Source of the DNA: Escherichia phage YX22
Direction: 5' to 3' (one strand)
Length of the DNA: 64,000 nucleotides
Sequence record: OR776998
Part shown: positions 1 through 64,000 of the stretch, piece by piece
How positions within the stretch are numbered: the stretch's first letter is position 1
Layout of the letters: each line of letters opens with the position of its first letter
Program-made: the position numbers and the translations under genes
Notes under the pieces: model-generated
Database searches by the model: none
What the model was told of the DNA's origin: nothing
What the model saw: the letters and a program-made list of their open reading frames with translations, nothing else

Positions 1-1504
1 CACGGCGCAGCTGCTTGATGTTGTCAACGATTTCGTCGGCCTGCTTGCGCATGGCATCCAGTTCAGCATCCAACACAGCAATGTCAGCAACCAGCTTGTC
101 GTCCTGAGCCTTGTGATCATCGATCAGGACATTGATATCGGCGGTAACTTTGTCCAGTTGATCTAACTTCGACTGTAGTTCCTGGATCTGAGGATTGTAC
201 TCACTCTCAATCCGCGCCTTGGTGTCATCAGACACCAGTTGGGTACATGTTGGGCAAGTCCCCATATCGTGGAAGCGCTTGATGGCCGACTGATGCCCCT
301 CCATTTCAGTCTGGAACTTGATACGGAAGTTCTCACCCTGCTGGCGGCGCTGAATAGCAGCGTTCAGGGTGTCCAGGTTTGTGTTGCGCTCGGTGAGCAG
401 GGTGTTCTTGCGTTCGGCCACTGTAAAGGCGCGGTCACGCAAGACCTGAAGATCATGCTCCGCAGTAGACACTTCGATGCGCTCATAATCGTCAGCCTTG
501 TCCTGCGCGGCGTCCTTCACCGCCTGGATCTTGGCATCAAAGTCTTTCTTGACAGCCTCGATCTCCACCATGGATTCATCATGCAGGCGGCTTTCTACCG
601 TCTTCATTTCCTGGGTGGCTTCAAACTCCACAGCCGTGAGGCGGGTGCGCTCTTCATTCTGGGCGGCGATGTCAGCGTCTAGGGAAGTCAGGGCTTCCTG
701 TTGCTGTACAAGGATATCGGCCGACTGCTGTTGGATAAGGGCATTGGACCGCTCTATCTGCTGTAGCTGCTTCTTCTTGTTGGTGCGGTCAACAACCTTC
801 AACGCACATTCATTCGCTATCGTGTCCAGCTTTTCGTTCGCTTTCTTGATGGCAGCCTTGACATCTTCGTTCATCAGGCTGAAGAAGCCCAAGTCCCAGA
901 TAGTCTCCACCATGGCGCGGCGGTCGGCTGTGTACATCTCCGTGAACGGAATGAACTTCTCTTTGCCCAGCACCAGAGAGTTCTCAAACATCTTCTGGTC
1001 CACGCCGATGAGGTTCACGATGTACTTGTTCATGTCGGCTTTGGCTGCTTCGTTATCGATCTGCAACCACTTGCCGTCCACCATCTGGTAGACTTCAACA
1101 AAGTCAGGTTTAATGCCACGGCGAACCTTCCATTCGCTACCACGGCAGGCAAACTCCACCTCACCCACACATTCCTTGCGGCTCTGTGAGTTAACCAGAC
1201 CTGCCTTCTTCTCCTTCTTGCTGTATGTGTCGTTGTACAGTACGAAAAACAGCAGCCATACCAGCATCGTGGATTTACCCGCGCCGTTGTCATCAGACGT
1301 AACAAGGGTGGCCGGGTTGCGCTGATAATCAATCTCCATGAACTGATTGCCGATGGAGCGGAAGTTCTTGGCGCGGCCTTTGCGGAAGGTCAGTTTGTGT
1401 GTAACAACGTTACGCACTTCAAATGGGACTTCAACCTCGACCGGGGCGTCGGCTTCCTTCAAAAGATTACCAAATTTGGTCAAGATATCTGTGCTCTGAG
1501 TCAT
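1..1504 (-). CDS. 46: gp46-like recombination endonuclease ATPase subunit (SbcC/Rad50 family), N-terminal part; gene runs off the window start
   Basis: Own translation from ATG at 1502-1504 on minus strand: MTQSTDILTKFGNLLKEADAPVEVEVPFEVRNVV...TSDDNGAGKSTMLV (Walker A), then Q/E/L-rich coiled coil. No stop before position 1, so absent from the ORF track. Lies 2 nt downstream of the gp47 stop. Confidence 0.8.
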   Translation of the reverse strand, partial: MTQSTDILTKFGNLLKEADAPVEVEVPFEVRNVVTHKLTFRKGRAKNFRSIGNQFMEIDYQRNPATLVTSDDNGAGKSTMLVWLLFFVLYNDTYSKKEKKAGLVNSQSRKECVGEVEFACRGSEWKVRRGIKPDFVEVYQMVDGKWLQIDNEAAKADMNKYIVNLIGVDQKMFENSLVLGKEKFIPFTEMYTADRRAMVETIWDLGFFSLMNEDVKAAIKKANEKLDTIANECALKVVDRTNKKKQLQQIERSNALIQQQSADILVQQQEALTSLDADIAAQNEERTRLTAVEFEATQEMKTVESRLHDESMVEIEAVKKDFDAKIQAVKDAAQDKADDYERIEVSTAEHDLQVLRDRAFTVAERKNTLLTERNTNLDTLNAAIQRRQQGENFRIKFQTEMEGHQSAIKRFHDMGTCPTCTQLVSDDTKARIESEYNPQIQELQSKLDQLDKVTADINVLIDDHKAQDDKLVADIAVLDAELDAMRKQADEIVDNIKQLRR

Positions 1505-1505
1505 G

Positions 1506-2621
1506 TTATGCATCCAGTTTGTTCAGGCGTTGTTGGGCAGCATTATAGAAGTGCTCTGCCAGTTTACAGACGTTGTCGGGGCGCTGAATGTTGTTCCCGG
1601 CGCGGATATCCTTCTTCAGGACTTCCACCGCATCGGTCGCCACCATCTCTTCGGTGACCTCAACCTTCTCGGCAGCAACAGTAATCGTCCGGTCGATGAA
1701 GTTGTAGTCAATGCACTTACAGCGCTTCATGGCATCATAGAACTTTTCATAATGCTTAGCATTGTCACGGTTCTGTACAATAACCTTAACAATTTGCCCT
1801 TCAATACCCAAGCCTGTGTTCAACCATTCCGGGTCGATCCAATTACCTTCTTCATCAGAGGACAACTTGGTGTAATCATATTCCACATAGCGGAACAGCG
1901 TCTGGTGCTCGGCGTTCGGGATAAAGATCTCACCACCACGCATGTCGTCCACATAGAAGCCACGGTTAGTGCCGTCTTTGTAGTCTTCCCAGTTCAGGTG
2001 ATATGGAGTCCCAATATATTGAATGTTACCTTCCATCGAACGGGTATGGAAATGGCCCGTGTCGACCCTGGTAAACTTGGAAAGCAGAGCAACGTCGATC
2101 TGACCGTGATCACAAGTAGAAGACTGGTACATTTTGAACCCCGCCAGCTCCAGATGCGCAAAACAGTACTCGGCGTCTGTATCTTGTATCGCTTTAATAG
2201 ACGCATCATAGTTCTCCTTGTTGATCCAAGGCAGCAGCAGAGTCTTGACACCCTCGATCATCACTTCGGTCGGTTCGCTGTAATAGCAGTACACATCCGG
2301 GTCGAGTTCGTTCAGGTAGGATGGCCAGTTGATGCGGTTGGACTCTTCCAGGGTGATGTCATGGTTGCCCACGATGCCATTCCACTTGATACCAGCCGCT
2401 TTCAACGCAGGGGTGAGTTCATCCTTCAGCCAGTCTTTGTCGCGCCCGTACATGAATTTGCGGACATCAAACGTATCACCGAACTGCCAGACCTCTTTGA
2501 TATCAGAGTCGGCAAGTTCAGGAATGAAATAATTGATGAGATAGTTCTTGATGAAGTCGCGAACGTATCGAGAACCATTACGGCTCCCGATATGCAGATC
2601 GCCAATTTTAGCAATCGCCAT
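1506..2621 (-). CDS. 47: gp47-like recombination nuclease subunit (Mre11/SbcD calcineurin-like phosphoesterase)
   Basis: 371-aa ORF with phosphoesterase motifs GDLHIG, GDTFD, GNHD and GHFH; ATG start; order 55-47-46 as in T4. Confidence 0.9.
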   Translation of the reverse strand: MAIAKIGDLHIGSRNGSRYVRDFIKNYLINYFIPELADSDIKEVWQFGDTFDVRKFMYGRDKDWLKDELTPALKAAGIKWNGIVGNHDITLEESNRINWPSYLNELDPDVYCYYSEPTEVMIEGVKTLLLPWINKENYDASIKAIQDTDAEYCFAHLELAGFKMYQSSTCDHGQIDVALLSKFTRVDTGHFHTRSMEGNIQYIGTPYHLNWEDYKDGTNRGFYVDDMRGGEIFIPNAEHQTLFRYVEYDYTKLSSDEEGNWIDPEWLNTGLGIEGQIVKVIVQNRDNAKHYEKFYDAMKRCKCIDYNFIDRTITVAAEKVEVTEEMVATDAVEVLKKDIRAGNNIQRPDNVCKLAEHFYNAAQQRLNKLDA

Positions 2622-3399
2622 TGTTCTTTTTCTCCCGTTCTTCTAATCTTTGTTTGAGGGCTTCCCAATCTGGTTCCATCGCACAGATATCATCTTCCAG
2701 ATTGAATTGGGTTTTGCCGAAGTCTTGATCTGAATTGTCTTCGGCCTGCGCTGTTACCGTATTCTTAGCCTGCGCCATGTATTGAAGTATGCCTTTCGCA
2801 ATCTTTTTATTCGATTCTGCGAGACGAGCTGCCTCCACCTTCTCTCGCTCCTTCTGCCTTTGAGCGTCCTTTTTGTTCTCAAAGTTGCCGATACGTTCAC
2901 GGAAGTCCATGCCAATTCCTGTAGCATCAACAAAGACCTCTTGTTGGAAGTCGGGATCGTCTGCCAGGCCTGCGAACCCACCCGCCTCTTCAAATGAGCG
3001 CAATTTAATGTACGTGTGCTCTTCTTCGATATTCAGTTTACGAGCGAATGATCGATCAGCACACATGGTCACCCAAGAGAAGAAGTTGATCTTCCCTTTC
3101 TTTCCAATGTGTTCGACGTCAAATGTGTGGAGGTAACGCAGGATGTTGACGATTGCTTCAGAGACCATGTCTTCACGGAAGGGATAATCGCGATAGTTGT
3201 AGCGGGTACTCATCTTGGTGATGATGCGCTGGACCTGCAGAGCAACATAGTTGGGGATCTTTGGAAGCCTGGTGCCCTCAGCAAGTGCTTTCTTGCGAGC
3301 AGGGATCCAATCACGAAGGATACTAATGACACGCTCGTTGTCTTCGTCCGTGAAATATTTGACGACATTCTCCCCTCTGTCCACGAAGTTCATTCCCAT
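2608..3399 (-). CDS. 55: gp55-like late-transcription sigma factor
   Basis: Segment ITKMSTRYNYRDYPFREDMVSEAIVNILRYLHTFD matches the T4 gp55 core pattern (RFNFSGY...FD) recalled from memory; position upstream of 47/46; GAGG about 9 nt upstream of the ATG. Confidence 0.7.
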   Translation of the reverse strand: MGMNFVDRGENVVKYFTDEDNERVISILRDWIPARKKALAEGTRLPKIPNYVALQVQRIITKMSTRYNYRDYPFREDMVSEAIVNILRYLHTFDVEHIGKKGKINFFSWVTMCADRSFARKLNIEEEHTYIKLRSFEEAGGFAGLADDPDFQQEVFVDATGIGMDFRERIGNFENKKDAQRQKEREKVEAARLAESNKKIAKGILQYMAQAKNTVTAQAEDNSDQDFGKTQFNLEDDICAMEPDWEALKQRLEEREKKNNGDC

Positions 3400-3410
3400 T
3401 ATGATAGTCC

Positions 3411-3938
3411 TCAGATACCGATAAATTCATCAAAAGATCCAACAACCTTCTTCACCGAGATCTTGTCATTCTCAATCAGGAAGTTGCTGTCGTTTTTGGC
3501 TGCTGTAGCCCAGTCATCGGCAAGTTCGTTGCCTTCGTGTCCCGCATGACCCTTAACCCATTTTAGTTCAACATCACAAATTGAACAAACGAGATCATAG
3601 ATTCTGAACAGATCTTTGATGAGTTCAACGTTCTTTTCTGGGAAACCCTGATACTCCCACTTCGTTCGCCATTCGGTGACACTCTTGATGGCATATTGGC
3701 TGTCAGACCAAATTGTTGCCTTTGGTATTCTGCGCTCACCCTTTCCTGAGAATGCCCACAGTAGCTTCAATGCGTTGGTCACACCCAACAACTCGGCGAT
3801 ATTGTTAGTGGACGGGGGAGGTAGATGACCGAAGAACACCTTCCATTGCATACCCGTTATTGGCCTGATGACAAATGCCCAGCCTGCGGCCTGGTTGGTC
3901 TTCGGGTTAGAACCCCCGTCAGAATAAATTTCTATCAT
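3411..3938 (-). CDS. Ribonuclease HI (RNase H type 1 fold)
   Basis: Internal ATG at 3938 gives MIEIYSDGGS...; motifs SDGGS, NNIAELLGV, SDSQYA and WVKGHAGHEGNELADDWA closely match E. coli RNase HI (TDGS, TDSQYV, WVKGHAGHPENERCDELA). The upstream part of the 207-aa track ORF is probably not translated. Confidence 0.85.
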   Translation of the reverse strand: MIEIYSDGGSNPKTNQAAGWAFVIRPITGMQWKVFFGHLPPPSTNNIAELLGVTNALKLLWAFSGKGERRIPKATIWSDSQYAIKSVTEWRTKWEYQGFPEKNVELIKDLFRIYDLVCSICDVELKWVKGHAGHEGNELADDWATAAKNDSNFLIENDKISVKKVVGSFDEFIGI

Positions 3939-3940
3939 GA

Positions 3941-3952
3941 TATAAATATCCC
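3941..3952 (+). promoter_or_regulatory. Late-promoter-like element TATAAATATCCC on plus strand
   Basis: Exact T4 late core TATAAATA followed by CCC, about 32 nt upstream of the plus-strand ATG at 3984 (RBS AGAGGAA). Confidence 0.5.
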
Positions 3953-3983
3953 AAACTGGTTTTATAGAAAGAGGAATGAAACT

Positions 3984-4751
3984 ATGGCACCCCGCGCATA
4001 TCGTTTCAGTCTCACCGCCCCGCAGATTGAGCAATTGCTCCTCTCTATCTATGATGCTATCAAGTCAGAAGATATCATCTATGATTATGCTGCAGGTGGG
4101 ACTGCTGGACAAGTCGCAGCAGCTTCTGCTGTCAAGAACATGTGGTTGAAGCTCAACGAGATGGTGACAGGCCAAGGTCTCAAAGATGCCATCAACGATG
4201 CAGAAGACAGCAACGTGTTCACCGACTATTATAAGTCTTTACTGGATCGCGAAGGCTGGAAATTTATTGGATCTCCAGCAGATGAACTTCAGCGAGGCGA
4301 CATCGATACCTCGAACTTCAAAGGTGGTGAGGTCATTCTACTTCAGAAGAACGCTTCAGGCAACCCAGAATTCCAATACTGGAAGCGAACCCCTGTTGCT
4401 GGGGGTGATCCTACCTTTGCATGGGCTTCGGTCTATGAAGGGAACTCTAATGATTCCAGCATAGAGATTCCCGTGGTTGGCACCAGCGTACTCAAGGACA
4501 TCCCCAAGGCACTCTTCCATATGATCGAGTTCAGAGTGCATGTCTACGATGAGACACTGGGTCATTGGCAAGACACCGACGGGAAGGTGGGGTATCGTGG
4601 CGAGGATCTGATCTACAGTGTATACAACCATATTCAGACCAAACCTCTCGCCACCATTGACTTCAGCCAAGATACGGACAATATGACGGTTTCTGTGACG
4701 TCGTTGGAACCGAATGTCAAGTGCCATCTGTCCTTCGTTGCGGGTTACTAA
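3984..4751 (+). CDS. Hypothetical protein, probably late-expressed (possible virion protein)
   Basis: Internal ATG at 3984 (MAPRAYRFSLTAPQIEQ...) preceded by AGAGGAA and the late-promoter-like element. Protein-like composition, while the N-terminal extension of the track ORF is antisense to the RNase HI gene. Lone plus-strand gene in a minus-strand block. Confidence 0.55.
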   Translation: MAPRAYRFSLTAPQIEQLLLSIYDAIKSEDIIYDYAAGGTAGQVAAASAVKNMWLKLNEMVTGQGLKDAINDAEDSNVFTDYYKSLLDREGWKFIGSPADELQRGDIDTSNFKGGEVILLQKNASGNPEFQYWKRTPVAGGDPTFAWASVYEGNSNDSSIEIPVVGTSVLKDIPKALFHMIEFRVHVYDETLGHWQDTDGKVGYRGEDLIYSVYNHIQTKPLATIDFSQDTDNMTVSVTSLEPNVKCHLSFVAGY

Positions 4752-6466
4752 ACCTCAAACACGGCATCAGTGAACCAAGCGGGGAAGAACTCTGGGTTGC
4801 GCATCATCAGTGATTCAAAAGAAGAATCAAGGATGTACGTCGCAGCCCAGTCATTCACGCCCCTGACCGAACGCCCACACATCTGAACGATACGCAGTAC
4901 CGCCATCCTGAAGTACGCCGATGGGTCCACACTGTTGACGTGGGCCACCAGAGGATCACCAAGGTAATCATATGGCACCTTGATCAAGATCTGAAATCGA
5001 CTATAATCGCCTTTGAAGTCATACCCCTCTTCCATGGACGGACTGGCGATGACACAAGGTGTCTTCGTCCTGAACGCGTGTTCCATGATGTCCATCAGAG
5101 CCTTACGAGTACGAGGAACGTGAATCATATTCCGGTACTTACTGAACTTTTGTAGAGCCAGGGCGCGGTCATAACTGACTGTGTGAATGATGCCAGACTG
5201 CCCAGGGTGGAACGCGATAATTTCATCCACGTATTCAGCCAGCTTCTTCATCTCGTAGTCACCCATGTTCGCTGTCATCTTCATGATGGGCATGTAGTTG
5301 ACTTTCCGGTTCTCAATCGGGATAGGGTTGCCGATCTGTATCTTGTGGTACTCACCCTCGCGGATACCCAGTGACCGGGCGTACGAGTCAATCCCGCAAA
5401 TGGTAGCCGACATGTGAACGTGGTAGTCACCCTTGCGGAACAGGCCGAACTGGGATACATCAGAGGCGATGACAGGCTTGAACTGAATCATACCCTTGTC
5501 CTTCTCCTGTACGATGAAAGTGCTGGCGTTGGTCTGCCCCATGATACCACAGTAGTCGCTGAGGTTGTGAAGAGTATCAATAATATCAGACAGCTTCATC
5601 ACCTGGGCTTCAGTCAGGCGCTCGTCCTCTACCAGTTCCTCAAGAGTTTCCAACAGGGCTTCAACCTTGCCGTGCAGTTCATCAAATATCGCATGCATCT
5701 CACCAGACAGGGAATACAGCTTGCCCAATTCATAGTTATCTGTGCGGATGATGATATCCTTGATGGTCTCCACGATAGGCACTCCCTCGGGGATCGTAAG
5801 CAACCCTTCCACAGCCTTTATGTTGTATTCCATGATAGTATGCTCTAGGAGCGTAGAGGGCATCTTATGACACTCGTCAAGGATCAGCATATCGGCACGG
5901 TTTTCCGGCTTCATACAAATCGTCGTACACATCTCCACCATCATGGCGGCGTTGGTGCAGCGCAGGGAGGAGACGTCGGTCCACTGTCTACGCGCCTGAA
6001 CATATGGGCAACGATTCTTACTACAGTGGCCATCACGGCATGCCATACGGCACTGAATGGCGTTGTAGTATAGGTCGGGACTGATGTGGCAACGATAGTT
6101 CTTCTTGCCCTTCAGGATGTCTATCGCCACGGCTTTCTCTGCTGCATACTGATCCTGTAAACCTTTGGTCGGCGTCGTGATAGACGTGCGGAACTGACCA
6201 TACGGGTTGTGCTCAAGAACCAAATGGCGAAGCACGTTATGGATGGTAGTGCCGATGAGGGATTTACCTACACCAGTCGGAGCCTCGATGATCACGTGTT
6301 TGAATTTCTTATTCACAAGGGCATCGATGGCTTCAACGATGCATTCCATCTGGCCGGGGTTGGCGGTGTCATACGGGAAGAACTCAGTGGCAAGAGATTT
6401 GATGCGGTCTATGCTGACTGGTCCGACGCCGTCAAGCGCCTTGGTATATTGGTTGAATGCTGTCAC
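4748..6466 (-). CDS. DinG/XPD (Rad3)-family SF2 helicase with Fe-S cluster domain
   Basis: 572 aa; Walker A IIEAPTGVGKS; DEAH-like box ILDECH; four Cys in CHISPD...QCRMACRDGHCSKNRCPY typical of the XPD/DinG 4Fe-4S insert. Start codon is GTG at 6464-6466 preceded by strong SD AGGAGGA. Confidence 0.85.
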   Translation of the reverse strand: MTAFNQYTKALDGVGPVSIDRIKSLATEFFPYDTANPGQMECIVEAIDALVNKKFKHVIIEAPTGVGKSLIGTTIHNVLRHLVLEHNPYGQFRTSITTPTKGLQDQYAAEKAVAIDILKGKKNYRCHISPDLYYNAIQCRMACRDGHCSKNRCPYVQARRQWTDVSSLRCTNAAMMVEMCTTICMKPENRADMLILDECHKMPSTLLEHTIMEYNIKAVEGLLTIPEGVPIVETIKDIIIRTDNYELGKLYSLSGEMHAIFDELHGKVEALLETLEELVEDERLTEAQVMKLSDIIDTLHNLSDYCGIMGQTNASTFIVQEKDKGMIQFKPVIASDVSQFGLFRKGDYHVHMSATICGIDSYARSLGIREGEYHKIQIGNPIPIENRKVNYMPIMKMTANMGDYEMKKLAEYVDEIIAFHPGQSGIIHTVSYDRALALQKFSKYRNMIHVPRTRKALMDIMEHAFRTKTPCVIASPSMEEGYDFKGDYSRFQILIKVPYDYLGDPLVAHVNSVDPSAYFRMAVLRIVQMCGRSVRGVNDWAATYILDSSFESLMMRNPEFFPAWFTDAVFEV

Positions 6467-6516
6467 TTTCTTCCTCCTATGGGATTCGCCTTTAGTTTAA
6501 CCGATTCCCAGGAACG

Positions 6517-6552
6517 AAAAAGCCGGAGTACAATGCTCCGGCTTTCTCTTTT
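6517..6552. terminator. Bidirectional rho-independent terminator hairpin
   Basis: AGCCGGAG-tacaatg-CTCCGGCT stem-loop flanked by A-run upstream and T-run downstream; sits between the DinG start region and the HU gene 3' end. Confidence 0.6.
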
Positions 6553-6595
6553 GCCATGCCCTGTATTGCAGAGCCTGGCCGCGCGTCAGATAGAA

Positions 6596-6874
6596 TTACT
6601 TGCCGTTGGCAGCGTTCTTCAGACCTTCGCCCACTTTGAATTTCACAACGTTTTTCGCCGCGATCTGAATGGTCTGGCCGTTCAGAGGGTTGCGACCTTC
6701 ACGCGCTTCTTGGTGTTTCACTTCGAATGCACCGAAGCCGACCAGCTGTACAGATGCGCCTGCAGCAACTGCAGTTTTAACACCATCGATAAAGGATGCC
6801 ACTACTTTCTCCGCTTCGCCTTTGGTGATATTCTGGGTCGAAGCAATGTGGGCAACAAATTCAGTACGATTCAT
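6596..6874 (-). CDS. HU/IHF-family histone-like DNA-binding protein
   Basis: 92 aa, MNRTEFVAHIASTQNITKGEAEKVV...GFGAFEV...RNPLNGQTIQIAAKNVVKFKVGEGLK; canonical HU arm and fold signature; GGAG 9 nt upstream of ATG. Confidence 0.9.
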   Translation of the reverse strand: MNRTEFVAHIASTQNITKGEAEKVVASFIDGVKTAVAAGASVQLVGFGAFEVKHQEAREGRNPLNGQTIQIAAKNVVKFKVGEGLKNAANGK

Positions 6875-6967
6875 CTGGATTTCTCCGTTGAGTTAATGTT
6901 TACTTTCATGTTCACTACAAGAGGACTACATCTTACCTAACAAAACATATTGAATAAAGCGAAATTA

Positions 6968-7216
6968 TTAGCCTTTCGCCACGTCTTCAGTCGTCATCGT
7001 GCCATAACATCCACAGCGTTCACAAATCACTCTGACGCAAGGCTTAAAAGTCTGAATATTAGTCACAGGAACGTTCACCGCCTTTGAAGAAACTTGCATT
7101 TCGCGGACTTCAACCCGTTGTTCGGCCAGGCGCTCATCGTCCAAGAAGGTGATCGTCTTGTGAGGACAACGCATTGACGATTCACCAACCCAGATTATTG
7201 CCATGTTGGGACTCAT
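6968..7216 (-). CDS. Hypothetical small protein with Cys cluster (possible zinc ribbon)
   Basis: 82 aa ORF, ATG start, CxxC-like C-terminal cysteines (CVRVICERCGC); stop overlaps the upstream gene by 1 nt. Confidence 0.4.
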   Translation of the reverse strand: MSPNMAIIWVGESSMRCPHKTITFLDDERLAEQRVEVREMQVSSKAVNVPVTNIQTFKPCVRVICERCGCYGTMTTEDVAKG

Positions 7217-7491
7217 TATTTGACCTCCGATTTGGAGATTAACAATTCCATCTCCGGGCGACCAATGACAGTCTCAACTTTGTCTTCTTCAACCATCATT
7301 TCATTCAGAAGATCGTACCCCAGGACTTGTACACCAAAAGACTTTTTATTCAGTTCTGCCTCAATATCGAGAACTCGCTGAACCGTCAGGCCACCGGAAG
7401 AGAACGGGACCGGATAGAAAGCAGAACACACTTGCGTGCTCCCATTTACGCTGTAACGAACCAGCAAGACATCACACCATACACCAGCCAT
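7216..7491 (-). CDS. Hypothetical protein
   Basis: 91 aa ORF, ATG start, tightly packed in the minus-strand operon. Confidence 0.4.
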   Translation of the reverse strand: MAGVWCDVLLVRYSVNGSTQVCSAFYPVPFSSGGLTVQRVLDIEAELNKKSFGVQVLGYDLLNEMMVEEDKVETVIGRPEMELLISKSEVK

Positions 7492-7492
7492 G

Positions 7493-8155
7493 TCACACCT
7501 CCACCGCGTGAGACTTCAGAAGTTCATCAATCTCTTTCTGTCCCATGTATGAGAACGGGGTGCGCTGGTAGAACGCCCAGAGTACTAACTGGACAACAGC
7601 ACGGGAACGGGTTTCGGCCGTCATCACCAGGCCACTGAAATGAGGAGACTCAGCTGTCCATTGTATCTCTTCGCCCAGGTCTTGATTACAGGTCACCGAG
7701 ATGCGGAACTTGTTGCACAGATTGTCGACCTCTTTGTACGCATCGGTAGACACACGAAGTTGTTCCGCATGTGCCCACGGAGTTGTGACGATTCTTTCAC
7801 CCATCACTTTATCAGAGATAAACCAATCAATACATTCGGTAAACTCACTAAAATGGTCGATACGATAAATGCAGTCTCCCCCTTCCATAGAACGCATGGC
7901 ATGATAGCGAGCGTCGATTTCGTTGTTGTGCATCGCGTTGAAGTCGATGAACACGCGACGCGCCAGCACAACATCTTCTGGTTGAAGTGCCAGGAAATCG
8001 TTCAGGCGGCTATAATGGAGGATATTGGAACCGTCGTGGCCACGTGTGCAATATGCGTAATAGCTACCGATACGGGCGTGGGCAATATAAGACAACGGGG
8101 CGAAGAATAATCCGTCAGGATCAGGACCGACGATAATAGAATAAAGTTTTTCCAT
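7493..8155 (-). CDS. Hypothetical protein
   Basis: Internal ATG at 8155 (MEKLYSIIVGPDPDG...) preceded by GAGTGACTATATC; 220 aa; no recognisable motif. Confidence 0.5.
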   Translation of the reverse strand: MEKLYSIIVGPDPDGLFFAPLSYIAHARIGSYYAYCTRGHDGSNILHYSRLNDFLALQPEDVVLARRVFIDFNAMHNNEIDARYHAMRSMEGGDCIYRIDHFSEFTECIDWFISDKVMGERIVTTPWAHAEQLRVSTDAYKEVDNLCNKFRISVTCNQDLGEEIQWTAESPHFSGLVMTAETRSRAVVQLVLWAFYQRTPFSYMGQKEIDELLKSHAVEV

Positions 8156-8211
8156 GATATAGTCACTCAAATGAAAGGGCAGCTTTATGATAAGCCGCCC
8201 GAGGTTATTGA

Positions 8212-9078
8212 TTATTGGAAATCGCCAACATACATGTTCAGCTTGTCGTCCCAATTCAGAACGACACGGATCGTTCCAGTATCTTCTGGGAAGGTCAGTT
8301 TGTCACACATGGCGCGATTAACATAAGTCCCGCTCTGGTTGACGTTGTAGTCCTTGCCTTGCATGATACCAAAACGCTTGAAGTCGCGAGTGACCATCAT
8401 GTTCAGAGTTGTCCAAGGGATTGTATCGCGCAGGGCTTTGCACAGGACGATCTTGCCATCCGACCTGAACGACACAAACAGCTCGTTGGCGACACGACGG
8501 CGAGTAGGCGGTTCAAGTTCACGCAGGGAAATGAATTGTGAATTCTTTACCTTTTCTGCCAGCGCCTGTACTTCTGCTGGATCCGGCTTGAACGGCTCCA
8601 CTGAAGAGTCAGACTTCATCACAACGTCACCCTTGCGCTTCTCAACCAATTGCTCCACAGCCTTTTGACTCACGGGAGGGAGGTATTTGGACTTAGGAAC
8701 AACCGCTGGCTTGATGACAGGGCTTGCATCTGGTTTCGCCTTTGGAGTACTCCGAGCCGCACGCAGCTTTTCCTGGGCTTCCAGAATGCGCTCTTGACGA
8801 GAAAGCGGAGCCTTTGGGGTGATCTTCGTACTGAAGTCAGAAACGCCGACCCAGTCACCCTGGTCGTTGCGCTTGGCGACCAGGGTCAGTTTGTGGATGA
8901 TACCCTGAAGTTTGCTCTCACGTAAGTTGTCGGCATACCAGAACTTCGCACCCATCTCGAACTTCTCGGCGAAGATCACGCGAGCGTCTTCGTGTACCAA
9001 CATAACTTTGGCTGCGTTGGGGGCAAAAGTCTTATTCTTTTCGATAATCGCCGCAGCGATTGTTTTGGTCAGGAGCAT
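8212..9078 (-). CDS. Hypothetical protein
   Basis: Track ORF starts at GTG (9081); adjacent ATG at 9078 (MLLTKTIAAA...) with AAGGA upstream; about 288 aa; K/P-rich central linker. Confidence 0.5.
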   Translation of the reverse strand: MLLTKTIAAAIIEKNKTFAPNAAKVMLVHEDARVIFAEKFEMGAKFWYADNLRESKLQGIIHKLTLVAKRNDQGDWVGVSDFSTKITPKAPLSRQERILEAQEKLRAARSTPKAKPDASPVIKPAVVPKSKYLPPVSQKAVEQLVEKRKGDVVMKSDSSVEPFKPDPAEVQALAEKVKNSQFISLRELEPPTRRRVANELFVSFRSDGKIVLCKALRDTIPWTTLNMMVTRDFKRFGIMQGKDYNVNQSGTYVNRAMCDKLTFPEDTGTIRVVLNWDDKLNMYVGDFQ

Positions 9079-9117
9079 CACAGTGTATTCCTTCAGTTCA
9101 CAATGTAGGGCTAAATT

Positions 9118-9444
9118 TTAACCCGAAACTTTATTTTGAAATCCGACAAAGTCCTGGGCAATTCCCCGGCAATACATCAGGTCTTTCTTCGTTTGTGGAC
9201 TGTTGTCAGCCGCAGTCAGCATCATGGGAAGATCCAGCGCATTCTCTATCTGATCAACACTGAACAGATCAAGGCGCTTCAGCTCTCCCTCGAAGTCAGA
9301 CAGGAGGATAGATGTGTCTTTGTCATCTGGGTGGAACTGCTGATACGTCTCCATCCATGCCACACATGTGTTCAGTTTGGACGGTGGCGCAGCGTTTACA
9401 CACCCGGCTATCAGTACCAACAAGAGCAGGATTTTACATTTCAT
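9118..9444 (-). CDS. Putative lipoprotein
   Basis: ATG at 9444 gives MKCKILLLLVLIAGCVNA: signal peptide with lipobox IAGC; 108 aa. Confidence 0.5.
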   Translation of the reverse strand: MKCKILLLLVLIAGCVNAAPPSKLNTCVAWMETYQQFHPDDKDTSILLSDFEGELKRLDLFSVDQIENALDLPMMLTAADNSPQTKKDLMYCRGIAQDFVGFQNKVSG

Positions 9445-10130
9445 CACTCGTTCTCCTTCATCATATTGTCGCAGTCAACACGAGTCTGCTGGAGTTCGCG
9501 CGACATGCGGGGATCATCAAGGTTCACGCTCAGATTCGTGGCCAGGTCTTTCAGACCGTTCTGAACCCTGTCTTCAAAGTAATAATCGTTCTCAACCAGC
9601 CAGGCTCTGAGACCGAGAGCGCGAGTACGCCATTCCTTCTTCAGGACGCGATCAGAGGTCTGCGTAGCGCTGTATTCGAATACTTTGATGCACTGGTTGC
9701 CATCGTTGATAAGGTTCAGGTGGCGGCGACCAACCTGCACACCCTTCTGTAATGCCGGAGAAGGGAGCGAACGGCACTGTCTTACGGTCATTCGGCCTTG
9801 GGTGCCCATTCGGCCAGTCATGATCAAATCGCCAGCCTCCATGCCGCCTCGATTAAATTCATCGTCATTGAGGTAGCCCTTGAGGTTATAGGCTCCCTGT
9901 TTGTAACGGTTGAACTCAATTCCGGCATTGACGACAGCAGTGGAGACGTTGCCTGTGTTCCAGAGTTCAGCGAAGTTCTCTATGGAACCAGACTTGTCGA
10001 TGGCAACCGCCTGAGAGAACCCAGCACAATAGGAAAGGTCGGACCACAGTTTATCACCTGTGGAGTTCAGCTTGGCAGCGGCGGGTAATGCCAGACCAGC
10101 CAGCACAACCCCGAGGATTAAACGTTTCAT
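9444..10130 (-). CDS. Putative secreted/periplasmic protein
   Basis: Internal ATG at 10130 gives MKRLILGVVLAGLALPAAA (cleavable signal peptide); 228 aa; 1-nt stop/start overlap with the downstream lipoprotein gene. Confidence 0.5.
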   Translation of the reverse strand: MKRLILGVVLAGLALPAAAKLNSTGDKLWSDLSYCAGFSQAVAIDKSGSIENFAELWNTGNVSTAVVNAGIEFNRYKQGAYNLKGYLNDDEFNRGGMEAGDLIMTGRMGTQGRMTVRQCRSLPSPALQKGVQVGRRHLNLINDGNQCIKVFEYSATQTSDRVLKKEWRTRALGLRAWLVENDYYFEDRVQNGLKDLATNLSVNLDDPRMSRELQQTRVDCDNMMKENE

Positions 10131-10209
10131 GGCGATTCTCCTTATTTCATTGGATGAAATGATAGGCGGCTCACCATAATGAGTAAAGGGATTCAATAAA
10201 CTATCGTAT

Positions 10210-10659
10210 TCAGAAACGGGTGTCGCTGACCGTTCTGTATCGCACACCCTGAAACTGTTTAGCGAGTTTAACAAATTCCATCGCTGGCAAATCAACTTTG
10301 TAGACCTTCATGCGCTGTTTGCCGTCCATGTTCAACGCAGCGACAAATCGGTGAGAACCGTCAACAACGTAATTGTCAGAAGACACCCAAACTCGACCCA
10401 TAGGTTTCTTATTTCTGATCTGCTTCATGATCTTCCAGACCTTCATTTTATTGATTTCGTTCTGGGTAAGACGAAGCATTTTGATGGGCACTTGCACAGC
10501 ATCTATGGACACGCCGTTGTCTTCAAGATATTTGTGAAAATCTTCTTGTTTGTCGGCATCGATTTGTGGCATAGAAGAACGAGAAAGCCCGAGGTTCCCA
10601 ACAGGAATCCTCAGGCCGTTAATGATGTTCAACCAGTCAATAAAAGATGTAAGGAACAT
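10210..10659 (-). CDS. ParB-like nuclease (ParB/Srx N-terminal domain) protein
   Basis: 149 aa; VQVPIKMLRLTQNEIN...YVVDGSHRFVAA resembles the ParB N-terminal domain signature (DGxHR); GAGG 7 nt upstream of ATG. Confidence 0.45.
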   Translation of the reverse strand: MFLTSFIDWLNIINGLRIPVGNLGLSRSSMPQIDADKQEDFHKYLEDNGVSIDAVQVPIKMLRLTQNEINKMKVWKIMKQIRNKKPMGRVWVSSDNYVVDGSHRFVAALNMDGKQRMKVYKVDLPAMEFVKLAKQFQGVRYRTVSDTRF

Positions 10660-10691
10660 GACATACCTCGGGATATAGGGTTATCCCTTAG

Positions 10692-10883
10692 TTAGCGCAT
10701 CCATCGATCCTTTCTCTCTTTCTCCTTGCGTTCGCGACGTTTCTGGTCGGATCGGAATAACCAATAGAAGAAGTTCCCACCCAAGATGAAAACCACCGCG
10801 ATTATTACTAGGACACCCTTCACAATTTCCCAAACCAATTCTTTATCCAAATTATACCTCGTCTTCTTCAGGTCCACCGTCAA
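10692..10883 (-). CDS. Possible small membrane protein (TTG start)
   Basis: 63 aa ORF with hydrophobic helix VLVIIAVVFILGGNFFYWLF and basic tail; first codon is TTG, no SD, overlaps the upstream gene by 32 nt. Confidence 0.25.
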   Translation of the reverse strand: MTVDLKKTRYNLDKELVWEIVKGVLVIIAVVFILGGNFFYWLFRSDQKRRERKEKERKDRWMR

Positions 10884-11139
10884 TCAGGATACGAGCGGCG
10901 TCGAAAGTTTCCCCGCCCGTGTTCAACAGCTTGGTTAGATCATCAAGAGTACCGACAGGACCAAGATCAGCCTGGCGGAGAACGAACTCGAGAAGCCCGT
11001 AGAGCGCTGATTGGAATCGGCTGTTATCGATATCGTTCTTTATTACCATCAGGCGCAAGATGTTCTCTGACTGAGTATGGTCAACACACGCCTTGTCTCT
11101 GATCATCTCCTTGATAGAACTTCTCTCTGATGGTGTCAT
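10852..11139 (-). CDS. Hypothetical protein
   Basis: 95 aa, ATG start forming an ATGA overlap with the stop of the upstream gene. Confidence 0.4.
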   Translation of the reverse strand: MTPSERSSIKEMIRDKACVDHTQSENILRLMVIKNDIDNSRFQSALYGLLEFVLRQADLGPVGTLDDLTKLLNTGGETFDAARILIDGGPEEDEV

Positions 11140-11510
11140 AACGTACCCCCGACAGAGATCAAGAACTCTTCTTGCATGGTCTTGACCGGGTGGTGGTTGC
11201 GGGTTTCGAACATGAAGCCCCAGCCACCGTCGGCGACGTTGCCAAAGGTCTTGACGCCAAAGGACTTCGTCCCGTTAGAGCAGGAATAGATGTCCAGGAC
11301 GTATGGGCTGCCCTGATTGTCGATCCCACGATTCACGTCGTCTGATACGCAGCGCTCAATCATCTTCCCGTTCTTATACAGAACGAGGTCTTGGCCATAC
11401 GCCTTGAAAGCATAAACACCGTTGGTAGACACTCCGGTGATGACAGGAGGGGCGGAAACAGCAGCAAAGGAAGCGCCCAGCAGGGCAACAGCGAGGATTA
11501 ACTTTTTCAT
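11136..11510 (-). CDS. Putative secreted protein
   Basis: Internal ATG at 11510 gives MKKLILAVALLGASFAAVSA (signal peptide) immediately after GAGACTATATC; 124 aa. Confidence 0.5.
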   Translation of the reverse strand: MKKLILAVALLGASFAAVSAPPVITGVSTNGVYAFKAYGQDLVLYKNGKMIERCVSDDVNRGIDNQGSPYVLDIYSCSNGTKSFGVKTFGNVADGGWGFMFETRNHHPVKTMQEEFLISVGGTL

Positions 11511-11569
11511 GATATAGTCTCTTGGTTTCAAATAGACGGGGTAATCATACCCCGCCCAAAGTTATAGAA

Positions 11570-11809
11570 TTAACTGATGTGCTTCAGAAGAGCGAAGAGG
11601 ATCACAGCCTTGGCCTTTACCTTTCCTACGATGCCTGTCTCGACATCAACTTCTTCAGCAACCCAATCTTTTCCCTTCTTGCTGATGATAACGTCACGGC
11701 GCTGTGCGTAGACTTCTTTGGTCGCATACACACGACGGAACCCTTTAGCGCGGAGCAATCCCCAATTGCGATCAATCTCTACTGAAGTTTCGACCATTTT
11801 GTTCTTCAT
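11570..11809 (-). CDS. Hypothetical protein
   Basis: 79 aa ORF, ATG preceded by AGATTATATC. Confidence 0.4.
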   Translation of the reverse strand: MKNKMVETSVEIDRNWGLLRAKGFRRVYATKEVYAQRRDVIISKKGKDWVAEEVDVETGIVGKVKAKAVILFALLKHIS

Positions 11810-11890
11810 GATATAATCTTACCTTTCAACCCGGTGAACCCATCGTTCGCCAGTTATTGAATAATAGGACATTCCTTAGAGGAAGTAAAC

Positions 11891-11927
11891 CCCCTAAAAG
11901 TAAAAATCCCCAACGTTTTGTTGGGGA
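11891..11927 (-). terminator. Rho-independent terminator downstream of the ACP-like gene
   Basis: On the minus strand: stem TCCCCAAC/GTTGGGGA with 5-nt loop followed by TTTTTACTTTT. Confidence 0.6.
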
Positions 11928-11933
11928 CTTCTG

Positions 11934-12257
11934 TTATTTGCGCAGGGCAACCACGAGTTCAGCGAGTTCACCCATGGTCGGGTCATCACCTTTACTACCC
12001 AGCCAACCGTCGTCGATTTCGACCTGAAACTCTTCTTCTAGTTCCATTACGATTTCGATGGCATCCAGTTCGTCACCGCCGAGGTCTTTCTTGGTACGGA
12101 GGCCAGCCAGCTTGTCCAGGGCGTCCTCGTTCTGAGATGCCACGTCGTCCAGCAATTTGCGCTTGTCATCGTCACGCCACAGATCCAAGTTCAGATTGTC
12201 AGTGGCGTACTGAGCCAGATGACGCATGACTTCAACATATGTTGGTTTGCTGCTCAT
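11934..12257 (-). CDS. Acyl carrier protein-like protein with Ser-to-Glu substitution at the phosphopantetheine attachment site
   Basis: 107 aa; C-terminal 55 aa align with E. coli AcpP helix II: phage DLGGDELDAIEIVMELEEEFQVEIDD versus AcpP [26 protein letters not shown]. Codon checked by hand: gac gaa ctg gat = D E L D. SD GGGAGAAG 6 nt upstream of ATG. Confidence 0.65.
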   Translation of the reverse strand: MSSKPTYVEVMRHLAQYATDNLNLDLWRDDDKRKLLDDVASQNEDALDKLAGLRTKKDLGGDELDAIEIVMELEEEFQVEIDDGWLGSKGDDPTMGELAELVVALRK

Positions 12258-12299
12258 GCTACTTCTCCCAAAGAAAGGCGGGTTGCCCCGCCCGTTGGA

Positions 12300-14501
12300 T
12301 TATATTTTGATTTCTTTCTCTGTCAGTTCGGCAGTGACCTTGTACTTCACCCCATCCACTTCAACTTCCATGGTGGACTCTTCCAGGTCGAGGTCGGTGA
12401 ACCAGCCATGGCCAGCAACGATACCATACACCACTTTAGACAGTGTCTTGTTCAGGGCGCGGACTTCGGTGATGGCCGCCTTGGCAGCAGCGTCGATCCA
12501 GTTTTCGATCAGATGTTTCTGTAAGGATTCAGGCACGGCAGTGATCATAGGAGACTTCACGAATGCTTCGTACTCCTTCAGCGCATTGGCGATGAACAAG
12601 TCACCAGCATTGAGTTTCTTGTTCTCGGCAATCTTCTTCTGTACCGCTGCGATAGACGGTAGAGATGAAGCGCCAGCGATCTTCACGTTCAGCTCACGGC
12701 TCATGTAGAAGTCGGTAGACTCTTTGGTCTCAGTCTTCGGTGAGAAGCCGTAATCGCGGATGCCGTAGGAGGACAGGAACTCGGCCGCCTCAGCGCCGTA
12801 CTGTACTGCCAAGCCTTTGGCGTTACCCTTACCAACCAGGGCGTCTCGATAGAACTTCAGCACCTTCTGCTTGCCTTTCAGGGCTTCCAGACGGACATTA
12901 TCCGCAAAGAACTGAGCAGCACTGATGTTCTTGACCATGGCGCGGTTGACCAGCGGTACGCTTTCCAGGTTCAGGACAAACACTTCCGGACCACCAAACA
13001 CGTGGACACCCATTTCGATCAGCTTATGCACGACTTCGATATCAGCCTTGAACGGCAGAGTCTTCACGTTAATGATACCGTCTTTGACGATGGTGTAGTT
13101 GCGCCACTGGAAAGTATCCAGTTCTTCAGGCAGACCGAACTTCTTCTGTGCGAATTCAGGCACAGCCACAGTACCGTGTTGAATTGTACGCACACTGATG
13201 TTCGGGCGCTCGGAGTTATAGACCAAATCGCTGATTGGCACAACACCCAGGTCGTTGGTAGGTTCGAACGTCGGGTTCCACTCTTCGTGTTCTGCCAGCT
13301 TGAGAGCCAGTGCTTTACGCTCTTCTTTGGACTGAGCGTTCGCGATCTGTTCTGCCAGCTTGTCTTCGGTGTCGTCGGTTTTCTGCACAGTACCGCGCCC
13401 GATGCTCTTATAGGAGAACATCGGATGCTTGGTAGCAACAGGCACACCAGCTTCAGCCAGGTACGTCAGCACATCAACGACGGTGGTCGCATCTTCAGCC
13501 GGAACCAGGTCATAGTCAATACCGTCAACGCCGCGCAGCTGGTCGTCAACAATCGCCTGAACCAGATCGTTCTTGATGTTGGAGTAGTCCTGCTTGGTGA
13601 AGCAGTTGCTGTACTGTTTGATGAAGCGAACGTCGCCCGTTTTCTTCAGTGCAGCCCACACCAGGTCCGCGTCCATGATGTGTACGCCGTAGAACGCCAG
13701 CACGTATGCCGCCTGGATGTCCGCCAGCGCATCAAGCTGGTCGATCATGTTAGGGTTTACAACCCACAGCTTGGTGACGCTCTCAGGGATGCTCACATAG
13801 CCGACCGGGTGAGAGTCATCGTCCTGCACCGCCAGTACTGTTGCCACACCGTTTTCGACGTAGATGGCATGGGTGTAGATGACTGGGACATCAACTTTCA
13901 CCTTCGGCACTGATGACTTCAGCACGTTTTCCAGTTCGGTCTGGTATTCGGTCTGACCTTCAGCAAACACGTGGGTCGCACCGGAGCGCTCAGACATCAG
14001 AGCTAGCAGTTCGCGGTTACAGTACCAGCCATATTCGATAAATGTAATGTTATCGAAAGCAAATGGCAGGGTCTCAGCAACCAGTAGAATTTCGTTGGTA
14101 CGCCAGCAGTTGTCATACCCGTCAGTCATGAACGCCAGGTTGTTGACATAGCCAGGTTTCTTCAGGTCACGCGCAGTATCCATCGCCAGTTTCAATGGCT
14201 CAACGAAACCAGTACAGCCGGATGGTTGCAGGAAACGGTCGATCAGTTTGTTCAGCTCGCTCAGGTCAGACGCAGCACTAACCTGGCGGCCAGCGAACAC
14301 AGTACCAAAGTCGCCTTTGGAGGAGAAATACAGAACGCTCACAGTGTCTTCCGGCTTCACCAGGGATGGCAGGTTCTCCTTCAGGTGCTTGCGGACTTCA
14401 GGGAGCGCACGGTACATAGAGCCGGAAATGTCTACAACGATTACATGGTTGGACGGAGCAGCAGTCGCAACCGCATTCTTAAATTCTAATGATTCAATCA
14501 T
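12300..14501 (-). CDS. von Willebrand factor A (vWA/MIDAS) domain protein, 733 aa
   Basis: ATG at 14501 (MIESLEFKNAV...); N-terminal vWA signature VIVVDISGSM (DxSxS MIDAS), G/T-containing loop, FMTDGYDN; roughly 500 aa C-terminal region of unknown fold. Confidence 0.7.
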   Translation of the reverse strand: MIESLEFKNAVATAAPSNHVIVVDISGSMYRALPEVRKHLKENLPSLVKPEDTVSVLYFSSKGDFGTVFAGRQVSAASDLSELNKLIDRFLQPSGCTGFVEPLKLAMDTARDLKKPGYVNNLAFMTDGYDNCWRTNEILLVAETLPFAFDNITFIEYGWYCNRELLALMSERSGATHVFAEGQTEYQTELENVLKSSVPKVKVDVPVIYTHAIYVENGVATVLAVQDDDSHPVGYVSIPESVTKLWVVNPNMIDQLDALADIQAAYVLAFYGVHIMDADLVWAALKKTGDVRFIKQYSNCFTKQDYSNIKNDLVQAIVDDQLRGVDGIDYDLVPAEDATTVVDVLTYLAEAGVPVATKHPMFSYKSIGRGTVQKTDDTEDKLAEQIANAQSKEERKALALKLAEHEEWNPTFEPTNDLGVVPISDLVYNSERPNISVRTIQHGTVAVPEFAQKKFGLPEELDTFQWRNYTIVKDGIINVKTLPFKADIEVVHKLIEMGVHVFGGPEVFVLNLESVPLVNRAMVKNISAAQFFADNVRLEALKGKQKVLKFYRDALVGKGNAKGLAVQYGAEAAEFLSSYGIRDYGFSPKTETKESTDFYMSRELNVKIAGASSLPSIAAVQKKIAENKKLNAGDLFIANALKEYEAFVKSPMITAVPESLQKHLIENWIDAAAKAAITEVRALNKTLSKVVYGIVAGHGWFTDLDLEESTMEVEVDGVKYKVTAELTEKEIKI

Positions 14502-14709
14502 TGTTCTCTTCGCCTTGTGCGTAAGGGTTAAGTTCAGACTCATCAGCGGCTTCGATGCGCGTCTTTACAGAGTCCAGCATATTGTTGATAAACTCACGAG
14601 ACTGCTCCAGCTGAGCCAAGAGCACATCCTTTGGAGCATAGTTCTGAATGCAAGCCGGAATACTTTCAGACGTCGCCTTCAGGTCGGTAAAACATTCTTT
14701 CAGTATCAT
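14494..14709 (-). CDS. Hypothetical small acidic protein
   Basis: 71 aa ORF with ATG start; first gene of the three-gene cassette; its stop lies 2 nt before the vWA start. Confidence 0.4.
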   Translation of the reverse strand: MILKECFTDLKATSESIPACIQNYAPKDVLLAQLEQSREFINNMLDSVKTRIEAADESELNPYAQGEENND

Positions 14710-14774
14710 TTGATCTCACTTAACAGAGACGACGCCCTGTTGGGATTTAAAGCGGTCTTCACAGACATCAGGTT

Positions 14775-14802
14775 TCCCTCAAAACAGGGGAGTCTCCTCC
14801 CC
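14775..14802 (-). terminator. Hairpin terminator immediately downstream of the NAMPT-like gene
   Basis: On the minus strand: GGGGAG-GAGA-CTCCCC stem-loop followed by TGTTTTGAGG; separates the NAD operon from the vWA/ACP-like cassette. Confidence 0.55.
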
Positions 14803-14810
14803 TTCGGTTA

Positions 14811-16475
14811 TCAGATTTGTGAGGCCAGTTCTGTCACCAGAGGAGCGGCACGAACACGCGCATCTTCCAGAGTTTGGGTGTTGAAGAACTCGCCATCACG
14901 ATACACCAATTGGTGCTGGTTGTCGGCGTCTTGCACCTGATCAAAAGTGATACCGTCAACCAACACTAGTTTACCCTGAGGGTCTTTAATGACTTTAAGG
15001 AAACCACGCGCAGACTTTTTAGTCCCGCCTTTATCGGTCTTCGGCTCTTTGAAGATCTCACGGAATTCACCGTTCACTTTACCAGCCGTGGCTTTCACTG
15101 CTGTGCCAGTACTGTCACGGGTGTTCATCTGGTAGGTGTAGGAACCGATACCGAACACCGCGTTGATGGAAGCGAAGTTCCGGTCAGCCAGACGGCTAAA
15201 GATCTGGTCTTCACGCGCCAGGGTGATAGAATCACCGTAGATCAGGCCGATGTGCTCATCCAACAGGAAGTGCCCAGTTTCAGTCTGGGTGCCACCAAAG
15301 ATCTCCCACAGGCGCTGGATAGAGCCGACCGCTTCTGAACGGCTGATGATATTACGGTCATCTGCCATCAGAGAGTTGATCGTGCCTTCGCCTGTGATCA
15401 GGTGATAGGTGTTCGTCTCTTCGATGTGGATAACTTCGGTGCTGCTAGACACGCCGCTGATGTTCAGCGTAGCGCGGTCTTTGAACCCCTCGATGCGGTA
15501 GCCGCCGACGATGTGTACAGGGTCGCCCGAGTCAGGGCGGATCACGACTTTACCATTGCGCGCCATGATAATGTCTTTCAGGCGAGGGAGATAGTCGTCG
15601 ATGACCTGCCAGTAATCCCACGCATCAGACACGATGCTGACGATGCCATCAGGATACACGTCCTGCACCAGGCGGCGGAAGGTTTCGAATTCACCATCCT
15701 TCGTGCCCATACACATCACGGCGTGTTCGGTAGCCGCAACAGAACCAGCAACGACATAATCTTCGTCGATGTCTGCGCCATAATACTCTTCTACGAAGTC
15801 CAGGGCAGGGTTGGTATCGGTGCCTTTGAAGAACACCAGATGACCGGAACCGGAAGACGCGGCATCATGCCACCCGCTCATACCACGAAAGGAGAAGTCG
15901 TGGCCTTGGTAGTCGATGAACCAATGGTCCGGTGATACTCCCGTAGCGAGGGCAGCTTTCACCATCAGTGCCTTGTAATGCAGAGCGATGGTGGCGTTCG
16001 TCATCGGCTTCCAGATCTCAGAGCTGAACACAGTCTCCAGATAGTTGGTCAACCAGTAGAACTCCGGCAGGGTATTGAACATCACATACACCGGAACGCC
16101 ATACGGGCACATGGTGCCTTCAGGCAGCGCACGGACTTCGATAGGCAGGTAGCCGAGGTCATGCAGGGCTTCAATATGCTCTGTGCCGACGCGGCCTGGA
16201 CCCAGGACTTTGTTCATGCGACGGGCATACTTCTTCAGCACCTTGTCCTTCGGGCGCTGGAAGAATGCTTCGTCAAACAGTTCGTGGAACCAGGTCATGA
16301 AGCCCTGGATGCCCCAGACCACCACGCCGTTCTTCGGCAGGTGAGAGTTGAACAGTTTGTTAGAGCGCGGAGTTCCGTTGGAGAACACCAGCTCACTGCC
16401 TTCAGGGAACTGATAGATGTGCCCCGATTTGTAGAAGTCGATCGCATGGATTGGGTCTAAGTGGCGCATGCTCAT
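14811..16475 (-). CDS. Nicotinamide phosphoribosyltransferase family protein (NadV/NAMPT-like; candidate Namat of a NAD+ reconstitution pathway)
   Basis: 554 aa with NAMPT-like length and conserved blocks (FKGTDT, GSYTYQ, GLIYGDSIT); ATG start overlaps the stop of the Prs-like gene (ATGA). Confidence 0.8.
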   Translation of the reverse strand: MSMRHLDPIHAIDFYKSGHIYQFPEGSELVFSNGTPRSNKLFNSHLPKNGVVVWGIQGFMTWFHELFDEAFFQRPKDKVLKKYARRMNKVLGPGRVGTEHIEALHDLGYLPIEVRALPEGTMCPYGVPVYVMFNTLPEFYWLTNYLETVFSSEIWKPMTNATIALHYKALMVKAALATGVSPDHWFIDYQGHDFSFRGMSGWHDAASSGSGHLVFFKGTDTNPALDFVEEYYGADIDEDYVVAGSVAATEHAVMCMGTKDGEFETFRRLVQDVYPDGIVSIVSDAWDYWQVIDDYLPRLKDIIMARNGKVVIRPDSGDPVHIVGGYRIEGFKDRATLNISGVSSSTEVIHIEETNTYHLITGEGTINSLMADDRNIISRSEAVGSIQRLWEIFGGTQTETGHFLLDEHIGLIYGDSITLAREDQIFSRLADRNFASINAVFGIGSYTYQMNTRDSTGTAVKATAGKVNGEFREIFKEPKTDKGGTKKSARGFLKVIKDPQGKLVLVDGITFDQVQDADNQHQLVYRDGEFFNTQTLEDARVRAAPLVTELASQI

Positions 16476-17326
16476 TTTACACGTCCTGTATTTTCAGTTT
16501 TGAAAGGAAGCCCGTCGGCGGTGATGTTCTCCCACCAGACAGTGTCGGCATACACAGCATCATAGATCCCGTCGAAAACAGAGAGACCTTTGCTGAAGAT
16601 GCCATGGGTAACGAAGAGCGTCATGTGCTTAGGCTTGTGCTTCTGAAGCTCTTTGCCTAACTCAACGAACGTGCGCCCACCGTCGCAGATATCATCGACC
16701 ACCACCAGATAGCGGTCTTTGATCAGTTCAGGGTTCGTAATACTCACCCCAATGATCTCACCAGTCTTGGTGTCACGGTTCTTGTGACCGTAGACAACAG
16801 GAACACCGTCCAACGACAGACTGAGGGCTTCGGTCTTCTTAGCCGCGCCGCCGTCAGGGGCTACCAACACAGCGTTGTTCCCACGGATGAACCAGCCCAG
16901 ATACTGACGCACGATGTAATCTTGCGGGACAACATGGACGTTGTTGATCAGAGAAGACACAACATGGCTGTGAGGATCTTTGATCGCCACGCGGTCAAAG
17001 TTCATGCTATTGATGAACTCAGCCGCCCACTTCACAGACAGAGGCTCACCGAAGTCACAATGGCGGTCCTGGCGAGCATACGGGAAGTAAGGGATATACG
17101 CATGGAATGTCGTCAGACGGTCCACGTTACTCAGACCACGAACGGCGTTTACCAGAAGCGCCAGCTCAATGAAGTCGGCTGATGATTTGATGTGAGCATC
17201 AATCACCACGTTCTGAACGTGGCCGATAGGGATACCAGACTTTTGGATCTTAATATGTTCCTCACCACCTGGGAAGGTGAAGTGTTTGTAGAACACATCT
17301 TGGTCGTTCAATTTCAAACGAAACAT
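16472..17326 (-). CDS. Ribose-phosphate pyrophosphokinase (Prs) family protein (candidate Adps of a NAD+ reconstitution pathway)
   Basis: 284 aa; PRPP-binding signature LVVVDDICDGGRTF and Prs-like N-terminal half; translationally coupled to the NAMPT-like gene. Confidence 0.8.
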   Translation of the reverse strand: MFRLKLNDQDVFYKHFTFPGGEEHIKIQKSGIPIGHVQNVVIDAHIKSSADFIELALLVNAVRGLSNVDRLTTFHAYIPYFPYARQDRHCDFGEPLSVKWAAEFINSMNFDRVAIKDPHSHVVSSLINNVHVVPQDYIVRQYLGWFIRGNNAVLVAPDGGAAKKTEALSLSLDGVPVVYGHKNRDTKTGEIIGVSITNPELIKDRYLVVVDDICDGGRTFVELGKELQKHKPKHMTLFVTHGIFSKGLSVFDGIYDAVYADTVWWENITADGLPFKTENTGRVK

Positions 17327-17335
17327 AATGCAGCC

Positions 17336-17668
17336 TCATGGTGTATTGTACAGCCGTATTATACTGTGATACACAAATTGAAACGCCCAGCATTTACGCT
17401 GGACGTTATTGATATTGAAAAGGTTTTGACAAACTCGGGATTTGGAGGAAGCGCCCTTCCATGTCTGACGTTTGTAGTGGGAAGCCATGGCCATCGACCC
17501 GGCGTATTGCGTTTCACCCCTGACTACCACAGCCACAACCAGCTTATGTCGCAACAGGAAGTCCAGACCTGACTTAGACGGGATATCGCCAATGCTCAGT
17601 GGACCACGATTGTACAGGGCATACATGGTGTCAAGCGCCGCCCCGGTAAAGATAATCTCTTTAGACAT
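17336..17668 (-). CDS. Hypothetical protein
   Basis: Internal ATG at 17668 (MSKEIIFTGAALDTMYALYNRG...), 110 aa. Confidence 0.4.
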   Translation of the reverse strand: MSKEIIFTGAALDTMYALYNRGPLSIGDIPSKSGLDFLLRHKLVVAVVVRGETQYAGSMAMASHYKRQTWKGASSKSRVCQNLFNINNVQRKCWAFQFVYHSIIRLYNTP

Positions 17669-17675
17669 GGCGGTC

Positions 17676-17981
17676 TCACTTAAACGAGTCAACGATGGAT
17701 GTAAGAATTTCGGGGGTGGGTTTGGCGTCTTGTGGTTCACGGAAACCCACCTTTGCGATGCGGCCCAAGATATTGTACACTTCGCGCGGAAGGGTGTCTA
17801 CGACCGTGTCCGACATGAACGCCACGTCTTCTTGGATGGCGTTGTATTCGGCCAGTTTAGCCAGTTCTGATCCTACCAGGGACTTCAGCTTTTGCAATGG
17901 GTCGTTGCAATAGTTGAGACGGTTGCAGTTGGTGAGCGCCTGAGTTAGATTCTCAAACGCTTCTTGTATTTCCTTTGACAT
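17676..17981 (-). CDS. Hypothetical protein
   Basis: Internal ATG at 17981 (MSKEIQEAFENL...), 101 aa. Confidence 0.4.
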   Translation of the reverse strand: MSKEIQEAFENLTQALTNCNRLNYCNDPLQKLKSLVGSELAKLAEYNAIQEDVAFMSDTVVDTLPREVYNILGRIAKVGFREPQDAKPTPEILTSIVDSFK

Positions 17982-18363
17982 TGATATGTGCCTCGTATTG
18001 TTGACAGACAACAACTACTTTACGGCACATGTCGATATCGAACAAGCCAATATGACACTCTTTCTTAGTGATGCCCAGCTTATGCGCCAGCCAACTATAA
18101 GCGTCGCTCCTGCTCCTCTCTCCGCTTTTCCACAATGGGTCAAACGATCTATGGGCTTTTTGCTTCTCGGCACGGAGAGCGGCATTCGCCATCCTTCCCA
18201 GAGGCTGCCTGCCGTCGCCATGGGCATGGCAACCGACACGGGCATCACACGGGGTGCAAACCCAGAACCTCAGATTGCGGAGGTCAGGGCGATGAGGGTA
18301 GAGAACATCACCACCGACGAATTCGGCTGGGAGGCCACAGTAATCACATATAACAGGTTTCAT
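17953..18363 (-). CDS. Hypothetical zinc-finger protein
   Basis: Internal ATG at 18363 (MKPVICDYCG...WVCTPCDARVGCHAHG...): two CxxC pairs plus His; 136 aa. Confidence 0.45.
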   Translation of the reverse strand: MKPVICDYCGLPAEFVGGDVLYPHRPDLRNLRFWVCTPCDARVGCHAHGDGRQPLGRMANAALRAEKQKAHRSFDPLWKSGERSRSDAYSWLAHKLGITKKECHIGLFDIDMCRKVVVVCQQYEAHINVKGNTRSV

Positions 18364-18370
18364 ATTCTTT

Positions 18371-18399
18371 GTCCAAAAGAAACCCCGCACATGGCGGGG
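18371..18399 (-). terminator. Rho-independent terminator
   Basis: Stem CCCCGC/GCGGGG with 5-nt loop; T-run on the minus strand downstream (TTTCTTTTGG). Confidence 0.55.
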
Positions 18400-18423
18400 T
18401 TGCTCAGGCCGAGGCCAACAGGG

Positions 18424-18795
18424 TTATTTCAGCAGCGCTTCCAGTTCTTCAACAGATTTGCTTTCCAGCTCTTGCTGTTTCTTACGCTGGATCAGCTCCA
18501 GGATAATCTGGTTGTTCGCCTTACGCTCTGCCGCTTCTCTGCTGTCGTCACGTTCTTTCAGCTTAACGCCGATGATGTGCTTGACAACGTCGAAGCGCAG
18601 CTGCAGTTCGGAGTCAACGTTGCTTTTGGTGCCAATGAAATCTTCTTCATCGGTTTCTGCTGCTTTCACCTGACGGCTCAGACCTTTCGCCATTTCGTTC
18701 AGGGCAGTCAGGCTCAGGTCCCAGACCTGCTCAACAGACAGCAGACCTTTGTTAGACTCGAAGCGCAGTTTCAGACGGGTTGCTTTATCAAACAT
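18424..18795 (-). CDS. Hypothetical protein
   Basis: 123 aa, ATG start, charged helical composition. Confidence 0.45.
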   Translation of the reverse strand: MFDKATRLKLRFESNKGLLSVEQVWDLSLTALNEMAKGLSRQVKAAETDEEDFIGTKSNVDSELQLRFDVVKHIIGVKLKERDDSREAAERKANNQIILELIQRKKQQELESKSVEELEALLK

Positions 18796-18839
18796 TTTAC
18801 TATCCTCAATGATGAATGGGTCACAATTTCAAATCAGGT

Positions 18840-20858
18840 TTAGAACACAACTTTCACAGTGCGGTTGAACGAACCGCTCACCTTCACGAACACGTGGTTG
18901 CGTTGGGTGGTAGAGAATCCCAGACCGGACAGCTGCTCAGTGCTTGGCTGTACTTTAATCTTACCACCTAACATTTCAAAAACCTTGCGGTGTTTATCAA
19001 GTTCCGGCTTCAGATATTCGTTATAGAAACCACGGGTGCCGACAGGGTTAGCACAACCTTCCAGGATGAAGAACACGTGCTTGTTGCCAGTCTGCTCGCC
19101 GTCCCAATGGTTTGGTGAGTTCAGAACCAGCTGTACCTTCTGGAAGACGGAGGTCTTGATGCCCCAGATTTCCTGAGAGCGAGCGTCGTCTTTCAGGGTA
19201 GAACGGATGTCTACCACTTGTCCAGCGCGGACATCAATCACAACAGCCAGAGTGCGATCTTTGTGCTTCAGGCCAGGATGCGAAAAACGCTTGGTCTGGC
19301 CTTTGTATTCAACTTCGATTTCGAAACCAACGTCACAGGTTTCACGCTTGTTGAAGTTAGTGACATAGAACTCGTACAGACCATCACGCAGCTTGCGTTC
19401 ATCGCTGAAGAAGATGTTCTCCACCGGGCGGCGGTTGGGATCAATGCCGTCCATACCGTTCATGTCGATATCCAGGGTTGCGCCAGTTGCCGAACGACGG
19501 TTGTGATAATACACGTGGTTGTGAAGAGGATCGTTCAGGCTCAGATCCAGATCGTCGTTGTTATGCCAAGCCAGTGACACACGGAGGAAGCTGTCGACAT
19601 TGCCGCCTGCGGTCTTCACGCGCTCTTTGATGGAGTCGGCCACTTCGCCATTGTACGACCAGCTGAAGCCGTTGTTCCACTTGAACAGGTTAGGAGCGCC
19701 TGCGGTGGCCGGAGCGATCAGGGACATCAGGTTGCCAATGTGAGAGTTTTCGACCAGCACTTCCAGGGAATGCGCCTTTGGCAACACGTTGGTCAGGAAG
19801 TCGTCGATCGTGATCTCTTCAACCTTGTCCAGGGACTTGGTCGGAGTCTTCACTTCAGACGCCAGCTGAGCAAACGGGTCCATCTTCTTCTGAGCTGCTA
19901 GGTCGGCGAACAGAACGTTGTTGATGGTCAGATCGTCATACACGGCATAACGGCGACCCAGTGAATCAGTCAGACCCAGCGCTTCGACTTCTTTCTGCGC
20001 GTTTTCAATCATCGACTTCGTGACCAGCGCGGTTGGGCGCTTGTAGTTCGTCGGAGCGACTTTGGCTTCAAAGGACTTCACGGCGGTTTCCAGATCCCGA
20101 CCTTCATTGAGGTCTACCAGCAGAGAGCCAATCACGGTATTACGAATGCCGTGAGGGGTATGACCGTTTGCACGGTAGCCAGTGCGCCAAGCCCACAGAG
20201 CGCGTTTCTCTTCTGCAGTTTGTTCGTACAGGGTCTTGTTCACCACGAACGCCTGCACTGCCGCTTTGTGCTCTTCACCGCGATACAGAGAATTCTGGTC
20301 AATCAATTCCAGAACGATTTCAGCCGATTCCAGAGACAGTTCACGCAGGCCGCGCTCAAACACTTCAATCGCCTGGCGGATTTCACCCTTCTTAGAAGCG
20401 ATGGTATCTGCCCGCAGAACATAGCTGCTCAGCAGGTCGGTGTGGAAGTGGTTGTAGGTGCGGACAATACCGTCTTTCATTTCGTGATTCGACCCAACAC
20501 CAACTTTCTTGGTGTCGTTGAAGTACACATCGACGATTGCGTGCTGCTTAACATATGCTGACAGCGCCGCAGCGACAACGTCGTATTCGTTACCCAGCTG
20601 AATGTTATCCCAGATAGAGATCACGTTCAGGTCGGAGTCGATGGTGACCACACCGCCGATATTACGGATGAATTGTTTACAGCAGGTACAGTCGTGCTCG
20701 GTACGCTCACGATAAAGCGGGTTAGTGCCAGCAGGGAAAGAAGACAGATACAGATCCCACAGAGCATCTTTATCGATGTTGGTCATGAACAGACCAGTTG
20801 CTGACATGGCCAGCACATTGTTGTTAACAGCTACTGCGAAGGGCTTAAATTCTGACAT
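18840..20858 (-). CDS. Hypothetical large protein (672 aa), function unassigned
   Basis: Long minus-strand ORF with ATG start and protein-like composition; the matching plus-strand ORFs look like antisense artefacts. No motif assigned with confidence. Confidence 0.6.
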   Translation of the reverse strand: MSEFKPFAVAVNNNVLAMSATGLFMTNIDKDALWDLYLSSFPAGTNPLYRERTEHDCTCCKQFIRNIGGVVTIDSDLNVISIWDNIQLGNEYDVVAAALSAYVKQHAIVDVYFNDTKKVGVGSNHEMKDGIVRTYNHFHTDLLSSYVLRADTIASKKGEIRQAIEVFERGLRELSLESAEIVLELIDQNSLYRGEEHKAAVQAFVVNKTLYEQTAEEKRALWAWRTGYRANGHTPHGIRNTVIGSLLVDLNEGRDLETAVKSFEAKVAPTNYKRPTALVTKSMIENAQKEVEALGLTDSLGRRYAVYDDLTINNVLFADLAAQKKMDPFAQLASEVKTPTKSLDKVEEITIDDFLTNVLPKAHSLEVLVENSHIGNLMSLIAPATAGAPNLFKWNNGFSWSYNGEVADSIKERVKTAGGNVDSFLRVSLAWHNNDDLDLSLNDPLHNHVYYHNRRSATGATLDIDMNGMDGIDPNRRPVENIFFSDERKLRDGLYEFYVTNFNKRETCDVGFEIEVEYKGQTKRFSHPGLKHKDRTLAVVIDVRAGQVVDIRSTLKDDARSQEIWGIKTSVFQKVQLVLNSPNHWDGEQTGNKHVFFILEGCANPVGTRGFYNEYLKPELDKHRKVFEMLGGKIKVQPSTEQLSGLGFSTTQRNHVFVKVSGSFNRTVKVVF

Positions 20859-20973
20859 GGTGTAGTCTTCCTGTTTCAGTTCAAATGTGCGCCCCGTTTG
20901 CCAGGGCGCTTCGTTTAAGTGAGGTCAATAATACGTTGAAAAGAGTTATTGAAGAACGAAGTAAAGGGAATCT

Positions 20974-22194
20974 TTATTCAGGTTTCTTCAAACGGTCCAG
21001 CAAATTGACGGAACCACGTTTGAGCACGACTTCATCACAGCGCTTTTTGTATTCCCCACCGCCGTCATATCCAACCTTCCCGCGCGGTTTTTTACCTTTC
21101 TGTATGGCCTCTACACAACGGGTGTACTTGCTCAGTTCACAGAACATGTTCTCCAGCTGCATAACGTTCATGCACTGATCTACAGGCTCTTCGGCCGACC
21201 AGAATTTCTCGCGAACATACCCATATTGGGAGTACACTGCGTCCTGGTTGTCCCGTAGCCAGAAGATGCATTCTTCGTGGGTCATGCCATCTTTGTCCTG
21301 GAACATCAGATCAATCCCTGCGCGACAGCCTGGTCCAGCAACCGTGAAGTGGTTCTCACTGAAAGGATATCCAGGAATGTACGTGAAATCAACCCAGATC
21401 TGGTAGGCCAGGAATGGACCAAGCCCTTCGATGTCGTCATACATGCGCTGGTATACTTCCAGAGGAGTACCAAGGCGCAGCAAGTCATGGAAATAGTTTG
21501 GATACTTGTTGGCGAATGCCTTCAGGGAACGGATAACACGCATTGGCATGTACGGCTCCCAGCCTTCTATGGTGTAGAAGTCCGGCTCTGCTTCAGCAAT
21601 AGCCTTGGCTTCCTTATAATCCATGTTCTGGGTCGAACCGTCCTTACAGATCAGGTTCACCATCATCCCACCGAAGCGCTGCTCTTTGTGGTTGACAACC
21701 AACTCAGGGAAAGCCAGGCATTGCTTCAGACCACCTGTGTTGAAGGCATTGGTGAATACTTTACCGCCGTCGGCCTCGAACTTCTGAAGTCGTTCGCGGG
21801 TTGCGTCAAGGTTGATCTTGGCGAATTCTTTGATCGTCATCGCGCCGCCGATAGCCTGAATTGGATCCCAGAGGTTGAACATGCGAAACATCACGCAGTT
21901 GAACATCTTGTCGGCCATACCCAGAGCATCGTTGTTGACGATGTTGTTGATCAGGTTGAGAGACTGCCTGTCGTGCTCTCTCCGGACGTTACAGAACTTG
22001 ACCTGCCGTAATATGGAATTATCAGTCCAAGGAGCAGGAAGGCGCTGGACGTCCTTCTTGACGTGGATCTGATAACGATCGCGCATCCATTCGTAAGACA
22101 GGCAGGTATGGGTCGGACTGAGAACCGGTTTGGCCGACTTTATCTTTTCTTCACGGACACCGCAGTACGGGACGTCTAGGGCTTTATCTTTCAT
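20974..22194 (-). CDS. Hypothetical protein (406 aa), function unassigned
   Basis: Long ORF with ATG start; no confident motif; possibly a nucleotide or DNA-modification enzyme (speculative). Confidence 0.55.
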   Translation of the reverse strand: MKDKALDVPYCGVREEKIKSAKPVLSPTHTCLSYEWMRDRYQIHVKKDVQRLPAPWTDNSILRQVKFCNVRREHDRQSLNLINNIVNNDALGMADKMFNCVMFRMFNLWDPIQAIGGAMTIKEFAKINLDATRERLQKFEADGGKVFTNAFNTGGLKQCLAFPELVVNHKEQRFGGMMVNLICKDGSTQNMDYKEAKAIAEAEPDFYTIEGWEPYMPMRVIRSLKAFANKYPNYFHDLLRLGTPLEVYQRMYDDIEGLGPFLAYQIWVDFTYIPGYPFSENHFTVAGPGCRAGIDLMFQDKDGMTHEECIFWLRDNQDAVYSQYGYVREKFWSAEEPVDQCMNVMQLENMFCELSKYTRCVEAIQKGKKPRGKVGYDGGGEYKKRCDEVVLKRGSVNLLDRLKKPE

Positions 22195-22262
22195 GGTATC
22201 CTCTTAAAATACGAAAACAGAGGCCATTATAGCCTCTGTTGTTTAGTGAACAACTGTATATC

Positions 22263-23135
22263 TTAATCGATACGGGTCAATTGGGTGATAGATGATTGCA
22301 CTGGGCTGGCCACATAGATACGGACGTTGGCTTTCCATTCACCCCAGATCAACGGCAGAGTTGGGAAGTTGTCTTCATTGAAAACAAACACGGGAATGTA
22401 GCTCTCGACTGTTTCGCCAGAGAACGCCTGGAAGCCCATCTTGGTGTATCCCACGATCTCGTCAATAAAATCGAACGGAGCGAAGGCAACACCAGCGTGT
22501 TCGTTAGAACCGAGCTGGCCTGGAATGGCCGTACCCGTCAGAATGATTTCAGTGATCTGGCGCTTAGGCTCGGCGGTCAACATATCAGAGAAGTCAGGCT
22601 CTTTGAAGGTTGCCATGTTCTTCAGGAACTTGCCAGCCGGGTATTCTTTGCCGTCGACGGTGATGGTGTCCACCACTTTGATGCACGCCTGAGGGAATTC
22701 CCCTTCGATGCGTAGACTTTCGCGTGGGAATCCTTTGTTGTAGTAGTAATCCAGTGCTGGCACAACTTCACCTTCATTGCGAATGAACTTGCTCATGTTA
22801 GAGGCATACACGCGCTGTAAGCATTCGTCGCCGTCGAAACCAGCAATATGAGCCAAACCGTCGTTGACTGTTGTGATGTCGCCCTGGGCATCCATGATCT
22901 GGCGCATAATGTCTTTGATGTCGACAACAACAGGTTCTTTCAGGACTCGCGGAGATGCAGTGAACTCAATTTTCACCTCGTGGTCGAAATACGCCGCTTC
23001 CAGCAGTTCACGGGTTTCTTCCAGCACCAGTTTCGCCTGATTGCGGATCTTACCAAAGTCGGGCGATGTGACGTCGCCCTTTGCATTACCGAAAGCCAGA
23101 TTCAGATTCACGTTCTTGGAAAATGTAGTTGTCAT
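22263..23135 (-). CDS. Hypothetical protein (290 aa)
   Basis: ORF with ATG start; acidic helical N-terminus (LVLEETRELLEAAYFDHE). Confidence 0.5.
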   Translation of the reverse strand: MTTTFSKNVNLNLAFGNAKGDVTSPDFGKIRNQAKLVLEETRELLEAAYFDHEVKIEFTASPRVLKEPVVVDIKDIMRQIMDAQGDITTVNDGLAHIAGFDGDECLQRVYASNMSKFIRNEGEVVPALDYYYNKGFPRESLRIEGEFPQACIKVVDTITVDGKEYPAGKFLKNMATFKEPDFSDMLTAEPKRQITEIILTGTAIPGQLGSNEHAGVAFAPFDFIDEIVGYTKMGFQAFSGETVESYIPVFVFNEDNFPTLPLIWGEWKANVRIYVASPVQSSITQLTRID

Positions 23136-23151
23136 GATTTAGCGACTCCAG

Positions 23152-23616
23152 TTATTCGCTTTTTGCCTTCGTAGGCCGGATGATGTATTTTGGAACCAGT
23201 TTCCATTCAGGAACCTGATCGTGTTTAACCACTTTAATGCGAGACATATCGGCTGCTTCAGTGACCTGCTCAGGATGAATGACCTTCACCATGTTCCACT
23301 GCTCCAGCAGCTTGATGATTCGGTTCATCCTCAGGACATCTTCGCGGTTAAATCCGTTGTAATGCCCGTCCAGCATAAATAGATGCTTGAAGTGGACGAT
23401 ATAATACTTGCCACACTTATGAAGAATATGGCAAGTCTGATACAGAGTATTCGGCTCTTGGCGCGTGTTTACCCCAATTCGACTCAGTGTTTCCTTGATC
23501 CCCAGGAATATACCTGGCCGATCTTGGTTCAATTGAACTTCAACCATACAATCAACGATGCTGGCCTCATCGTTGACTGCTGAAATATTCAATATGTCTA
23601 GCGTATTACGCGCCAT
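23152..23616 (-). CDS. regA: RegA translational repressor
   Basis: 154 aa; LYQTCHILHKCGKYYIVHFKHLFMLDG and C-terminal EWKLVPKYI match T4 RegA (LYQSCHILQKKGLYYIVHFKEMLRMDG ... EWKLVPKYTIGN); lies downstream of 62 as in T4. Confidence 0.9.
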   Translation of the reverse strand: MARNTLDILNISAVNDEASIVDCMVEVQLNQDRPGIFLGIKETLSRIGVNTRQEPNTLYQTCHILHKCGKYYIVHFKHLFMLDGHYNGFNREDVLRMNRIIKLLEQWNMVKVIHPEQVTEAADMSRIKVVKHDQVPEWKLVPKYIIRPTKAKSE

Positions 23617-23645
23617 GACTCATTCCCCTTTTACAATAGTTTGAA

Positions 23646-24068
23646 CTATTTAGCCTTGCGCGGTTTCGCTTTGGCGTTCAGCTCAGTGCGTCTCATCTTC
23701 TCGCGTATCTCGGCCAGGACTTCCTTCGGCAAGAAACGGACGTACTCCGATGCCTTCTCCATGCTGATGTAGAAGTACTCTGAGAGTAACTTCACGTCAG
23801 GATCAATCGGACCTTTCTTAGACCATTTGTCGTAGCGTTTCCGAGCCGGAATGGTGTAAAAGGCATATGACCATTGCATCCATGGAGTGATAGCATGTAG
23901 CTTATTCATCTGTTGCGCAGCCACTAGAGTGTCTTTGCTCTGAGCTAAACCACGCCGCGTCATAAACGGGTCGAATCCTTTCAACACTTCTGGGTCATCA
24001 GACCGCAAAAGGTTTTCTTTGCTGCTGTTCAGAGCAGCCAGGTAATCGAACAATCCAAGGGCGGCCAT
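23646..24068 (-). CDS. 62: Clamp-loader small subunit gp62
   Basis: Internal ATG at 24068 (MAALGLFDY...); PARKRYDKWSKK matches T4 gp62 PRGKRYGKWAK; sits between 44 and regA. Confidence 0.75.
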   Translation of the reverse strand: MAALGLFDYLAALNSSKENLLRSDDPEVLKGFDPFMTRRGLAQSKDTLVAAQQMNKLHAITPWMQWSYAFYTIPARKRYDKWSKKGPIDPDVKLLSEYFYISMEKASEYVRFLPKEVLAEIREKMRRTELNAKAKPRKAK

Positions 24069-24072
24069 AATA

Positions 24073-25062
24073 TCACTTCCACTTGATGTTGAGCATGACA
24101 TTGGTCAGGAAAAACACAGCATGCAGCCAGACATCGCCGACTTGACGGTGTTCAATCTGAGACTGACCACATACGCATACTAGATCAGGGATAGACTCAT
24201 TCTGAACCAACATTTGCTTCTCTTTATCCTGTGGTACACAGAACTGGAAGAAGCGGGAATAGAAGTCTTCAGTGATATAGTTCTGGTTGTCGGTCACCCA
24301 CTGCTTCATCCCAGCCCAGTCATTATCCTTCAACATATTCACCAACATGCCCATATCGGCCGATTTTAACACAGCCAGTGCACGTTCGTCGATCTTGCCG
24401 TAAGTGGTGACGTTATCCTGTAGAACACCCATGATGCGGCGGTTATCAGGGAAATGGCGCTTGACAATAGCAGCCAACACAGGAGGGTCATACTCAACAC
24501 CTTCGCAGCGAAGGATTTCAGCACAGCGGCGCATGAACTGAAGTTTGACCTCATCAGCCTCGGTCTCATTCCAGATAAAGTCGATTTCACGGCAACGAGA
24601 GCGCAGAGGTTCGTTCACACGTTGCTTGGCGTTGGTGGTCAAGATGAATGAACAGTTCTTGGAGACCTTCTCCACAATACCCTTCAGCGACTCCTGTGCC
24701 GCCATAGACAGACGCTCTACTTCGTCGAGGATAACGACTTTGCGGCCACCGAATACGCTCACACCAGTAGAGTACTGAATCACGCGGTCACGGATAACGT
24801 CGATGCTGTTGTCCAGGGATGCGTTGATCATCAGTGGTTGCTTACAACCGATTTCATTACACACGGCCAGGGCGGAGGTAGTCTTGCCAGTACCAGGCTG
24901 AGGGGAGTAGAACAGCATAGACGGGATGTTGCCGTTGCCGCTGGTGATGTAGCCATGGATTTTAGCGCGGACGTCTTGAGGGATGATAATCTCGTCCAGG
25001 TTGTCAGGGCGGAAACGGTTCTCCCAGGCGTACTGGTCTTTTACAATCGTGATATTAGACAT
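24073..25062 (-). CDS. 44: Clamp-loader large subunit gp44 (AAA+ ATPase)
   Basis: 329 aa; Walker A SPQPGTGKTTSALAV; Walker B ILDEVE; its ATG overlaps the stop of the upstream homing endonuclease gene by 1 nt. Confidence 0.9.
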   Translation of the reverse strand: MSNITIVKDQYAWENRFRPDNLDEIIIPQDVRAKIHGYITSGNGNIPSMLFYSPQPGTGKTTSALAVCNEIGCKQPLMINASLDNSIDVIRDRVIQYSTGVSVFGGRKVVILDEVERLSMAAQESLKGIVEKVSKNCSFILTTNAKQRVNEPLRSRCREIDFIWNETEADEVKLQFMRRCAEILRCEGVEYDPPVLAAIVKRHFPDNRRIMGVLQDNVTTYGKIDERALAVLKSADMGMLVNMLKDNDWAGMKQWVTDNQNYITEDFYSRFFQFCVPQDKEKQMLVQNESIPDLVCVCGQSQIEHRQVGDVWLHAVFFLTNVMLNIKWK

Positions 25063-25718
25063 TATGTATTTCCATGATATAGTTTACAGAACAGAACCCA
25101 AGCGTCGTCATCATACGGGTTCCAGCCCTCTTTGAATTTGTTTAACATACTCGTTGCGGTGTTCTCTTTGATAGAGAACAAACGGGCAATTCTATGGCAC
25201 CCATCACCAGTAGAAACCCAGTGATCATACACTACCCCAGCCTTTAACCACATCGGTCTGGTGTTGTGTAGCAGCGCAGCCCCGGTGTCCCAGGGTTTTA
25301 TTCCTGCGGCGGGGTGGCTTTTACCAGTTCTTCCGTGCATGGGATGAAGATTCCCAGACTTACCCTTCAACCAACTCGAGACACCAACTCGGTGATGTTT
25401 GGGTCCCGCTGACCTACCGTTGGCGATACCACAACCCAGTGGCTGAAATGATTTGTTTAAACATTTTGGGTGATCAATGTTCTCACTAATCAACTGCTGC
25501 TCTCTCCAATATGCTTCTTCTGGGGAGTCAAACAGTTCTACGAATTCTACATCAAAGAAATCAGAACCTTTCTTAGATATGATTTCCTTGACTGTTTGTG
25601 AAGAAGTGAAATATGAAGTGAACAATTGTAAAGGATGTGCACCCAATTTCGTTCTAGAACCAAAATAGAAAGAACCATCCTTCCCTAACAAATGATATAC
25701 AAACGGTTGGTTCCTCAT
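25062..25718 (-). CDS. GIY-YIG family homing endonuclease (Seg-like), free-standing between genes 45 and 44
   Basis: ATG at 25718 preceded by GAGG (5-nt spacer); N-terminal PFVYHLLGKDGSFYFGSRT (GIY...YIG module); C-terminal basic G/K/H-rich repeats resembling NUMOD-like DNA-binding motifs; T4 has rpbA at this position. Confidence 0.65.
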   Translation of the reverse strand: MRNQPFVYHLLGKDGSFYFGSRTKLGAHPLQLFTSYFTSSQTVKEIISKKGSDFFDVEFVELFDSPEEAYWREQQLISENIDHPKCLNKSFQPLGCGIANGRSAGPKHHRVGVSSWLKGKSGNLHPMHGRTGKSHPAAGIKPWDTGAALLHNTRPMWLKAGVVYDHWVSTGDGCHRIARLFSIKENTATSMLNKFKEGWNPYDDDAWVLFCKLYHGNT

Positions 25719-25751
25719 TTCAGCCTCGTGTAGAAGAATCATTTCAAATAG

Positions 25752-25770
25752 GCGGGGAACGCCCCCGCCC
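25752..25770 (-). terminator. Hairpin between gene 45 and the homing endonuclease gene
   Basis: Stem GGCGGGG/CCCCGCC with 5-nt loop, followed on the minus strand by TATTTGAAATG; a TGcTATAAT-like -10 sequence sits just upstream on the minus strand (about 25775-25786). Confidence 0.5.
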
Positions 25771-25799
25771 ACACATTATAGCATCAGGCTGGAGATTGA

Positions 25800-26468
25800 T
25801 TACTCAATCTGTGCGCCGACGAAGTAATTGATCGTCGCGTCGGATGATTGGAAGTTCACCATCTGTAGATCAGCACATGCACGCAGAGTGTAGTTGCCTT
25901 CGATCATTTTCAGGTTGGCAACATCCAGCGGCATTACGAAGTCCGGCAGCGCGGTTTCGCCCAGCTCAACAGTGTAGTTGTTGGAGTTGTCCAGGGTAGT
26001 GGTGGTTGCAACCAGGCGTGTTTTGCCACCCTGAGCAACCAGGCGCACAGTCTTGTGTCCGAGGGTAGAACAGGCGCGGGTCAGTTCTTTCATCTTCTCT
26101 GGAGTGATGATCGCTTCAAAGTCGACAGACGGCAGCTCAATGGTGTCAGCCGGAACAACAGTGAGTTCTTTAGCAGAACGCCAGAATTGCAGCTGAGAAC
26201 TTTCGCCCTTCAACAGGATGTAGTCCTGATGGAATTCGGCTTTGGCACCTTTGAAGGAAGGTAGGCGCTGGATGGCCAGAAGTTTGGTCAGGTCCAGAAT
26301 CGGGAACTCAAACGGGAAGTCTTCTTCGATCTGCGCCACGGCGATCACAGTAGAAGAATCATTAATACTGCGCAGCATCTTGCCCGGTGTCAGAACGATA
26401 GATGGGTTGATGGTCTCAAAGTTGGCCAGCAACTGAAGTGTACGTTCGGAGAGAGTGATCTCTTGCAT
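25800..26468 (-). CDS. 45: Sliding clamp gp45
   Basis: 222 aa; begins MQEITLSERTLQLLANFETINPSIVL, parallel to T4 gp45 (MKLSKDTTALLKNFATINSGIML); length and position agree. Confidence 0.9.
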   Translation of the reverse strand: MQEITLSERTLQLLANFETINPSIVLTPGKMLRSINDSSTVIAVAQIEEDFPFEFPILDLTKLLAIQRLPSFKGAKAEFHQDYILLKGESSQLQFWRSAKELTVVPADTIELPSVDFEAIITPEKMKELTRACSTLGHKTVRLVAQGGKTRLVATTTTLDNSNNYTVELGETALPDFVMPLDVANLKMIEGNYTLRACADLQMVNFQSSDATINYFVGAQIE

Positions 26469-26578
26469 TTGTATGTATCCTCAAAATATAGTGGGGGTTC
26501 AAGTCATGTTTGACGAAATCTAGTATCGCTGTGTTTTGCTTATAGAACAAGTGGCAAATTGCGCTACGCGTTATTAAT

Positions 26579-26595
26579 AAATGCCTTCGGCATTT
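26579..26595. other. Small hairpin (AAATGCC-ttc-GGCATTT) in the gene 45 upstream region
   Basis: Perfect 7-bp inverted repeat in the AT-rich intergenic region. Confidence 0.4.
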
Positions 26596-26600
26596 ATGGA

Positions 26601-26650
26601 CTTTATTAAAGATAATAACCTTTATTAAAGATAATAATCTTTATTAATCC
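26601..26650. repeat. Tandem direct repeat, 19-bp unit CTTTATTAAAGATAATAA(C/T), about 2.6 copies
   Basis: Read directly: ctttattaaagataataac ctttattaaagataataat ctttattaatcc, inside the 360-bp AT-rich intergenic region upstream of gene 45. Confidence 0.8.
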
Positions 26651-26829
26651 TATTCGCTTCGCTCATAAAACAAATACTCGTTGTTCGCTAACGCTCACAA
26701 CTCGTATAATACCACGCCATTGTTCAACAAGAAAGCAGTTTTTATTCAACAGCAAAATTAATTTATTTGGTCTAAACATGCACGCGAAATAATATGTATG
26801 TCATGTTAACCAACACACGAGAGTAATAT

Positions 26830-27201
26830 ATGAAACAGTTCGTAGGATTATACGCAGTTGGGTGTAGTAAGCCAGACGCCAACCTCACCACAGGTCAATT
26901 TATCACAGGCACCCCAGTTTATCTGACACAGCTGGCGTCAGACAAGAACTTACCATCGGAGCCGCGATTTGTCCCCCTTGGCTTGATGACAGGCCTGAAA
27001 GTTGGTCTGTATGTTGGCGTTGTGACGTTTGATAACGGCATCGAAGCGAAGGTTCTGCCATTCCAATTGAACAGCGAACAAATGCTGAAGGATACGATCA
27101 GTGAACACCTGAACGCACAATGTCTGGCTTCTCTGGACAAATTGTTCGGTGTAGTAACTGATGAAGGCGAGGCCACCCCCGCCTATGTGAATCAAGATTA
27201 A
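26830..27201 (+). CDS. Hypothetical protein (plus strand)
   Basis: 123 aa ORF with ATG start and GAGAG upstream; convergent with uvsW; minus-strand ORFs over this span look like antisense artefacts. Confidence 0.5.
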   Translation: MKQFVGLYAVGCSKPDANLTTGQFITGTPVYLTQLASDKNLPSEPRFVPLGLMTGLKVGLYVGVVTFDNGIEAKVLPFQLNSEQMLKDTISEHLNAQCLASLDKLFGVVTDEGEATPAYVNQD

Positions 27202-28706
27202 TCGTGATTACCCAGCGCCACCTTCATGAACTCCACAGGGTGGCGCTCTGCCAGGTAAAACTTGTAACGCTCGTGAGAGTGCCTAAGAGCGTGGTTCGTG
27301 CTGGCGTTGTACGATGCATCATCCACTAAGTCCCATATCCACGCGACGTCCTTAGAGGAGTGCTGACGCATCAGACGACCCAATGTCTGTATGACGCGGA
27401 TATATGACTTGCTCGGGTGTGCCAGTACAAGGTGGTGTAGCTTCTTGATCGACACTCCCTGCTGCATTGTCCCGTATGATGCCAACAGGGTGATGTCCTC
27501 TCCATCCTCCATCGCTTTCTGTATGCGGCGGCGGTCTTCGATCTTTACTTCCCCGTTGATGACAAACACGTTGGGCTTGACCGCGCTCAGCATATCATAC
27601 ACGACCATCATGTGACCATCAATACGTTCGAACATGATGGCCACGTTTCCTTTCAGATTCAGTGCCATCTTGGCGATCAGTTCGTTGCGGGACTGGTGTG
27701 TGATAAGGTATTCTATTTCCTTGGAATAATCCCCGTCCAGACCAACAGCATCCGCCGGAGTGTGCTTCAGCTGGATCATCTTCACTTTGATGTCAGTGGC
27801 GTACCCGAGATTGATAAGATCGCGAGCCGTGATGATCTTATGGTACGCCCCGAAGTGAGCCACCACCTGAAGCCCGGCAACTTTGGTATTCGCCAGCGTA
27901 CCTGTAACCCCCAGGCGCTGGTCGGCATAGATGCAGTTGTTTAGGATGTAAGACAGTTTCTCAGACTTGGAGGTGTGCACTTCATCCACCACGATATCAC
28001 CGAACTGGTGGAACCATTCCTTCGGCTGGTCTTGAATGCCTTGCCATGTACTGATGACGATTGGTTTGCTGATATCCTTTGTCGCGCCCTCAAAAATCAG
28101 CTGGGTGTTAACAACGGGCTTCCAATCACTGCCATGTGCATACTCTTCGAAGTTGTCGTACAGCTGAGTGACTAGGTGGATTGACGGCACCACGATAAGC
28201 GTCTTCAGAGGACTTTCGAGAGCTTCTCTGCGCCGCCTGTAGTACCGCGCCATGACATACAGAATAAAGGACTTACCGGCACTCGTAGCCAGTTCACAGA
28301 CGCATCTGGTTTGACGCATAGCCTTGGCGATGGTGTCGTACTGGTAGTCACGAGTCTCGGCATCGATATATTCGTGATTTTCGGTGCGGATCTTTGGATG
28401 CAGACTGTCGATGAAGTCACGGATTTCTTCATCTGGGATGTCCTGAATGTACTTCAGTGCCGGATCCAGTTCAATGGTGTATCCGTTGTTCTTACAGAAC
28501 TTAAATACCTCAAACAGCAGACCGATATCGATTAGACCAGATGACTTGGTAAATAGGCGGACAACCCCGTCCCATTTAGAAAAGGGGTTGGGAACGAAGT
28601 TCGGGTCTTCGAATTTGAAGTAGTCATTAAGTTCTTCCCTGATAGAAAGATCTGCGATGCAACGCATGCGGACTTCGTTAACCTTAACAATCTGAATGTC
28701 TGCCAT
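27198..28706 (-). CDS. uvsW: UvsW-like SF2 DNA helicase
   Basis: Internal ATG at 28706 (MADIQIVKVNEVRM...); Walker A ELATSAGKSF; DEVH box VVDEVH; C-terminal WDLVDD as in T4 UvsW (WDLIDD); SD GGGAG 7 nt upstream. Confidence 0.85.
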   Translation of the reverse strand: MADIQIVKVNEVRMRCIADLSIREELNDYFKFEDPNFVPNPFSKWDGVVRLFTKSSGLIDIGLLFEVFKFCKNNGYTIELDPALKYIQDIPDEEIRDFIDSLHPKIRTENHEYIDAETRDYQYDTIAKAMRQTRCVCELATSAGKSFILYVMARYYRRRREALESPLKTLIVVPSIHLVTQLYDNFEEYAHGSDWKPVVNTQLIFEGATKDISKPIVISTWQGIQDQPKEWFHQFGDIVVDEVHTSKSEKLSYILNNCIYADQRLGVTGTLANTKVAGLQVVAHFGAYHKIITARDLINLGYATDIKVKMIQLKHTPADAVGLDGDYSKEIEYLITHQSRNELIAKMALNLKGNVAIMFERIDGHMMVVYDMLSAVKPNVFVINGEVKIEDRRRIQKAMEDGEDITLLASYGTMQQGVSIKKLHHLVLAHPSKSYIRVIQTLGRLMRQHSSKDVAWIWDLVDDASYNASTNHALRHSHERYKFYLAERHPVEFMKVALGNHD

Positions 28707-28725
28707 ACAAAATCTCCCAAGGATT

Positions 28726-28738
28726 ATGGGGTATTTAG
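28726..28738 (-). promoter_or_regulatory. Late-promoter-like element CACTAAATACCCCAT (minus strand)
   Basis: Variant of the T4 late core; about 25 nt upstream of the uvsW start (T4 uvsW is late-expressed). Confidence 0.5.
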
Positions 28739-29481
28739 TGATCCGGCCAGACTCCGTTTTGTTCTTTATCCATGCGATGATACAGACGAACACGCTCAAA
28801 CATCTTTGTCAGAATGTCATCACGGTTGAACTCAATGACGGTTGGTAGAGGGGAAGACTCGTTGGCGATCACGTTGATGAGGCGGGTGATCTTGACGCCG
28901 AACATCTGCTGGAACATGACCGAATATAAGCATAGCTGGATACTGTAATCCTCGATCATGCCCCGCGTCTTCATGGTGTTCGATGTCTTGAAGTCGATGA
29001 CAGCAGGTTTACCCTCATAAACCCCGATAAGGTCTACACGACCTGCAAGACCAAGCACCTCGCTATATAATGGGATCTCCTGAGCATAGATCTTTGTCAT
29101 CTTGTTCAGGTAAGGGAACAGCTGCTTGAACATGAACATGTATTCGCCAGCCGCTTCCAACACTTCTTTCATTGGGCGGTTCTTTAGATACAGTTCACAC
29201 GCAAGGTGCAGCTTCTCCCCTCGGTCAGCACAGCGCATGGTCTCAAGGTCAGCGGCCTCTGCGCCCAGCTTCTTCCTCCAAGACTCAAGCCATTCATGAT
29301 CTCCAGTGCGTCCCAGCATAGTCGTGACGGATGTCAGTTTTACACCAGACGGTGAAACGTAATGACGACCATTCTCCGTCGTAACACACTCCAGTTCCTT
29401 GTAAGGAAGTTCGTATTGCTGGAATGTGTAATGACGGTTTTCGAAGTCGTTCAGCTTGCGTAGATCTTGGAGGGATGCCAT
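28735..29481 (-). CDS. PD-(D/E)XK superfamily nuclease (RecB/Cas4-like fold)
   Basis: 248 aa; GRVDLIGVYEGKPAVIDFKTSN carries the D...E-x-K catalytic signature; lies between uvsY and uvsW. Confidence 0.5.
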   Translation of the reverse strand: MASLQDLRKLNDFENRHYTFQQYELPYKELECVTTENGRHYVSPSGVKLTSVTTMLGRTGDHEWLESWRKKLGAEAADLETMRCADRGEKLHLACELYLKNRPMKEVLEAAGEYMFMFKQLFPYLNKMTKIYAQEIPLYSEVLGLAGRVDLIGVYEGKPAVIDFKTSNTMKTRGMIEDYSIQLCLYSVMFQQMFGVKITRLINVIANESSPLPTVIEFNRDDILTKMFERVRLYHRMDKEQNGVWPDH

Positions 29482-29496
29482 TATGTGTGATCCTCG

Positions 29497-29949
29497 TTAT
29501 ACACCATCAATATATTTTCTCCACTCAATAGCATTTTTCACTTCGTATCCCAGTTTGTTCAGGCGATCCAAACAAGTCTCTATGAACTTGACTTTTGCTT
29601 TTTGTTCTTGTAACAGAACAGACAACTCCACATAGTCATCGTCTGCTTTGACCCATGTATCTAGGTCAGACTTCAGGGGGCGAACCTTCAGGGGGCGCTC
29701 TGCGTAGATGTTAGGGGGTAACTCCCCTGCATAGTAGCGGCGCAGATAGAGATCGATCTGGCGGAAGCGCCCGTTGAGAAATTCAAGATAACGCCCCTCG
29801 CGCAGATAATGCCGCTGTACAGCCATCCAAGAGCGCCCGATTTTCAGTGAGATCTGGTCAAGGTTCATGTCTTCTGGGTCCACTGTGATCAGCGGCTCCA
29901 GTTCGTTCATGATGTCCTCGGTAGCCATTGTCTGTAGTTGTTCTTTCAT
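29497..29949 (-). CDS. uvsY: UvsY-like recombination mediator
   Basis: 150 aa; LYLRRYYAGELP and C-terminal KFIETCLDRLNKLGYEVKNAIEWRKY parallel T4 UvsY (RLDYYSGRGDGDEF ... GILLDFCSGALDAIKSRGFAIKHIQDMR). Confidence 0.65.
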   Translation of the reverse strand: MKEQLQTMATEDIMNELEPLITVDPEDMNLDQISLKIGRSWMAVQRHYLREGRYLEFLNGRFRQIDLYLRRYYAGELPPNIYAERPLKVRPLKSDLDTWVKADDDYVELSVLLQEQKAKVKFIETCLDRLNKLGYEVKNAIEWRKYIDGV

Positions 29950-29979
29950 AAAATATCCCAGCTTGTCAATGTCATAGAA

Positions 29980-30492
29980 TTATACCGCATTTCGCGGATT
30001 AGAATCAATCGCCTTCCCACCAGATAGTGGAACCAGCTGTTGGAACTTGAAGGTCACTGTCGTCACCAGCTGAGGTACAGCTGCGTCTACGTCCACCAGT
30101 ACGTTGTCCAAAGCAGTCGGGCGGGCTTCCTCCAGCACGAGAGTGAGGCCAATCGGTCGGTTGAGGTTATCCAGCAATTCAATGGTAATGTCCTTGCTGA
30201 CAGGCAAATCCTTGCCGACGTTGCTGGTAATCCATTGGTGGATCTGTAACCATGATTTCCAGTCCTCGTCTATAACGAAAGTAAATACGACGGGATCATA
30301 GGTTAAACGCTCTGAAGGTATAGAAACCAACACGTCACCAGGAGACGGACCATCGATGCCTTCGGAGTACACCCCTGGTATACTGAAGTCGTGGATGTTA
30401 CGGGTTAGGAGTACAAGGTCTCCGATAGTCAGACGCCACTTATCGGACGCCGCGAAATTAGGGTTTTCGTTCTTAAATTGTACGTTGGACAT
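29980..30492 (-). CDS. Hypothetical protein, possibly structural; start uncertain (alternative ATG at 30765)
   Basis: Internal ATG at 30492 (MSNVQFKNENPNFAASDKW...) with AAAGGTG 7 nt upstream; the reading frame stays open to 30795, so a longer product of up to 261 aa is possible. Confidence 0.45.
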   Translation of the reverse strand: MSNVQFKNENPNFAASDKWRLTIGDLVLLTRNIHDFSIPGVYSEGIDGPSPGDVLVSIPSERLTYDPVVFTFVIDEDWKSWLQIHQWITSNVGKDLPVSKDITIELLDNLNRPIGLTLVLEEARPTALDNVLVDVDAAVPQLVTTVTFKFQQLVPLSGGKAIDSNPRNAV

Positions 30493-30763
30493 AATAGCAC
30501 CTTTGCTGTGGAGATATTTTGTGACCCTGATGCGCGGGATCAGTAGATTGTTGTTGGCATGCTCGATGCTCTTGTTTACGAGCTGTCGCATCTTTGTCAC
30601 GCCAATAATTTCTGTTTCCGAACTCTGGAACCCAGAAGTGCGCACTGTACCTGTGACGTTGTCGGCCAGCGTTCCCACTTGTAACAAGGGTATGCTGGAC
30701 ATCATCGTGCAAGAGTTCCAGCCCTTCCAGAAGCTCGTACCTTTAGGTTGCTTTGATGAGAAC

Positions 30764-31171
30764 ATGAGCACCCTCAAGCCATACTGGAAGACCACAATTC
30801 CTCTCCTGCGGCATGGCGATGAAGGGAAGATTCCATACCTATCAGCAAGTATTTATTACTCTCAGAATAACAGCATCATTATCACTTTTAATCCATCATT
30901 CCATGCCAAGCTGAAGCAACACATGGTTGGGCGACTGGATACAACATCAGATATAATCGTGACGTTCAAGATCATGAATGACTCAGATAAACCAGTACGA
31001 ATCGCAACTCAGGGTGTGTTCGTTAACAACGACGCGGTTGGAAATGGGATGAGTATCTTTGAAGTTAACCCAGGGGGAACGATCTTGATCAGACTGAGTA
31101 ATGTGGGTGTGAACTCCCTGCTGTTGGATGGCATCGAACCAGTGGGAGTTCTTCCGGCGCGGGAGCACTGA
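30764..31171 (+). CDS. Hypothetical protein (plus strand), 135 aa
   Basis: ATG at 30764-30766 (MSTLKPYWKTTIPLL...); the upstream part of the track ORF is antisense to the preceding gene; convergent with the 31172-31900 gene. Confidence 0.45.
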   Translation: MSTLKPYWKTTIPLLRHGDEGKIPYLSASIYYSQNNSIIITFNPSFHAKLKQHMVGRLDTTSDIIVTFKIMNDSDKPVRIATQGVFVNNDAVGNGMSIFEVNPGGTILIRLSNVGVNSLLLDGIEPVGVLPAREH

Positions 31172-31900
31172 TTACTTCAGCGCGTTCTTCAGATTATCGG
31201 AACCAATGCTGTTGATGACACCTCCGGCGCAGATATCTTTCGCCCACTCTGATATCACGTTGGCAAAAGAGAAGTTAAGACACTTACCAACCATGTCTTG
31301 GATATGGGCTAACTCTGCTGCAATACCGTTCGTGATGTCTTGAGCAATAGAGGCTACTGATGCGACAGCAGTGTCGATGGCTTGAGTAACTTCAGCAGCC
31401 AGTGCCCGAATAGCATCAAGACCAGCACTGACACCCTGAGCTACCAACTCAGCCAGCTCATTCATCTTGTTTGTGATAGTTGTGAGAACACTTTGCATGG
31501 TGTTGATCCACTGTTTGCCGAGGTTCTGAATAACCCCAAATGCATTATTGATCAGATCACAGTTGTTCGGTTCTCGACCTATAGACTTCAGGGCGGACTT
31601 ATACGACACAGATGTACCGATGCGGGAATATGCCTCGTTCACTGACTGGTCGCCATAGTTGTTCAAAGTAGTGATGCTGTTGTTGGCTGAGTTGAACATT
31701 GCTGTAGATTCGTTGAGTTTGGCTGTAGTCAACCCACCTGCCGTCAGCGCTTCCTGAATCTGCGCATTTCCGGTGTTAGCCAGTGACGCTGTAGTCGCCT
31801 TACCACTGGTGATTAACCCCTGTGAGGCGCTGCTGAGGGACGGGAGAGGATTGGTAAAGGCGTTGCCCTGTGATAGGGCGTCATAGATCTGTGCGTTCAT
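31172..31900 (-). CDS. Hypothetical protein, S/T/A/N-rich (possible virion protein), late-expressed
   Basis: Internal ATG at 31900 (MNAQIYDALSQGNAFT...) lies downstream of the late-promoter element at 31921-31934; low-complexity, helix-rich sequence. Confidence 0.5.
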   Translation of the reverse strand: MNAQIYDALSQGNAFTNPLPSLSSASQGLITSGKATTASLANTGNAQIQEALTAGGLTTAKLNESTAMFNSANNSITTLNNYGDQSVNEAYSRIGTSVSYKSALKSIGREPNNCDLINNAFGVIQNLGKQWINTMQSVLTTITNKMNELAELVAQGVSAGLDAIRALAAEVTQAIDTAVASVASIAQDITNGIAAELAHIQDMVGKCLNFSFANVISEWAKDICAGGVINSIGSDNLKNALK

Positions 31901-31920
31901 AAGAAAATACCCCCATGGAT

Positions 31921-31934
31921 GATGGGGGTATTTA
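31921..31934 (-). promoter_or_regulatory. Late-promoter-like element CCCTAAATACCCCCAT within an 11-bp inverted repeat
   Basis: aaataccccca-tggatga-tgggggtattt (31904-31932) read directly; the promoter core is one arm. Confidence 0.5.
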
Positions 31935-32150
31935 GGGATCATGGTAGTTTGTAAACGAAGTTGGACCAGAACTTACGAACAAACTTCTTGACATAAACCA
32001 TTCGGTTGGCGTATTCCCCATCCTTCAGGTCATTGTAGGTCTCAATCCCTACCGCGCCCAAGAAGTACGCCGTGAAGATGTAACAGAACAGATTGATGAC
32101 GACAAACATGATGTATCTCCGCTGTGTATACTCAAATTATTTATGATATG

Positions 32151-32573
32151 TTACAAAAGGCGCTTGGTCTTCGGCTTACCCATTAGAGTGATATCCACAG
32201 GGAGGCCAGCTTTCTTGCAACGGTTGATCATGTCCAGGGTGCCAGTGGACGAACCATCCCACATCGCAATCGGATACACTTCCAGCTTGGTCTGCCTGAC
32301 GAGATCCAATGCCTTGTCTAACATGTCCTGATTGCGTTTGTTGCCCATCCCTTTCCCATACTTTTCATAATAGCTCGGAGGTATTGGCATAGGAGTGATA
32401 TGAACATAATTGATTTCAGCCCAGTCACGGCAAATCTTGTCCACACCAGAGGCTTCACCCTCAATCAGTGTATAGACCTCATGAGGATCGAGGAGTTCGT
32501 CCAGCTTGGCGAATACCTTATCCCGCTCGGTGATTGAGCGGGAACCCGTAATGAGAACGATATACTTCTTCAT
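32151..32573 (-). CDS. SLOG-like (DUF2493-type) Rossmann protein
   Basis: Internal ATG at 32573 (MKKYIVLITGSRSITERD...EGEASGVDKICRDWA): ITGSR and EGxxxGxD pattern typical of SLOG/LOG-like nucleotide-binding proteins; assignment by motif only. Confidence 0.45.
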   Translation of the reverse strand: MKKYIVLITGSRSITERDKVFAKLDELLDPHEVYTLIEGEASGVDKICRDWAEINYVHITPMPIPPSYYEKYGKGMGNKRNQDMLDKALDLVRQTKLEVYPIAMWDGSSTGTLDMINRCKKAGLPVDITLMGKPKTKRLL

Positions 32574-32578
32574 AGAAC

Positions 32579-32923
32579 TCACAGCGCCCCAAGATTGCCG
32601 ATTACGTACAGGGAGCACAGAGGAGTGCCTGACGAACGCGGTTCGATCGTCATCCCGCTCAGGCGGATCAGTTCCAGTAAGCCGTCAGTGGTCTGATACG
32701 CGCGTGTCGAACCGTTCGGTCGATATAGCTCCAGCTCAGTTCGCCCTTCCTTTATTGCATTTCGAATGCGAGTGAACACGCTGTGGTCGCCGAACTTCTG
32801 TTTCAGAAGATCCAGCTTGGTGACCAGGCGGCGCGTTTTGCGTGGCTTGCGCTCACTCGGCTTTTCGAATTTGACGATGTGGGGGATCTCCACGGATTTG
32901 TTCAGTTTGGTGTCTGCTGCCAT
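32579..32923 (-). CDS. Hypothetical basic protein
   Basis: 114 aa, ATG start. Confidence 0.4.
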   Translation of the reverse strand: MAADTKLNKSVEIPHIVKFEKPSERKPRKTRRLVTKLDLLKQKFGDHSVFTRIRNAIKEGRTELELYRPNGSTRAYQTTDGLLELIRLSGMTIEPRSSGTPLCSLYVIGNLGAL

Positions 32924-33076
32924 GGTAAAGTCCTCTATTTGTAGGGGATAGGGTATGCGGTTAACATACCCTGTTCAAAGGTTTAGAACAAATTGCTGCA
33001 ATGTTACTTTGTAACGAGATTGGTGATAGTCCCTTCATTTCAGAGTCAGTGTTGTGCTGCTTATGGAATGAAGTAT

Positions 33077-33105
33077 ACGGGGTTTATTGAAGAATTAAAC
33101 CCCGT
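33077..33105. other. Perfect 10-bp stem hairpin (ACGGGGTTTA/TAAACCCCGT, 9-nt loop)
   Basis: Read directly; followed on the plus strand by an AT-rich tract; intergenic between 32579-32923 and 33126-33362. Confidence 0.5.
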
Positions 33106-33125
33106 TTATTGAATAAATTTAAAAT

Positions 33126-33362
33126 TTATTTGAAGCGATCAGGAAGGGTGTCGTGAACCTCGGCGCTCAGCACCAGAAACTTACCATCCGTCGTTGGGAA
33201 GCAATAGTCTTTCTTGATGTGACGCAAGTGTTCAGCTACAGCTGCCACGCAGTCATCTGTCACGTCGGTCTTCTCACCAACCCACATGCTGGTTTTGGTG
33301 TTCAACCTGCCCTGGAATATAGTACCAGTGAGAGGACTTGCGCCGATCTTTTTGATAATCAT
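33126..33362 (-). CDS. Hypothetical protein
   Basis: 78 aa, ATG start. Confidence 0.4.
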   Translation of the reverse strand: MIIKKIGASPLTGTIFQGRLNTKTSMWVGEKTDVTDDCVAAVAEHLRHIKKDYCFPTTDGKFLVLSAEVHDTLPDRFK

Positions 33363-33370
33363 GTTTAACC

Positions 33371-33814
33371 TCAGTTGTTAATGCGGAACAGTTGTGGATA
33401 ACCACCTGGATGCCCTTCTCCGGTCACGAAGACCTCGTACCGGGCACCTTTAACCAAACCGGGCAAATTGCCTGAGTCGAGTAGATATCGGATTTTATCC
33501 ATAGTGTCCATCCAGGACTTAGCAGGTTCAGCTTCAGCCTCTCCACGATTGAGGACGAGTTCACCTTCAGAATAATACTTCCCGCTGTCCTTCATGTAGT
33601 ACAGCTTGATATGGATATACTGAGGGGATGGAACTTCTGTCCAACCCTCATCGTTCAAATCCTGGCGATCATTGTCGAAACTCTGAAAATCAACATCACC
33701 ACATGCCAGGCGATAATCTTTGAATTTACGGAAACCTTCCACCTTGTCCCCAACGGAGCTACGGAAGAACTGTTTCTTGGCGGGACTAATGAAAATGAAA
33801 TTCTTGTTACACAT
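33371..33814 (-). CDS. Hypothetical protein
   Basis: Internal ATG at 33814 (MCNKNFIFISPAKK...), 147 aa. Confidence 0.4.
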   Translation of the reverse strand: MCNKNFIFISPAKKQFFRSSVGDKVEGFRKFKDYRLACGDVDFQSFDNDRQDLNDEGWTEVPSPQYIHIKLYYMKDSGKYYSEGELVLNRGEAEAEPAKSWMDTMDKIRYLLDSGNLPGLVKGARYEVFVTGEGHPGGYPQLFRINN

Positions 33815-33831
33815 GATATAGATCCTTCCTT

Positions 33832-34056
33832 TCAAAGAATGTTGTGTTCGTCGATATCGGACTGCGTTGCAATCTCCCAGCGGACGACATTTTCGGTTGT
33901 GACGAAATCACGGTTCAGGTGAGAGGCTGGCACATACACCATCGTGTCGACCATGAAGTAACACTGCTCATTGTTACAAGAATCAACGTAAACCTCGATG
34001 AGGCGCACCTCGGCAACACCGGCTTTCGGCTTCTTCACGATCTTTTTCAAGTACAT
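33832..34056 (-). CDS. Hypothetical protein
   Basis: Internal ATG at 34056 (MYLKKIVKKPK...), 74 aa. Confidence 0.35.
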   Translation of the reverse strand: MYLKKIVKKPKAGVAEVRLIEVYVDSCNNEQCYFMVDTMVYVPASHLNRDFVTTENVVRWEIATQSDIDEHNIL

Positions 34057-34080
34057 GGTACAACCCTCGGATAGTAGACG

Positions 34081-34113
34081 GGGCAATAATACCTCTCACC
34101 CCGTTATTGAAAA
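34081..34113 (-). promoter_or_regulatory. Repeated promoter-like element (copy 1)
   Basis: Minus strand TTCAATAACGGGGTGAGAGGTATTATTGCC; second copy at 34345-34383; each sits just upstream of a small-gene start. Confidence 0.4.
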
Positions 34114-34116
34114 CTG

Positions 34117-34317
34117 TTATCCTTCTTGTTCTTCCCAACCCCATTCATCTTCCCAAGACTGGCGAGGTGTCTTGCCCGCTTCGTAGTCATCACGCCAGGC
34201 GTCGGCGTCGGCGGCTGAACCACCCTGGCTTTTCGCGACTTTACATAATACGTCGTGCCACTCACGGAAGGTGGAGTTGGCGACTGTGGTGTTTACAGAA
34301 TCTTCTTTCAGGCTCAT
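34117..34317 (-). CDS. Hypothetical acidic, W-rich small protein
   Basis: 66 aa, ATG start. Confidence 0.4.
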   Translation of the reverse strand: MSLKEDSVNTTVANSTFREWHDVLCKVAKSQGGSAADADAWRDDYEAGKTPRQSWEDEWGWEEQEG

Positions 34318-34344
34318 TGCGATTTCCTCGATTAATAGAGAGGG

Positions 34345-34383
34345 TAATGATACCTTTCGCCCCGTTATTGAAATGTTCTTTTA
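34345..34383 (-). promoter_or_regulatory. Repeated promoter-like element (copy 2)
   Basis: Minus strand TTCAATAACGGGGCGAAAGGTATCATTACC, about 45 nt upstream of the ATG at 34317. Confidence 0.4.
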
Positions 34384-35853
34384 GTTCAAGACATATTTGA
34401 TCAGTCCACAATTCCAAATCCTGACCAACCCGGCTTCGGTTGCTAATTGGCTTTCTGTTTTGCCTTCTACGTCATACCCCATGCGAGCAAATGAACCTTT
34501 TCTGAAACCGAATTTGTGCTCACGCATAAATGTGCCAGGCTTGTGATATTTGTAGTCTGGCTTCTGTACTTCCTCTTCTACGAATCCGTGGGATAGGTAA
34601 ATGTTGGACAACCTGCTTACAACACACCTATCCCCAAAGGAATAGATTTTGGTGCCGGTAAATTTTCTTCTGAAGTGTGAAAGAAGTTTACTGAATGCCC
34701 CGTGGCAATCATTAGAGGCAAATCTGACTAATTCCAGGCCATCTTTCCTTTTAGTGAATAGCATCACGGCTTGTATGGCCCCACTCTTGTCAATTAACGA
34801 CAAATGGTGGGTGGAAGAAACGGAACCTTGTATGTGGTGGTTGTCTAAAAACTCCCTCAAGCCGCTTATATTTCCCCAAACGACTTTGTGTTGGCGAGCA
34901 TATGACGCAGGCGTTTTAATTCCAAGTTTAGCTTTCAGAAGAGATTTTACCACTTCCTGTTTCTCAACCCATTCATCTTCCCAGATGTGGATCAACTGGA
35001 TACCCTGAGTTTCACATATTTCAGTCTTTTCCAGGTGATAATGTTTCTCTTTAAAAACTTCTGAATGCCAGTACAGGCCATTAAATTCAATCGCCAATTT
35101 GTGTTCAGGGCAATAGATATCCAGTTGTTTACCGGATAATATACTGTAATCAGAAACAGTGTTTACAACTCCCATTGATGTGAGAAACTCGGATATTTCC
35201 TTTTCATAAGAAGATTTCTTGTTCCTGATAGAACCATTGCTGAACAACGCACGTTTTAGTATGTTCGAATTTTTCATAGGGTTGTCAACACCATAACGTT
35301 CTTGTAACGTTGCCAACGCCTTCTCCCTCACACCAGGTAATTGTAGTGTGGAGCAGCTTCCGTATTTGGATATATTCGAAGTCTCTATGGCTTTCCGACC
35401 AATCCCACCTTTACACATAGAAACCTGATAACATTCTTCAGAACAATATGTTCTGTAATCTTTATTATTGATGTAAAAGTTGGTTTCCTTGGAACACACC
35501 GGGCATATTTTCACGGTTCTATTGTACAGCCAAGCTGTGACTTTACAAGCCAAATCTTGTAGGGTGTTGTGGGTATTGGCGAACACTAAAAGGTCTACAT
35601 TGATGTGCTTCATAAGCAGTTCAGATTTGCATTTTTGGATATCCAATTTGTTGTTCTTGGTAAACATATATTTGTAGAAAAATTGGCGATATGATTCCTC
35701 GTCAGACAATTCATTCACTGCTTCAAGGAAACCTTCCGGGAGGTTCTTTAGGGTGTTCGATGCGAAGGTCTTGCAAGCATCTGAACAAAATTTCTTATCT
35801 TTCCTGGATGCTTTGAACTGTTCATGGCAGACACTACAGATTACCTGATACAT
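34381..35853 (-). CDS. Putative homing endonuclease with Vsr-like PD-(D/E)XK domain and N-terminal zinc fingers
   Basis: ATG at 35853 with SD GGAGGAG; N-terminal CxxC...CxxC pairs (CSVCHEQ...CSDACK; CPVCSKE...CSEECY); central DIYCPEHKLAIEFNGLYWHSE resembles the Vsr/DUF559 motif (FVDGCFWH); inserted just downstream of gp23. Confidence 0.55.
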   Translation of the reverse strand: MYQVICSVCHEQFKASRKDKKFCSDACKTFASNTLKNLPEGFLEAVNELSDEESYRQFFYKYMFTKNNKLDIQKCKSELLMKHINVDLLVFANTHNTLQDLACKVTAWLYNRTVKICPVCSKETNFYINNKDYRTYCSEECYQVSMCKGGIGRKAIETSNISKYGSCSTLQLPGVREKALATLQERYGVDNPMKNSNILKRALFSNGSIRNKKSSYEKEISEFLTSMGVVNTVSDYSILSGKQLDIYCPEHKLAIEFNGLYWHSEVFKEKHYHLEKTEICETQGIQLIHIWEDEWVEKQEVVKSLLKAKLGIKTPASYARQHKVVWGNISGLREFLDNHHIQGSVSSTHHLSLIDKSGAIQAVMLFTKRKDGLELVRFASNDCHGAFSKLLSHFRRKFTGTKIYSFGDRCVVSRLSNIYLSHGFVEEEVQKPDYKYHKPGTFMREHKFGFRKGSFARMGYDVEGKTESQLATEAGLVRIWNCGLIKYVLN

Positions 35854-35900
35854 AATTATTCTCCTCCATATGGTATCTAGTATAACCTGTTCGATAATAT

Positions 35901-35930
35901 GAACAAATAAAAACCCCGCCGAAGCGGGGT
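35901..35930 (-). terminator. Rho-independent terminator after gp23
   Basis: Minus strand: ACCCCGC-ttcg-GCGGGGT followed by TTTTATTTG. Confidence 0.7.
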
Positions 35931-35957
35931 TTGTCAGGGTTAAGGACAACTATTCGA

Positions 35958-37280
35958 TTAGAAAAGTCCTTTAATTAACCCTTTGCGGAAATACACGTTG
36001 GTGTCCTTGGCGATACCATCCGCAGTCACATAGACCTGTGGATCCTGGTTCGCTGGGATCTGAACGAATGGGTTAGCACAAATCCCGTAGCGGGTCTTGA
36101 ACGCCATACGTGGTGCGAAGGTGGTTTCACCCTGGGTGCGGTACATTTCCAGCGGTACATACGGTGCGAAGAAGATACCAGCATCCAGCGCGGTTGCGCC
36201 TTTGTATGCCAGGGTGATGTATTCTGCTACTGCATACGGGTCGATGTAGACACGCATACCGTTAGACAGCACACCAGCGAAGGTCTGGCCAGTCGGATCA
36301 ATCGCCAGCTTGGTGTTTTCCTGCAGCGCCGGAGCATAATCCAGCATGCCGGACATCGCCAGAGCGGATGCTACGTTCGGGGAGCACAGAACACGGTTGC
36401 CTTTACCACGACGGGTGTCAACACCGATGCCGTTCGCTTCGACTTCCAGCATGAAAGTCATGTACTTCCATTTTTCCAGCGCCCAACGACCGGAGATGTC
36501 AGTGGAGATATCTACGATACCGTTGGTGCCGAATTTTTTGAAGCGTACTGCGCTGAAGTTCATGGTGCGGATAAACTCACGGTTCATCTCTGCCTGAATT
36601 TCAGTTACCATCACGTCGGACAGGATGCTGTCAACGTCTTCGCCGTGGATCGCCATCATGTCCTGGCGCAGTTCGTGGCTGTAGTCAGCGTACAGGCCGC
36701 GAGACTTCGCAGTCACGGTTGCTTTCTGAACGGTGATACCAACACGTGCCCATGGGTTGGTGGTGGTGCCCAGCAGTTCAGCGTCGGAGGTTGACATGCC
36801 TTTACCGATGGTGGTGGTAGCAGCGCCGGAACCTTCGATTTCAGTCTGGGAGAAGCCAGATGGGTCGCCAGCCTGTGCAGTATCGTCACCGGAGTAACCG
36901 GAGTTGGCTTCGTTCATGAACAGCTCAGCGCGGGACTGGGCAGTGTTGGAGCCGTCTGCAACGCCCTGGCGAGCACGCAGTGCGAAGATCTGACCGTCAG
37001 GACCAGACAGCGGCTGAACGCCGAAGAAGTCCATCGCGATGTTGACCGGAGCCAGACGTTTGGCCATGTCGATCAGGACTGGCTGCCATTTGCCCACAGA
37101 GGCGTTCACGGAGCCAGGAGCGTCGGATTCGCCCAGGTTTTTGGCGTTCCACTCAGCCTGGTTTTGCAGCAGACGGACGGCAACGTTTTCGGCAGAAAGC
37201 GGCTGGATGCTTTCAGATTCTTTCTGAAGAACTGGCAGCCACTGCTCGCGCATTTGTTCGGTAACAAGTTTCTTAGCCAT
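35958..37280 (-). CDS. 23: Major capsid protein gp23
   Basis: ATG at 37280 (MAKKLVTEQMREQWLPVL...), 440 aa; position downstream of the scaffold and protease genes as in T4; size and composition fit a T4-type capsid protein. Confidence 0.85.
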   Translation of the reverse strand: MAKKLVTEQMREQWLPVLQKESESIQPLSAENVAVRLLQNQAEWNAKNLGESDAPGSVNASVGKWQPVLIDMAKRLAPVNIAMDFFGVQPLSGPDGQIFALRARQGVADGSNTAQSRAELFMNEANSGYSGDDTAQAGDPSGFSQTEIEGSGAATTTIGKGMSTSDAELLGTTTNPWARVGITVQKATVTAKSRGLYADYSHELRQDMMAIHGEDVDSILSDVMVTEIQAEMNREFIRTMNFSAVRFKKFGTNGIVDISTDISGRWALEKWKYMTFMLEVEANGIGVDTRRGKGNRVLCSPNVASALAMSGMLDYAPALQENTKLAIDPTGQTFAGVLSNGMRVYIDPYAVAEYITLAYKGATALDAGIFFAPYVPLEMYRTQGETTFAPRMAFKTRYGICANPFVQIPANQDPQVYVTADGIAKDTNVYFRKGLIKGLF

Positions 37281-37371
37281 GATGGTCATTCCTTACATTG
37301 ATATTCAGTTAAGTTGAAATTACTTAGTAGTTCAAAATCAAGCCCCCTTTCGAGGGCTGTGGCTGCTAAAA

Positions 37372-38223
37372 TTAGCCGTTGATGCCGAAGCGACGATTAT
37401 AGTCGGCCAACTGACGCTTGATAGATTCTTTCAGCTCTTTGTCTGTTTCATCTTCATCGTCATCTTCATCGCCTTCTTTCTTAGGCTTTTTGCCTTCGGC
37501 TTTAACATCTTTGTTGTCGTCATCGCCGTCTTTTCCGCCGACTTTGTCCTGGAAGTCATCGTCATCGTCATCGCCTTCTTTCTTCACGGACTTACCTTCT
37601 ACCAGGTTGCGGAAGGTGTGTACGCGGGAAGCGAATTCGCTTTCGGTGGTGAACTGCACCGCTTCCAGCAGATTGACAACCGTTGCTTTCTTGGTATCGA
37701 CCATACCTTCACAGATACGGGCGATCACAGAGTCACGCAGAGTCGCATTCGCGGCTTCTTTGATTTGACGGTTTTCGCTTTCAGCAGCCGCAGCGCGTTG
37801 TTCTGCTTCGGCCAGGCGGGCAGTCAACGCAGCGATCTGGCCGTTTTCGTCGGTGGCAAAGTTAATACCAGCTTCTTTCAGAACACCAGTCAGGCCAGTC
37901 AGCAGGTTTTCAGCCGCTTCACGTTTGATCTGAGCATCGATTGCAGGAGCGTTCTTGTTAGCCCACTCTTCTACAACAGCATTCAGGAAGCCATCGACTT
38001 TCGTCGCGATTTCCATCAAGTGAGACTCTTTCAGCTGAGCAATCTCAGCCTGATGAGCTTCAACCAGACGCAGGCGCTCAATATTGGCAGCGTTTTCGGT
38101 TTCTTGAATAGCGGTCAGGCGAGCGGCTTCTACTTTAGATTCCAGCAGACCAGACACTTTATCCAAGAAGTCGGTGCTGAGGCCGTTAACGCCCTCAAAC
38201 AGTTTTTGCAATTCAGGTTTCAT
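37372..38223 (-). CDS. 22: Prohead core scaffold protein gp22
   Basis: 283 aa, coiled-coil with a very acidic D/E/K-rich C-terminal stretch (KEGDDDDDDFQDK...); sits between gp21 and gp23. Confidence 0.8.
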   Translation of the reverse strand: MKPELQKLFEGVNGLSTDFLDKVSGLLESKVEAARLTAIQETENAANIERLRLVEAHQAEIAQLKESHLMEIATKVDGFLNAVVEEWANKNAPAIDAQIKREAAENLLTGLTGVLKEAGINFATDENGQIAALTARLAEAEQRAAAAESENRQIKEAANATLRDSVIARICEGMVDTKKATVVNLLEAVQFTTESEFASRVHTFRNLVEGKSVKKEGDDDDDDFQDKVGGKDGDDDNKDVKAEGKKPKKEGDEDDDEDETDKELKESIKRQLADYNRRFGING

Positions 38224-38250
38224 GATTGTTTCCTTCTGAACGATTTTCAG

Positions 38251-38258
38251 TATTTAGT
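38251..38258 (-). promoter_or_regulatory. Late-promoter-like element (CACTAAATACTG) upstream of gp22
   Basis: CTAAATA core about 28 nt upstream of the gp22 ATG. Confidence 0.4.
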
Positions 38259-38268
38259 GAGGCTGAAT

Positions 38269-38937
38269 TCAGCCCAGATGTTTCAATGCGATATCGAGGC
38301 GGCGCAGGAAGTCGTCTTCTAACTGAATATTGGTTTTCACCAATGAATCGACCACATGCCCCTTAATGTCCTTAGGAACCCAAATTCCTGAAGATTCATC
38401 AAGCTGCCATTCCACAGATTCGCTCACAGCCTTTACATAACAAACTTGTCCAGAAGGACGGTCGACTGCATCAACAGCAGTGAGCATAAAGCCGGGTTGA
38501 ACGTCATCATAGCCGTTCACTGACTTGGTCTCACCAAGGCCACGTGTAGACACGGCCAGGTTGAAGTCTGCTTCAGCCAGAGCACGAATGATCTGACCTT
38601 TCGGTGTATTCAGGATCCGCGCTCGACCGATAGCGTTGGTGCCTTCCCAGCGCAAAGATTCGGTTTTGAGTGCAGCGTGTTCGATATCGGGGAAAGGATA
38701 ATCCGGATGCTTGAGTTCACCGATTGCACGACGATCCTGGATATACTCTTTGTCGTATGCTTCGACAGCAGGGATACCCACCTTTTGGAGATCGTAGTTG
38801 CGACCATTACGGTTCACCTGGTTACACATCACGAATGGACCTTCGATGTACATGGCCTTGCCGCCAGTAGCCGTGGCCGCTTCACCAATCTGAAGGTCTT
38901 TCCCTATCGCAGTGATCTCACGCAACAGTTTCATCAT
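38269..38937 (-). CDS. 21: Prohead protease gp21
   Basis: 222 aa; position between the gp68-like and gp22 genes; T4 gp21 is about 212 aa. Confidence 0.75.
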   Translation of the reverse strand: MMKLLREITAIGKDLQIGEAATATGGKAMYIEGPFVMCNQVNRNGRNYDLQKVGIPAVEAYDKEYIQDRRAIGELKHPDYPFPDIEHAALKTESLRWEGTNAIGRARILNTPKGQIIRALAEADFNLAVSTRGLGETKSVNGYDDVQPGFMLTAVDAVDRPSGQVCYVKAVSESVEWQLDESSGIWVPKDIKGHVVDSLVKTNIQLEDDFLRRLDIALKHLG

Positions 38938-38944
38938 TCGCTCC

Positions 38945-39250
38945 TTAACTCAGCCCCATCATACGACGGAACTTCATTGCTTTTTTCTTACGACGCTCGA
39001 TTTTGCGCTGGTATCCCATACCCATGCGTTTCTTGGCTCGGATCGCCTTGCGGTTGCCCAGCTTGCGAGTACGGCGCTCACTGGCGACCATCACTTCACA
39101 ACGGGAACCATCCGCAGACAGTTTGAAACCAGGAGCACACTGCAGACGGCGACGGCGTTTGCCTTTTGCGTTCACCTTGTCAATGACTTTCTGCTCATCC
39201 ATGCGGGAAGCCAGGAAATCAGCGAACGTTGCAACTTCTTCGATTTCCAT
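38945..39250 (-). CDS. 68: Prohead core protein, gp68-like (highly basic)
   Basis: 101 aa, R/K-rich C-terminus; position 20-67-68-21 as in T4. Confidence 0.55.
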   Translation of the reverse strand: MEIEEVATFADFLASRMDEQKVIDKVNAKGKRRRRLQCAPGFKLSADGSRCEVMVASERRTRKLGNRKAIRAKKRMGMGYQRKIERRKKKAMKFRRMMGLS

Positions 39251-39262
39251 GATACATTCCTC

Positions 39263-39433
39263 TTACTGGTCGTCGCCGAAAGGACCCATGTCTTGGCTCA
39301 GGGAGTTCAAGACATATTCAGTACCCTGCTGGACCAGTTCTTGGGCGCGAGCGGATAGCTCCATTTCGCATTCAGCAGCAGCGGCATCAGTATCACCAGC
39401 GATGATTGCTTTTACCAGATCGATAGCGGCCAT
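39263..39433 (-). CDS. 67: Prohead core protein, gp67-like (small acidic)
   Basis: Internal ATG at 39433 (MAAIDLVKAIIAGDTDAAAAE...) with AGAGGA 7 nt upstream; about 56 aa. Confidence 0.5.
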   Translation of the reverse strand: MAAIDLVKAIIAGDTDAAAAECEMELSARAQELVQQGTEYVLNSLSQDMGPFGDDQ

Positions 39434-39470
39434 GTTCATATCCTCTAAATGTTTTCTATACTTAGTCGAA

Positions 39471-41165
39471 TTATTCTTCACCACCAGGAGGGTTAGTCGC
39501 TGGGATGACGTTAGGTCTGAATTTCAGTGGACTGACTTCCCCGCTGCCGAAGCCGCCGGACTCATCTGCCTGTACTTCAGGATATTTGCCTTCTTTCTTC
39601 TCTTTCGCGATCTTCTCTTGCTGGTCTTTGATGTCTTCATCAGACATGCGCAGCAGATTGCGTTGAGCAAAATCGATAGAGAAGAGAGTGCCGATATATG
39701 GTTCGATCTGACCGAGAGCCGCCATACGCTGCGACAAGATTTCGTTCTCTTGTTGTTCACGGATGAAGCTGTCAGAAGTGAATTCGAACTTGACGAACGG
39801 CTTGATCTTCTCATTCCAGTCAGCCTGGTCTGTAATGCCTTTTAATATCAGATGGCGACGCAGAAGTTCCAGGAAGATACCAGAAGAATAACGACGGCGC
39901 AGGCTCGCACAGAACTTGTTGAAGCGCAATTCTTCCTGCGTAATTTCAGCAAGATTGGAACCACCGATGTTGATGGAACCTTCCTCTTGCAGGCGGCTCT
40001 TAGGGATCATCAGAGCCTCGTAGAGTTTCTCGCGGAAGTATACCACATGATCCATTTGACCCAGTTGGTCGCCACCGCCTACGTTGGAGATCTCGGTTGC
40101 GTTCTGTCCTTCGCGACGTGGTAGCCAGTAGTCCTCAGCGATACCCATCAAATGAGTGTTACCAGCCACCTTACCAGTGGTGCGATCATACGCCAGACGG
40201 TTCTTGAATTTGCCCATCATGGCTTGCATGTATTCTTCGGCCGACTTCTTACCCAGCGTACCCACGTCGAGATAGAACGCTCGCTTCTCAGGAGCACGTG
40301 TGATCGCATAGATCACCGTTGCATCTTCAGTTGTAACAAGGTTGTTCAGGGGACGGATAGCTGGGTTCAGCAGGCTTGGTACAACCCCATTCGCCAGAGG
40401 CTCTTCACCACTGTCCAGATACACTATGCTCTCATCATCAAACACCAGCTCTTGCTGTGACGGTTGGAAGTTCTGAGACGTACCGGACTGGCCAGTGAAT
40501 TGGTTGCGGTTGTAGTTCGGGTTGTAGTAGTATTGAAGTTTTACGTCATTGATGACTTCGATACCGTCGCGCATCGCTTTTTGAACGATGTACACTGGGC
40601 GGATACAGCGTGAGTCCATCATGATGAGTTTGGCGATACCCGCTTTCTTGTTCTTCGGGTCCACTACAACGTGGAATGCCTGACGGCCTTCAATATACCA
40701 TTTGCGGATCTTCTGATACGCCGTGTTGTCAAAGTCAAGGAGATGCATGATCTCTTTGAATGCGTCAGTGATCTTCTCTTTGACTTCGTCTGTGATGCCA
40801 TCTACCTTTTCCAGGTTGATGGTTACAGGAGTCTCTTCCTCTTCACAGGTGACGATGTCGTTGACAATGATATCCACAGCTTTACGAATCTCAGGCTGCT
40901 GAGCCATAGACTGGTACTCTTCGACCAGCTGTTTGACGTTGAGCAACTCATTCTCAACACCAACGAAATTGAATGTGTTCGCGCCGCCCTGGAGGATGAT
41001 CGAGCCATCCTGAGAATCGTCCAGCGCAACAACAGTCGCTTTTGAAAGCAACTTCTCTTCTTGGTTCGTGACCATCTTGTCGGTATCAATCGGCGCTTCT
41101 ACTTTGCCGCCTCTACCGAACAGGCCGAAGAACCCATTTCCGAATGCACCATTTCCGAATGCCAT
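39471..41165 (-). CDS. 20: Portal vertex protein gp20
   Basis: 564 aa, ATG start; size and position (upstream of 67/68/21/22/23, downstream of 19) as in T4. Confidence 0.85.
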   Translation of the reverse strand: MAFGNGAFGNGFFGLFGRGGKVEAPIDTDKMVTNQEEKLLSKATVVALDDSQDGSIILQGGANTFNFVGVENELLNVKQLVEEYQSMAQQPEIRKAVDIIVNDIVTCEEEETPVTINLEKVDGITDEVKEKITDAFKEIMHLLDFDNTAYQKIRKWYIEGRQAFHVVVDPKNKKAGIAKLIMMDSRCIRPVYIVQKAMRDGIEVINDVKLQYYYNPNYNRNQFTGQSGTSQNFQPSQQELVFDDESIVYLDSGEEPLANGVVPSLLNPAIRPLNNLVTTEDATVIYAITRAPEKRAFYLDVGTLGKKSAEEYMQAMMGKFKNRLAYDRTTGKVAGNTHLMGIAEDYWLPRREGQNATEISNVGGGDQLGQMDHVVYFREKLYEALMIPKSRLQEEGSINIGGSNLAEITQEELRFNKFCASLRRRYSSGIFLELLRRHLILKGITDQADWNEKIKPFVKFEFTSDSFIREQQENEILSQRMAALGQIEPYIGTLFSIDFAQRNLLRMSDEDIKDQQEKIAKEKKEGKYPEVQADESGGFGSGEVSPLKFRPNVIPATNPPGGEE

Positions 41166-41199
41166 GATTAAGTCCTCAACATTTTCTTGTAATTAGTGA

Positions 41200-41217
41200 G
41201 GGGGAATAAGATCCCCC
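41200..41217 (-). other. Hairpin between gp19 and gp20 (GGGGGA/TCCCCC stem)
   Basis: Read directly; no strong T-run, so more likely an RNA structural element than a terminator. Confidence 0.35.
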
Positions 41218-41230
41218 AGCACTGAGGACA

Positions 41231-41764
41231 TTAGAGAGACTTGTCTGAGATGGCCTGGAAGTAACGCAGGTCAACAGTGAACTGAGTATAAGAGTCCATT
41301 GCAGACATGTCCAGTTCCAGCTGACCGAGGTTCTGAGGCCAGGTGCCCTGAAGGGTCCAGGTCTTGGTGACGTTGTCATTCGCATCCAGCAGTTCCATGA
41401 TTACATCACGGAAATAATCATCTGGGTTAGCAGACGCACGGTTGTTGTTGCTGCCGTTGATGTACTGCTGCCAGACTTCGAATGCGTTGTACGGGGCGTT
41501 GTCCACGACGTTGATGAACGTCACAGGCAGCGCCTCGAAACGACGGTCACCTGGGAATGGAAGTTCACGACCACCCCATGGGACGAGTATTTCTCCGAGC
41601 TGGCCTGTTGGGGTATTTGTGGTCACCGCCAACAGCGAAACATCACGGATAGTATCGCTTCCAGCCACGAAGGAAGGGAAGTTAACAGTCACACGCCAAC
41701 GGTGTTGGCGCTGAACGCCACCCCCGCGTGACATAGCTGCTCTGAATTCATTAACTGTAGCCAT
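41231..41764 (-). CDS. 19: Tail tube protein gp19
   Basis: 177 aa; size and position between sheath and portal genes as in T4. Confidence 0.8.
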   Translation of the reverse strand: MATVNEFRAAMSRGGGVQRQHRWRVTVNFPSFVAGSDTIRDVSLLAVTTNTPTGQLGEILVPWGGRELPFPGDRRFEALPVTFINVVDNAPYNAFEVWQQYINGSNNNRASANPDDYFRDVIMELLDANDNVTKTWTLQGTWPQNLGQLELDMSAMDSYTQFTVDLRYFQAISDKSL

Positions 41765-41784
41765 TATAGATTCTCCAGAAAGAG

Positions 41785-42498
41785 TTACACAATTCTAATT
41801 AGCTGCCAACCCGTCGTGTTCAAACGCTCTGCGGTCGCAGTTTTCCTATGATACACAGACGGTGGTGGAACTGGAATACCCTTGTCGATGTAATCATAGA
41901 GTGCTGAATATTTAAGTCCCAACCTCTCCACATATTCACGACAGTTCCCGTGGATTTCGTGTTCTTCACCGGAAGGAGATACCAATTTGAATCGCTTTGC
42001 ATGACCGTTGTTCTTGCCCTTTCTGATTCCAGTTTCAATGCATTTTCGACTAAATGATAATTTACCTTCTTCTTTCCATTCAACCCCGATCCGACAGCTA
42101 ATGATTTCTCCTGTTTTCCACCGTGGATCATCGCAATCAACTAAACCGAGATGTTCACCAGTAGAAGTCAAAACTGCTCCGTGTTTATTGGAAAATGTGG
42201 ACCCGTCTCCACCCCAGGTCTTGTTGTACCCTTTCTGAGTTGACATGTGGGTTCCGTGTTGCTTTATAAGAATGATTTCCAATTCTTTTAGATCTTCCAG
42301 GGATTTGGTCTGGGCTAACACTTGAACAGAAAAGGACTCTTCTCCGTACTTTCTTATTGCTTGGTGAATAAAGTAATCAGATCCCTTCTGAGCACTATTG
42401 CAGTGCTCCCACCACCTTTGCATAGGGTCTCTCGTCGTTATCCCAATATAGGCTTTCTGATTTACTAGATTTGTAATTTTGTAAACACTTCCGATCAT
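41785..42498 (-). CDS. GIY-YIG family homing endonuclease, free-standing between gp18 and gp19
   Basis: 237 aa; N-terminal SVYKITNLVNQKAYIGITTRD...RWWEH is a textbook GIY-YIG module; C-terminal basic region. Confidence 0.8.
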   Translation of the reverse strand: MIGSVYKITNLVNQKAYIGITTRDPMQRWWEHCNSAQKGSDYFIHQAIRKYGEESFSVQVLAQTKSLEDLKELEIILIKQHGTHMSTQKGYNKTWGGDGSTFSNKHGAVLTSTGEHLGLVDCDDPRWKTGEIISCRIGVEWKEEGKLSFSRKCIETGIRKGKNNGHAKRFKLVSPSGEEHEIHGNCREYVERLGLKYSALYDYIDKGIPVPPPSVYHRKTATAERLNTTGWQLIRIV

Positions 42499-42580
42499 TT
42501 CGATGCTCTCTCAGTAAAATCGTTCCATTTTAACCCGCGAGAGACCATTGAAATGCCCTCCGAAGAGGGCATGGGGTAAA

Positions 42581-44476
42581 TTAAGAAGCGGCTACGATAC
42601 CACCACCGGATTCGATCTCACTGAATTCCATGTCTGGACGCACGGAAGCAAAATCAAGATACACCCAATTTATACTGTATTCTGGTTTCAGCCAGATACC
42701 CGCGACCATGGTGTTGGCTGCGATAACATCAGCGGTGTTGTTGTCCTCGTCACACTTCACCATCCCGTCATAGATCGCGCCCATGTTGGCCAACTGGCGG
42801 ATATATGGGCGGACAGCGTTGCTGAACAACCCACGAGTGAATGCATCGTTGTTCTCACCAAGGTAGTATTTGGCGATGGCTGCGATGTTCTGCTCTGCCA
42901 TAATGAACAGACCACGAACGTTGATGCGGTCGAACGCAGATGGGCGGGTCAGACCAGTCTTGTCGCCGTACAACACGATGCCTTCGTTGGAGAAGGTGAC
43001 GATGCTGTTTATCTGGTTGCGATACAGCACAGCACGCTCATCAGAAGACGCAGACCACGCCATTCGATTATAGTTGTTGTATTTACCACGGTTGTGGAAC
43101 GCCGGAGATTTGTAGATACCCGCGATTTCAATGCTTCGCGCCCAAACACCTGCGGTGCCACCACAAGCCGGAATCCAACGCATTTTGTCGTTGTACTTGT
43201 CGTACACATACGCCCAGTTGTCATCCATGAAGAAGTAGGAGGAGTCGCGAACAAGGCTTTCACGCCAGGCCACAACATCATCCATCTCACGGCCACGGTT
43301 TCCGACGACCGTATCGCGAAGAGGAGACACGAAGGACACTGTGTCTTTACGCTCAGTGGACAGGTCGATCAGTGCCTGCTGCTCAATCAGTTCTTCACAG
43401 AAACCGAACACTGGCTTGGCATCATACGCTTCGGCGTTGTTCAGTGCCTGGATAGCCGCAACACGGTTCCCAGTGTAATCGTCTACACCACCTTCGAGTT
43501 CAATCACACCAGCAGCCAGGGTAGTGGCGAAGGTGTACACCCAATTTGAGTTGCCGTTGATCACGTCTTTGAAGTACGCATTGGATCCATCAGATTTCTT
43601 AGAACCCTGAGCGGTCTGCACCAGTTCATACTTCTCGATGATCGTACCGGAAGCACCAACAGTGGTGACGGCAGCGGTAGCAGTCAGACCATTCGCGTCT
43701 GGAACAATCGCAGTCGCAGCCTGAGGACCGATTGCTTTGTGAGTGACGGTGACGGTGTTGGACTTCACGACAACAGAAGAATACACGTCAGTCAGAGCCG
43801 TCAACGCAGTGCCGATTTTGGTCGCCAGGGTGGCCGGGGTGTCAGTGTCAGTGTACGCCACGTCTTCGCCAGCAACAGAGATTGAGCCTGCACCAGTAGC
43901 CGTACCGGATACAGAGATACGATCAACCTGACCAACAGCACCGGAAGAATCTGTGATGCGACCTACTTTGTCAACGATGGCGATATGGTACTCGCCATCC
44001 TGCGGAGCATATGCGAAGTTGTTACGGAATTCCCAGGTCGGGAACAGCGCAGCGTCACAGATGTTCACAGCAATGTCGTTACCCAGAGAGCCAGCATAGC
44101 GGCCTGTCCAGGTAATAGACGCAGATGGGGACGCAGTTTCGAAGTCTAGTTTGTTGCGGATAAGGATTGCAGTCTGACCTTTGGTTACAGCGTTGCGTGC
44201 CGCCGGACCGACCACACGGGTCACCCATGCAACAGAGCTGTAAGACAGGAAGTCAGCAATCACCAAGAAGTCGGTGGCAGTTGCATCGTTTGGCTTGAAG
44301 AATTTCTTCACCAGACCAGTTTCGCCACCAGTGACCAACACAGGGAGTTCTGCTTCACCCCATTGGAATTTGCCGACAGTCGCACCCTGAACAACAACGG
44401 ATGGAGACGTCTGAAGCGTGGCATCACGCTCAGTCCACTGTACGGACGGCGCAACGCTGAAGCTTTGAGTTGCCAT
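42581..44476 (-). CDS. 18: Tail sheath protein gp18
   Basis: Internal ATG at 44476 (MATQSFSVAPSVQW...); C-terminal motifs YDKYNDKMRW, VLYGDKTGLTRPSAFDRINVRGLF and NDAFTR match T4 gp18 (YDKYNDVNRW, VLYGDKTATSVPSPFDRINVRRLF, NNAFTR). Confidence 0.9.
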   Translation of the reverse strand: MATQSFSVAPSVQWTERDATLQTSPSVVVQGATVGKFQWGEAELPVLVTGGETGLVKKFFKPNDATATDFLVIADFLSYSSVAWVTRVVGPAARNAVTKGQTAILIRNKLDFETASPSASITWTGRYAGSLGNDIAVNICDAALFPTWEFRNNFAYAPQDGEYHIAIVDKVGRITDSSGAVGQVDRISVSGTATGAGSISVAGEDVAYTDTDTPATLATKIGTALTALTDVYSSVVVKSNTVTVTHKAIGPQAATAIVPDANGLTATAAVTTVGASGTIIEKYELVQTAQGSKKSDGSNAYFKDVINGNSNWVYTFATTLAAGVIELEGGVDDYTGNRVAAIQALNNAEAYDAKPVFGFCEELIEQQALIDLSTERKDTVSFVSPLRDTVVGNRGREMDDVVAWRESLVRDSSYFFMDDNWAYVYDKYNDKMRWIPACGGTAGVWARSIEIAGIYKSPAFHNRGKYNNYNRMAWSASSDERAVLYRNQINSIVTFSNEGIVLYGDKTGLTRPSAFDRINVRGLFIMAEQNIAAIAKYYLGENNDAFTRGLFSNAVRPYIRQLANMGAIYDGMVKCDEDNNTADVIAANTMVAGIWLKPEYSINWVYLDFASVRPDMEFSEIESGGGIVAAS

Positions 44477-44516
44477 AATCTTATTCCTTCTCTGTAGAGT
44501 TTCGCTCAATTTGAAA

Positions 44517-44526
44517 GATATTTAGT
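44517..44526 (-). promoter_or_regulatory. Late-promoter-like element (GATCACTAAATATC) upstream of gp18
   Basis: CTAAATAT core about 45 nt upstream of the gp18 ATG, between the gp17 stop and the gp18 start. Confidence 0.45.
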
Positions 44527-44528
44527 GA

Positions 44529-46739
44529 TCACCGTCTCAGCCATTCTTCCATAGACATACCAGAGCGTTCATCATAAACCTGAATTCCACCGAACCCTGA
44601 GATGTTCTCCACAGAGTGAGGATCTGGCGTCGACATCATACCCCCAAATGGTAGCATCTGAGATTCTTCCATCGCAGACAACCGTCCTCTCATGTCCACA
44701 GAGATATTTGAATTGGTGAGATCACTAAACCATTCTTGTTTCACCGCCCATGCATACAACACGAGGGGCATTACACAGTCATCATGACAACCATCATCGG
44801 CTTCATACCTTGTTCCAGTCCATACGAATGTACTGAGTTCATCTATCGTGTCCTGGTCATCTATCACCAGCATTTCACGTTCAATCAGGGCTTTCAGGTT
44901 GGCACAGCCGTTTGTGCGCACCTTCTTGTTGGTATTGATACCAGGTTCAGGGCGGCGACCACCGATTCTCTTGCCTGTACCCTTGGTATCTGTTGTGGTG
45001 AAGATGATCTCTGGATATTCAATTTCTTGGTATAGAATTGTGATTACCTGACCACCCACGTCGTTGTTGGTCTCGACTAGCATCGGGCACGTTCCATACT
45101 TCTCACCCATATCGGCGATTGTGTACGCATACATCATTGGAGGTATCGTGTTATTTCGATACTTGGCTGCGATCTTGTGAGGATAGTCTGTGATGTCGAT
45201 AATGGTCAGCACAGAATAATCCCCTTCGACACCCTTGCCTGTATCTGCGATACCCATATAGATGCGCTTAGGATCGTAGTCGTGATAAATCTTGGTGAAC
45301 TCGTTCGGCTCCTGATACAGCTTCGAGGTCATCTTGTCCAGACACTTGGCAGGTATCAGTGATCCCACAGAACCACGGAACTTAATGCCAAATTCTTGAT
45401 CGAAACGTGCATCACCCAGCTTCGCCCTTTGTTTGGATTCCCAGTCTGGATCTTTGGTGTACGTTGGAACACGATACCATGGGACCTCGGTGAGTTTGAA
45501 GTCGTTGTATTGTGGGTGTTCTGGGTTCGCCTTGGTGACGATGTCGTAGAACAACCCGCGCTGACCTTTCGGCGTACTGGTCAGAATACAACGTGAAGTC
45601 TCTGCAGATGCAATCGCCGGGAATGTAGACTCCCAGAATTCAAAGTCGTTTTCAATGAACGCCACTTCGTCCACATACAGGAGCGATACAGATCGACCAC
45701 GGATGGAGTCGGAAGATGTCGCATAGGCGTAGATCTTTGATCCGTTTTCGAACTCTATCAGCGTGGAACCGAACTTCTCACAACCCTGTTGGAGGAAGAA
45801 TGGCAAATCTTGATATGCTTTGCGAATACGATCTAGGATTTCAATCGCCTGCTTCTCTTTGTTCGCCAGTACTGCGATCTCTTTGTCGGAGTGGAACATC
45901 GCATACCAGAGCAGGAACGCTGCCACGACAGTCGTGTTGTGGCTGAGGAAGCCGTTGGTGTAGTAGCGCTGATCACTAGATTTCACCTGTAGGTCATACA
46001 TGTGATGCGTCTCACCAGTCTGCCAAACCTCACGGATTTCTTCTGGACCTTCTGACGTCATGATGTATGACCCAGCATTCAGGTCTTTGGCAAATATCTC
46101 CTTCATTTCCGGAGTGAAGAATATATGTTCGTCGGCCACGTTAATTCGCCGCCCAGTAACAGTCACAATAACGAATTCCGCATATTTCTTCGTCTTATGC
46201 GCTGCGATAACCGGAACCCAGCCACTATCGGATTGCACAAAGTAACGTTTGCCGAAGCGGCTGTCCACGAACTTGTCATGGTTGCCAATGGTATTCAGCG
46301 GCACAGCGTGGTTGACGTCCTCGAAGCGGCTGTGAAGCTCCCCTATGGTCAGGAGCAACTGCTCTTGGCTGAGAGTATCGTAAACTGTGACAAGCGTGTC
46401 ACCTTTTACACATTTCCCAGACTGACGAGCCTGGACGACCGCATTGAATCGATAGTCCTGGAAGTCATGGAACAACTGCTTCTGGTAATCGTGCATGTCA
46501 AAGAGGATGAAGCCTTTATCGATGGTCGTGATCTTGTAGTAGTTGGCGGCGAAGTAATGGGCGTCCATCGCACACTCGACGAACTCCGATTCTTGTTCGT
46601 CGGTTAGCATCAACTCCACACGAGGTGCACGCACAGACGGCTTGCGCATGAACGTTTGGTCCATACGCAGTCTGACGTCTTCTGTCTTAAACCCCGTCTT
46701 GAGCGGGGCGTATTCTACATCACGCTTCTGATACGCCAT
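44529..46739 (-). CDS. 17: Terminase large subunit gp17, interrupted by a mini-intein
   Basis: Track ORF starts at GTG (46748); ATG at 46739 (MAYQKRDV...) with AAGGAAGAAGGTG upstream. Exteins join as ARQSGK|TTVVAAFLLW, matching T4 gp17 Walker A SRQLGKTTVVAIFLAHF; C-terminal nuclease region matches T4 (HDDCVMPLVLY versus HDDLVMSLVIF). Confidence 0.9.
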   Translation of the reverse strand: MAYQKRDVEYAPLKTGFKTEDVRLRMDQTFMRKPSVRAPRVELMLTDEQESEFVECAMDAHYFAANYYKITTIDKGFILFDMHDYQKQLFHDFQDYRFNAVVQARQSGKCVKGDTLVTVYDTLSQEQLLLTIGELHSRFEDVNHAVPLNTIGNHDKFVDSRFGKRYFVQSDSGWVPVIAAHKTKKYAEFVIVTVTGRRINVADEHIFFTPEMKEIFAKDLNAGSYIMTSEGPEEIREVWQTGETHHMYDLQVKSSDQRYYTNGFLSHNTTVVAAFLLWYAMFHSDKEIAVLANKEKQAIEILDRIRKAYQDLPFFLQQGCEKFGSTLIEFENGSKIYAYATSSDSIRGRSVSLLYVDEVAFIENDFEFWESTFPAIASAETSRCILTSTPKGQRGLFYDIVTKANPEHPQYNDFKLTEVPWYRVPTYTKDPDWESKQRAKLGDARFDQEFGIKFRGSVGSLIPAKCLDKMTSKLYQEPNEFTKIYHDYDPKRIYMGIADTGKGVEGDYSVLTIIDITDYPHKIAAKYRNNTIPPMMYAYTIADMGEKYGTCPMLVETNNDVGGQVITILYQEIEYPEIIFTTTDTKGTGKRIGGRRPEPGINTNKKVRTNGCANLKALIEREMLVIDDQDTIDELSTFVWTGTRYEADDGCHDDCVMPLVLYAWAVKQEWFSDLTNSNISVDMRGRLSAMEESQMLPFGGMMSTPDPHSVENISGFGGIQVYDERSGMSMEEWLRR
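45936..46412 (-). mobile_element. Mini-intein (159 aa, Hint domain only) inserted in the terminase Walker A motif
   Basis: Begins with Cys immediately after GK (CVKGDTLV...) and ends with HN before Thr (...GFLSHN|TTVV); block-B-like GRRINVADEHIFF; no endonuclease domain by length. Confidence 0.8.
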
Positions 46740-47427
46740 TGTCTTCACCTTCTTCCTTCGGCTGCGGCTCGGCCTGAACGTCGATTACATCTTCTTCGGG
46801 TTCAGGTCCTTTGGACGCAGCTTTCGCTGCAGCACGTTCTTCAGCACGTTTACGGGCGTCTTCGATGGTCTTCAGTAGATCACGGGAAGACCTGGCCTGT
46901 TTACCGACGTTGACCGTGGTTGTGCCATCAGGGGACGTGGTGACCTCGACGGTTGTTTCATCTCCAGGAGGTGGCTCTCTGTCGCCCGTGACCGCCTTGA
47001 TAGTTTTCTGGTTCTCCATCAGGTCTTTGTTCAGGCCGCGCATGAGTTCACCCAACTCTTTGAAGACTGTAAAGGCACGGGGTGCTTCAGTCGTCGTCGC
47101 AAGTTTGGCTGCCTGTCCCATCATGAACATCGTGGCTTCCTGCATGGCATAAGTCGTGTCACGGATGCGTTTGTAGTCGGTGGTGGCATCAGTGTCTTCG
47201 AAGTCTGGAACCTTAGACTCCTTGGGCTTCAGCTCTTCTGGGTCCAATGAAGGAGGAAACACCACAGGCTCATACCCCGCAGGCTTTTCACCCAACCATT
47301 CGCCTGTATCCGGATCGTAATCTTTTCCGGCCATAGGCGAGGTCTTCTCCATGACTTCTTGAGCGACCTCATCCCGCGCTTGGATAGCACTGAGGGTGGA
47401 TAATAGGCGTTCTGACATAGCACTCAT
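46720..47427 (-). CDS. 16: Terminase small subunit gp16
   Basis: Track ORF starts at TTG (47433); ATG at 47427 (MSAMSERLL...) with GGAG 8 nt upstream; central DYKRIRDTTYAMQEATMFMMGQAAKLA parallels T4 gp16; overlaps the gp17 start. Confidence 0.7.
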   Translation of the reverse strand: MSAMSERLLSTLSAIQARDEVAQEVMEKTSPMAGKDYDPDTGEWLGEKPAGYEPVVFPPSLDPEELKPKESKVPDFEDTDATTDYKRIRDTTYAMQEATMFMMGQAAKLATTTEAPRAFTVFKELGELMRGLNKDLMENQKTIKAVTGDREPPPGDETTVEVTTSPDGTTTVNVGKQARSSRDLLKTIEDARKRAEERAAAKAASKGPEPEEDVIDVQAEPQPKEEGEDNGVSEA

Positions 47428-47429
47428 AA

Positions 47430-48125
47430 TCAATCTCCAGGATGATGTACACCGTCTTTGTCAACACGGAACCACTCCGGCAGTTCCGTCCACGGTGTTT
47501 TCAAATCATTAGACATTTCGATAATTATCTCTTTGATCCCGTTAGGATCCCCGCCTCCCTCGTTGTCCACCCAATAGTCATACCCGTAGATGAAGCCGCT
47601 CAGCTGGAACATGAAGGAGCAGTCGACGTGTGGTGAATCAGAAGCATCCCCTTCCCAGTTATCGGACATCTGGTGGCTGACCAGTTGGATCTTGATCTTC
47701 TGGTCTTGCTGTAGTGTATCGTTGTCCTTGATACCACAGTCTAGAGAGGGAGTGAATACCGAATAAACCTGCTCTAGCACCTGTAACATCTCAACTAATT
47801 TCTTGGTTCGGATATTGTACTCAAAATCGATAATCAGGGGGATTCGCTGCTTCGCCCCTGCTGTTGGTGTCGATTGTCGATTGTGGTACGTCTTCGTCAC
47901 CTGTTTGTTGATCTCAAACTGACCAAAAGAGAAGGTCGCAAATGGAAGCATGTTGGACGGCACGTTCCTGTTGAGGTCATTGCGTCTCCCGATGGCCATG
48001 TGTAATGGGACTTCCATAAGACCACGCTCTGTGTTCACCTTCAGATCAGACATAATGGTGGCAAACAGATTGATGTATTTCATCAATGAATCATGGTAGA
48101 AGTAATTTTCAAATGGTCTGGCCAT
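47430..48125 (-). CDS. 15: Tail sheath stabiliser/tail completion protein gp15
   Basis: 231 aa; N-terminal FYHDSLMKYINLFATIMSDL parallels T4 gp15 (FYNSSFRRYATLMGDLFSNI); position 13-14-15-16. Confidence 0.7.
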   Translation of the reverse strand: MARPFENYFYHDSLMKYINLFATIMSDLKVNTERGLMEVPLHMAIGRRNDLNRNVPSNMLPFATFSFGQFEINKQVTKTYHNRQSTPTAGAKQRIPLIIDFEYNIRTKKLVEMLQVLEQVYSVFTPSLDCGIKDNDTLQQDQKIKIQLVSHQMSDNWEGDASDSPHVDCSFMFQLSGFIYGYDYWVDNEGGGDPNGIKEIIIEMSNDLKTPWTELPEWFRVDKDGVHHPGD

Positions 48126-48127
48126 GA

Positions 48128-48778
48128 TTATTCTCCAAAGTCGATCTTCATATCGTCTGTTGCAAGCCCCTTCTCAAGATCATCTGCTAAAGCATTGTCA
48201 GTCTGTAGAGAAGAATCCTTGTACACGTCCGGTTCGTTCTCTTCGTCCAAGATGGACAGACGTTTGTCGATATCGTCGATCTCCGGAACGCCCGTATCGA
48301 AGTTTTCGTTGCCGTACTGGAACAACGTGCACGGCAGAGAGAACGTATACCATTTGCCAAATTGCATGAAGTCTTCATCGTTGTTCGGGTTGTTGACCTT
48401 GAAGATCTTGTTCGCCAGTGGTAGATAGATCAGGTCACCTTCCTGAGGTTGTTGTTCAATCCCAACACCGTTGCCTATCACCTCGGCAAATCGGCGGCGC
48501 GAGATAGAGAACGTCACTTCGTCTTGCAATTGGATACCCCCAAACTTCTCCCACATCTGGGTGTTGAAGCCCTGATAATCCTGCATGTACGCTTCGATGT
48601 CGAACGCCTGGTCGAATCTGTGGTTAGCATCGTTGGTGATAGGAAATTTTTCAACGATGGAACGGGGTATATACTTGATGTCTATCCCGCGCAACTCAAT
48701 CATTTCCTGTACCAAATCTTCAATCAGCTTCTGTGTGCCTTGGTGATTGGTGGCGTTGAAATATTTAGAAGTGGCCAT
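48128..48778 (-). CDS. 14: Neck protein gp14
   Basis: 216 aa; assigned mainly by conserved position between 13 and 15. Confidence 0.6.
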   Translation of the reverse strand: MATSKYFNATNHQGTQKLIEDLVQEMIELRGIDIKYIPRSIVEKFPITNDANHRFDQAFDIEAYMQDYQGFNTQMWEKFGGIQLQDEVTFSISRRRFAEVIGNGVGIEQQPQEGDLIYLPLANKIFKVNNPNNDEDFMQFGKWYTFSLPCTLFQYGNENFDTGVPEIDDIDKRLSILDEENEPDVYKDSSLQTDNALADDLEKGLATDDMKIDFGE

Positions 48779-48799
48779 ATCGATACCCTCAATTTTGAA

Positions 48800-48810
48800 G
48801 GTATTTAGTC
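48800..48810 (-). promoter_or_regulatory. Late-promoter-like element (CGACTAAATACC) upstream of gp14
   Basis: CTAAATAC core about 25 nt upstream of the gp14 ATG. Confidence 0.45.
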
Positions 48811-48837
48811 GAAGTTTATTCTTTTGAGGAATAGCTC

Positions 48838-49050
48838 ATGCAAGTGGAAGACATCAAAGAAGTTCGCAGCGGTCGTCGCGTCCGAATCATCTGTGTGGAC
48901 GCCAAGATTGGAGGTGGTGATTACGACATCGTCGGTCTGGTGAAAGAAGTAGATGGCACAGACTTCATTGAGTGGTGGAACTCCAAAGATAAGACAGAAG
49001 ACGGTCTGCTGCGTGGTAGTGGCGACGGAAACCTGGATTTGAAAATCTAA
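48838..49050 (+). CDS. Hypothetical small protein (plus strand) between gp14 and gp13
   Basis: 70 aa ORF with ATG and GAGGAA 9 nt upstream; glycine-rich. Confidence 0.4.
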   Translation: MQVEDIKEVRSGRRVRIICVDAKIGGGDYDIVGLVKEVDGTDFIEWWNSKDKTEDGLLRGSGDGNLDLKI

Positions 49051-49077
49051 AAGAAGGGCGGGTAATCCCGCCTTTCC

Positions 49078-49836
49078 TTATCCCATGTAGAAGTCGATAG
49101 GGTACTGCTGACCAGTACGCAATTCTTCCTCTAAACGCTCGATCTCCGCTTCAGCCTCACTGAACATACTATCGCCATCCAGCTCGATACCGCCAGGGAG
49201 ACGGATGCCTCTTGCCTTCTTGAGCACTTCTGCCCAGCGGCGCTTGACCAACGCAGTTGCATATGCCTTCAGCCACATATCATTCCATGCTTCTTCATTA
49301 CCCTCAACCTCTGGGTCGATGTTCTGGAAGCATTTGAACGCCAACACCTCGTCCTTTGTCAGGGCGAATTGTGGGTAGAGTTTGCGCTGGAATTTCTTGT
49401 AAACGAAGGTGCGCTTCACGTTCAGCACACTGGTGATGTCAGACAAACGCTGTTGCATTGAAACATAGTCGACCAAGCGGATGGAAACGAGGGCGGCCTT
49501 TGGTACCAACATGGCTTGGGCCATCTGCCATTGAGGGGTTGCCCAGTTACCGATCGATTCAATCGGAGGGCCAACGATGACTTCAACCACGTCGTCGATG
49601 TCTTTGGGGAATTCGATGTAACCGTTGGTGATAGTTTCTTCAGTCACCTGGTGAACAAAGAATGCGTCCTGACTGCCATCACGATGATACTCCCAAAACT
49701 TCTGTAGAGCATCGTCTACAGCATCCGAAACTTGCGTTGGGTCAAGGTTGATCTGAATTACAGGTGCCCCCAATTTCTTGAGAATGTAATTCATAAATCC
49801 TTTACGATCAACAATAGAATTAACGGCCATTGCCAT
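49078..49836 (-). CDS. 13: Neck protein gp13
   Basis: 252 aa; LKKLGAPVIQINLDPTQV, YATALVKRRW and LPGGIELDG parallel T4 gp13 (LRRLGAPIINVELTPDQI, YATALAKE, LPGGVTIDG). Confidence 0.85.
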   Translation of the reverse strand: MAMAVNSIVDRKGFMNYILKKLGAPVIQINLDPTQVSDAVDDALQKFWEYHRDGSQDAFFVHQVTEETITNGYIEFPKDIDDVVEVIVGPPIESIGNWATPQWQMAQAMLVPKAALVSIRLVDYVSMQQRLSDITSVLNVKRTFVYKKFQRKLYPQFALTKDEVLAFKCFQNIDPEVEGNEEAWNDMWLKAYATALVKRRWAEVLKKARGIRLPGGIELDGDSMFSEAEAEIERLEEELRTGQQYPIDFYMG

Positions 49837-50158
49837 TCCCCTTGTTGCTCTGGATATCAGCGACGGTGATACGTAAAGTGCGAACGTCGTCGGATAGACT
49901 GTTGCTATTGAGTTTCAACTCAGCAACGTTCTGCTTGACGTAGTTAACGTCTGTGTTTAACACAGCAATCTTCTCATTCATATCGTTCACCTTGGTGAGG
50001 ATTAGGTCGACCTTGTTGGAGTCACGCTCAACCACATCAAGGCGATTCTCAAATTTACCCATCATCCAAACAACCGAGCCAACAGAGACTATCGTCGCCG
50101 TCAGCACCCCGGTGAGGATCGCTTTCACATCGATCATAGTGTCAGTTTGGGTTGCCAT
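49820..50158 (-). CDS. Membrane-anchored coiled-coil protein (type II topology)
   Basis: Internal ATG at 50158 (MATQTDTMIDVKAILTGVLTATIVSVGSVVWMMG...): one N-terminal TM helix then heptad-like sequence; 112 aa. Confidence 0.45.
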   Translation of the reverse strand: MATQTDTMIDVKAILTGVLTATIVSVGSVVWMMGKFENRLDVVERDSNKVDLILTKVNDMNEKIAVLNTDVNYVKQNVAELKLNSNSLSDDVRTLRITVADIQSNKGNGNGR

Positions 50159-50390
50159 CTTGGCCTCCTGACGGGAGTTCAATCCCGAGGTGTTCCGCCA
50201 TGAGTTGTACCATCGCTGTTAGTTGATCTATTTGCGCTGCCTGCGCTGCAATAGTTCTGTCCTTTTCTTCCTGATTTCGACGAGCGTTCAGTGCTGCCAA
50301 ACCGGCAGCATTGTCTGTGCAGATGATAGCCCCAGGGCAAGAGCTACTTCTCATCATCGATGCATGCCCTTGTACTTTTACACCACGCAT
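50142..50390 (-). CDS. Hypothetical small protein
   Basis: 82 aa, ATG preceded by GAGGATATTATC; overlaps the downstream gene by 16 nt. Confidence 0.4.
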   Translation of the reverse strand: MRGVKVQGHASMMRSSSCPGAIICTDNAAGLAALNARRNQEEKDRTIAAQAAQIDQLTAMVQLMAEHLGIELPSGGQDGNPN

Positions 50391-50439
50391 GATAATATCC
50401 TCTGTTAATGGCGGGGTTGCCCCGCCTTGTTAATACTAC

Positions 50440-53400
50440 TTATGCCAGAGCAATCAAACGGAAATCTTTGAATGACGGCGGTGCTATACGGTTGCCTCTG
50501 ACCAGCAGGCGGATCTTCAGGCCAACGAAAGGATTGGTGCTGTCTACAGTCTTGTCATACTCATATTCGAAGAATGCAGAACCGTCATTGACCAGAGGGG
50601 ATGTCGGTGTCACAGTTTCCCATGCCACATTATCCATCTCCTGACCTGCGCGCAGCAGTTTAACCTGCACAGTCATTGAAGACTGAGAAGGTAGCATCGC
50701 GCCGAAGTATTGCTTCAGAGTGGTGCAAGGGTTATCGAATCCGATATCCTTGGTCACATAGCTGAACACATCTTCAAACGGATCCACACCGTAGGTGTTG
50801 AAGATGATAGTGAAATCATCACCGTCGATCATTGGAGCCGTGTAGACATTACTCTCGTTGCGAGTCATGGTTGCACGAACCTGGAAGTCGCCCACCTGAC
50901 GATAGATACCTTCCGTCGGCAGAGACACGTCCGTATCGGATTCGAACTCAACCCAATCAGAGAATGAGTTGGAGGTCGCATCGCGATAGCGGTATTCCAG
51001 TTTCAACACAGATCCTTCCAGGGCTGAATTGGTGACGCTTGCGTAGAACATGTCTACCAAGTAGTTGCCTAGGAAAGAAGCCGCTTCACCACCAATCTGA
51101 CCGTCGGAGTCGGCGTTGGAACTCAGAACGAATTTGAACGTCGTGAACGTCGCATCAGTCACAGTGTGTTGAGCGTTCAGTTGCTCAGGAGTGAAACCGC
51201 AACCACCCGTCAGACCAGACAGAGTAACACTTTCGCCCGCAGTCAGGCCATGCCCCGGAGCGTACACAGTAACAGTTGAAGAACCATTGACACATTTCAC
51301 GGTGTTCAGACCCAGAGGGCGGATCTTCGGACCGACTTTAGCATCGAAGGTCACGATGTTTGAACCAGCGGAGAAGTTACAGCGATACACACGGAACTTC
51401 ATATCGGCAGTCTGGTTTGGAGTCCAGGTCGTACCATTTGAAGATGTGAAGAACACGCCAGTGTACGGCTGTTTGGCAATGAACTCGTTGGTCAGCAAGT
51501 TCTTCTTGCCCATCTCTGCGATGTATGCGTTGTAGTCCTGAGTGTTGGCCAAGAGAACAATCGCGAACTCAGTCTGCGCCTGCAGATACACAGGATAATC
51601 AAACTTGAACATCGTCGGCACAGAAGAGTCTGTGGAGACGGAAACTTCTGATGGATTCAAAGTCTTACGAGTGACGACAGTCGTCGCTGGCAGACCATTG
51701 CTCATCTCACGGATTTCCAAAGTGATTGGAATATCGCGAGACTTGGTAGAGAAGAACACTTCGATGCCTTCGATGTATTCGCCGCCGATATTGGTGGCAA
51801 CCATAAAGGACTGGGCGATAGGATCTTTCCACTTCGCGACTTCAACCGTCTCTGTTTTGTTTTCCGTAGACTTGGTCGCAGTGTATCCCAGGACGCGGGT
51901 GTTGACATAAGTCTTCTGGATGCCCTGTTTCTTACCGAAGGACTTATGAACAGCCTCAGCATTGGTCAGGGTATCATCAGCAGACTTGCTGTCCACAGGA
52001 CTGTCAGTCAGACGGAAGACATTGTCACCCGTGTTAAACTTGATAGTCTCGTTCTGAGGAACCGCAAACACGCCTTTGATGTTGCCGTTGGCGTCAGTAT
52101 TCAACGCACCACCCAGAGCGCCACCGTTTGGGGTACAGTACGCGCTCACATCACGCCCAGAGAAGAACGGATACACACGAGTGAACGGACGCAGGCCTGT
52201 GGCTTCGAAGTTGATGTTCGTTTTGCGCATGTATGGGATTACCTGCGTTTCAACGATCTGCTCGCCAGTCAGGGTAGTGGTCGTCTTGTCGGTGTACGTG
52301 TACGTGGTGACGTCACGGGTAGACACAGTCGTGCGGTAGCGATAGCCCCACCATACACCACCTGCACCATGCGGTTCCCACACACGCTCAGACACGGACA
52401 CAGTACGCCATGTGCCATACACAGAACCTTCTTTGATCGCACCACGGGTGTTGATCGTTTCGTTGATCACACGTGGAGTAACATAGTAGTTCTCAAACCA
52501 GTAATCAGTAGTTGGGTTCAGTTTCAGGAATCCTTCCCAGTTGAACACCGCATACGGGTTCACGTTGATGGTCGTGGTTGCATAGTCCTGGCGGACAGAG
52601 ATCTCACGGGTGTAGTTGCATACAACCATGCCATCCTGAACGTTGTTCCAACCGACTGGCGTCAGGTCAATCGCGTTCTGCTGAACAAACGGACGCAGAC
52701 GACCATTATCAGTGTCGATTGAACCCACCCAGTCTGCAGACAAATCGTCGATCAGGCGGAAGTCTTTGAACGGGTCTGCTGCGATACCGTTCTTGAAGCG
52801 CGGGTTGCCAGTAATTGGATCGAACACCTGTTGTGACATCGCCGAGGATTCCAGCTGAGACAGTGAGGTGTAATATTCGACATTGGAGATACGGGTCTCC
52901 AGTTTACCGATATCGCGCATCGTGTAGCGGCGGTTGTCGATAGTACGAATCTGGATGTCGTCAATGTTGGCCGTGTAAGGCGGGATCATCAATTCATACA
53001 GGCGCATGCCGTTGTCTGGGATCGCAGGGGAAGCCAGGTTGTTGGAACTCACACCACGAGCAACGTTGAACACACCGTTGTCTGCCAGATACACAGCATC
53101 AATACGAGGCAGATAGTACTCTGCATCTAGGATGATCGCGGTGTTCGGGCGAACCATGTCCGTGTCAGACGCTCCGCTGGTGATCTTGGGACGGAAGTCC
53201 AGACTGTCGGCCAACCCATACACAGTACCAGAACTGGATGAAACATAGTTCGGGATGTCTGGATAGTTGATGGACGAATAGGAGTCCGCTGTGAAGAAAT
53301 CACCAGAGCTGTGAGCGAAATACTGATACACCACCGTGAACGTCCCTGAAATGGCTCCAGTGGACGATATGAGGTTAGAAAGGTAGTATGCCGCATCGCG

Positions 53401-55278
53401 TTGACCACCGTCCAGAGTGAAGTTAGAGGTGACGTCAGCGCCATTTGCGTTCTTCACGCTGATCAGCTTGTAACCATCATGGTTCCCAAGTTGTGCGCTG
53501 GCTGTCGCAGTAAACGTCACAGTCTCGGTGGCTTCGGTAACAGTCTTGGTCTTGATCGTCGCTGTGGTGCGGACCATCAATGCCAACAGGTTGATAGACT
53601 GGTTGGCGTACCCCGCGCCCAGGGAAATCTGCAGTGCTGAACCAACCGGAGTACCAGCCAGAGACAGTCCCGAAGAGATATCAAACTGAGCTGCAGTGCC
53701 ATCTGCTTTCGCTGCGGAGTACAGTGAAAACTCAGGGCTGAAGCTGTAACCCAGAGGAGCAGAAATTGAGCCTGCACCAGCAGCGTTCAACGTGATCTTG
53801 TTTGACCGCAGGACAGTGTAGTTGATGTCGATGGTGCCTGTAGGTGCTAGAGTCTTCACACCAAATACAGGCAGAGGGAAGATCAGGTCAATTGCTGAAC
53901 TCTGACTGAACTGATTGGACTCCAGTTCGCAGGAGAACATCGTTGTACCGCTTTCTTCATAAGCGACTTTGGTAACAGTACCCATGTCCCCAGTCACAAC
54001 CAGGTCGCGCATATACAGACGGAATTCAGTACCAGAGCGCTCTGCCGAAATCAGCAGGGCGGTGGCCTGCACATCGCTGGATGCGTTCAGGAACTTGTAG
54101 CGGATTGTGCGGGAGACAACCGGAACCCCTTTGGAGTTCTTGGACACCAGATAGTTGCCAGTCGAAACAGCCACAGGGTTGTTGTTCAGGATATCAGTGT
54201 CACGGGCTTTGTCAATTATGACCAGCTCTTCGCCGAGGTTTTCGATACGACGACCACGAACGTAGGAAATGCCTGGCTTCATAACCGCCACGAATTTGCT
54301 TTCATCACCACCTTCAGCCGGAGTGTAAACGCCGCCGTTGTTGTTCTGTTTCAGATGTTCGCGCAGGTCGATCTGGTGAGTAGAGACGTTGTAGTCACCA
54401 TTGGTCTCATAGGTACGCTGAGCCATGGCGTCTTCGAGGATGTTGTACGTTGACTGGGTGACCATGGACTGAACACGACCGTCTTTCACCTTCGCCAGTT
54501 CAACGAAGTCGGCCACTTCTTCATCATAACCGTAGCGAGACAACACGAGGTCGACGCGCAGGCGATGCGCACCAGGGGCTTTAGAGTTCGGAGTACCCTG
54601 AGCATTGGAGAACAGACTTTCATCTTCTGCTTCGGTCACGATTGTTTCTGTAACTTTGAAGCCAATGCGGTGAGATGTAGAGTTCGATGCGTTGTCTACG
54701 ATCAGAGTGGCTGGTTCAACATCCAGGAACATACCACGAACGAAATAAACACCCTTTGTCATGCGAGCGACAATCGAACCGCCAACAGTATCGGCCACAC
54801 CATAGCCGACACGGATGAAGTTATCGTTCACGTCATAGGTGTTGAAATATAGATTGTCGCCAGCTTCGAAACCGTCTGAACTACCACTCTCAGTCATCTC
54901 TAAGATGGCATACATTGTATCTGGCTCAGCCGGATAACGTTCCAAGGACAGGACGCGTGCTTTCGCATTGTTGTCCTTGCCCAGAACATAGAGTTCGGAG
55001 ATACCTTCCAGATCAGTGAACTCACTACCACCAGCCAGAGTGAACTTCATGGACACAGCAGTGTTGGTGATCGTTAGGCCGCCGGGGATAACCATTGAAC
55101 CGTCTTTGAACAGATGGTTGCCAAGTTTCTCCAGTTGATCCTGGAAGATGGTCTGCATCTGGTTCAGTTCACGCGTCTGAACTTTGATAGGTGCCGGACG
55201 GAATAGGATGCGCGAAAAACGCTTCTCTGGATTCCAGTCATCCCAATATGGGCGGCGGTTGAGGTTCATTTCTTGCAT
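50440..55278 (-). CDS. Giant virion-associated protein (1612 aa), putative tail fibre/baseplate-associated
   Basis: Internal ATG at 55278 (MQEMNLNRRPYWDDW...) downstream of the late-promoter element at 55312-55321, with GGAG 8 nt upstream; located at the head of the neck/tail late block. Confidence 0.6.
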   Translation of the reverse strand: MQEMNLNRRPYWDDWNPEKRFSRILFRPAPIKVQTRELNQMQTIFQDQLEKLGNHLFKDGSMVIPGGLTITNTAVSMKFTLAGGSEFTDLEGISELYVLGKDNNAKARVLSLERYPAEPDTMYAILEMTESGSSDGFEAGDNLYFNTYDVNDNFIRVGYGVADTVGGSIVARMTKGVYFVRGMFLDVEPATLIVDNASNSTSHRIGFKVTETIVTEAEDESLFSNAQGTPNSKAPGAHRLRVDLVLSRYGYDEEVADFVELAKVKDGRVQSMVTQSTYNILEDAMAQRTYETNGDYNVSTHQIDLREHLKQNNNGGVYTPAEGGDESKFVAVMKPGISYVRGRRIENLGEELVIIDKARDTDILNNNPVAVSTGNYLVSKNSKGVPVVSRTIRYKFLNASSDVQATALLISAERSGTEFRLYMRDLVVTGDMGTVTKVAYEESGTTMFSCELESNQFSQSSAIDLIFPLPVFGVKTLAPTGTIDINYTVLRSNKITLNAAGAGSISAPLGYSFSPEFSLYSAAKADGTAAQFDISSGLSLAGTPVGSALQISLGAGYANQSINLLALMVRTTATIKTKTVTEATETVTFTATASAQLGNHDGYKLISVKNANGADVTSNFTLDGGQRDAAYYLSNLISSTGAISGTFTVVYQYFAHSSGDFFTADSYSSINYPDIPNYVSSSSGTVYGLADSLDFRPKITSGASDTDMVRPNTAIILDAEYYLPRIDAVYLADNGVFNVARGVSSNNLASPAIPDNGMRLYELMIPPYTANIDDIQIRTIDNRRYTMRDIGKLETRISNVEYYTSLSQLESSAMSQQVFDPITGNPRFKNGIAADPFKDFRLIDDLSADWVGSIDTDNGRLRPFVQQNAIDLTPVGWNNVQDGMVVCNYTREISVRQDYATTTINVNPYAVFNWEGFLKLNPTTDYWFENYYVTPRVINETINTRGAIKEGSVYGTWRTVSVSERVWEPHGAGGVWWGYRYRTTVSTRDVTTYTYTDKTTTTLTGEQIVETQVIPYMRKTNINFEATGLRPFTRVYPFFSGRDVSAYCTPNGGALGGALNTDANGNIKGVFAVPQNETIKFNTGDNVFRLTDSPVDSKSADDTLTNAEAVHKSFGKKQGIQKTYVNTRVLGYTATKSTENKTETVEVAKWKDPIAQSFMVATNIGGEYIEGIEVFFSTKSRDIPITLEIREMSNGLPATTVVTRKTLNPSEVSVSTDSSVPTMFKFDYPVYLQAQTEFAIVLLANTQDYNAYIAEMGKKNLLTNEFIAKQPYTGVFFTSSNGTTWTPNQTADMKFRVYRCNFSAGSNIVTFDAKVGPKIRPLGLNTVKCVNGSSTVTVYAPGHGLTAGESVTLSGLTGGCGFTPEQLNAQHTVTDATFTTFKFVLSSNADSDGQIGGEAASFLGNYLVDMFYASVTNSALEGSVLKLEYRYRDATSNSFSDWVEFESDTDVSLPTEGIYRQVGDFQVRATMTRNESNVYTAPMIDGDDFTIIFNTYGVDPFEDVFSYVTKDIGFDNPCTTLKQYFGAMLPSQSSMTVQVKLLRAGQEMDNVAWETVTPTSPLVNDGSAFFEYEYDKTVDSTNPFVGLKIRLLVRGNRIAPPSFKDFRLIALA

Positions 55279-55311
55279 TTTGATGCTCCATCGATAGGTG
55301 CCATTATAGAG

Positions 55312-55321
55312 ATATTTAGTA
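55312..55321 (-). promoter_or_regulatory. Late-promoter-like element (TATACTAAATATC) upstream of the giant structural gene
   Basis: CTAAATAT core about 35 nt upstream of the ATG at 55278. Confidence 0.45.
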
Positions 55322-55384
55322 TACAACCAACCGAGGAATAGAAAGAAATAAGCCCGAAGGGGCTTTGATTATCTTTCTGTGGTT

Positions 55385-55516
55385 ATGGTCATGGATTCGA
55401 GACCTCTGCCATTCATGGTAGATGGTATTCAATTAGGTATGTTTAATATATCAGGTCAGACTATTACCTTAACTGCTGTATCGATTAGGGTAATGCAAAC
55501 AGTAAACTCTATATAA
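55385..55516 (+). CDS. Small plus-strand ORF, truncated paralogue of the 60275-60514 ORF
   Basis: Own translation MVMDSRPLPFMVDGIQLGMFNISGQTITLTAVSIRVMQTVNSI (43 aa, below the ORF-track threshold); C-terminal 35 aa nearly identical to the 60275-60514 product with mostly synonymous nucleotide differences. Confidence 0.4.
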   Translation: MVMDSRPLPFMVDGIQLGMFNISGQTITLTAVSIRVMQTVNSI

Positions 55517-55539
55517 AAAGTATTATTAATAAGTAAAAA

Positions 55540-55569
55540 CAACCCCATAGAAGTGGGGTTGTTTTTAAG
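55540..55569. terminator. Bidirectional terminator hairpin
   Basis: CAACCCCA-tagaag-TGGGGTTG followed by TTTTT on plus, with a T-run on minus as well; sits between the small plus ORF and the end of the 55580-57493 tailspike gene. Confidence 0.65.
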
Positions 55570-55579
55570 TGATTATTAC

Positions 55580-57493
55580 TTACATAACAACTGCGGCAGA
55601 TATGTATCCTGAATCTTGATACGATCCAGAAAGGTCAAAAACTTCTAAGTTAAAAGAGTCAGGGGATGTACTTACGGCATTAATTACTAATTTCCCTCCG
55701 CTAGTGGTATTGCCAACACTGCATAAAACAGCATAAGCAGAGGAGGGCATAGTATTAGATAGGTTGACGGTATATTTACCGGTCCCGGTTTTAGTTACAG
55801 TTGCTCCATCCGCATACACTAACGACCCCGAAATTCCATTAAAATTGATCATTGCCCGTGTACATGCACTCGACCTTTTTGCGACGGTAGACCCAATAAA
55901 TGCGTATTCTTGGGCCTTGTTAATATAAATCTTATTAACAGAAGTGTCAGGTACTTGTAAGACGTTGTCTATAACAACATTACAGGCTGTTGCTCCAGAT
56001 ACGGTAGAGCATCTATCTATCTCATAATTGTCGATATTAATAGCCCTTACAAAACCTATACCCCCAAATGCTGACCAGTTTTGTTTAACAAGAACACCGG
56101 AAATACCGGACAGGAAAATAAGATCGCCTGTCGTATCTTTGCTAAACGTGTTGTTGGTTATTGAAACAGAAGAAGAACGCGGTGAGTGACTATCATCTGC
56201 AACATATACCCTGGCTAAAGAAGAAGCAGTATTCTCTTCAAAGTAGTTACCATCTACCAGTAACTGCTGTGCACCCCCGGCGACAACACCTACGTCATAG
56301 CCCGTGTTTGCTTCAAATAGAGAGTCTCTGACTATGAAATTTCGTACACTACTTGCAGTACCTGAGTCTCCGATAAGAACACCGTTAACACCATCAAAGA
56401 AAGTACAATTATCAACTTTAACTACGTTGATATCTACCTTTGACGTTTTTACACCATTTGCACATTTAGCGAAATAGCATGAAGTTAGTTCAGCTACTCC
56501 GGAAAAATAGTCTGGGCTATCGTAATGTAAATAGACCCCATATCGAGCGTTTCTGACAACGCAATCTTGAAGTTTTAAATACCAAGCCCCACCGAAATCA
56601 AAGCCATCAGATGATGAATCCTGGATATCCAGAAAAAGTCCAGAAATCTTAGCTCCTATCGCACCACCTTGAACCCGAATGGCGGGTGACGCTAACCCGG
56701 TAAACTTAATTACTGAACCTGTTGTTTGGTCATTAACATGTCCAAAACTATTACCAACAATACATAGACTATCAGTGGCAGTTATGATTAAAGTAGAGCT
56801 TATAAGATAAATACCATCCGGTATGTATAAACTCTTTTTCGAATCTATTGCTGCCTGAAACGCGGCGGTATCATCGGTCACACCGTCGCCAACAGCCCCG
56901 AAGTCCTTGACTGACACCAGGTCTTTATTTTTATCATATAGTGTTCGCTTAATGGAGTTGGCCAGAGGTGACTTAAATCCGACCAGACCAGCGCCATCAT
57001 CAGATGCAAGATTGATTCTCAAGGCTGCATCACCAACACTAACCCATTTGCCTAACCCAGTACCACCAGCACTTTCAGGAGTTGAGCCAGAAGAAACGGT
57101 TTTAGGTAACTCGCCATCCCAGCGATACTTACCTGTTGTATGGGTAAGCAATTCATTTTTAACATTAAGTGTAGCACCAGTGTCAAACGACCCAGGCAAT
57201 GTAACGTATTCTTCACGGGATACGGCTAATTCCCCAAGATCTATGGAACCAGCTGAATGTACAAGTACAGCATTAGTACCAAGACTTACAGCAGTAGTTC
57301 CTGCCGGAAGTACAGGTAATGAGTAAGCTCGTTGAGTAGTCTTATCGTAAATGACCTTGTAACCACCTAAGTCTACACCTACAGCAAAGTAGACTACTTC
57401 ATTCTGCTTAACACCAAACTTACGGGCAATGGCTTGCTTATTGGTAAGAATACCAGTGGAGCCTTTACCACCTTGGGAGAACATCTCGTTCAT
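55580..57493 (-). CDS. Tailspike protein with parallel beta-helix (pectate-lyase-like) depolymerase domain
   Basis: 637 aa; N-terminal 150 aa conserved with the 60567-63593 protein (anchor module); C-terminal region has repetitive beta-helix coil signatures (NCTFFDGVNGV, GNYFEEN, ITNNTF). Confidence 0.75.
   Translation of the reverse strand: MNEMFSQGGKGSTGILTNKQAIARKFGVKQNEVVYFAVGVDLGGYKVIYDKTTQRAYSLPVLPAGTTAVSLGTNAVLVHSAGSIDLGELAVSREEYVTLPGSFDTGATLNVKNELLTHTTGKYRWDGELPKTVSSGSTPESAGGTGLGKWVSVGDAALRINLASDDGAGLVGFKSPLANSIKRTLYDKNKDLVSVKDFGAVGDGVTDDTAAFQAAIDSKKSLYIPDGIYLISSTLIITATDSLCIVGNSFGHVNDQTTGSVIKFTGLASPAIRVQGGAIGAKISGLFLDIQDSSSDGFDFGGAWYLKLQDCVVRNARYGVYLHYDSPDYFSGVAELTSCYFAKCANGVKTSKVDINVVKVDNCTFFDGVNGVLIGDSGTASSVRNFIVRDSLFEANTGYDVGVVAGGAQQLLVDGNYFEENTASSLARVYVADDSHSPRSSSVSITNNTFSKDTTGDLIFLSGISGVLVKQNWSAFGGIGFVRAINIDNYEIDRCSTVSGATACNVVIDNVLQVPDTSVNKIYINKAQEYAFIGSTVAKRSSACTRAMINFNGISGSLVYADGATVTKTGTGKYTVNLSNTMPSSAYAVLCSVGNTTSGGKLVINAVSTSPDSFNLEVFDLSGSYQDSGYISAAVVM
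57040..57493 (-). repeat. Diverged direct repeat: tailspike N-terminal anchor module (copy A)
   Basis: Nucleotide and protein similarity to 63125-63593 over about 450 nt, for example shared ELAVSREEYVTLPGSFDTGATLNVKNELLTH. Confidence 0.7.
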
Positions 57494-57550
57494 AACAACC
57501 TCTTTGTTTTTCTAGTAAACCACCCCTTATGGGGGTGGGGGAGTAGTTGA

Positions 57551-60229
57551 TTAGCTTAATGGTTTTACTTCCCATCGCTTGTCATAGTAATGTGCAAAAC
57601 CACAGTAGGATACAGACAGATGAACGATTGCATTTACTAGGCTTGCTGTAGGTAATGCAATTCTGACAAATGTTTTACCGTCACGTACCAGTTTAGTTAC
57701 TGTTACCCCGGAAAGAGATTTATCACCAGCAATCATATTAGACCAGACTGCACCAGAGGCTACATTTTCCTGTGTGCTACCGGATAGCCCAAACAGAATA
57801 CTGCCCCCTGATTCAGTACCAGCCAAACCATTTTTGTTAACTGGAATGATATCTGCACGCCCAGCAACGAAGCAACCATCTGGGATTTTAGTCTCTTCCC
57901 CTACAGCACAGAGAAATATATCCAAAGCCCTGTTCCATGGAACCAGTACAGTAGCTTCCTTGTGGTCAACACTCCGGAAGAACGAACTGCTATTAGAGTG
58001 AATTGCCGACAAAGTAGTGCCTGTATATGAGTTACGACCCTGTACAATATCTTCTCCATATACCCTGCCCCGGTAAAGGTTACCACGGTTATATGTAGAT
58101 ATTGTGTAGGAACCATCGCTAACTTTTAAAAATTCAAAATTACTATTTAATGTAACACTACGCCCAATATACTGGTTACTTGGAGAAGTGGTATTCTCCA
58201 TCAATTTGATAGCATAGTCAGAGTTAACGTAACCACTGTCAAAGATAATCCTACCAGCCTGGTACTCATTAGTAGGTAACTCAATAAAATGAGTTACACC
58301 AGTATTCATTTTAGACTGAATCCAACAAGAAACATCTCTGAATACGATTGTTGTTTGTGCAGCAGGGGAAGCTAACTGTGAGAAGTCTAATGCCACTGGC
58401 CCATTTATCCCTTCAATACCGAAGCCAGAGAATGAGAGGCTACGAATATCTCCATAAAATTTATGAGGTAAAATGCAACCATCTGCTGCAATGTTGCTAG
58501 TAGCAACATACATGACAGGCAATCCATTACTGACTGGCTCATATGTAGTACGGTTAATGGCAGCTCCCCATAAAAAACCAATGTCACAATGGTGTGCCCA
58601 AATAGATGACATATCCGTACTAGTGCTTCCATTGATACCAAAACCATAGGTACAGTCATATGCATACAAATTGGTCATAACACTAACAAAGCAAGCCATA
58701 GGCAAAGCGAACTTATAGTGGTAAAAGTCCACATCATGCACATTAAATGTCTTACCGCCACCACCTATGCCATTGCTTAAATCGAATGAACTAATAACAA
58801 GAGGACTACCTACGTAATCAGAATCAGCATTTCGGAAAGAGAGGCGACCAATAGTAATATTGTGTCCCCATCTGGTAGAGATGAATCCACCCTTACCTGA
58901 TGTATAAATAATACTTTGTCTCTGACCAAGACCCGTAATGGATAGAGATCTGCCAGTCCAACGCTGATTGCTAATATCAATCTGTGTATCACCAATATAC
59001 ATTGGTTGGGTAATTTTGATATTCAACCCATTAGCTACAGCATATGAATAGGTTGCTAACAAAGCATCCCCATCATTGTGCACACCAGTCAGGTCAGCAG
59101 CCCCCATACTTGGTGCTTTAGGATACGGACCGCCCTGAATGGTGCTGCCGTCGATATATGGGGCGTCCATCCACGCACCAAACATAGATGGGGTAACTTC
59201 GGTGCTACCACGTAAATCACGTACCCAACGTTTGCCGGATGCAGTAACAATAGTCATACCATTATCATCTGCTGATGTAACAGATGGTTTATATACAAAA
59301 TACCCGCCACCTAAATCACCGGCATTGGTTGCAATCATACCGTCAGTATGGGCTTCTACGTAAATACGTTGTTCAGCATAGGTAGGCTCAATTGTTCGCA
59401 GTACTGCAATATTGGGGCATGTACCAATCAGCTTACTACCATCAGGCTTGCTCAGGTCTTCTCTGAGACTAGCACCAGAATTTGGGACTTCCATCAAATC
59501 TACGGTAATGTTACCTGGACTGTAGGTTAACTGACCATTAGACACAGAACTAATATAGACATTGGTCGGTAATGAAGGCAGGCCATAAATTTTCTGAGCA
59601 GCTGCATCGAAGATAACTTTCTTGTTATCGAGTACTTGAGATGTATCCGTATTAAGAATTACCTCAGAATCTTTTACATTAGCTGAACGAGCGATTTCTT
59701 GAATACTTCGGTCAAACAACGGACTGATATTCGGTTGTTTAACAGACATTTCAGCGACTACCCAAACGCCTGCAGTCAGCGCAGTTTGTAAAGACACTTT
59801 CCCTGTCGTGCTGTCATAGGAATATTCAATTTCTGGTGTTTTGTACTCACCACCGATATAAAGAGATTGGACTCCATAAGATGTGTAATCAGGAGTGAAC
59901 TCGGTTTCACCTCCTATAGCCTGAAACTTATAGATTCGAATCCCGGTTTTATAATCTTCTGGAGACAGAATCTTATCAAACAGACAGAACACAACGTCAC
60001 CTTTGGATAATGCACACCCGAGATTCAACGTATTTCCATCGATTTCAAAGTTGTCTAACGGAACTTGCATACCACCGTTGATTGTGACTATACCCGTGAC
60101 AGGGTAGAAAGGGAGGGAGATAAACTTCTCTCCGCCCGTTGCTGTGTAAGTGTATGGAATCTGGTGCGGAGCTGTTACGACCGCTCCAAAGATGCTCTCG
60201 ACGTTTCTGGTCATTTGAAGATACCCCAT
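57551..60229 (-). CDS. Tailspike/tail fibre protein (892 aa)
   Basis: Long late ORF preceded by a late-promoter element; G/S/T-rich beta-rich sequence typical of receptor-binding proteins; alternative start at 60214 (MTRNV...). Confidence 0.7.
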   Translation of the reverse strand: MGYLQMTRNVESIFGAVVTAPHQIPYTYTATGGEKFISLPFYPVTGIVTINGGMQVPLDNFEIDGNTLNLGCALSKGDVVFCLFDKILSPEDYKTGIRIYKFQAIGGETEFTPDYTSYGVQSLYIGGEYKTPEIEYSYDSTTGKVSLQTALTAGVWVVAEMSVKQPNISPLFDRSIQEIARSANVKDSEVILNTDTSQVLDNKKVIFDAAAQKIYGLPSLPTNVYISSVSNGQLTYSPGNITVDLMEVPNSGASLREDLSKPDGSKLIGTCPNIAVLRTIEPTYAEQRIYVEAHTDGMIATNAGDLGGGYFVYKPSVTSADDNGMTIVTASGKRWVRDLRGSTEVTPSMFGAWMDAPYIDGSTIQGGPYPKAPSMGAADLTGVHNDGDALLATYSYAVANGLNIKITQPMYIGDTQIDISNQRWTGRSLSITGLGQRQSIIYTSGKGGFISTRWGHNITIGRLSFRNADSDYVGSPLVISSFDLSNGIGGGGKTFNVHDVDFYHYKFALPMACFVSVMTNLYAYDCTYGFGINGSTSTDMSSIWAHHCDIGFLWGAAINRTTYEPVSNGLPVMYVATSNIAADGCILPHKFYGDIRSLSFSGFGIEGINGPVALDFSQLASPAAQTTIVFRDVSCWIQSKMNTGVTHFIELPTNEYQAGRIIFDSGYVNSDYAIKLMENTTSPSNQYIGRSVTLNSNFEFLKVSDGSYTISTYNRGNLYRGRVYGEDIVQGRNSYTGTTLSAIHSNSSSFFRSVDHKEATVLVPWNRALDIFLCAVGEETKIPDGCFVAGRADIIPVNKNGLAGTESGGSILFGLSGSTQENVASGAVWSNMIAGDKSLSGVTVTKLVRDGKTFVRIALPTASLVNAIVHLSVSYCGFAHYYDKRWEVKPLS

Positions 60230-60293
60230 AGAGGATTTGCCAATATGGGGTATTTAGTCTGAACTAATAAATTTATGAACAAAGGTATAACAA
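60218..60293. repeat. Repeated promoter cassette (copy 1), about 75 bp
   Basis: Near-identical to 63597-63672: ...ccaatatggggtatttag(t/g)ctgaactaataaatttatgaacaaaggtataacaag; contains the late-promoter core and a 9-bp inverted repeat ATACCCCAT/ATGGGGTAT spanning the tailspike start codon. Confidence 0.8.
60245..60257 (-). promoter_or_regulatory. Late-promoter-like element CAGACTAAATACCCCAT
   Basis: About 20 nt upstream of the tailspike ATG at 60229. Confidence 0.5.
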
Positions 60294-60514
60294 GGAGAAC
60301 CAATGGAACTACAATAGTAGGTTCAGATGCCAGTACCAAAGTTCAGGGTGTAGATATAGCCAACAGGGATAACGTTTTAGCTACTTACACACTAGGTTCA
60401 GCAGACCCTTTCATGGTGGATGGTATACAGTTAGGTATGTTCAACATATCAGGTCAGACTATTACCTTAACTGCTGTATCAGTAAGGGTAATGCAAACAG
60501 TAAACTCTATATAA
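60275..60514 (+). CDS. Small plus-strand protein (79 aa) embedded between tailspike genes
   Basis: ATG at 60275; C-terminus conserved with the 55385-55516 paralogue, mostly synonymous differences; followed by a plus-strand terminator. Confidence 0.5.
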   Translation: MNKGITRRTNGTTIVGSDASTKVQGVDIANRDNVLATYTLGSADPFMVDGIQLGMFNISGQTITLTAVSVRVMQTVNSI

Positions 60515-60530
60515 AAAGTATTATTAATAA

Positions 60531-60568
60531 GTAAAAACTAACCCCGCCGAAGCGGGGTTTTGTTTATT
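60531..60568. terminator. Bidirectional terminator hairpin (ACCCCGC-cgaa-GCGGGGT)
   Basis: Followed by TTTTGTTTATT on plus and preceded by a T-run on minus; the same stem sequence occurs at 35913-35930. Confidence 0.7.
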
Positions 60569-63500
60569 ACTTCTGTTCAAGAGCAGAAAGTCTGGCTTCG
60601 ATTCTTTCCAGTTTTCTTCGCTGATAAGCAGCTTCAGCAAAGAAAATTCCGTCAGGCCGCACGCCCCACTCCTCACCCTCTTCGTGAATAACCACCTCAG
60701 TGAATACAGGCTCTTCCGTGGTGGTGACATTACCCTCCTCGTCAGTGTGTTCAACGATTTCATTGTGCGAAAATACCATATCGGTCATCCGTGGATACTT
60801 GTCATAGCACAGAACGGCATAACGACAATCCGTACTGTTTTCGTCCATCAGACCATGTGCAATGAATACATCACGAATTTGCTGAGCAATAACCCCGAAG
60901 TGAATACGAGCTTCATTGCCTTTCAGTTGAACAGCATCTAACCACTGGTACATGATGTAGTGAACGTCACCCCAGGCATCCAGGAAAGCATCATCAAAAA
61001 CTACCGGCTCCGTTTTCTTCTCTCCGTTAGAAGTAACAATAGGGTTGCTTCCGAGGTATGCAGTGGTGAAACGGTTGCTGGGCCCACCAAGAGCAATAGC
61101 GTTATCGTTATAAGGCTTAACATCAGCAGTCTGGAACAGGTGCTCAGCTCCGTTGTAAACTATCCTGCGAGAAGCTGTGTTATTCGCACCGTAAAGCGTA
61201 ATCTGTGCACCAGTAGAAGAACTGGTTCCTTCTCCACCGCAAAATATGGTGCGCTGTCCTGCTGGGTTATTAGTAGGTACAGATTTCCCAATAAACCCAT
61301 ACTCGCCTTCCAGTAGCATTTCAGAGCGAATGTTATTACTGGTGCTGGCCCTAAGGGTCACATGACCTAAACCCAAATCTCCTGTAAATTCCATTGGCGC
61401 AGGGACAGTGCGAACCCCATTCGTATCAAAAAACACGGGAACAGCTCTGTCAGGTACAGCACCATATCTGAAATCCCTGGAAACACGATTGTCTGGGCCA
61501 ATCTTCATTTTGTAGCAATACAAATCTGAGGGATGACCATCTGATTTGAATGGGTCTTTCGCTGAGTTATCTCCATATGTCCAGGGGTTCAGATGGTCTT
61601 CCCCACCGAACATGTAATAGATATAACTATCCTTAACAACCACTGAGCCAACACCGACTCCAGAGTTGACAATACCGCCCTGATAAATCTGGTCAGTGAT
61701 ATTCACCCACTGAGTATTATCCAGGTTCCAGGTGTCTAGGTTCACTCGCGTGTAGAACGTTCGTGGATAAGAAGTAAAGTATCGTTGATCAGGTACATTG
61801 GCTTCCCATTCGTTATCAGCACGCTCTGTGGCGAAAATGATTAGTTCATTACCGACTTTAGCGAACGGCAACGTAGAGTGGTGAACATTATTAGGAAATC
61901 TGAGTGATTCCCAAGTCATGCCCAAATCATGACTACGATGCAACGAACTCCCCAAACGATCTGAACGAGTACCACGAGTTAAGACATAAAGAACGCCATC
62001 AAAATATTTAACGCAAGGCTCTGCCGCATCAGGTTCATAATCAGCAGGAATACGACGTTTTTGGTATAAACCCGGGTTATTAAACGCATCCGGGAAATAC
62101 AACATGCCAACTTCACGAGGAGCAACATCACCTTGGTGATACCCCATCATGAATGAATCATTATTGATGGCGGTAAAACTATGAACTTCAGTCACCATTG
62201 GGATTAACCCAAGGCTGGTTTTACGCCACGGCGACTCATGGAACGATGTACCCATATGCCAACGGCTGGTAGAATTATTTTGGTCAAACGCCTGTTGATT
62301 TGGCGTGGTAACTGTGAAAGTGTTGCGGTCAATAACTGAAGTTACAGTCATATTCCCTGAAACTCCAGTCACCCCAGAGTTTGAGAAGTTAACAAAATCC
62401 CCAGCAAAAAGACCGTGTTCAGGGATAGTAATTACAGCCACAGGCTGGTTGGCGGCTTTAGTGATACCGCCTGTCGGATGGTAGTTACGGGACATGGGGC
62501 GATCCCACAACTCACAGGTTACCAGTGCGTTAGATGCCAATGTACGGGTCTCAATCATCGCAAAGAGACGATTACGCATCACCCCCATACTCATGCAGTG
62601 GTAGTTAACTGTCGGATAGTCAGGATGTAGGTCGGTTAACCACTCCGGGGTTGTCCAGGTCTGTCCGTCATCCCCTGAACGAACCCAGGATACATGCAGC
62701 CTGCTAACCCCATGTCTATCACTAGCCATGAACGGACAGTAAATAACATCGTCGTAAACGAACGCTTTATCTTGTGGCCACGCATTGTAATAAGGGGTGT
62801 CCGTTATTTTGAACAGCTCGCCCTGAACAAATTCTTCAGAGGCATAATAAAGCGGCTGACCAGGAATACGCTCATAAACAAAACGAGTGTTGACGAATCG
62901 ACTAATGTCAGGCAAGGATGTGACCTTATATGTCTTCCCATTGCCATTAATTTTCTGACCAACTGGTGCGGCGTTTAATACGCCATTAAGCGCTGAGGTG
63001 TCATCGGTGACCCCATCACCTTTTGCATTCCACCCGCGCGGGTCGAATGTGTCTCTCCATCTTGCGATCTGCAAATCTGGATATTTTGTTGCGCCATCAG
63101 GGTCAGAAAGCTGGCTTCTTAATGAAGCATCACCAACACTAACCCATGCACCAGTTCCAGTGCCACCAGTACTCCCAGGAGTTGAACCAGCTGGAACTGT
63201 TTTAGGGAATTCACCCTCCCAACGATACTTACCCGCTACATGAGTAAGGAGTTCATTTTTAACATTAAGTGTAGCACCAGTATCAAACGACCCAGGTAAA
63301 GTCACATATTCTTCGCGACTTACGGCTAACTCCCCAAGGTCTACAGAACCAGCCGAATGAGCGAGGATTGCCTGTTCGTTCAGACTAACAGCAGTCGTTC
63401 CTGAAACAATACCTGAAGGAAGAGAATAAGCCCGTTGGGTAGACTCATCATAAATTACTTTAAATCCACTGAGATCAATACCAGCAGTGAAATAAACGAC

Positions 63501-63593
63501 TTCGTCTTCTTTGACACCGAAATTTCGAGCGATAGATTGTTTGTTAACTTCTATGGAAGTGGAGCCGCGTGGTTGATTGAATTGAGAAATCAT
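60567..63593 (-). CDS. Tailspike protein with BNR/Asp-box (sialidase-like beta-propeller) domain, 1008 aa
   Basis: N-terminal anchor module shared with the 55580-57493 protein; Asp-box-like motifs SGDDGQTW and SHDLGMTW; late-promoter element upstream. Confidence 0.7.
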   Translation of the reverse strand: MISQFNQPRGSTSIEVNKQSIARNFGVKEDEVVYFTAGIDLSGFKVIYDESTQRAYSLPSGIVSGTTAVSLNEQAILAHSAGSVDLGELAVSREEYVTLPGSFDTGATLNVKNELLTHVAGKYRWEGEFPKTVPAGSTPGSTGGTGTGAWVSVGDASLRSQLSDPDGATKYPDLQIARWRDTFDPRGWNAKGDGVTDDTSALNGVLNAAPVGQKINGNGKTYKVTSLPDISRFVNTRFVYERIPGQPLYYASEEFVQGELFKITDTPYYNAWPQDKAFVYDDVIYCPFMASDRHGVSRLHVSWVRSGDDGQTWTTPEWLTDLHPDYPTVNYHCMSMGVMRNRLFAMIETRTLASNALVTCELWDRPMSRNYHPTGGITKAANQPVAVITIPEHGLFAGDFVNFSNSGVTGVSGNMTVTSVIDRNTFTVTTPNQQAFDQNNSTSRWHMGTSFHESPWRKTSLGLIPMVTEVHSFTAINNDSFMMGYHQGDVAPREVGMLYFPDAFNNPGLYQKRRIPADYEPDAAEPCVKYFDGVLYVLTRGTRSDRLGSSLHRSHDLGMTWESLRFPNNVHHSTLPFAKVGNELIIFATERADNEWEANVPDQRYFTSYPRTFYTRVNLDTWNLDNTQWVNITDQIYQGGIVNSGVGVGSVVVKDSYIYYMFGGEDHLNPWTYGDNSAKDPFKSDGHPSDLYCYKMKIGPDNRVSRDFRYGAVPDRAVPVFFDTNGVRTVPAPMEFTGDLGLGHVTLRASTSNNIRSEMLLEGEYGFIGKSVPTNNPAGQRTIFCGGEGTSSSTGAQITLYGANNTASRRIVYNGAEHLFQTADVKPYNDNAIALGGPSNRFTTAYLGSNPIVTSNGEKKTEPVVFDDAFLDAWGDVHYIMYQWLDAVQLKGNEARIHFGVIAQQIRDVFIAHGLMDENSTDCRYAVLCYDKYPRMTDMVFSHNEIVEHTDEEGNVTTTEEPVFTEVVIHEEGEEWGVRPDGIFFAEAAYQRRKLERIEARLSALEQK
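63125..63593 (-). repeat. Diverged direct repeat: tailspike N-terminal anchor module (copy B)
   Basis: Paralogous to 57040-57493. Confidence 0.7.
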
Positions 63594-63596
63594 GAT

Positions 63597-63672
63597 AATA
63601 CCCCATAAAGGATGACCAATATGGGGTATTTAGGCTGAACTAATAAATTTATGAACAAAGGTATAACAAGAA
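63597..63672. repeat. Repeated promoter cassette (copy 2)
   Basis: Near-identical to 60218-60293; here the small plus ORF is reduced to a 33-codon remnant running into a hairpin. Confidence 0.8.
63621..63633 (-). promoter_or_regulatory. Late-promoter-like element CAGCCTAAATACCCCAT
   Basis: About 30 nt upstream of the tailspike ATG at 63593. Confidence 0.5.
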
Positions 63673-63695
63673 CCCTGCCGAAGAGGGGGTTAGTT

Positions 63696-64000
63696 TTACG
63701 GGTAAGCACTCTCGAACTTACAGAACCAAGTCGTTCCTCCATCAGTTGTTGACAACCTAAAAACTTGTGTTCCAGCTGCTGTCAAAGATGGGGTACTACT
63801 TGCTAATATAACATTTGCACCAAATGTTATTGTTTTAGATGTTGTTGAATAGACAGCCAAAAGAACCTCAACATAACCAATTAGTGTATTTGTTAATACT
63901 GCTGGAGTTATTGTTACATCTCCTGTAACTGTAGCTGCGATGTAAGATGCGTCTGAAAAGTCAGGCGCATAACTTGCTGTTGGCGTCTCGAACTTTGGAT
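63696..64000 (-). CDS. C-terminal end of a further minus-strand gene (probable additional tail fibre/tailspike); start beyond the window end
   Basis: Own translation of the minus strand is open from the window end to TAA at 63696-63698, ending ...TDGGTTWFCKFESAYP; T/S/G-rich like receptor-binding proteins; not in the ORF track because no start lies in the window. Confidence 0.45.
   Translation of the reverse strand, partial: PKFETPTASYAPDFSDASYIAATVTGDVTITPAVLTNTLIGYVEVLLAVYSTTSKTITFGANVILASSTPSLTAAGTQVFRLSTTDGGTTWFCKFESAYP

Follow-up and report, generated by a model that had tools for sequence, protein, structure and literature searches.

In phage T4, hairpins sequester the ribosome-binding sites of e, soc, 49, I-TevI, I-TevII/III and segB, and such a hairpin is also found at mobE of Aeromonas phage Aeh1. 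In T4, the DNA encoding the 5' strand of the hairpin holds a late promoter, and the 3' strand covers the Shine-Dalgarno sequence or the AUG; long early and middle transcripts are occluded, whereas transcripts from the late promoter are translated. The late promoter of Aeh1 is CTAAATA, starting at -12. As for the Ackermannviridae, the late promoter of ViI-like phages had not yet been identified at the time of the 2011 paper on phage CBA120. The sequence CTAAATAcCcc is quoted as a regulatory motif of the family (as 'Viunalikevirus'), with five full-length copies in phage EspM4VN; the accessible portion of the published text gives the motif and its positions, and in that portion we found no hairpin, anti-Shine-Dalgarno sequence or CTAAGTA/CTAATTA variant. 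Our literature search likewise found no description of promoter hairpins that occlude the ribosome site in Ackermannviridae.

The window analysed here (the whole stretch of 64,000 nucleotides of Escherichia phage YX22, record OR776998) carries the same sequence as the motif published for this phage family, with four sites matching all 11 bases. The promoter motif is already published, and finding it here is hence right but not new. The motif was reportedly first described in the genus Viunalikevirus proposal of Adriaenssens et al. 2012. Aeh1 and the window have the identical heptamer in common, in which C stands at -12 where T4 has A, and in both phages gp55 has diverged from that of T4. However, Aeh1 belongs to a different lineage, and the -12 base is not fixed in Ackermannviridae: at orthologues of the DUF7217 site described below, the base before TAAATA is C in Agtrevirus and T or A in Kuttervirus, with some loci showing the full TATAAATA. 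The T4 late promoter, TATAAATA, shares the single -10-like element, the lack of a -35 element and the location upstream of virion, lysis and recombination genes, and one plus-strand box in the window (3941–3952) matches it perfectly. In contrast to T4, the first two positions are relaxed here to (A)C, the Y-C extension is conserved, and the sigma factor has diverged so far that its sequence matched none of the solved structures searched.

Phage identity and late-transcription genes

Positions 30000–34000 of the window showed 96–97% identity to Escherichia phages LHE287, RPN242, A221 and AV101, and 88–89% identity to Shigella phage Ag3 and related Ackermannviridae. By sequence similarity, the window is from an Agtrevirus-like Ackermannviridae phage. 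The whole annotated genome of AV101 and 150 kb of Salmonella phage Vi01 were used as references. Two genes for late transcription were located in the window:

2608..3399, minus strand: gp55-type late sigma factor gene, assigned from PHROGs, tblastn and the annotation of relatives
25800..26468, minus strand: gp45 sliding clamp gene, assigned by orthologous position to the annotated sliding clamp of AV101 and Vi01

The open reading frame at 2608–3399 matched phrog_234 ('late sigma transcription factor') at 3.2e-52, reached gp55 of T4-like cyanophages at about 1e-8 in tblastn, and has an orthologue annotated as Gp55 in the AV101 and Vi01 records. A sequence search of its protein against solved structures gave no match at E<=0.01 and noise alone at E<=10, Pfam gave no match, and NCBIfam gave a sub-threshold sigma-70 match only; the homology to gp55 therefore leans on PHROGs and tblastn. 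The sliding clamp gp45 is a co-activator in T4-type late transcription. With gp33, which is annotated in AV101 and Vi01 outside the region of the window, homologues of all three proteins (late sigma gp55, gp33 and the gp45 clamp) were found, that of gp33 through the annotation of relatives.

Late-promoter boxes

The sequence-only reading had reported a variant box upstream of late genes. The boxes are present where it had placed them and are more frequent than chance: CTAAATAYC had seven exact matches in the window, all seven on the minus (coding) strand, whereas 0.44 (maximum 2) were expected from shuffles of the sequence. Together with the gp22 box (CTAAATACT) and a plus-strand box (TATAAATATCCC), these make nine boxes, predicted as late promoters:

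28730..28738, minus strand: predicted late promoter CTAAATACC, exact match; uvsW, ATG 28706, with UvsW_N/helicase domains (Pfam)
31927..31935, minus strand: predicted late promoter core CTAAATACC, exact match; upstream of the DUF7217 gene
38251..38258, minus strand: predicted late promoter ACTAAATA(CT); gp22 scaffold, ATG 38223
44517..44525, minus strand: predicted late promoter CTAAATATC, exact match; gp18 tail sheath, ATG 44476
48800..48808, minus strand: predicted late promoter CTAAATACC, exact match; gp14, ATG 48778
55311..55319, minus strand: predicted late promoter CTAAATATC, exact match; 1612-aa VriC-like protein, ATG 55278
60249..60257, minus strand: predicted late promoter CTAAATACC, exact match; tailspike gene, annotated ATG 60214
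63625..63633, minus strand: predicted late promoter CTAAATACC, exact match; next tailspike gene, ATG 63593
3941..3952, plus strand: predicted T4-like late promoter TATAAATATCCC; gene 3984–4751 (phrog_3833, function unknown), no hairpin

A start codon follows 23–42 nt downstream of every one of the nine boxes, in an orientation matching the gene, and the genes concerned are uvsW, the DUF7217 gene, gp22, gp18, gp14, the VriC-like gene, two tailspike genes and one gene of unknown function. The full 11-mer CTAAATAcCcc is found at 28728–28738, 31925–31935, 60247–60257 and 63623–63633, and the remaining exact sites match CTAAATAYC. The T4-type box that had been assigned to the plus-strand late gene at 3984 was recovered as TATAAATATCCC at 3941–3952. 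The box proposed for gp22 holds in part, as the sequence at 38251–38258, ACTAAATACT, fits TAAATAY but lacks the YC extension.

When the nine sites were aligned on TAAATA, information was present only at A-C-TAAATA-Y-C and at an A-rich spot at the predicted +1; this alignment contained no -35 element, and nothing was conserved from -45 to -3. The interpretation of the boxes as late promoters, also made in the sequence-only reading, is borne out by their strand-specific placement next to structural genes and uvsW, the lack of a -35 element, the gp55-type gene and the published motif. The (C/T/A)TAAATA(C/T)C boxes are thus most likely gp55-type late promoters, with a single -10-like element at about -12 to -6.

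The one-base variants ACTAAGTA and ACTAATTA occur on the minus strand only, upstream of gp23, gp20 and a small gene, and are unchanged in Vi01:

37321..37328, minus strand: variant ACTAAGTA, likely late promoter; upstream of the gp23 major capsid gene
41190..41197, minus strand: variant ACTAATTA; upstream of the gp20 portal gene

TAAGTA and TAAATA replace each other at two orthologous sites, and the variants CTAAGTA and CTAATTA are therefore probably late promoters as well.

Inverted repeats at four of the nine boxes

Four of the boxes form part of a strong hairpin when the sequence is folded as RNA:

31904..31932, minus strand: perfect 12-bp inverted repeat AAATACCCCCAT-CATCC-ATGGGGGTATTT with loop CATCC (DUF7217 site); -16.8 kcal/mol, z = -4.27, 0/200 shuffles as good
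48783..48804, minus strand: hairpin AUACCUUCA-AAAU-UGAGGGUAU (48807 site, gp14); -10.2 kcal/mol, z = -4.15, 0/200
60221..60253, minus strand: hairpin AUACCCCAUA...UAUGGGGUAU (60256 site, tailspike); -16.3 kcal/mol, z = -4.87, 0/200
63597..63630, minus strand: hairpin AAUACCCCAUA...UAUGGGGUAUU (63632 site, tailspike); -19.6 kcal/mol, z = -4.56, 0/200

The four share one layout. The 5' arm has its first base at position 2, 3 or 4 of TAAATA and extends across the C-run, and the 3' arm consists of a GGGGG, GGGG or GAGGG Shine-Dalgarno sequence followed by TAT(TT), ending 3–6 nt before the ATG. At the DUF7217 site, the 5' arm is the promoter plus the C-run, and the 3' arm is the GGGGG Shine-Dalgarno sequence plus TATTT, which stops 3 nt before the ATG at 31900. 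The arms of the repeat at 60221–60253 are ATACCCCAT and ATGGGGTAT, plus one further pair; its 3' arm contains a GGGG Shine-Dalgarno sequence and an in-frame ATG at 60229, and the start annotated in relatives is 60214. The repeat at 63597–63630 is a near copy of this one and covers a GGGG Shine-Dalgarno sequence, while that at 48783–48804 (ACCUUCAA/UUGAGGGU) includes one G.U pair and has a GAGGG Shine-Dalgarno sequence in its 3' arm. An Rfam scan of the whole window matched no family.

Two of these repeats had been described before. The repeat at 31904–31932 is perfect, as claimed, with a length of 12 bp instead of 11, and the one given as 60222–60257 is present but spans 60221–60253, with one more pair. 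The proposal that the other arm overlaps the start codon region did not hold, as the 3' arm covers the Shine-Dalgarno sequence instead. The repeats at 63597–63630 and 48783–48804 were absent from that earlier list.

The folds at the remaining five sites were not significant (z from -0.4 to -1.0), including a weak interrupted hairpin at the uvsW site (28730–28738, z = -0.61) and a small 5-bp hairpin at the gp22 site (38251–38258). The late promoter does not generally come with a hairpin, since five of the nine window sites lack a significant one.

Hairpins across the AV101 genome

In AV101, a 97%-identical relative, 29 of the 199 annotated genes had TAAATA 12–45 nt before the start, and 170 genes served as controls. 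Strong hairpins were found at approximately ten of the 29, namely three tailspike genes, gp6, gp14, the DUF7217 gene, the endolysin gene, the gene for a RuvC-like resolvase and two small genes. The C-run after the box is naturally complementary to the purine-rich Shine-Dalgarno sequence, which inflates baseline pairing.

The probability that the Shine-Dalgarno sequence is unpaired was compared between RNAs of two kinds. In read-through RNA (-60 to +12), the median was 0.29 for the TAAATA genes and 0.50 for the controls (Mann-Whitney p = 9e-6). In the predicted late RNA, which starts 6 nt after TAAATA, the median for the TAAATA genes rose to 0.57; truncation brought a gain in accessibility of 0.30, versus 0.05 in non-motif genes truncated alike (p = 2e-6). 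The late start is predicted at or beside the A lying 5–7 nt after TAAATA, and the predicted late RNA loses 8–10 of the 9–13 pairs at the four window hairpins, and 8–10 pairs in the strong hairpins overall (9–16 pairs each).

These numbers bear on an idea put forward in the sequence-only reading, that of a 5' UTR hairpin; such a hairpin would belong to the late mRNA itself and modulate its stability or translation. The inverted repeat does sit between the box and the ATG region, and 5' stem-loops can stabilise mRNA. Nevertheless, we consider this idea improbable: the 5' arm begins within TAAATA, a box at -12 to -6 would leave the late RNA without 8–10 of the pairs, and the Shine-Dalgarno sequence of the predicted late RNAs is accessible, as given above. 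Late RNA, with its predicted start within the 5' arm or at its end, would lack most of that arm; the hairpin could therefore not be a late 5'-UTR structure and would form only on read-through RNA.

The arm pairs vary from site to site while complementarity is kept (ATATCCTCGC/GCGAGGATAT, AAATACCTCTG/TGGAGGTATTT, AAATACCCCTA/TAGGGGTATTT and GTAAATAGCCCATA/TATGGGCTATTTAC). Chance or base composition, with C-rich promoter flanks merely complementing G-rich ribosome sites, has in its favour that any 5' arm combined with the 3' arm of another site still averages -4.5 kcal/mol. It is nevertheless hardly credible, because pairing within a site is stronger (-7.7 kcal/mol on average for the two arms of one site; permutation p = 5e-5), none of the 200 shuffles reached the observed energy at any of the four window sites, and the arms are conserved across genera whereas the loops drift. 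The inverted repeats are real, non-random and under selection.

The conservation extends to individual sites. The tailspike, gp6 and gp14 hairpins are kept in Vi01 and nine Kuttervirus loci; the gp14 stem (48783–48804) is the same in Vi01, the tailspike hairpin at 63597–63630 is conserved in 11 loci, and the one at 60221–60253 is conserved in Kuttervirus loci. The resolvase hairpin reads ATAGCCC...GGGCTAT in AV101 and ATACCC...GGGTAT in Vi01, so that a G:C pair has been gained or lost in a compensatory way; at the endolysin gene, a G.U pair of AV101 is replaced by G-C in Vi01. The evidence of covariation comes mostly from paralogous sites, two of which, the tailspike cassettes, are duplicates; for formal covariation within a site, the stems are nearly invariant (18 loci for the DUF7217 site and 9–11 loci for the tailspike sites).

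The stems of all 14 AV101 hairpins end 0–8 nt before the ATG. Nine of the 14 contain G.U pairs, and stability is higher for the sense RNA than for the antisense (p = 0.012); this points to a structure of RNA, as opposed to a palindrome in DNA or a protein operator. A role at the DNA level, as the operator of a dimeric regulator, a cruciform or a bidirectional late promoter, has some basis in AV101. There, the inverted repeat at the divergent pairs gp4/gp48 and gp2/gp54 consists of two back-to-back TAAATA boxes, each serving a gene, and at 3534 and 61078 the 3' arm reads TAAATA on the opposite strand too. The bidirectional-promoter reading holds for these two divergent gene pairs, which lie outside the window. 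It was rejected for the window sites, where the 3' arms carry no TAAATA on the other strand: their complements read AAAATA, AGATAC, TAATAC and CGATAC, and no gene is served. The binding of a dimeric factor, suggested in the sequence-only reading, is further disfavoured because the arms differ between sites in a compensatory way, unlike the recognition sequence of one protein, and because of the G.U pairs and the stability of the sense strand. Altogether, a DNA palindrome is a highly improbable explanation of the window repeats.

By analogy, the best explanation for the window hairpins is occlusion of the ribosome site in the manner of T4, with the late promoter embedded in the hairpin. The layout is the same as in T4, with the 3' arm on the Shine-Dalgarno sequence, the promoter in the 5' arm and the predicted +1 inside or just past that arm. 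The endolysin and Holliday-junction resolvase genes of AV101 and Vi01 carry the hairpin, matching the functions of T4 e and 49; the endolysin and resolvase are presumably of different protein types from those of T4, judging from their annotations. Other regulated genes differ from those of T4 (tailspikes, gp14, gp6 and DUF7217), and, unlike in T4, the device is stereotyped here, with the arm always starting within TAAATA, and is frequent, at about 10 of the 29 TAAATA-bearing genes.

The DUF7217 gene and its upstream region

The DUF7217 site was compared across 18 related loci, whose encoded proteins are 60–100% identical. The features concerned are as follows:

31172..31900, minus strand: DUF7217 gene (242 aa), Pfam DUF7217 at 8.5e-92
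34086..34111, minus strand: TTCAAT-N14-TATTAT, an early-type promoter motif from which read-through RNA may enter the DUF7217 site

The sequence TAAATACCCCC is unchanged across the 18 loci, while the flanking coding sequence diverges. Seventeen of the 18 share the same arms, AAATACCCCCA and TGGGGGTATTT, and the remaining one is short of a single C in the 5' arm, whereas the loop takes the forms CATCC, CATAC, TCAAT and AAAT and the spacer to the ATG ranges from 3 to 7 nt. From the -12 geometry, the +1 is predicted near A31923. The upstream ATG at 31942, the DUF7217 start in the AV101 record, was rejected, being CTG in most relatives. From this comparison of relatives, the true start of DUF7217 is therefore taken to be the ATG at 31900, which makes the promoter and hairpin intergenic.

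Two possible sources of read-through RNA lie upstream. The early-type motif, which is published for Ackermannviridae, had four matches, versus 0.04 expected, and the one at 34086–34111 is a predicted promoter 2.15 kb upstream of the DUF7217 site on the same strand; a terminator scan called no canonical terminator between it and 31935. The gene immediately upstream of the DUF7217 site has its own TAAATA box (CATAAATAAT here and TATAAATA in Vi01), and some of the read-through RNA into the site would therefore itself be late.

Hairpins and transcription termination

The serious rival reading is that the hairpins are primarily intrinsic terminators, or stabilisers of the 3' end of the upstream unit, with the next late promoter packed into the 5' arm and occlusion incidental. 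In its favour, the gene just upstream of the DUF7217 site, which has its own TAAATA box, is followed by no other terminator. The DUF7217 site resembles a terminator in sequence, with an A-tract and a CCCCCAU/AUGGGGG stem followed by UAUUUUCUU, and this core would qualify as one if the A-U stem base were counted as the U-tract. The Kuttervirus form of the site, CCCCCA-AAAU-UGGGGG followed by UAUUUUUAUG, and the endolysin site in both AV101 and Vi01 (A-tract, GC stem and U-rich tail) are similar. The UAUUU tail, however, is forced by its complementarity to AAAUA, and the four window hairpins are absent from the calls of the consensus scan. Those at the tailspikes enclose approximately 13 nt between their outer stems and have U-poor tails (UAUCUUCAA and UAUUAUCAUG), and thus fall short of a terminator on both loop size (3–8 nt) and U-run. 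The canonical terminators of this genome look different, with a GC stem, tetraloop and T-run, and already precede the tailspike and VriC promoters, as in the following case:

55350–55365: canonical terminator just upstream of the VriC-like promoter, from the terminator scan

Moreover, a terminator would not be expected to cover the Shine-Dalgarno sequence every time and to stop 0–8 nt before the start codon, as all 14 AV101 hairpins do. Termination as the primary function is therefore unlikely in our judgement; as a second role, it could act alongside occlusion, especially at 31904–31932. The presence of canonical terminators ahead of the tailspike promoters, where all promoters are predicted only, lowers the need for occlusion at the tailspikes.

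Proposed mechanism

We consider it likely, with some reserve, that the hairpins around the four window boxes hide the ribosome-binding site on read-through RNA and not on RNA from the late promoter. Host RNA polymerase with the phage late sigma factor (2608–3399) would read the single -10-like box, and at four of the nine window sites, and about ten sites genome-wide, the 5' arm of a hairpin would contain this promoter. An anti-Shine-Dalgarno sequence would be formed by the (A)AATA of the box together with the C-run, and would pair with the G-rich Shine-Dalgarno sequence and the TAT(TT) after it, an arm that stops 0–8 nt before the ATG. RNA started upstream and reading through would hold both arms, and its ribosome-binding site would be occluded, whereas late RNA would start inside or just past the 5' arm, miss that arm and be translated. 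Expression would thereby be tied to the gene's own late promoter. In this scheme we infer where late RNA starts, that read-through RNA exists and that translation is affected, because the literature yielded no transcript 5' ends, expression timing or transcriptomes for Ackermannviridae or Kuttervirus.

A broader version is more tentative, and we would put it forward as a possibility that is open to real doubt. The 'cCcc' tail of the published consensus may be an anti-Shine-Dalgarno sequence with no polymerase contact, and the promoter-in-hairpin arrangement may be a stereotyped module that is present at about one-third of the late promoters and provides genome-wide insulation, at some sites also terminating upstream transcription. 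If this is true, the module spans tailspike, neck, baseplate, endolysin and resolvase genes, and hides their ribosome site on any RNA that comes from elsewhere than their own late promoter.

Implications for Ackermannviridae

In Ackermannviridae genomes, the box and hairpin provide a rule by which late genes, with their true start codons, can be called from sequence. An example is DUF7217, with its start at 31900, for which the GenBank record of AV101 places the start at an ATG inside the promoter.

Further implications of the hairpin device, for engineering and for biology, are predictions. Ackermannviridae are widely engineered, by tailspike swapping and as reporter phages, and each tailspike gene carries its own promoter-hairpin cassette. 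A tailspike gene moved without its cassette, or read into from an inserted promoter, is predicted to have its translation silenced. For the biology of the family, our results suggest that Ackermannviridae use the hairpin device more systematically than T4 does. They also suggest that this T4 way of keeping structural, lysis and resolvase genes silent when early RNA reads through them predates T4 itself and is more widely distributed.

Probable variant and duplicated late promoters

Single-base departures from the predicted late promoter, CTAAATA(C/T)C, were found before several further genes.

One-base late-promoter variants in the window (ACTAAGTA and ACTAATTA in the first three lines)
37321-37328, minus, upstream of gp23
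39459-39466, minus, upstream of a small gene
41190-41197, minus, upstream of gp20
23647-23652, further site

The variants before gp23, the small gene and gp20 have the same sequence in the Salmonella phage Vi01. At orthologous sites, TAAATA and TAAGTA are exchanged between the window and the 97%-identical Escherichia phage AV101 upstream of regA, and between AV101 and Vi01 upstream of the small gene. CTAA(A/G/T)TA probably describes the family of late promoters.

A 55-nt direct repeat (60240-60294 and 63616-63670, copies 98% identical) is, as read from the sequence, a predicted promoter cassette present twice, before two tailspike genes. This repeat includes the 5' arms of the tailspike hairpins but not their loops and 3' arms, which are nevertheless similar. 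In AV101, the divergent late pairs gp4/gp48 and gp2/gp54 (L011/L012; 36818-37483 and 57325-57379) are separated by gaps of approximately 50 nt. In each gap, two TAAATA boxes stand back-to-back and make up an inverted repeat, apparently serving as a late promoter for both directions.

The early-type motif TTCAAT-N14-TAWWAT occurred four times in the window (0.04 expected), matching the second 'unique regulatory motif' published for Ackermannviridae.

Early-type promoter motif matches
3560-3585, minus
20928-20953, minus
34086-34111, minus
42527-42552, minus

Separately, TTCAATAA boxes adjoin GC-hairpin terminators in many other intergenic regions of AV101.

Terminators and the DUF7217 start

Canonical terminators in the window consist of a GC-rich stem, a tetraloop (e.g., TTCG or GAAA) and a T-run, a form that, judged by sequence, clearly differs from that of the promoter hairpins, for which termination is a rival reading.

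Canonical terminators (after tailspike, gp13, gp23 and gp22 genes; several bidirectional)
60540-60559
55534-55567
55350-55365
49057-49072
35911-35932
37341-37358

At site A, the predicted late promoter and inverted repeat preceding the DUF7217 gene, the AV101 GenBank record places the start at the equivalent of ATG 31942 (region 31898-31942), from which promoter and hairpin would be translated. Most relatives have CTG there, and the conserved start is 31900.

Upstream neighbour of site A
31939-32109, 56-aa gene
32138-32143, minus, CATAAATAAT, 28 nt upstream of this gene

The matching Vi01 position carries a perfect TATAAATA. The 56-aa gene may be a late gene too, a point relevant to whether it is terminated by the hairpin at site A.

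Predicted promoter-in-hairpin modules outside the window

Strong modules with a predicted late promoter inside the hairpin (computed, -15 to -18 kcal/mol) were found at resolvase and endolysin genes, with compensatory differences between genera (AV101 versus Vi01).

Genes carrying the modules
AV101 (L012) 60488-61078, Vi01 45039-45650, RuvC-like Holliday-junction resolvase
AV101 (L012) 71196-71990, Vi01 56259-57053, endolysin

T4 genes 49 and e, whose functions these genes match, have the same device. The annotations suggest protein types that differ from those of T4.

Follow-up and report, generated by a model that had tools for sequence, protein, structure and literature searches.

In Escherichia phage YX22 (sequence record OR776998), a gene lies directly 3' of the major capsid gene gp23 on the same strand, with an intrinsic terminator at 35911-35932 between the two. 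What this gene encodes and why it is found behind gp23 were addressed by computational analysis of a 64,000-nt stretch of the genome, called the window here. A sequence-only reading had proposed a Vsr-like endonuclease downstream of the major capsid gene, at what it called a homing hotspot in T4-like phages. The location was correct. The phage belongs to Ackermannviridae (Agtrevirus-like, 'ViI-like'); its head gene order is T4-related, but it is no member of the T4-like Straboviridae.

Gene structure and family assignment

The ORF is real and far beyond chance, because its product has 1920 database homologs, matches phrog_3339 'homing endonuclease' (E=2.7e-156), and yields an AlphaFold2 (AF2) model with a mean pLDDT of 94.6. 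The 98-99% identical genes of E. coli phages LHE287, RPN242, AV101, and ZQ1 (98.4-99.4% amino acid identity) are already labelled 'homing endonuclease' in GenBank, and the gene is called HEG (homing endonuclease gene) below. PADLOC returned just a weak 'HEase' match. The start of HEG is the ATG at 35853, which is shared by all annotated orthologs and preceded by a Shine-Dalgarno sequence kept in HEG-carrying (HEG+) relatives (junction alignment; Table 1). A longer 522-aa ORF from TTG 35949 in the mechanical ORF list was unsupported; the extended ORF would traverse the gp23 terminator, and this start was therefore dismissed. The terminator is also annotated in LIMEstone1. Elsewhere in the window, no paralog of HEG was found, and the window has no tRNA genes.

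The dN/dS of HEG is ~0.09 overall, 0.05-0.08 for the nuclease domain, and 0.06-0.09 for the Mom-like domain. Judged from these low values, HEG is a functional gene. Purifying selection on HEG equals that on gp23 in strength. Selection at that level exceeds the expectation for a purely selfish, decaying HEG, and this observation counts against the homing explanation preferred below.

F-LimVII (ORF137) of Dickeya phage vB_DsoM_LIMEstone1 shares 86.9% amino acid identity with HEG across all 490 residues, as well as the start context and the position and orientation right after the gp23 terminator. F-LimVII comes from a Limestonevirus, whereas HEG comes from an Agtrevirus-like phage, and the downstream flanks differ. 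By BLAST similarity only, F-LimVII was classed as a 'Hef-like' free-standing homing endonuclease, in a paper that gives no description of its nuclease fold or C-terminal domain (Adriaenssens et al., 2012, PMC3296691). From the comparisons assembled here, HEG probably belongs to the Hef-like branch of the EDxHD (Vsr-like) homing endonucleases, as a free-standing gene and an ortholog of F-LimVII. This identity is already known and adds nothing new: the GenBank annotation, the published F-LimVII, and the placement of Hef-type enzymes in the Vsr-like EDxHD family in 2011 precede it. What could matter is that, throughout the Hef family, the EDxHD nuclease is always joined to a Mom-like GNAT domain, in which the Mom active site is largely intact.

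Table 1. Features of the HEG locus in the window
Feature	Positions	Strand	Remarks
HEG CDS (Hef-like, F-LimVII-type, free-standing)	34381..35853	minus	490 aa plus TAA stop, MYQVICSVCH...KYVLN
Shine-Dalgarno GGAGGAG	35861..35867	minus	7 nt 5' of ATG; read from sequence
Zinc finger 1, residues 1-30, C6/C9/C23/C27	35764..35853	minus	CxxC...FCSxxC, treble-clef/YacG-FCS type
Helical region between fingers, residues 31-112	35518..35763	minus	AF2 helices 25-109
Zinc finger 2, residues 113-146, C117/C120/C137/C141	35416..35517	minus	weak YacG match
DUF7487-type helical 'x-Y-G' repeats, residues 147-205	35239..35415	minus	PF24308 match at residues 153-205
Vsr-like/EDxHD nuclease domain, residues 213-312	34918..35217	minus	profile, structure, conservation
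Mom-like GNAT-fold domain, residues 318-490	34384..34902	minus	residue correspondence to Mom
HEG cassette	34355..35908		without counterpart in HEG-less Ag3 (blastn breakpoints, junction alignments)
Intrinsic terminator of gp23 (AAACCCCGCTTCGGCGGGGTTT plus T-run)	35903..35932	minus	upstream edge of variable cassette
gp23 major capsid protein gene	35958..37289	minus	neighbour and presumed target gene of HEG
Candidate target/immunity site in gp23, codons A-F-K-T-R-Y-G	36080..36105	minus	association only

The nuclease core and the N-terminal modules

From the N terminus, the HEG protein comprises two treble-clef fingers, DUF7487-type repeats, a flexible linker, the Vsr-like nuclease, and the Mom-like GNAT domain. 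In single-sequence Pfam and NCBIfam scans, all nuclease matches were sub-threshold, and the C-terminal 174 aa had no match; the assignment required profiles and structure, by which the nuclease region came out Vsr-like. The catalytic candidates are E217, D245, (E256), N258, H263, and D293, and H273 and K276 are also invariant. E217/D245/N258/H263/D293 align to E170/D196/N208/H213/D222 of I-Bth0305I and form a complete E-D-x-H-D set, conserved in 113, 120, 105, 120, and 120 of 120 homologs, respectively. The motif that the sequence-only reading had taken for the catalytic core, AIEFNGLYWHSE, is present at residues 254-265, and its Vsr-like assignment was borne out by the fold, the E-D-x-H-D residues, and homology to U5 Hef, the enzyme of phage U5. 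Both the ChubbyThor ortholog and phrog_559 are labelled HNH endonuclease, which is a misannotation, the nuclease fold being Vsr-like; no HNH Pfam family (HNH/beta-beta-alpha-metal motif) was obtained for the HEG protein even at E<=10.

The Vsr-like fold raises a further reading, namely a Vsr-type very-short-patch mismatch repair nickase serving phage DNA repair. E. coli Vsr (PDB 1VSR/1CW0), a single-domain enzyme with a structural zinc site, nicks specifically at mismatches. The HEG protein scores far under the Vsr cut-offs (PF03852, 18.3 vs 27 bits; TIGR00632, 19.5 vs 97.85 bits) and lacks the zinc-site cysteines (Vsr HGCFWHHHHC vs NGLYWHSEVF here, read from sequence). Where Vsr has H64, the HEG protein has N258, an exchange shared with I-Bth0305I (PMC3239194), and the multi-domain layout and sporadic distribution are unlike those of a repair enzyme. 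The probability of this reading is negligible.

For the homing endonuclease reading, two characterized enzymes serve as references. I-Bth0305I (PDB 3R3P; Taylor et al., 2011, PMC3239194) is the EDxHD family prototype. It is encoded in a recA group I intron and has 266 aa, with the nuclease at the C terminus and no Mom-like domain; its N-terminal modules are of the NUMOD/HTH type, not zinc fingers. The HEG protein gave no NUMOD/HTH match, and its nuclease is internal, not C-terminal. NUMOD/HTH modules with a C-terminal nuclease mark the intron-encoded subgroup of the EDxHD family, not the Hef subgroup.

The other reference, U5 Hef (GenBank AY262133), matches the HEG protein at 36% identity over residues 201-487 (301 columns, E=4e-38, BLASTP), and the isolated C-terminal domain also retrieves U5 hef (E=4e-5, tblastn). 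The two share the nuclease and Mom-like core and an N-terminal CxxC...CSxxC finger. U5 hef is located between nrdA and nrdB in Tequatrovirus, whereas HEG stands behind gp23. Sandegren, Nord & Sjoberg reportedly characterized the prototype Hef in 2005 as a site-specific homing endonuclease cutting close to its own locus. As the experimentally supported prototype of a free-standing HEG, U5 Hef is reported to cleave nrdB, near its own locus (Edgell, 2010, review, PMC2988022). The N-terminal 250 residues of U5 Hef are unrelated to the HEG protein (5-32% identity), and its target therefore differs from that of HEG.

The N-terminal part is the variable part of the protein. In the AF2 model, zinc finger 1 forms a beta-hairpin followed by a helix (pLDDT >94), and it is found in just 34 of 120 homologs. 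Zinc finger 2 is conserved in ~100-110 of the 120 and its cysteines in 90-110, and its matches to YacG are weak (Pfam, E=0.0039; NCBIfam, E=0.0017). Two CxxC...CxxC pairs had been read from the sequence; both cysteine sets exist, but the spacing of each is CxxC...CxxxC. Residues 31-112, between the fingers, had no Pfam match. PF24308 is matched by residues 153-205 at E=4.9e-5, under its cut-off, and the DUF7487 family is matched strongly in 53 of 76 relatives. The repeats are presumed to be a DNA-binding module. N-terminal modules differ between members of the Hef family, U5 Hef included, and the nuclease and Mom-like core is constant. Since the fingers and the DUF7487 repeats vary in this way, they are presumably the target-recognition part.

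A variable slot and the gp23 3' end

HEG is sporadic in an intergenic slot beside a conserved essential gene. In comparative genomics of the gp23 3' flank, HEG was present in just 23 of 286 phage records sharing the region, the slots of others were empty or differently filled, and the breakpoints were precise. HEG is missing from Ag3, MK-13, P46FS4, Gloob, and PhiSH19. In place of the cassette, Ag3 carries two small ORFs on a stretch of 723 bp; the breakpoints fall exactly at the gp23 terminator and ~35 nt 5' of the ATG of the next gene. In PC3 and fGh-Ecl02 this slot is taken by another Hef-like HEG, and in SW16-7 by a SegE-like GIY-YIG HEG. Vibrio phage YC also has a Hef-like HEG adjoining the 3' end of gp23, in the same orientation; those of phiA8-29 and Kuja, likewise beside the gp23 3' end, face the opposite way.

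The 3' end of gp23 groups by HEG status, with an identity of 0.900 within HEG+ genomes and 0.842 between the groups; the 5' third does not. All five gp23 columns with an association of at least 0.9 fall in nt 1194-1260. Among 478 variable columns, only nt 1194 and 1200 perfectly split 7-8 HEG+ from 23-25 HEG-less (HEG-) sequences, although the HEG+ lineages behind this association are few (~5 independent) and linkage to HEG alone could yield the same pattern. Both are silent changes in the AFKTRYG codons, at 36096 (HEG+ G, HEG- A) and 36090 (HEG+ C, HEG- T). YC and phiA8-29 likewise have AAG...CGC; PC3 (A/C) and Kuja (A/T, plus other changes) fit the association poorly. When IMG/VR was scanned with an IUPAC pattern of the HEG+ allele, mainly other T4-like gp23 genes came back; this is uninformative on the association but shows that the AFKTRYG segment is conserved throughout the gp23 family.

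Recent mobility of HEG is indicated by its patchy presence among relatives and by the clustering of the haplotype at the gp23 3' end. Under the proposed mechanism, the enzyme would cut HEG-less relatives in or near the gp23 3' end during co-infection, and in repair by recombination from the HEG+ genome, HEG would be copied along with the gp23 3' markers that lie in between (co-conversion). Our best guess for the cleavage site is the AFKTRYG codons, ~190 bp from the cassette; the predicted cut in HEG-less gp23 would map near TTCAAAACCCGTTACGG. HEG+ genomes would evade cutting through the two silent substitutions, AAA to AAG and CGT to CGC. These HEG-linked changes constitute a prediction that can be tested directly and cheaply, in a family whose experimental study has covered only U5 Hef and I-Bth0305I.

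A domesticated or inactive relic, which no longer cuts and survives as a DNA-binding regulator or neutral baggage, is highly improbable. CapR, which derives from T5orf172 HEGs, provides an analogy for such a regulator. Every Pfam nuclease match is under the gathering score and HEG is located behind a strong terminator, as the relic reading would have it; however, the catalytic residues are all intact and invariant, the nuclease domain has the low dN/dS given above, full-length HEG is retained across genera at 87-99% identity, and HEG has the signs of recent mobility given above.

The Mom-like C-terminal domain

The sequence-only reading had left the C-terminal part as a domain of unknown function. 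A separate domain is indeed present, but a resemblance can now be given: it has a GNAT fold, and profile-level homology specifically to the DNA-modifying enzyme Mom was found. Against the single Mu Mom sequence, hhalign was weak (16.5%, E=0.0015), and it took an alignment of 51 Mom sequences to make the match convincing. PF25680 (Mom) was not matched by the whole HEG protein or by its isolated C-terminal 174 aa; 18 of 76 relatives matched it at E<=0.01, and at least three narrowly exceed the 27.1-bit cut-off.

Mu Mom (PDB 8BV8; PMC7261163, PMC13219725) is a stand-alone, Com-regulated protein of 241 aa that takes glycine from Gly-tRNA and attaches it to adenine N6, a chemistry solved only in 2026. 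H58, Y59, R111, S124, D149, R151, and Y159 are required for momylation (PMC13219725). In the HEG protein, where the domain is fused behind the nuclease, H340/E374/R377/S388/D408/Y419 match Mom H58/E108/R111/S124/D149/Y159. H340, R377, and Y419 are conserved in all 120 homologs, D408 in 118, and S388 in 95. The position of Mom Y59 is I341, and that of Mom R151 is C410; Arg stands at position 410 in just 61 of 120 homologs. R414 covaries perfectly with C410 (33/33) and may substitute for Mom R151. The Mom dimer contact W48 is not kept.

The domain is most likely a DNA-handling partner of the nuclease, which would act in duplex binding or base flipping and could position or dimerise the nuclease for double-strand cleavage. 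A plain role as DNA-binding accessory leaves the invariance of the Mom active-site H, R, D, and Y (118-120 of 120) unexplained.

The invariant or near-invariant H340, R377, D408, and Y419, the mostly retained S388, the Arg at 410 or, by strict covariation, 414, and the dN/dS of 0.06-0.09 would also fit a catalytically active domain. Hef-family enzymes would in that case have two activities, site-specific cleavage and the transfer of acyl or aminoacyl groups onto adenine in DNA; we regard this as possible but rather unlikely. If true, the homing endonuclease would mark DNA chemically, to shield the HEG+ allele or to make the target ready through base flipping or modification. Hef-like HEGs would then amount to mobile elements of restriction-modification-like character on a single chain. 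They would be bifunctional mobile nucleases of a new kind, and Mom chemistry would have a second use in nature.

The same residues, Arg covariation, and dN/dS speak for a restriction-modification-like weapon on one polypeptide, whose Mom-like domain momylates or acylates the phage's own adenines and whose nuclease degrades unmodified host or competitor DNA, mobility being secondary. The Ackermannviridae are not known to carry any adenine modification, which counts against the weapon. This reading is improbable also because the equivalents of S124 and R151, both essential in Mom, are missing from part of the homologs (25 of 120 have lost S388), and because the homing hallmarks point elsewhere: different N-terminal DNA-binding modules are joined to one constant core, single genomes hold many paralogs (4 in LIMEstone1, 11-12 in Campylobacter phages), insertions of the Hef family adjoin conserved essential genes, the two silent gp23 changes suggest sequence-based immunity, and prototype Hef acts as a site-specific homing endonuclease cutting by its own locus (PMC2988022). 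In its favour, an identical architecture of REase-fold nuclease and Mom domain occurs in jumbo-phage Mom-REase fusions, which share the two-domain core and which the available parts of the survey of Iyer, Anantharaman, Krishnan, Burroughs & Aravind (2021, PMC7824862) read as a restriction-modification-like system. Those parts note the fusion and draw no connection from it to the Hef/EDxHD homing family, and no mention of the fusion was found in the homing-endonuclease or Mom literature searched. Homologs of the HEG protein are present in jumbo phages, among them RaK2, Muenster, PA5oct, and the Lak phages, and the Mom-like domain as sole query retrieved 6464 cluster representatives.

Gene, phage and known relatives

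The homing endonuclease gene (HEG) encodes a 490-aa protein (MYQVICSVCH...KYVLN*). A GGAGGAG ribosome-binding site lies 7 nt upstream of its ATG, which is the start in all annotated HEG orthologs. A longer frame reaching a TTG at 35949, taken from a mechanical ORF list, was rejected because the extension contains the terminator of gp23, the major capsid gene. Therefore, the gene boundaries proposed in the sequence-only reading are exact, and its placement of the gene next to the major capsid gene was borne out. The stretch from the terminator to the ATG showed no convincing promoter in a scan for sigma-70-like promoters (five matches in 34200-36100 vs 4.0 expected from shuffled sequence). HEG expression would probably be low, via gp23 read-through or a weak signal of its own behind the terminator.

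Coordinates of HEG, gp23 and associated features in the window
Feature	Position	Strand	Remark
HEG	34381-35853	-	same strand as gp23, directly downstream of gp23
gp23	35958-37289	-	
gp23 terminator	35911-35932		
Cassette	34355-35908		absent from Ag3
Codons of HEG residues 410-414	34612-34626		
3' segment shared with PC3 and fGh-Ecl02	34384-34641		~260 nt, last ~87 codons of HEG
Diagnostic gp23 bases	36096, 36090		~138 nt before gp23 stop, ~190 nt from cassette edge
66-aa gene (phrog_519)	34117-34317	-	after HEG
48-nt direct repeat	34065-34112, 34326-34373		81% identical
22-nt tandem pair	33070-33113		related to 48-nt repeat
285-aa ORF	17986-18843	+	no PHROG match
384-aa ORF	1503-2657	+	no PHROG match
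SbcD-like gene (phrog_100)	1509-2621	-	

The region matched 286 phage records, all Ackermannviridae-type, from Salmonella, Klebsiella, Escherichia, Dickeya and related hosts. Similarity was highest to the E. coli phages RPN242, ZQ1, LHE287, and AV101 (97-98.5% nucleotide identity); Ag3 and ChubbyThor, also closely related, are assigned to Aglimvirinae/Agtrevirus. The T4-like setting assumed earlier holds for the head-gene order, which is T4-related, but strictly speaking the phage falls outside the T4-like group.

The genes of the four E. coli phages encode proteins 98.4-99.4% identical to the HEG protein; two are annotated as "(putative) homing endonuclease" and two as "hypothetical protein". 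F-LimVII of Dickeya phage LIMEstone1 (86.9% identity) occupies the corresponding site downstream of the same terminator, and was named and described as a "Hef-like" free-standing homing endonuclease by BLAST similarity (Adriaenssens et al., 2012; PMC3296691). PHROGs assigned the HEG protein to phrog_3339, "homing endonuclease" (E=2.7e-156). Hence, the observation is confirmed and its interpretation supported, and the gene and its family assignment were already known. The ChubbyThor ortholog (L010:1808-3280 of the comparison loci) is annotated as "putative HNH endonuclease", as is the second-best PHROG family, phrog_559; this label is a misannotation of a Vsr-like enzyme, since an HNH motif and an HNH Pfam match are both absent. 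Between the window and LIMEstone1, dS was 2.6 times higher in HEG (0.87) than in adjacent gp23 (0.33), with dN/dS of ~0.1 in both; either recombination or codon bias homogenises gp23, or the HEG lineages predate the neighbours that they have now.

A Vsr-like nuclease joined to a Mom-like domain

The nuclease domain spans residues ~213-312 and includes the motif AIEFNGLYWHSE (residues 254-265). Single-sequence Pfam matches fell in the Vsr-like clan, all below cut-off (MTES_1575, 2e-5; DUF559, 1e-3; Vsr, 2e-3). The only PDB sequence match was the I-Bth0305I catalytic domain 3r3p (E=0.0024 for the HEG protein alone, E=2.4e-7 for a 120-homolog profile). The HMMER alignment placed D245 and H263 opposite 3r3p residues 196 and 213, which are alanines in that D196A/H213A mutant crystal (PMC3239194). 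The I-Bth0305I set E170/D196/N208/H213/D222 (PMC3239194) is matched by E217/D245/N258/H263/D293, conserved in 113, 120, 105 (D in 12), 120, and 120 of the 120 homologs, respectively; E256, H273, and K276 are likewise invariant. The Vsr-like fold assignment was thus correct, and at family level it had been published: Taylor et al. (2011) placed "bacteriophage Hef type homing endonucleases" in the Vsr-like EDxHD family (PMC3239194). A role in Vsr-type repair is extremely unlikely. The AlphaFold2 model of the protein was confident (mean pLDDT 94.6), with disorder in the linker 206-212 only.

Twin N-terminal CxxC...CxxC pairs had been proposed. Two cysteine clusters are present (C6/C9 with C23/C27; C117/C120 with C137/C141), but their exact pattern is CxxC...(F/Y)CSxxC, a YacG/FCS-like treble clef; finger 2 matched YacG weakly (Pfam E=0.0039, NCBIfam E=0.0017). 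Finger 1 is common to only 34/120 homologs and finger 2 to ~100-110. Within the family, the N-terminus varies (DUF7487 repeats, DUF723, DUF4379 treble clefs, ROS/MucR and others), whereas the nuclease and C-terminal domain, together the last ~57% of the protein, are constant. Phage homing endonucleases are usually modular in this way. This variable N-terminus on a constant core argues that the N-terminal part would set target specificity, with the nuclease and C-terminal domain as a single catalytic unit.

The C-terminal domain (residues ~318-490), previously left without a function, can now be assigned by profile similarity as a Mom-like GNAT domain. Profile-profile comparison of 120 family members with 51 Mom homologs aligned residues 319-448 with Mom 37-185 (93.5% probability, E=2.4e-7). 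The Pfam family PF25680, "Mom protein family", was matched slightly over the gathering score by three relatives (P0040, P0060, and P0082) and at E<=0.01 by 18/76 family members (best 4.8e-9); no other GNAT family appeared among the 76, and the Pfam scan of the HEG protein itself gave no PF25680 match. Stand-alone matches in a viral structure library included "Mom [Salmonella phage FSL SP-031]" (E=1.3e-8).

Mom residues shown or proposed to be necessary for momylation (PMC13219725, PMC7261163) were mapped onto the HEG protein by the profile-profile alignment, and their conservation was counted in the 120 homologs. H340, R377, and Y419 (Mom H58, R111, and Y159) are present in all 120, D408 (D149) in 118, E374 (E108) in 112, and S388 (S124) in 95; conservation does not extend to Mom Y59 or to W48, the dimer contact. 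The essential Mom R151 corresponds to C410 (R in 61, C in 33, and S in 16 homologs). C410 is accompanied by R414 in 33/33 homologs and R410 by G414 in 59/61; because of this near-perfect covariation, the arginine may have been relocated from 410 to 414 rather than lost.

The Mom-like domain is strongly constrained (ortholog dN/dS 0.06-0.09; nuclease, 0.05-0.08; N-terminal part, 0.09-0.26; gp23, 0.05-0.18). At a cut-off of E<=1e-3, a query with the domain by itself retrieved 6464 cluster representatives; among the best 150 it is almost always C-terminal, in proteins of 400-870 aa. Most likely it assists the nuclease in handling DNA; that it is also a transferase is doubtful. The main rival to the homing endonuclease reading of the gene, a restriction-modification-like interpretation as given to Mom-REase fusions of jumbo phages by Iyer et al. 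(2021; PMC7824862), would draw on the conserved Mom residues, and we consider it improbable; that the gene is a relic or encodes a regulator is very unlikely. The experimentally studied prototype Hef, described as a unique nrdB-cleaving endonuclease (PMC2988022), shares the two domains. Hef of T-even phage U5 (AY262133, between nrdA and nrdB) is 36% identical to HEG residues 201-487 (E=4e-38), a span covering the entire nuclease and C-terminal domain. Homing-type inheritance of Hef in mixed infections was reportedly observed by Sandegren et al. in 2005.

GenBank labels one homolog "putative nuclease/acetyltransferase protein" and another "homing endonuclease EDxHD". The Mom papers (PMC13219725, PMC7261163) mention neither Vsr nor homing nor fusions, and the literature searched yielded no paper that brings Mom, Vsr and GNAT together with a phage endonuclease. 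The remaining interest lies in this unstudied domain of the entire Hef family and in a testable target-site prediction.

The slot behind gp23 and a candidate target site

Only 23 of the 286 region-sharing records carry HEG (records covering at least 80% of the region). Homology between the window and Ag3 breaks off at ~35908, just past the T-run of the conserved gp23 terminator, and restarts at 34354, ~35 nt before the next gene's ATG. HEG-less slots hold two small ORFs in Ag3 (L001:2043-2765), MK-13, P46FS4, and Gloob, with one annotated in PhiSH19. A different Hef-like gene fills the slot of PC3 (621 aa, L003:2071-3936) and fGh-Ecl02 (508 aa, L004:2071-3597), and SW16-7 has a SegE-like GIY-YIG endonuclease gene there (L005:2484-3335; phrog_314, E=1.9e-31; Pfam SegE_GIY-YIG, E=5.5e-5). 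In the distant Ackermannviridae YC, phiA8-29, and Kuja, a Hef-like gene (32-37% identical) adjoins the gp23 3' end, oriented as in the window in Vibrio phage YC and oppositely in Aeromonas phage phiA8-29 and Vibrio phage Kuja. The opposite-orientation HEGs in the slot are those of Tedavirus and Kujavirus. Given the sporadic HEG, the sharp breakpoints and the other occupants, the proposed homing hotspot is well supported; the slot is a multi-occupancy hotspot. HEG very probably belongs to the free-standing homing endonuclease genes of the Hef/EDxHD type.

Compared with HEG, the PC3/fGh-Ecl02 allele has a mosaic structure, with 91% amino acid identity over the last 87 residues (87-89% nucleotide identity), 68% in the nuclease and 10-42% at the N-terminus. 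This gradient implies a recombination breakpoint within the Mom-like domain: HEG alleles of one locus would have exchanged domains.

gp23 was aligned from 7-8 HEG+ and 23-25 HEG- Ackermannviridae (GenBank and IMG/VR loci). Of its 1332 nt, 478 columns were variable, and perfect separation of HEG+ from HEG- was seen at just two, nt 1194 (G vs A) and nt 1200 (C vs T); five columns had an association of at least 0.9, all within nt 1194-1260. Both changes are synonymous, at third positions of codons for A-F-K-T-R-Y-G (HEG-, TTCAAAACyCGTTACGG; HEG+, TTCAAGACmCGCTACGG). The last 150 nt of gp23 group by HEG status (identity 0.900 within HEG+ vs 0.842 between groups), and the 5' third does not (0.900 vs 0.915), which is the prediction of co-conversion. 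Because the perfectly associated positions are the farthest from HEG within the block, a candidate cleavage/immunity site closing a co-conversion tract at its distal end fits better than simple linkage.

AAG...CGC also occurs in the distant HEG+ phages YC and phiA8-29; the exceptions are Kuja (AAA/CGT, the site otherwise diverged, including Y to R) and PC3 (A/C). AFKTRYG is conserved throughout the T4-like gp23 family, a pattern scan for the segment having returned ~115 gp23 homologs (33-65% identity), and this fits the habitual targeting of functionally critical, conserved sequence by homing endonucleases (PMC2988022). The candidate site is a correlation across few independent HEG+ lineages. 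In the proposed mechanism, HEG-less relatives would offer a long target, recognised with some degeneracy by the N-terminal fingers and repeats, the Vsr-like domain would hydrolyse DNA with D245, H263, and D293, plus E217 and N258, and repair off a co-infecting HEG+ genome would copy the cassette with the adjacent gp23 3' end.

In the HEG+ phages ChubbyThor and CECAV_050, a counterpart of the phrog_519 gene is not annotated after HEG; from annotation, therefore, the downstream edge of the replacement appears to differ among HEG+ phages. That edge of the cassette is also marked by the 48-nt direct repeat (...CCCCGTTATTGAAA on the + strand), whose copies lie a short way upstream of a consecutive pair of small minus-strand genes (starts 34086 and 34317); it is probably a repeated promoter/regulatory element of the small-gene cluster. 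Two plus-strand ORFs lie among minus-strand genes elsewhere in the window, and the 384-aa one is probably spurious, since it overlaps the opposite-strand SbcD-like gene.

Follow-up and report, generated by a model that had tools for sequence, protein, structure and literature searches.

The presence of a 237-codon reading frame between the tail sheath and tail tube genes of Escherichia phage YX22 raises the question of what the encoded protein is, how its gene came to occupy this position and whether it is still able to move. Free-standing homing endonucleases of the GIY-YIG family form a textbook class, and an earlier note on this DNA, made from the letters alone, had called the frame a GIY-YIG homing endonuclease. 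The analysis covers a stretch of 64,000 nucleotides (sequence record OR776998), referred to here as the window; the features discussed are collected in Table 1.

The frame runs from ATG to TAA over 237 codons on the minus strand, and its translation opens MIGSVYKITNLVNQKAYIGITTRD. It matches the Pfam GIY-YIG family (PF01541) at 36.7 bits over residues 3-83 (E=5.4e-9; cut-off 22.6 bits), and its best PHROG match is PHROG 314, 'homing endonuclease', over residues 1-235 (E=8.7e-39). All four of the PHROG families matched are labelled homing endonuclease. The matches to PF01541 and PHROG 314 indicate that this is no chance reading frame. The GIY-YIG motif quoted in the earlier note corresponds to residues 5-24, in agreement with Pfam and PHROG, and the position that it gave, between tube and sheath genes, is borne out by PHROG 45 and PHROG 23 on either side. 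The GC content of the gene is 0.43, versus 0.53 in each of the tail tube and tail sheath genes.

Both neighbouring genes are intact, and the endonuclease gene is intergenic, with the sheath terminator on one side and the promoter element of the tube gene on the other, outside any intron or intein. The large terminase gene comes next upstream of the sheath gene, whose open reading frame extends over 42581..44509 (minus strand); its true start is probably the ATG at 44476, matching the annotation of RPN242. This relative, Escherichia phage vB_EcoM-RPN242 (Ackermannviridae, Aglimvirinae), is approximately 98-99% identical to the window, and its gp149, annotated as 'GIY-YIG endonuclease', is 99.6% identical to the protein of the window. 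An identical protein is held at NCBI under the name 'GIY-YIG nuclease family protein'. As both carry nuclease labels, the feature is already annotated, and the gene is a known kind of element. A GIY-YIG endonuclease is also listed between tube and sheath in PhiSH19 and Vi01 (PMC3220722). No literature was found on the cleavage, target site, mobility, biochemistry or genetics of this endonuclease family or its close homologues.

Table 1. Features of the sheath-tube locus and of other variable segments in the window
Feature	Coordinates	Strand	Basis or remark
Free-standing GIY-YIG homing endonuclease ORF, 237 aa	41785..42498	minus	Stop codon 41785-41787; Pfam and PHROG matches
GIY-YIG catalytic domain, N-terminal, aa 1-96	42211..42498	minus	
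Linker, aa 97-165, two divergent family versions	42004..42210	minus	Low pLDDT; DNA unalignable to CECAV_050, AV101
C-terminal module, aa 166-237, presumed DNA-binding	41788..42003	minus	Strand-strand-helix-helix and conserved RLNTxGW tail
Inserted cassette, ~739 bp	41806..42544	minus	Versus empty slots of Ag3, P46FS4, MK-13
Tail tube gene (gp19-like), downstream neighbour	41231..41764	minus	PHROG 45, E=4e-57; RPN242 gp148
Tail sheath gene (gp18-like), upstream neighbour	42581..44476	minus	PHROG 23, E=2e-112; Pfam sheath domains; RPN242 gp150
Conserved CAGCTAATTAGAATTGTGTAAC element of the tube gene, late-promoter-like	41784..41805	minus	Overlapped by last endonuclease codons
Terminator-like hairpin GCCCTC-TTCG-GAGGGC, resident, after the sheath gene and just upstream of the insert	42555..42570	minus	Predicted fold; present in empty sites
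Leader, predicted second stem pairing Shine-Dalgarno-like GAGAGA and AU of start codon	42497..42554	minus	MFE structures
Sheath 3' end, last ~120 nt, candidate co-conversion tract	42581..42700	minus	Diverges along with the cassette
Mini-intein-like insert, 159 aa, in Walker-A loop of terminase large subunit ORF 44529-46748	45936-46412	minus	
ORF of 236 aa between clamp-loader small subunit and sliding clamp genes	25062-25772	minus	SegE_GIY-YIG, 18 bits versus 25
Hef/Vsr-like endonuclease gene, 490 aa, adjoining major capsid gene	34384-35853	minus	Weak MTES_1575, DUF559 and Vsr matches

The HMM and fold searches return the GIY-YIG/I-TevI catalytic fold, in favour of the earlier note, which had said that a different fold would refute its assignment. 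The endonuclease matches the fold of the I-TevI catalytic domain, a three-stranded sheet with helices. The catalytic set of GIY-YIG enzymes comprises, in I-TevI numbering, the Tyr of GIY, the Tyr of YIG, Arg27, His31, Glu75 and Asn90. In the window's protein, Y6, Y17, R28, H32, E74 and N92 align with these residues, and all six are invariant in 20 homologues (full-length alignment, 44-84% identity). The AlphaFold model has a mean pLDDT of 78; the N-terminal domain and the C-terminal module are confident and the linker is poorly ordered, with pLDDT below 50 at residues 99-103 and 140-167. A linker insert, 'CIETGIRK', is common only to a few alleles. In structure, the C-terminal module resembles the DNA-binding domains of known endonucleases only weakly; the C-terminal 133 residues alone gave no Pfam match at E<=10, and a PDB profile search with the whole family returned the I-TevI catalytic domain and noise, and nothing else. 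The model points to an architecture of nuclease domain, flexible linker and putative C-terminal DNA-binding module.

I-TevI, the endonuclease of the T4 td intron (PDB 1MK0 / 1LN0), has the same catalytic fold and residues, and its nuclease-linker-DNA-binding design may be common to the window's protein, to judge from the AlphaFold model. However, the window's endonuclease is not intron-encoded, the catalytic domains are about 26-28% identical, the linker shows no evident zinc finger (its two cysteines are not invariant) and sequence searches detect no homology between the C-terminal modules. The match to SegE_GIY-YIG (PF19835) reaches 17.3 bits, below the cut-off of 25, and the protein was not filed as SegE-like.

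The point of entry can be read from empty alleles. The earlier note had proposed aligning the junction in relatives and had named a lack of endonuclease-less alleles as a refutation. Such junctions, with slots of 66-81 nt, are found in five phages of the same subfamily, EspM4VN, Ag3, MK-13, Gloob and P46FS4, which favours the note. The empty site reads ...GCCCTCTTCGGAGGGCAATTTCATTGAAGG^CACTAATTAGAATTGTGTAAC..., where ^ marks the insertion point. In sites of the Ag3 type, the order is sheath stop codon, GCCCTCTTCGGAGGGC hairpin, AATTTCATTGAAGG, CACTAATTAGAATTGTGTAAC..GGAGAATCTATA and tube ATG; in the window, the hairpin and the tube element stand on either side of the cassette. Since the empty sites share both bracketing elements, the cassette is located in a 13-nt spacer between the terminator and the late-promoter-like element. 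The sheath hairpin is found with compensatory changes (GCCCGC/GCGGGC, CCCCGC/GCGGGG) in EspM4VN, Vi01, Det7 and LIMEstone1. The idea that the GCCCTC-type hairpin travels with the cassette was rejected, as the same hairpin is present in the empty sites of Ag3, P46FS4 and MK-13.

Across the final 240 nt of the sheath gene and the initial 150 nt of the tube gene, 12 carrier and 4 empty sequences, related to one another, showed a single fixed carrier-versus-empty difference, which is not meaningful at these numbers. Because carriers and empties cannot be told apart cleanly at any position of the flanks, two possibilities are left: the target would either span the insertion point, and be destroyed by the insertion, or lie further away.

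The last 21 nt of the endonuclease frame run into the tube element, which is kept in five of the six aligned slot variants (the empty site included) and in three further empty sites; LHE287 has a CTAAATA-type element instead at the position upstream of the tube gene. The element fits the family late-promoter motif CACTAAATA / CACTAATTA, which was annotated in LIMEstone1 by its authors and also occurs in the window upstream of the sheath gene (44517-44527) and the portal gene (41186-41198), the CACTAATTA variant preceding the latter. Within the tube element, a perfect 8-bp palindrome, CTAATTAG, is present where the late-promoter motif CTAAATA is expected.

The endonuclease is probably expressed by read-through of the late sheath transcript. 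Scans of 41100-44700 were uninformative, both for sigma-70 promoters (five promoter-like sites, none standing out, versus 3.4 expected from shuffles) and for intrinsic terminators (five versus 3.3); the consensus scan missed the sheath hairpin because its T-run is weak. In the predicted fold of the leader (-30.7 kcal/mol), the terminator hairpin is followed by a stem in which UCUCUC pairs with GAGAGA and with the start codon's AU. Taken whole, the leader is no more than about 2 sd more stable than shuffled sequences (z=-2.0), and the 43-nt short sub-leader by itself has no significant fold (z=-0.6). The basal stem is retained across all 237-type alleles, including those with short leaders; RNAalifold on nine alleles found covariation at none of the 18 pairs, all of which are invariant and free of compensatory changes. 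The predicted stem probably occludes the ribosome-binding site, dampening translation. Hairpins that sequester the ribosome-binding site are established for I-TevI, I-TevII, I-TevIII, segB and Aeh1 mobE (PMC2988022), and they offer a reasonable analogy for the putative stem in this leader.

The history of the cassette differs from that of the genome around it. Over portal, tube, most of sheath and terminase, the window shares 98-100% identity with CECAV_050 and AV101, but only 39-86% in 42000-42700. The divergent tract, from ~42000 to ~42700, takes in endonuclease codons 1 to ~165 and the leader, and reaches ~120 nt into the 3' end of the sheath gene. The 70 C-terminal codons of the endonuclease remain 98-99% identical in DNA to those of the same two phages, whereas the nuclease and linker DNA of the allele carried by the window and RPN242 is ~80% identical to, or unalignable with, that of the closest backbone relatives. 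Synonymous sites of the nuclease domain are saturated (dS>1) against CECAV_050 and AV101. It is this combination of identical flanks, a tract of 39-86% identity and saturated synonymous sites that separates the two histories. The pattern shows that recombination has also taken place inside the gene, at the linker.

The divergence also extends into the sheath gene. The candidate co-conversion tract is 81-85% identical to CECAV_050, AV101 and LHE287, versus 99-100% further upstream, and across the family the last 40 sheath codons encode an almost invariant protein with DNA that is 77-88% identical. The allele of KE27 (Kuttervirus) encodes a protein 91% identical to that of the window, with flanks ~84% identical. 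Such mosaicism would be expected if cassettes recombine between genomes with some flank attached. Within the sheath gene, 43800-43999 forms a second small mosaic tract that has nothing to do with the endonuclease slot: the window is 84-94% identical there to RPN242, CECAV_050, AV101 and LHE287, versus 97-100% over the remainder of the gene. Against 10 alleles, the nuclease domain of the endonuclease gives dN/dS values of 0.02-0.04 and the C-terminal module values of 0.06-0.19; the endonuclease gene is therefore maintained by purifying selection.

In the reading that we favour with good confidence, the cassette in the sheath-tube spacer encodes a free-standing GIY-YIG homing endonuclease, akin to I-TevI and the Seg enzymes of T4, that is active and spreads by intronless homing. 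The fold, catalytic residues, point of insertion, presence/absence polymorphism, mosaicism and purifying selection are shown by the comparisons above; we infer the cleavage, target site, mobility and regulation of the enzyme, and the homing mechanism is proposed by analogy with the T4 Seg enzymes (PMC2988022). The cassette of ~739 bp would have arrived in the 13-nt spacer, interrupting neither essential gene. The overlap of the 3' endonuclease codons with the tube promoter element would make a clean deletion costly. During co-infection with a cassette-less relative, the enzyme would cut both strands of the rival genome at its empty sheath-tube junction or close to it, and recombinational repair off the carrier genome would copy the cassette, together with some flanking sheath sequence, into the rival.

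Other explanations can be weighed against the same data. It is unlikely that the protein has been co-opted by the phage, either as a weapon of marker exclusion against co-infecting phages or as a regulator binding the palindromic CTAATTAG tube element. This explanation draws on the stronger conservation of the C-terminal module than of the nuclease part among close relatives (98-99% versus ~80% in DNA), on the position of the frame, which abuts a conserved palindromic promoter-like element, and on the established precedents of I-TevI autorepression and marker exclusion (PMC2988022). However, phages with an empty slot, which do not carry the protein, have the element in unaltered form, so it is independent of the protein, and marker exclusion is a consequence of homing that needs no separate mechanism. 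A doubtful further idea is that the slot is a long-lived contest site with domain-wise replacement of cassettes, in which a foreign nuclease-linker half was joined to a resident C-terminal half, possibly a regulator acting on CTAATTAG. If this were true, the retained half could recognise that element, and the protein could also control tube expression or help to keep itself in place, in the way that I-TevI acts at its operator.

The earlier note had described the operon as otherwise invariant; this does not hold for the site itself, which is a hypervariable slot, repeatedly invaded by different mobile genes in related phages, with at least six occupancy states in the family. The survey used the joined flanks as query; 60 of the 278 family records, sampled evenly, supplied the insert sizes, and slot representatives were then inspected, with relatives fetched one by one from GenBank. 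A scan of IMG/VR yielded only eight full-length loci. Empty slots of 66-81 nt are carried by EspM4VN, Ag3, MK-13 and P46FS4. A slot of ~550 nt with a 152-aa GIY-YIG gene alone is found in Vi01 and most Kutterviruses, and slots of ~800-820 nt hold the 237-type gene in the window and in carriers of its orthologues. The two types stand in tandem, 237-type then 152-type, in slots of ~1235-1265 nt (S118, KpS110, STML-13-1 and phiMAM1), and the slot of Det7 (~1375 nt) combines a 262-aa homologue on the opposite strand with a 152-type gene. In LIMEstone1 (2110 nt), the Hef-like F-LimVIII lies on the opposite strand, accompanied by a remnant of a 237-type cassette, and in LHE287 (~1250 nt) two small non-endonuclease ORFs are found with a Hef-like remnant. 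XF4 and LIMEstone1 belong to one species and have different slot occupants.

Some of these occupants are related to the window's protein. Det7 gp5 is a full-length homologue (262 aa, 28% identity) with an NTTGW tail in common, and the 152-aa protein of the Vi01_159c type is 44% identical to residues 1-132 and has no C-terminal module. This 152-aa protein (Vi01_159c; L004 2889-3347) is the commonest slot occupant and is widely conserved in Kutterviruses; it could be a relic left by truncation or serve some other purpose. Vi01_159c, Det7 gp5 and F-LimVIII of LIMEstone1 share the insertion slot of the window's gene. Unlike that gene, Det7 gp5 and F-LimVIII are read from the opposite strand, and F-LimVIII belongs to another nuclease class (PMC3296691).

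In LIMEstone1, two pieces of the 237-type cassette remain between the tube start and F-LimVIII (L075 3139-3428), namely its GCCCTC hairpin and ~30 nt from the end of the ORF; a duplicated tube promoter of the LHE287 type, with ribosome-binding site and ATG, is fused to this remnant. It is the footprint of an endonuclease cassette replaced by another. In LHE287 (L002 4765-6014), the flanks are 95-99% identical and ORFs of 100 and 118 aa replace the endonuclease gene, each followed by a GC-rich hairpin; an opposite-strand fragment resembles the N-terminus of the Hef-like F-LimVIII.

Degenerate occupants of this kind (the Vi01-type 152-aa protein, which lacks the C-terminal module, and the remnants in LIMEstone1 and LHE287) would fit a decaying or inactive relic, that is, a former homing endonuclease that no longer cuts and is kept only by the overlap of its 3' end with the tube promoter element. 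The rarity of empty targets and the overlap of the end of the ORF with a conserved promoter-like element point the same way. Nevertheless, we consider this quite improbable for the window's gene: its ORF is full length, its catalytic residues are all invariant, and dN/dS of 0.02-0.2 with saturated synonymous sites is not expected of a relic. That it encodes a non-homing GIY-YIG nuclease with a general role, such as host DNA degradation in the manner of T4 endonuclease II, or repair, is extremely unlikely. A point against the favoured reading is that empty alleles are a minority (1 of 60 sampled records), so that the element may be close to fixation and now rarely able to home.

Among known systems, the same gene in the same slot is represented by RPN242 gp149 and its orthologues in ViI-like phages (XF4 'F-LimII', KE27 CDS0016, S118, CAU_YEP3 and AV101), which are 75-99.6% identical in protein sequence and annotated as GIY-YIG or homing endonucleases. 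Compared with the alleles of their closest backbone relatives, that of the window and RPN242 is a mosaic. The T4 Seg proteins are free-standing GIY-YIG enzymes that bring about intronless homing and marker exclusion, and the free-standing endonuclease genes of T4 are intergenic, with hairpins that sequester the ribosome-binding site and co-conversion of flanks (PMC2988022). In T4, promoters of downstream genes are embedded in the 3' end of endonuclease genes, which is thought to favour retention (PMC2988022). The window's gene resembles T4 SegA-G in being free-standing, intergenic between conserved genes, co-oriented with them and probably promoter-less, in having the promoter of the downstream gene at or inside its 3' end and in showing flank divergence consistent with co-conversion. 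However, there is no close sequence relationship (SegE_GIY-YIG, 17.3 bits versus a cut-off of 25) and the locus is another one, as none of the seg genes of T4 lies between genes 18 and 19 (Table 1, PMC2988022).

The earlier note had counted this gene as the second GIY-YIG gene of a locus heavily colonised by selfish elements. The count needs correction: the supposed first one, at 25062-25772, is only a weak SegE-like candidate under the Pfam cut-off. It lies in a ~650-bp segment missing from the otherwise 98% identical RPN242, and is probably another presence/absence endonuclease cassette. The broader view of colonisation agrees with the Hef/Vsr-like gene and the mini-intein-like insert of Table 1, but not with 28738-29481, which encodes an ordinary PD-(D/E)XK protein. 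The Hef/Vsr-like gene corresponds to RPN242 gp141, 'homing endonuclease', and occupies the same place as F-LimVII of LIMEstone1. The terminase insert (...ARQSGK/CVKGDTL...GFLSHN/TTVVAAF...) begins with Cys and ends with His-Asn, followed by Thr, and its match to Pfam Intein_splicing reaches 28.8 bits, below the cut-off of 35.8. It appears to be fixed in the family, given that the terminase gene is equally long in Vi01, AV101, KE27 and RPN242, with LIMEstone1 close to them.

Further differences from RPN242 were observed in the window. A segment at ~14760-17180 (ORFs 14811-16475 and 16472-17326, minus strand) is missing from RPN242, which in turn has ~1 kb near window position 21000 that is not in the window. 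This 2.4-kb segment (14.8-17.2 kb) was considered as a mobile endonuclease and rejected, as it encodes NAMPT-like and PRPP-synthetase-like proteins; judged by eye, the two ORFs resemble a nicotinamide phosphoribosyltransferase and a ribose-phosphate pyrophosphokinase, auxiliary genes of NAD salvage.

The finding matters little by itself, given that the class is known and that ViI-like phages are known to be rich in such genes. LIMEstone1 has 14 homing endonuclease genes, including F-LimVIII in the sheath-tube slot (PMC3296691), and Kamild has 18, with presence/absence among isolates (PMC6267328). What is added is the exact sequence of the empty site, a catalogue of at least six slot states and a clean case of domain-level mosaicism in an endonuclease gene. 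The sheath-tube locus lends itself, as a natural system, to tests of intronless homing and of competition between cassettes in phages other than T4. It also matters for the comparison of therapeutic Ackermannviridae genomes, because such cassettes make up much of the difference between near-identical isolates.
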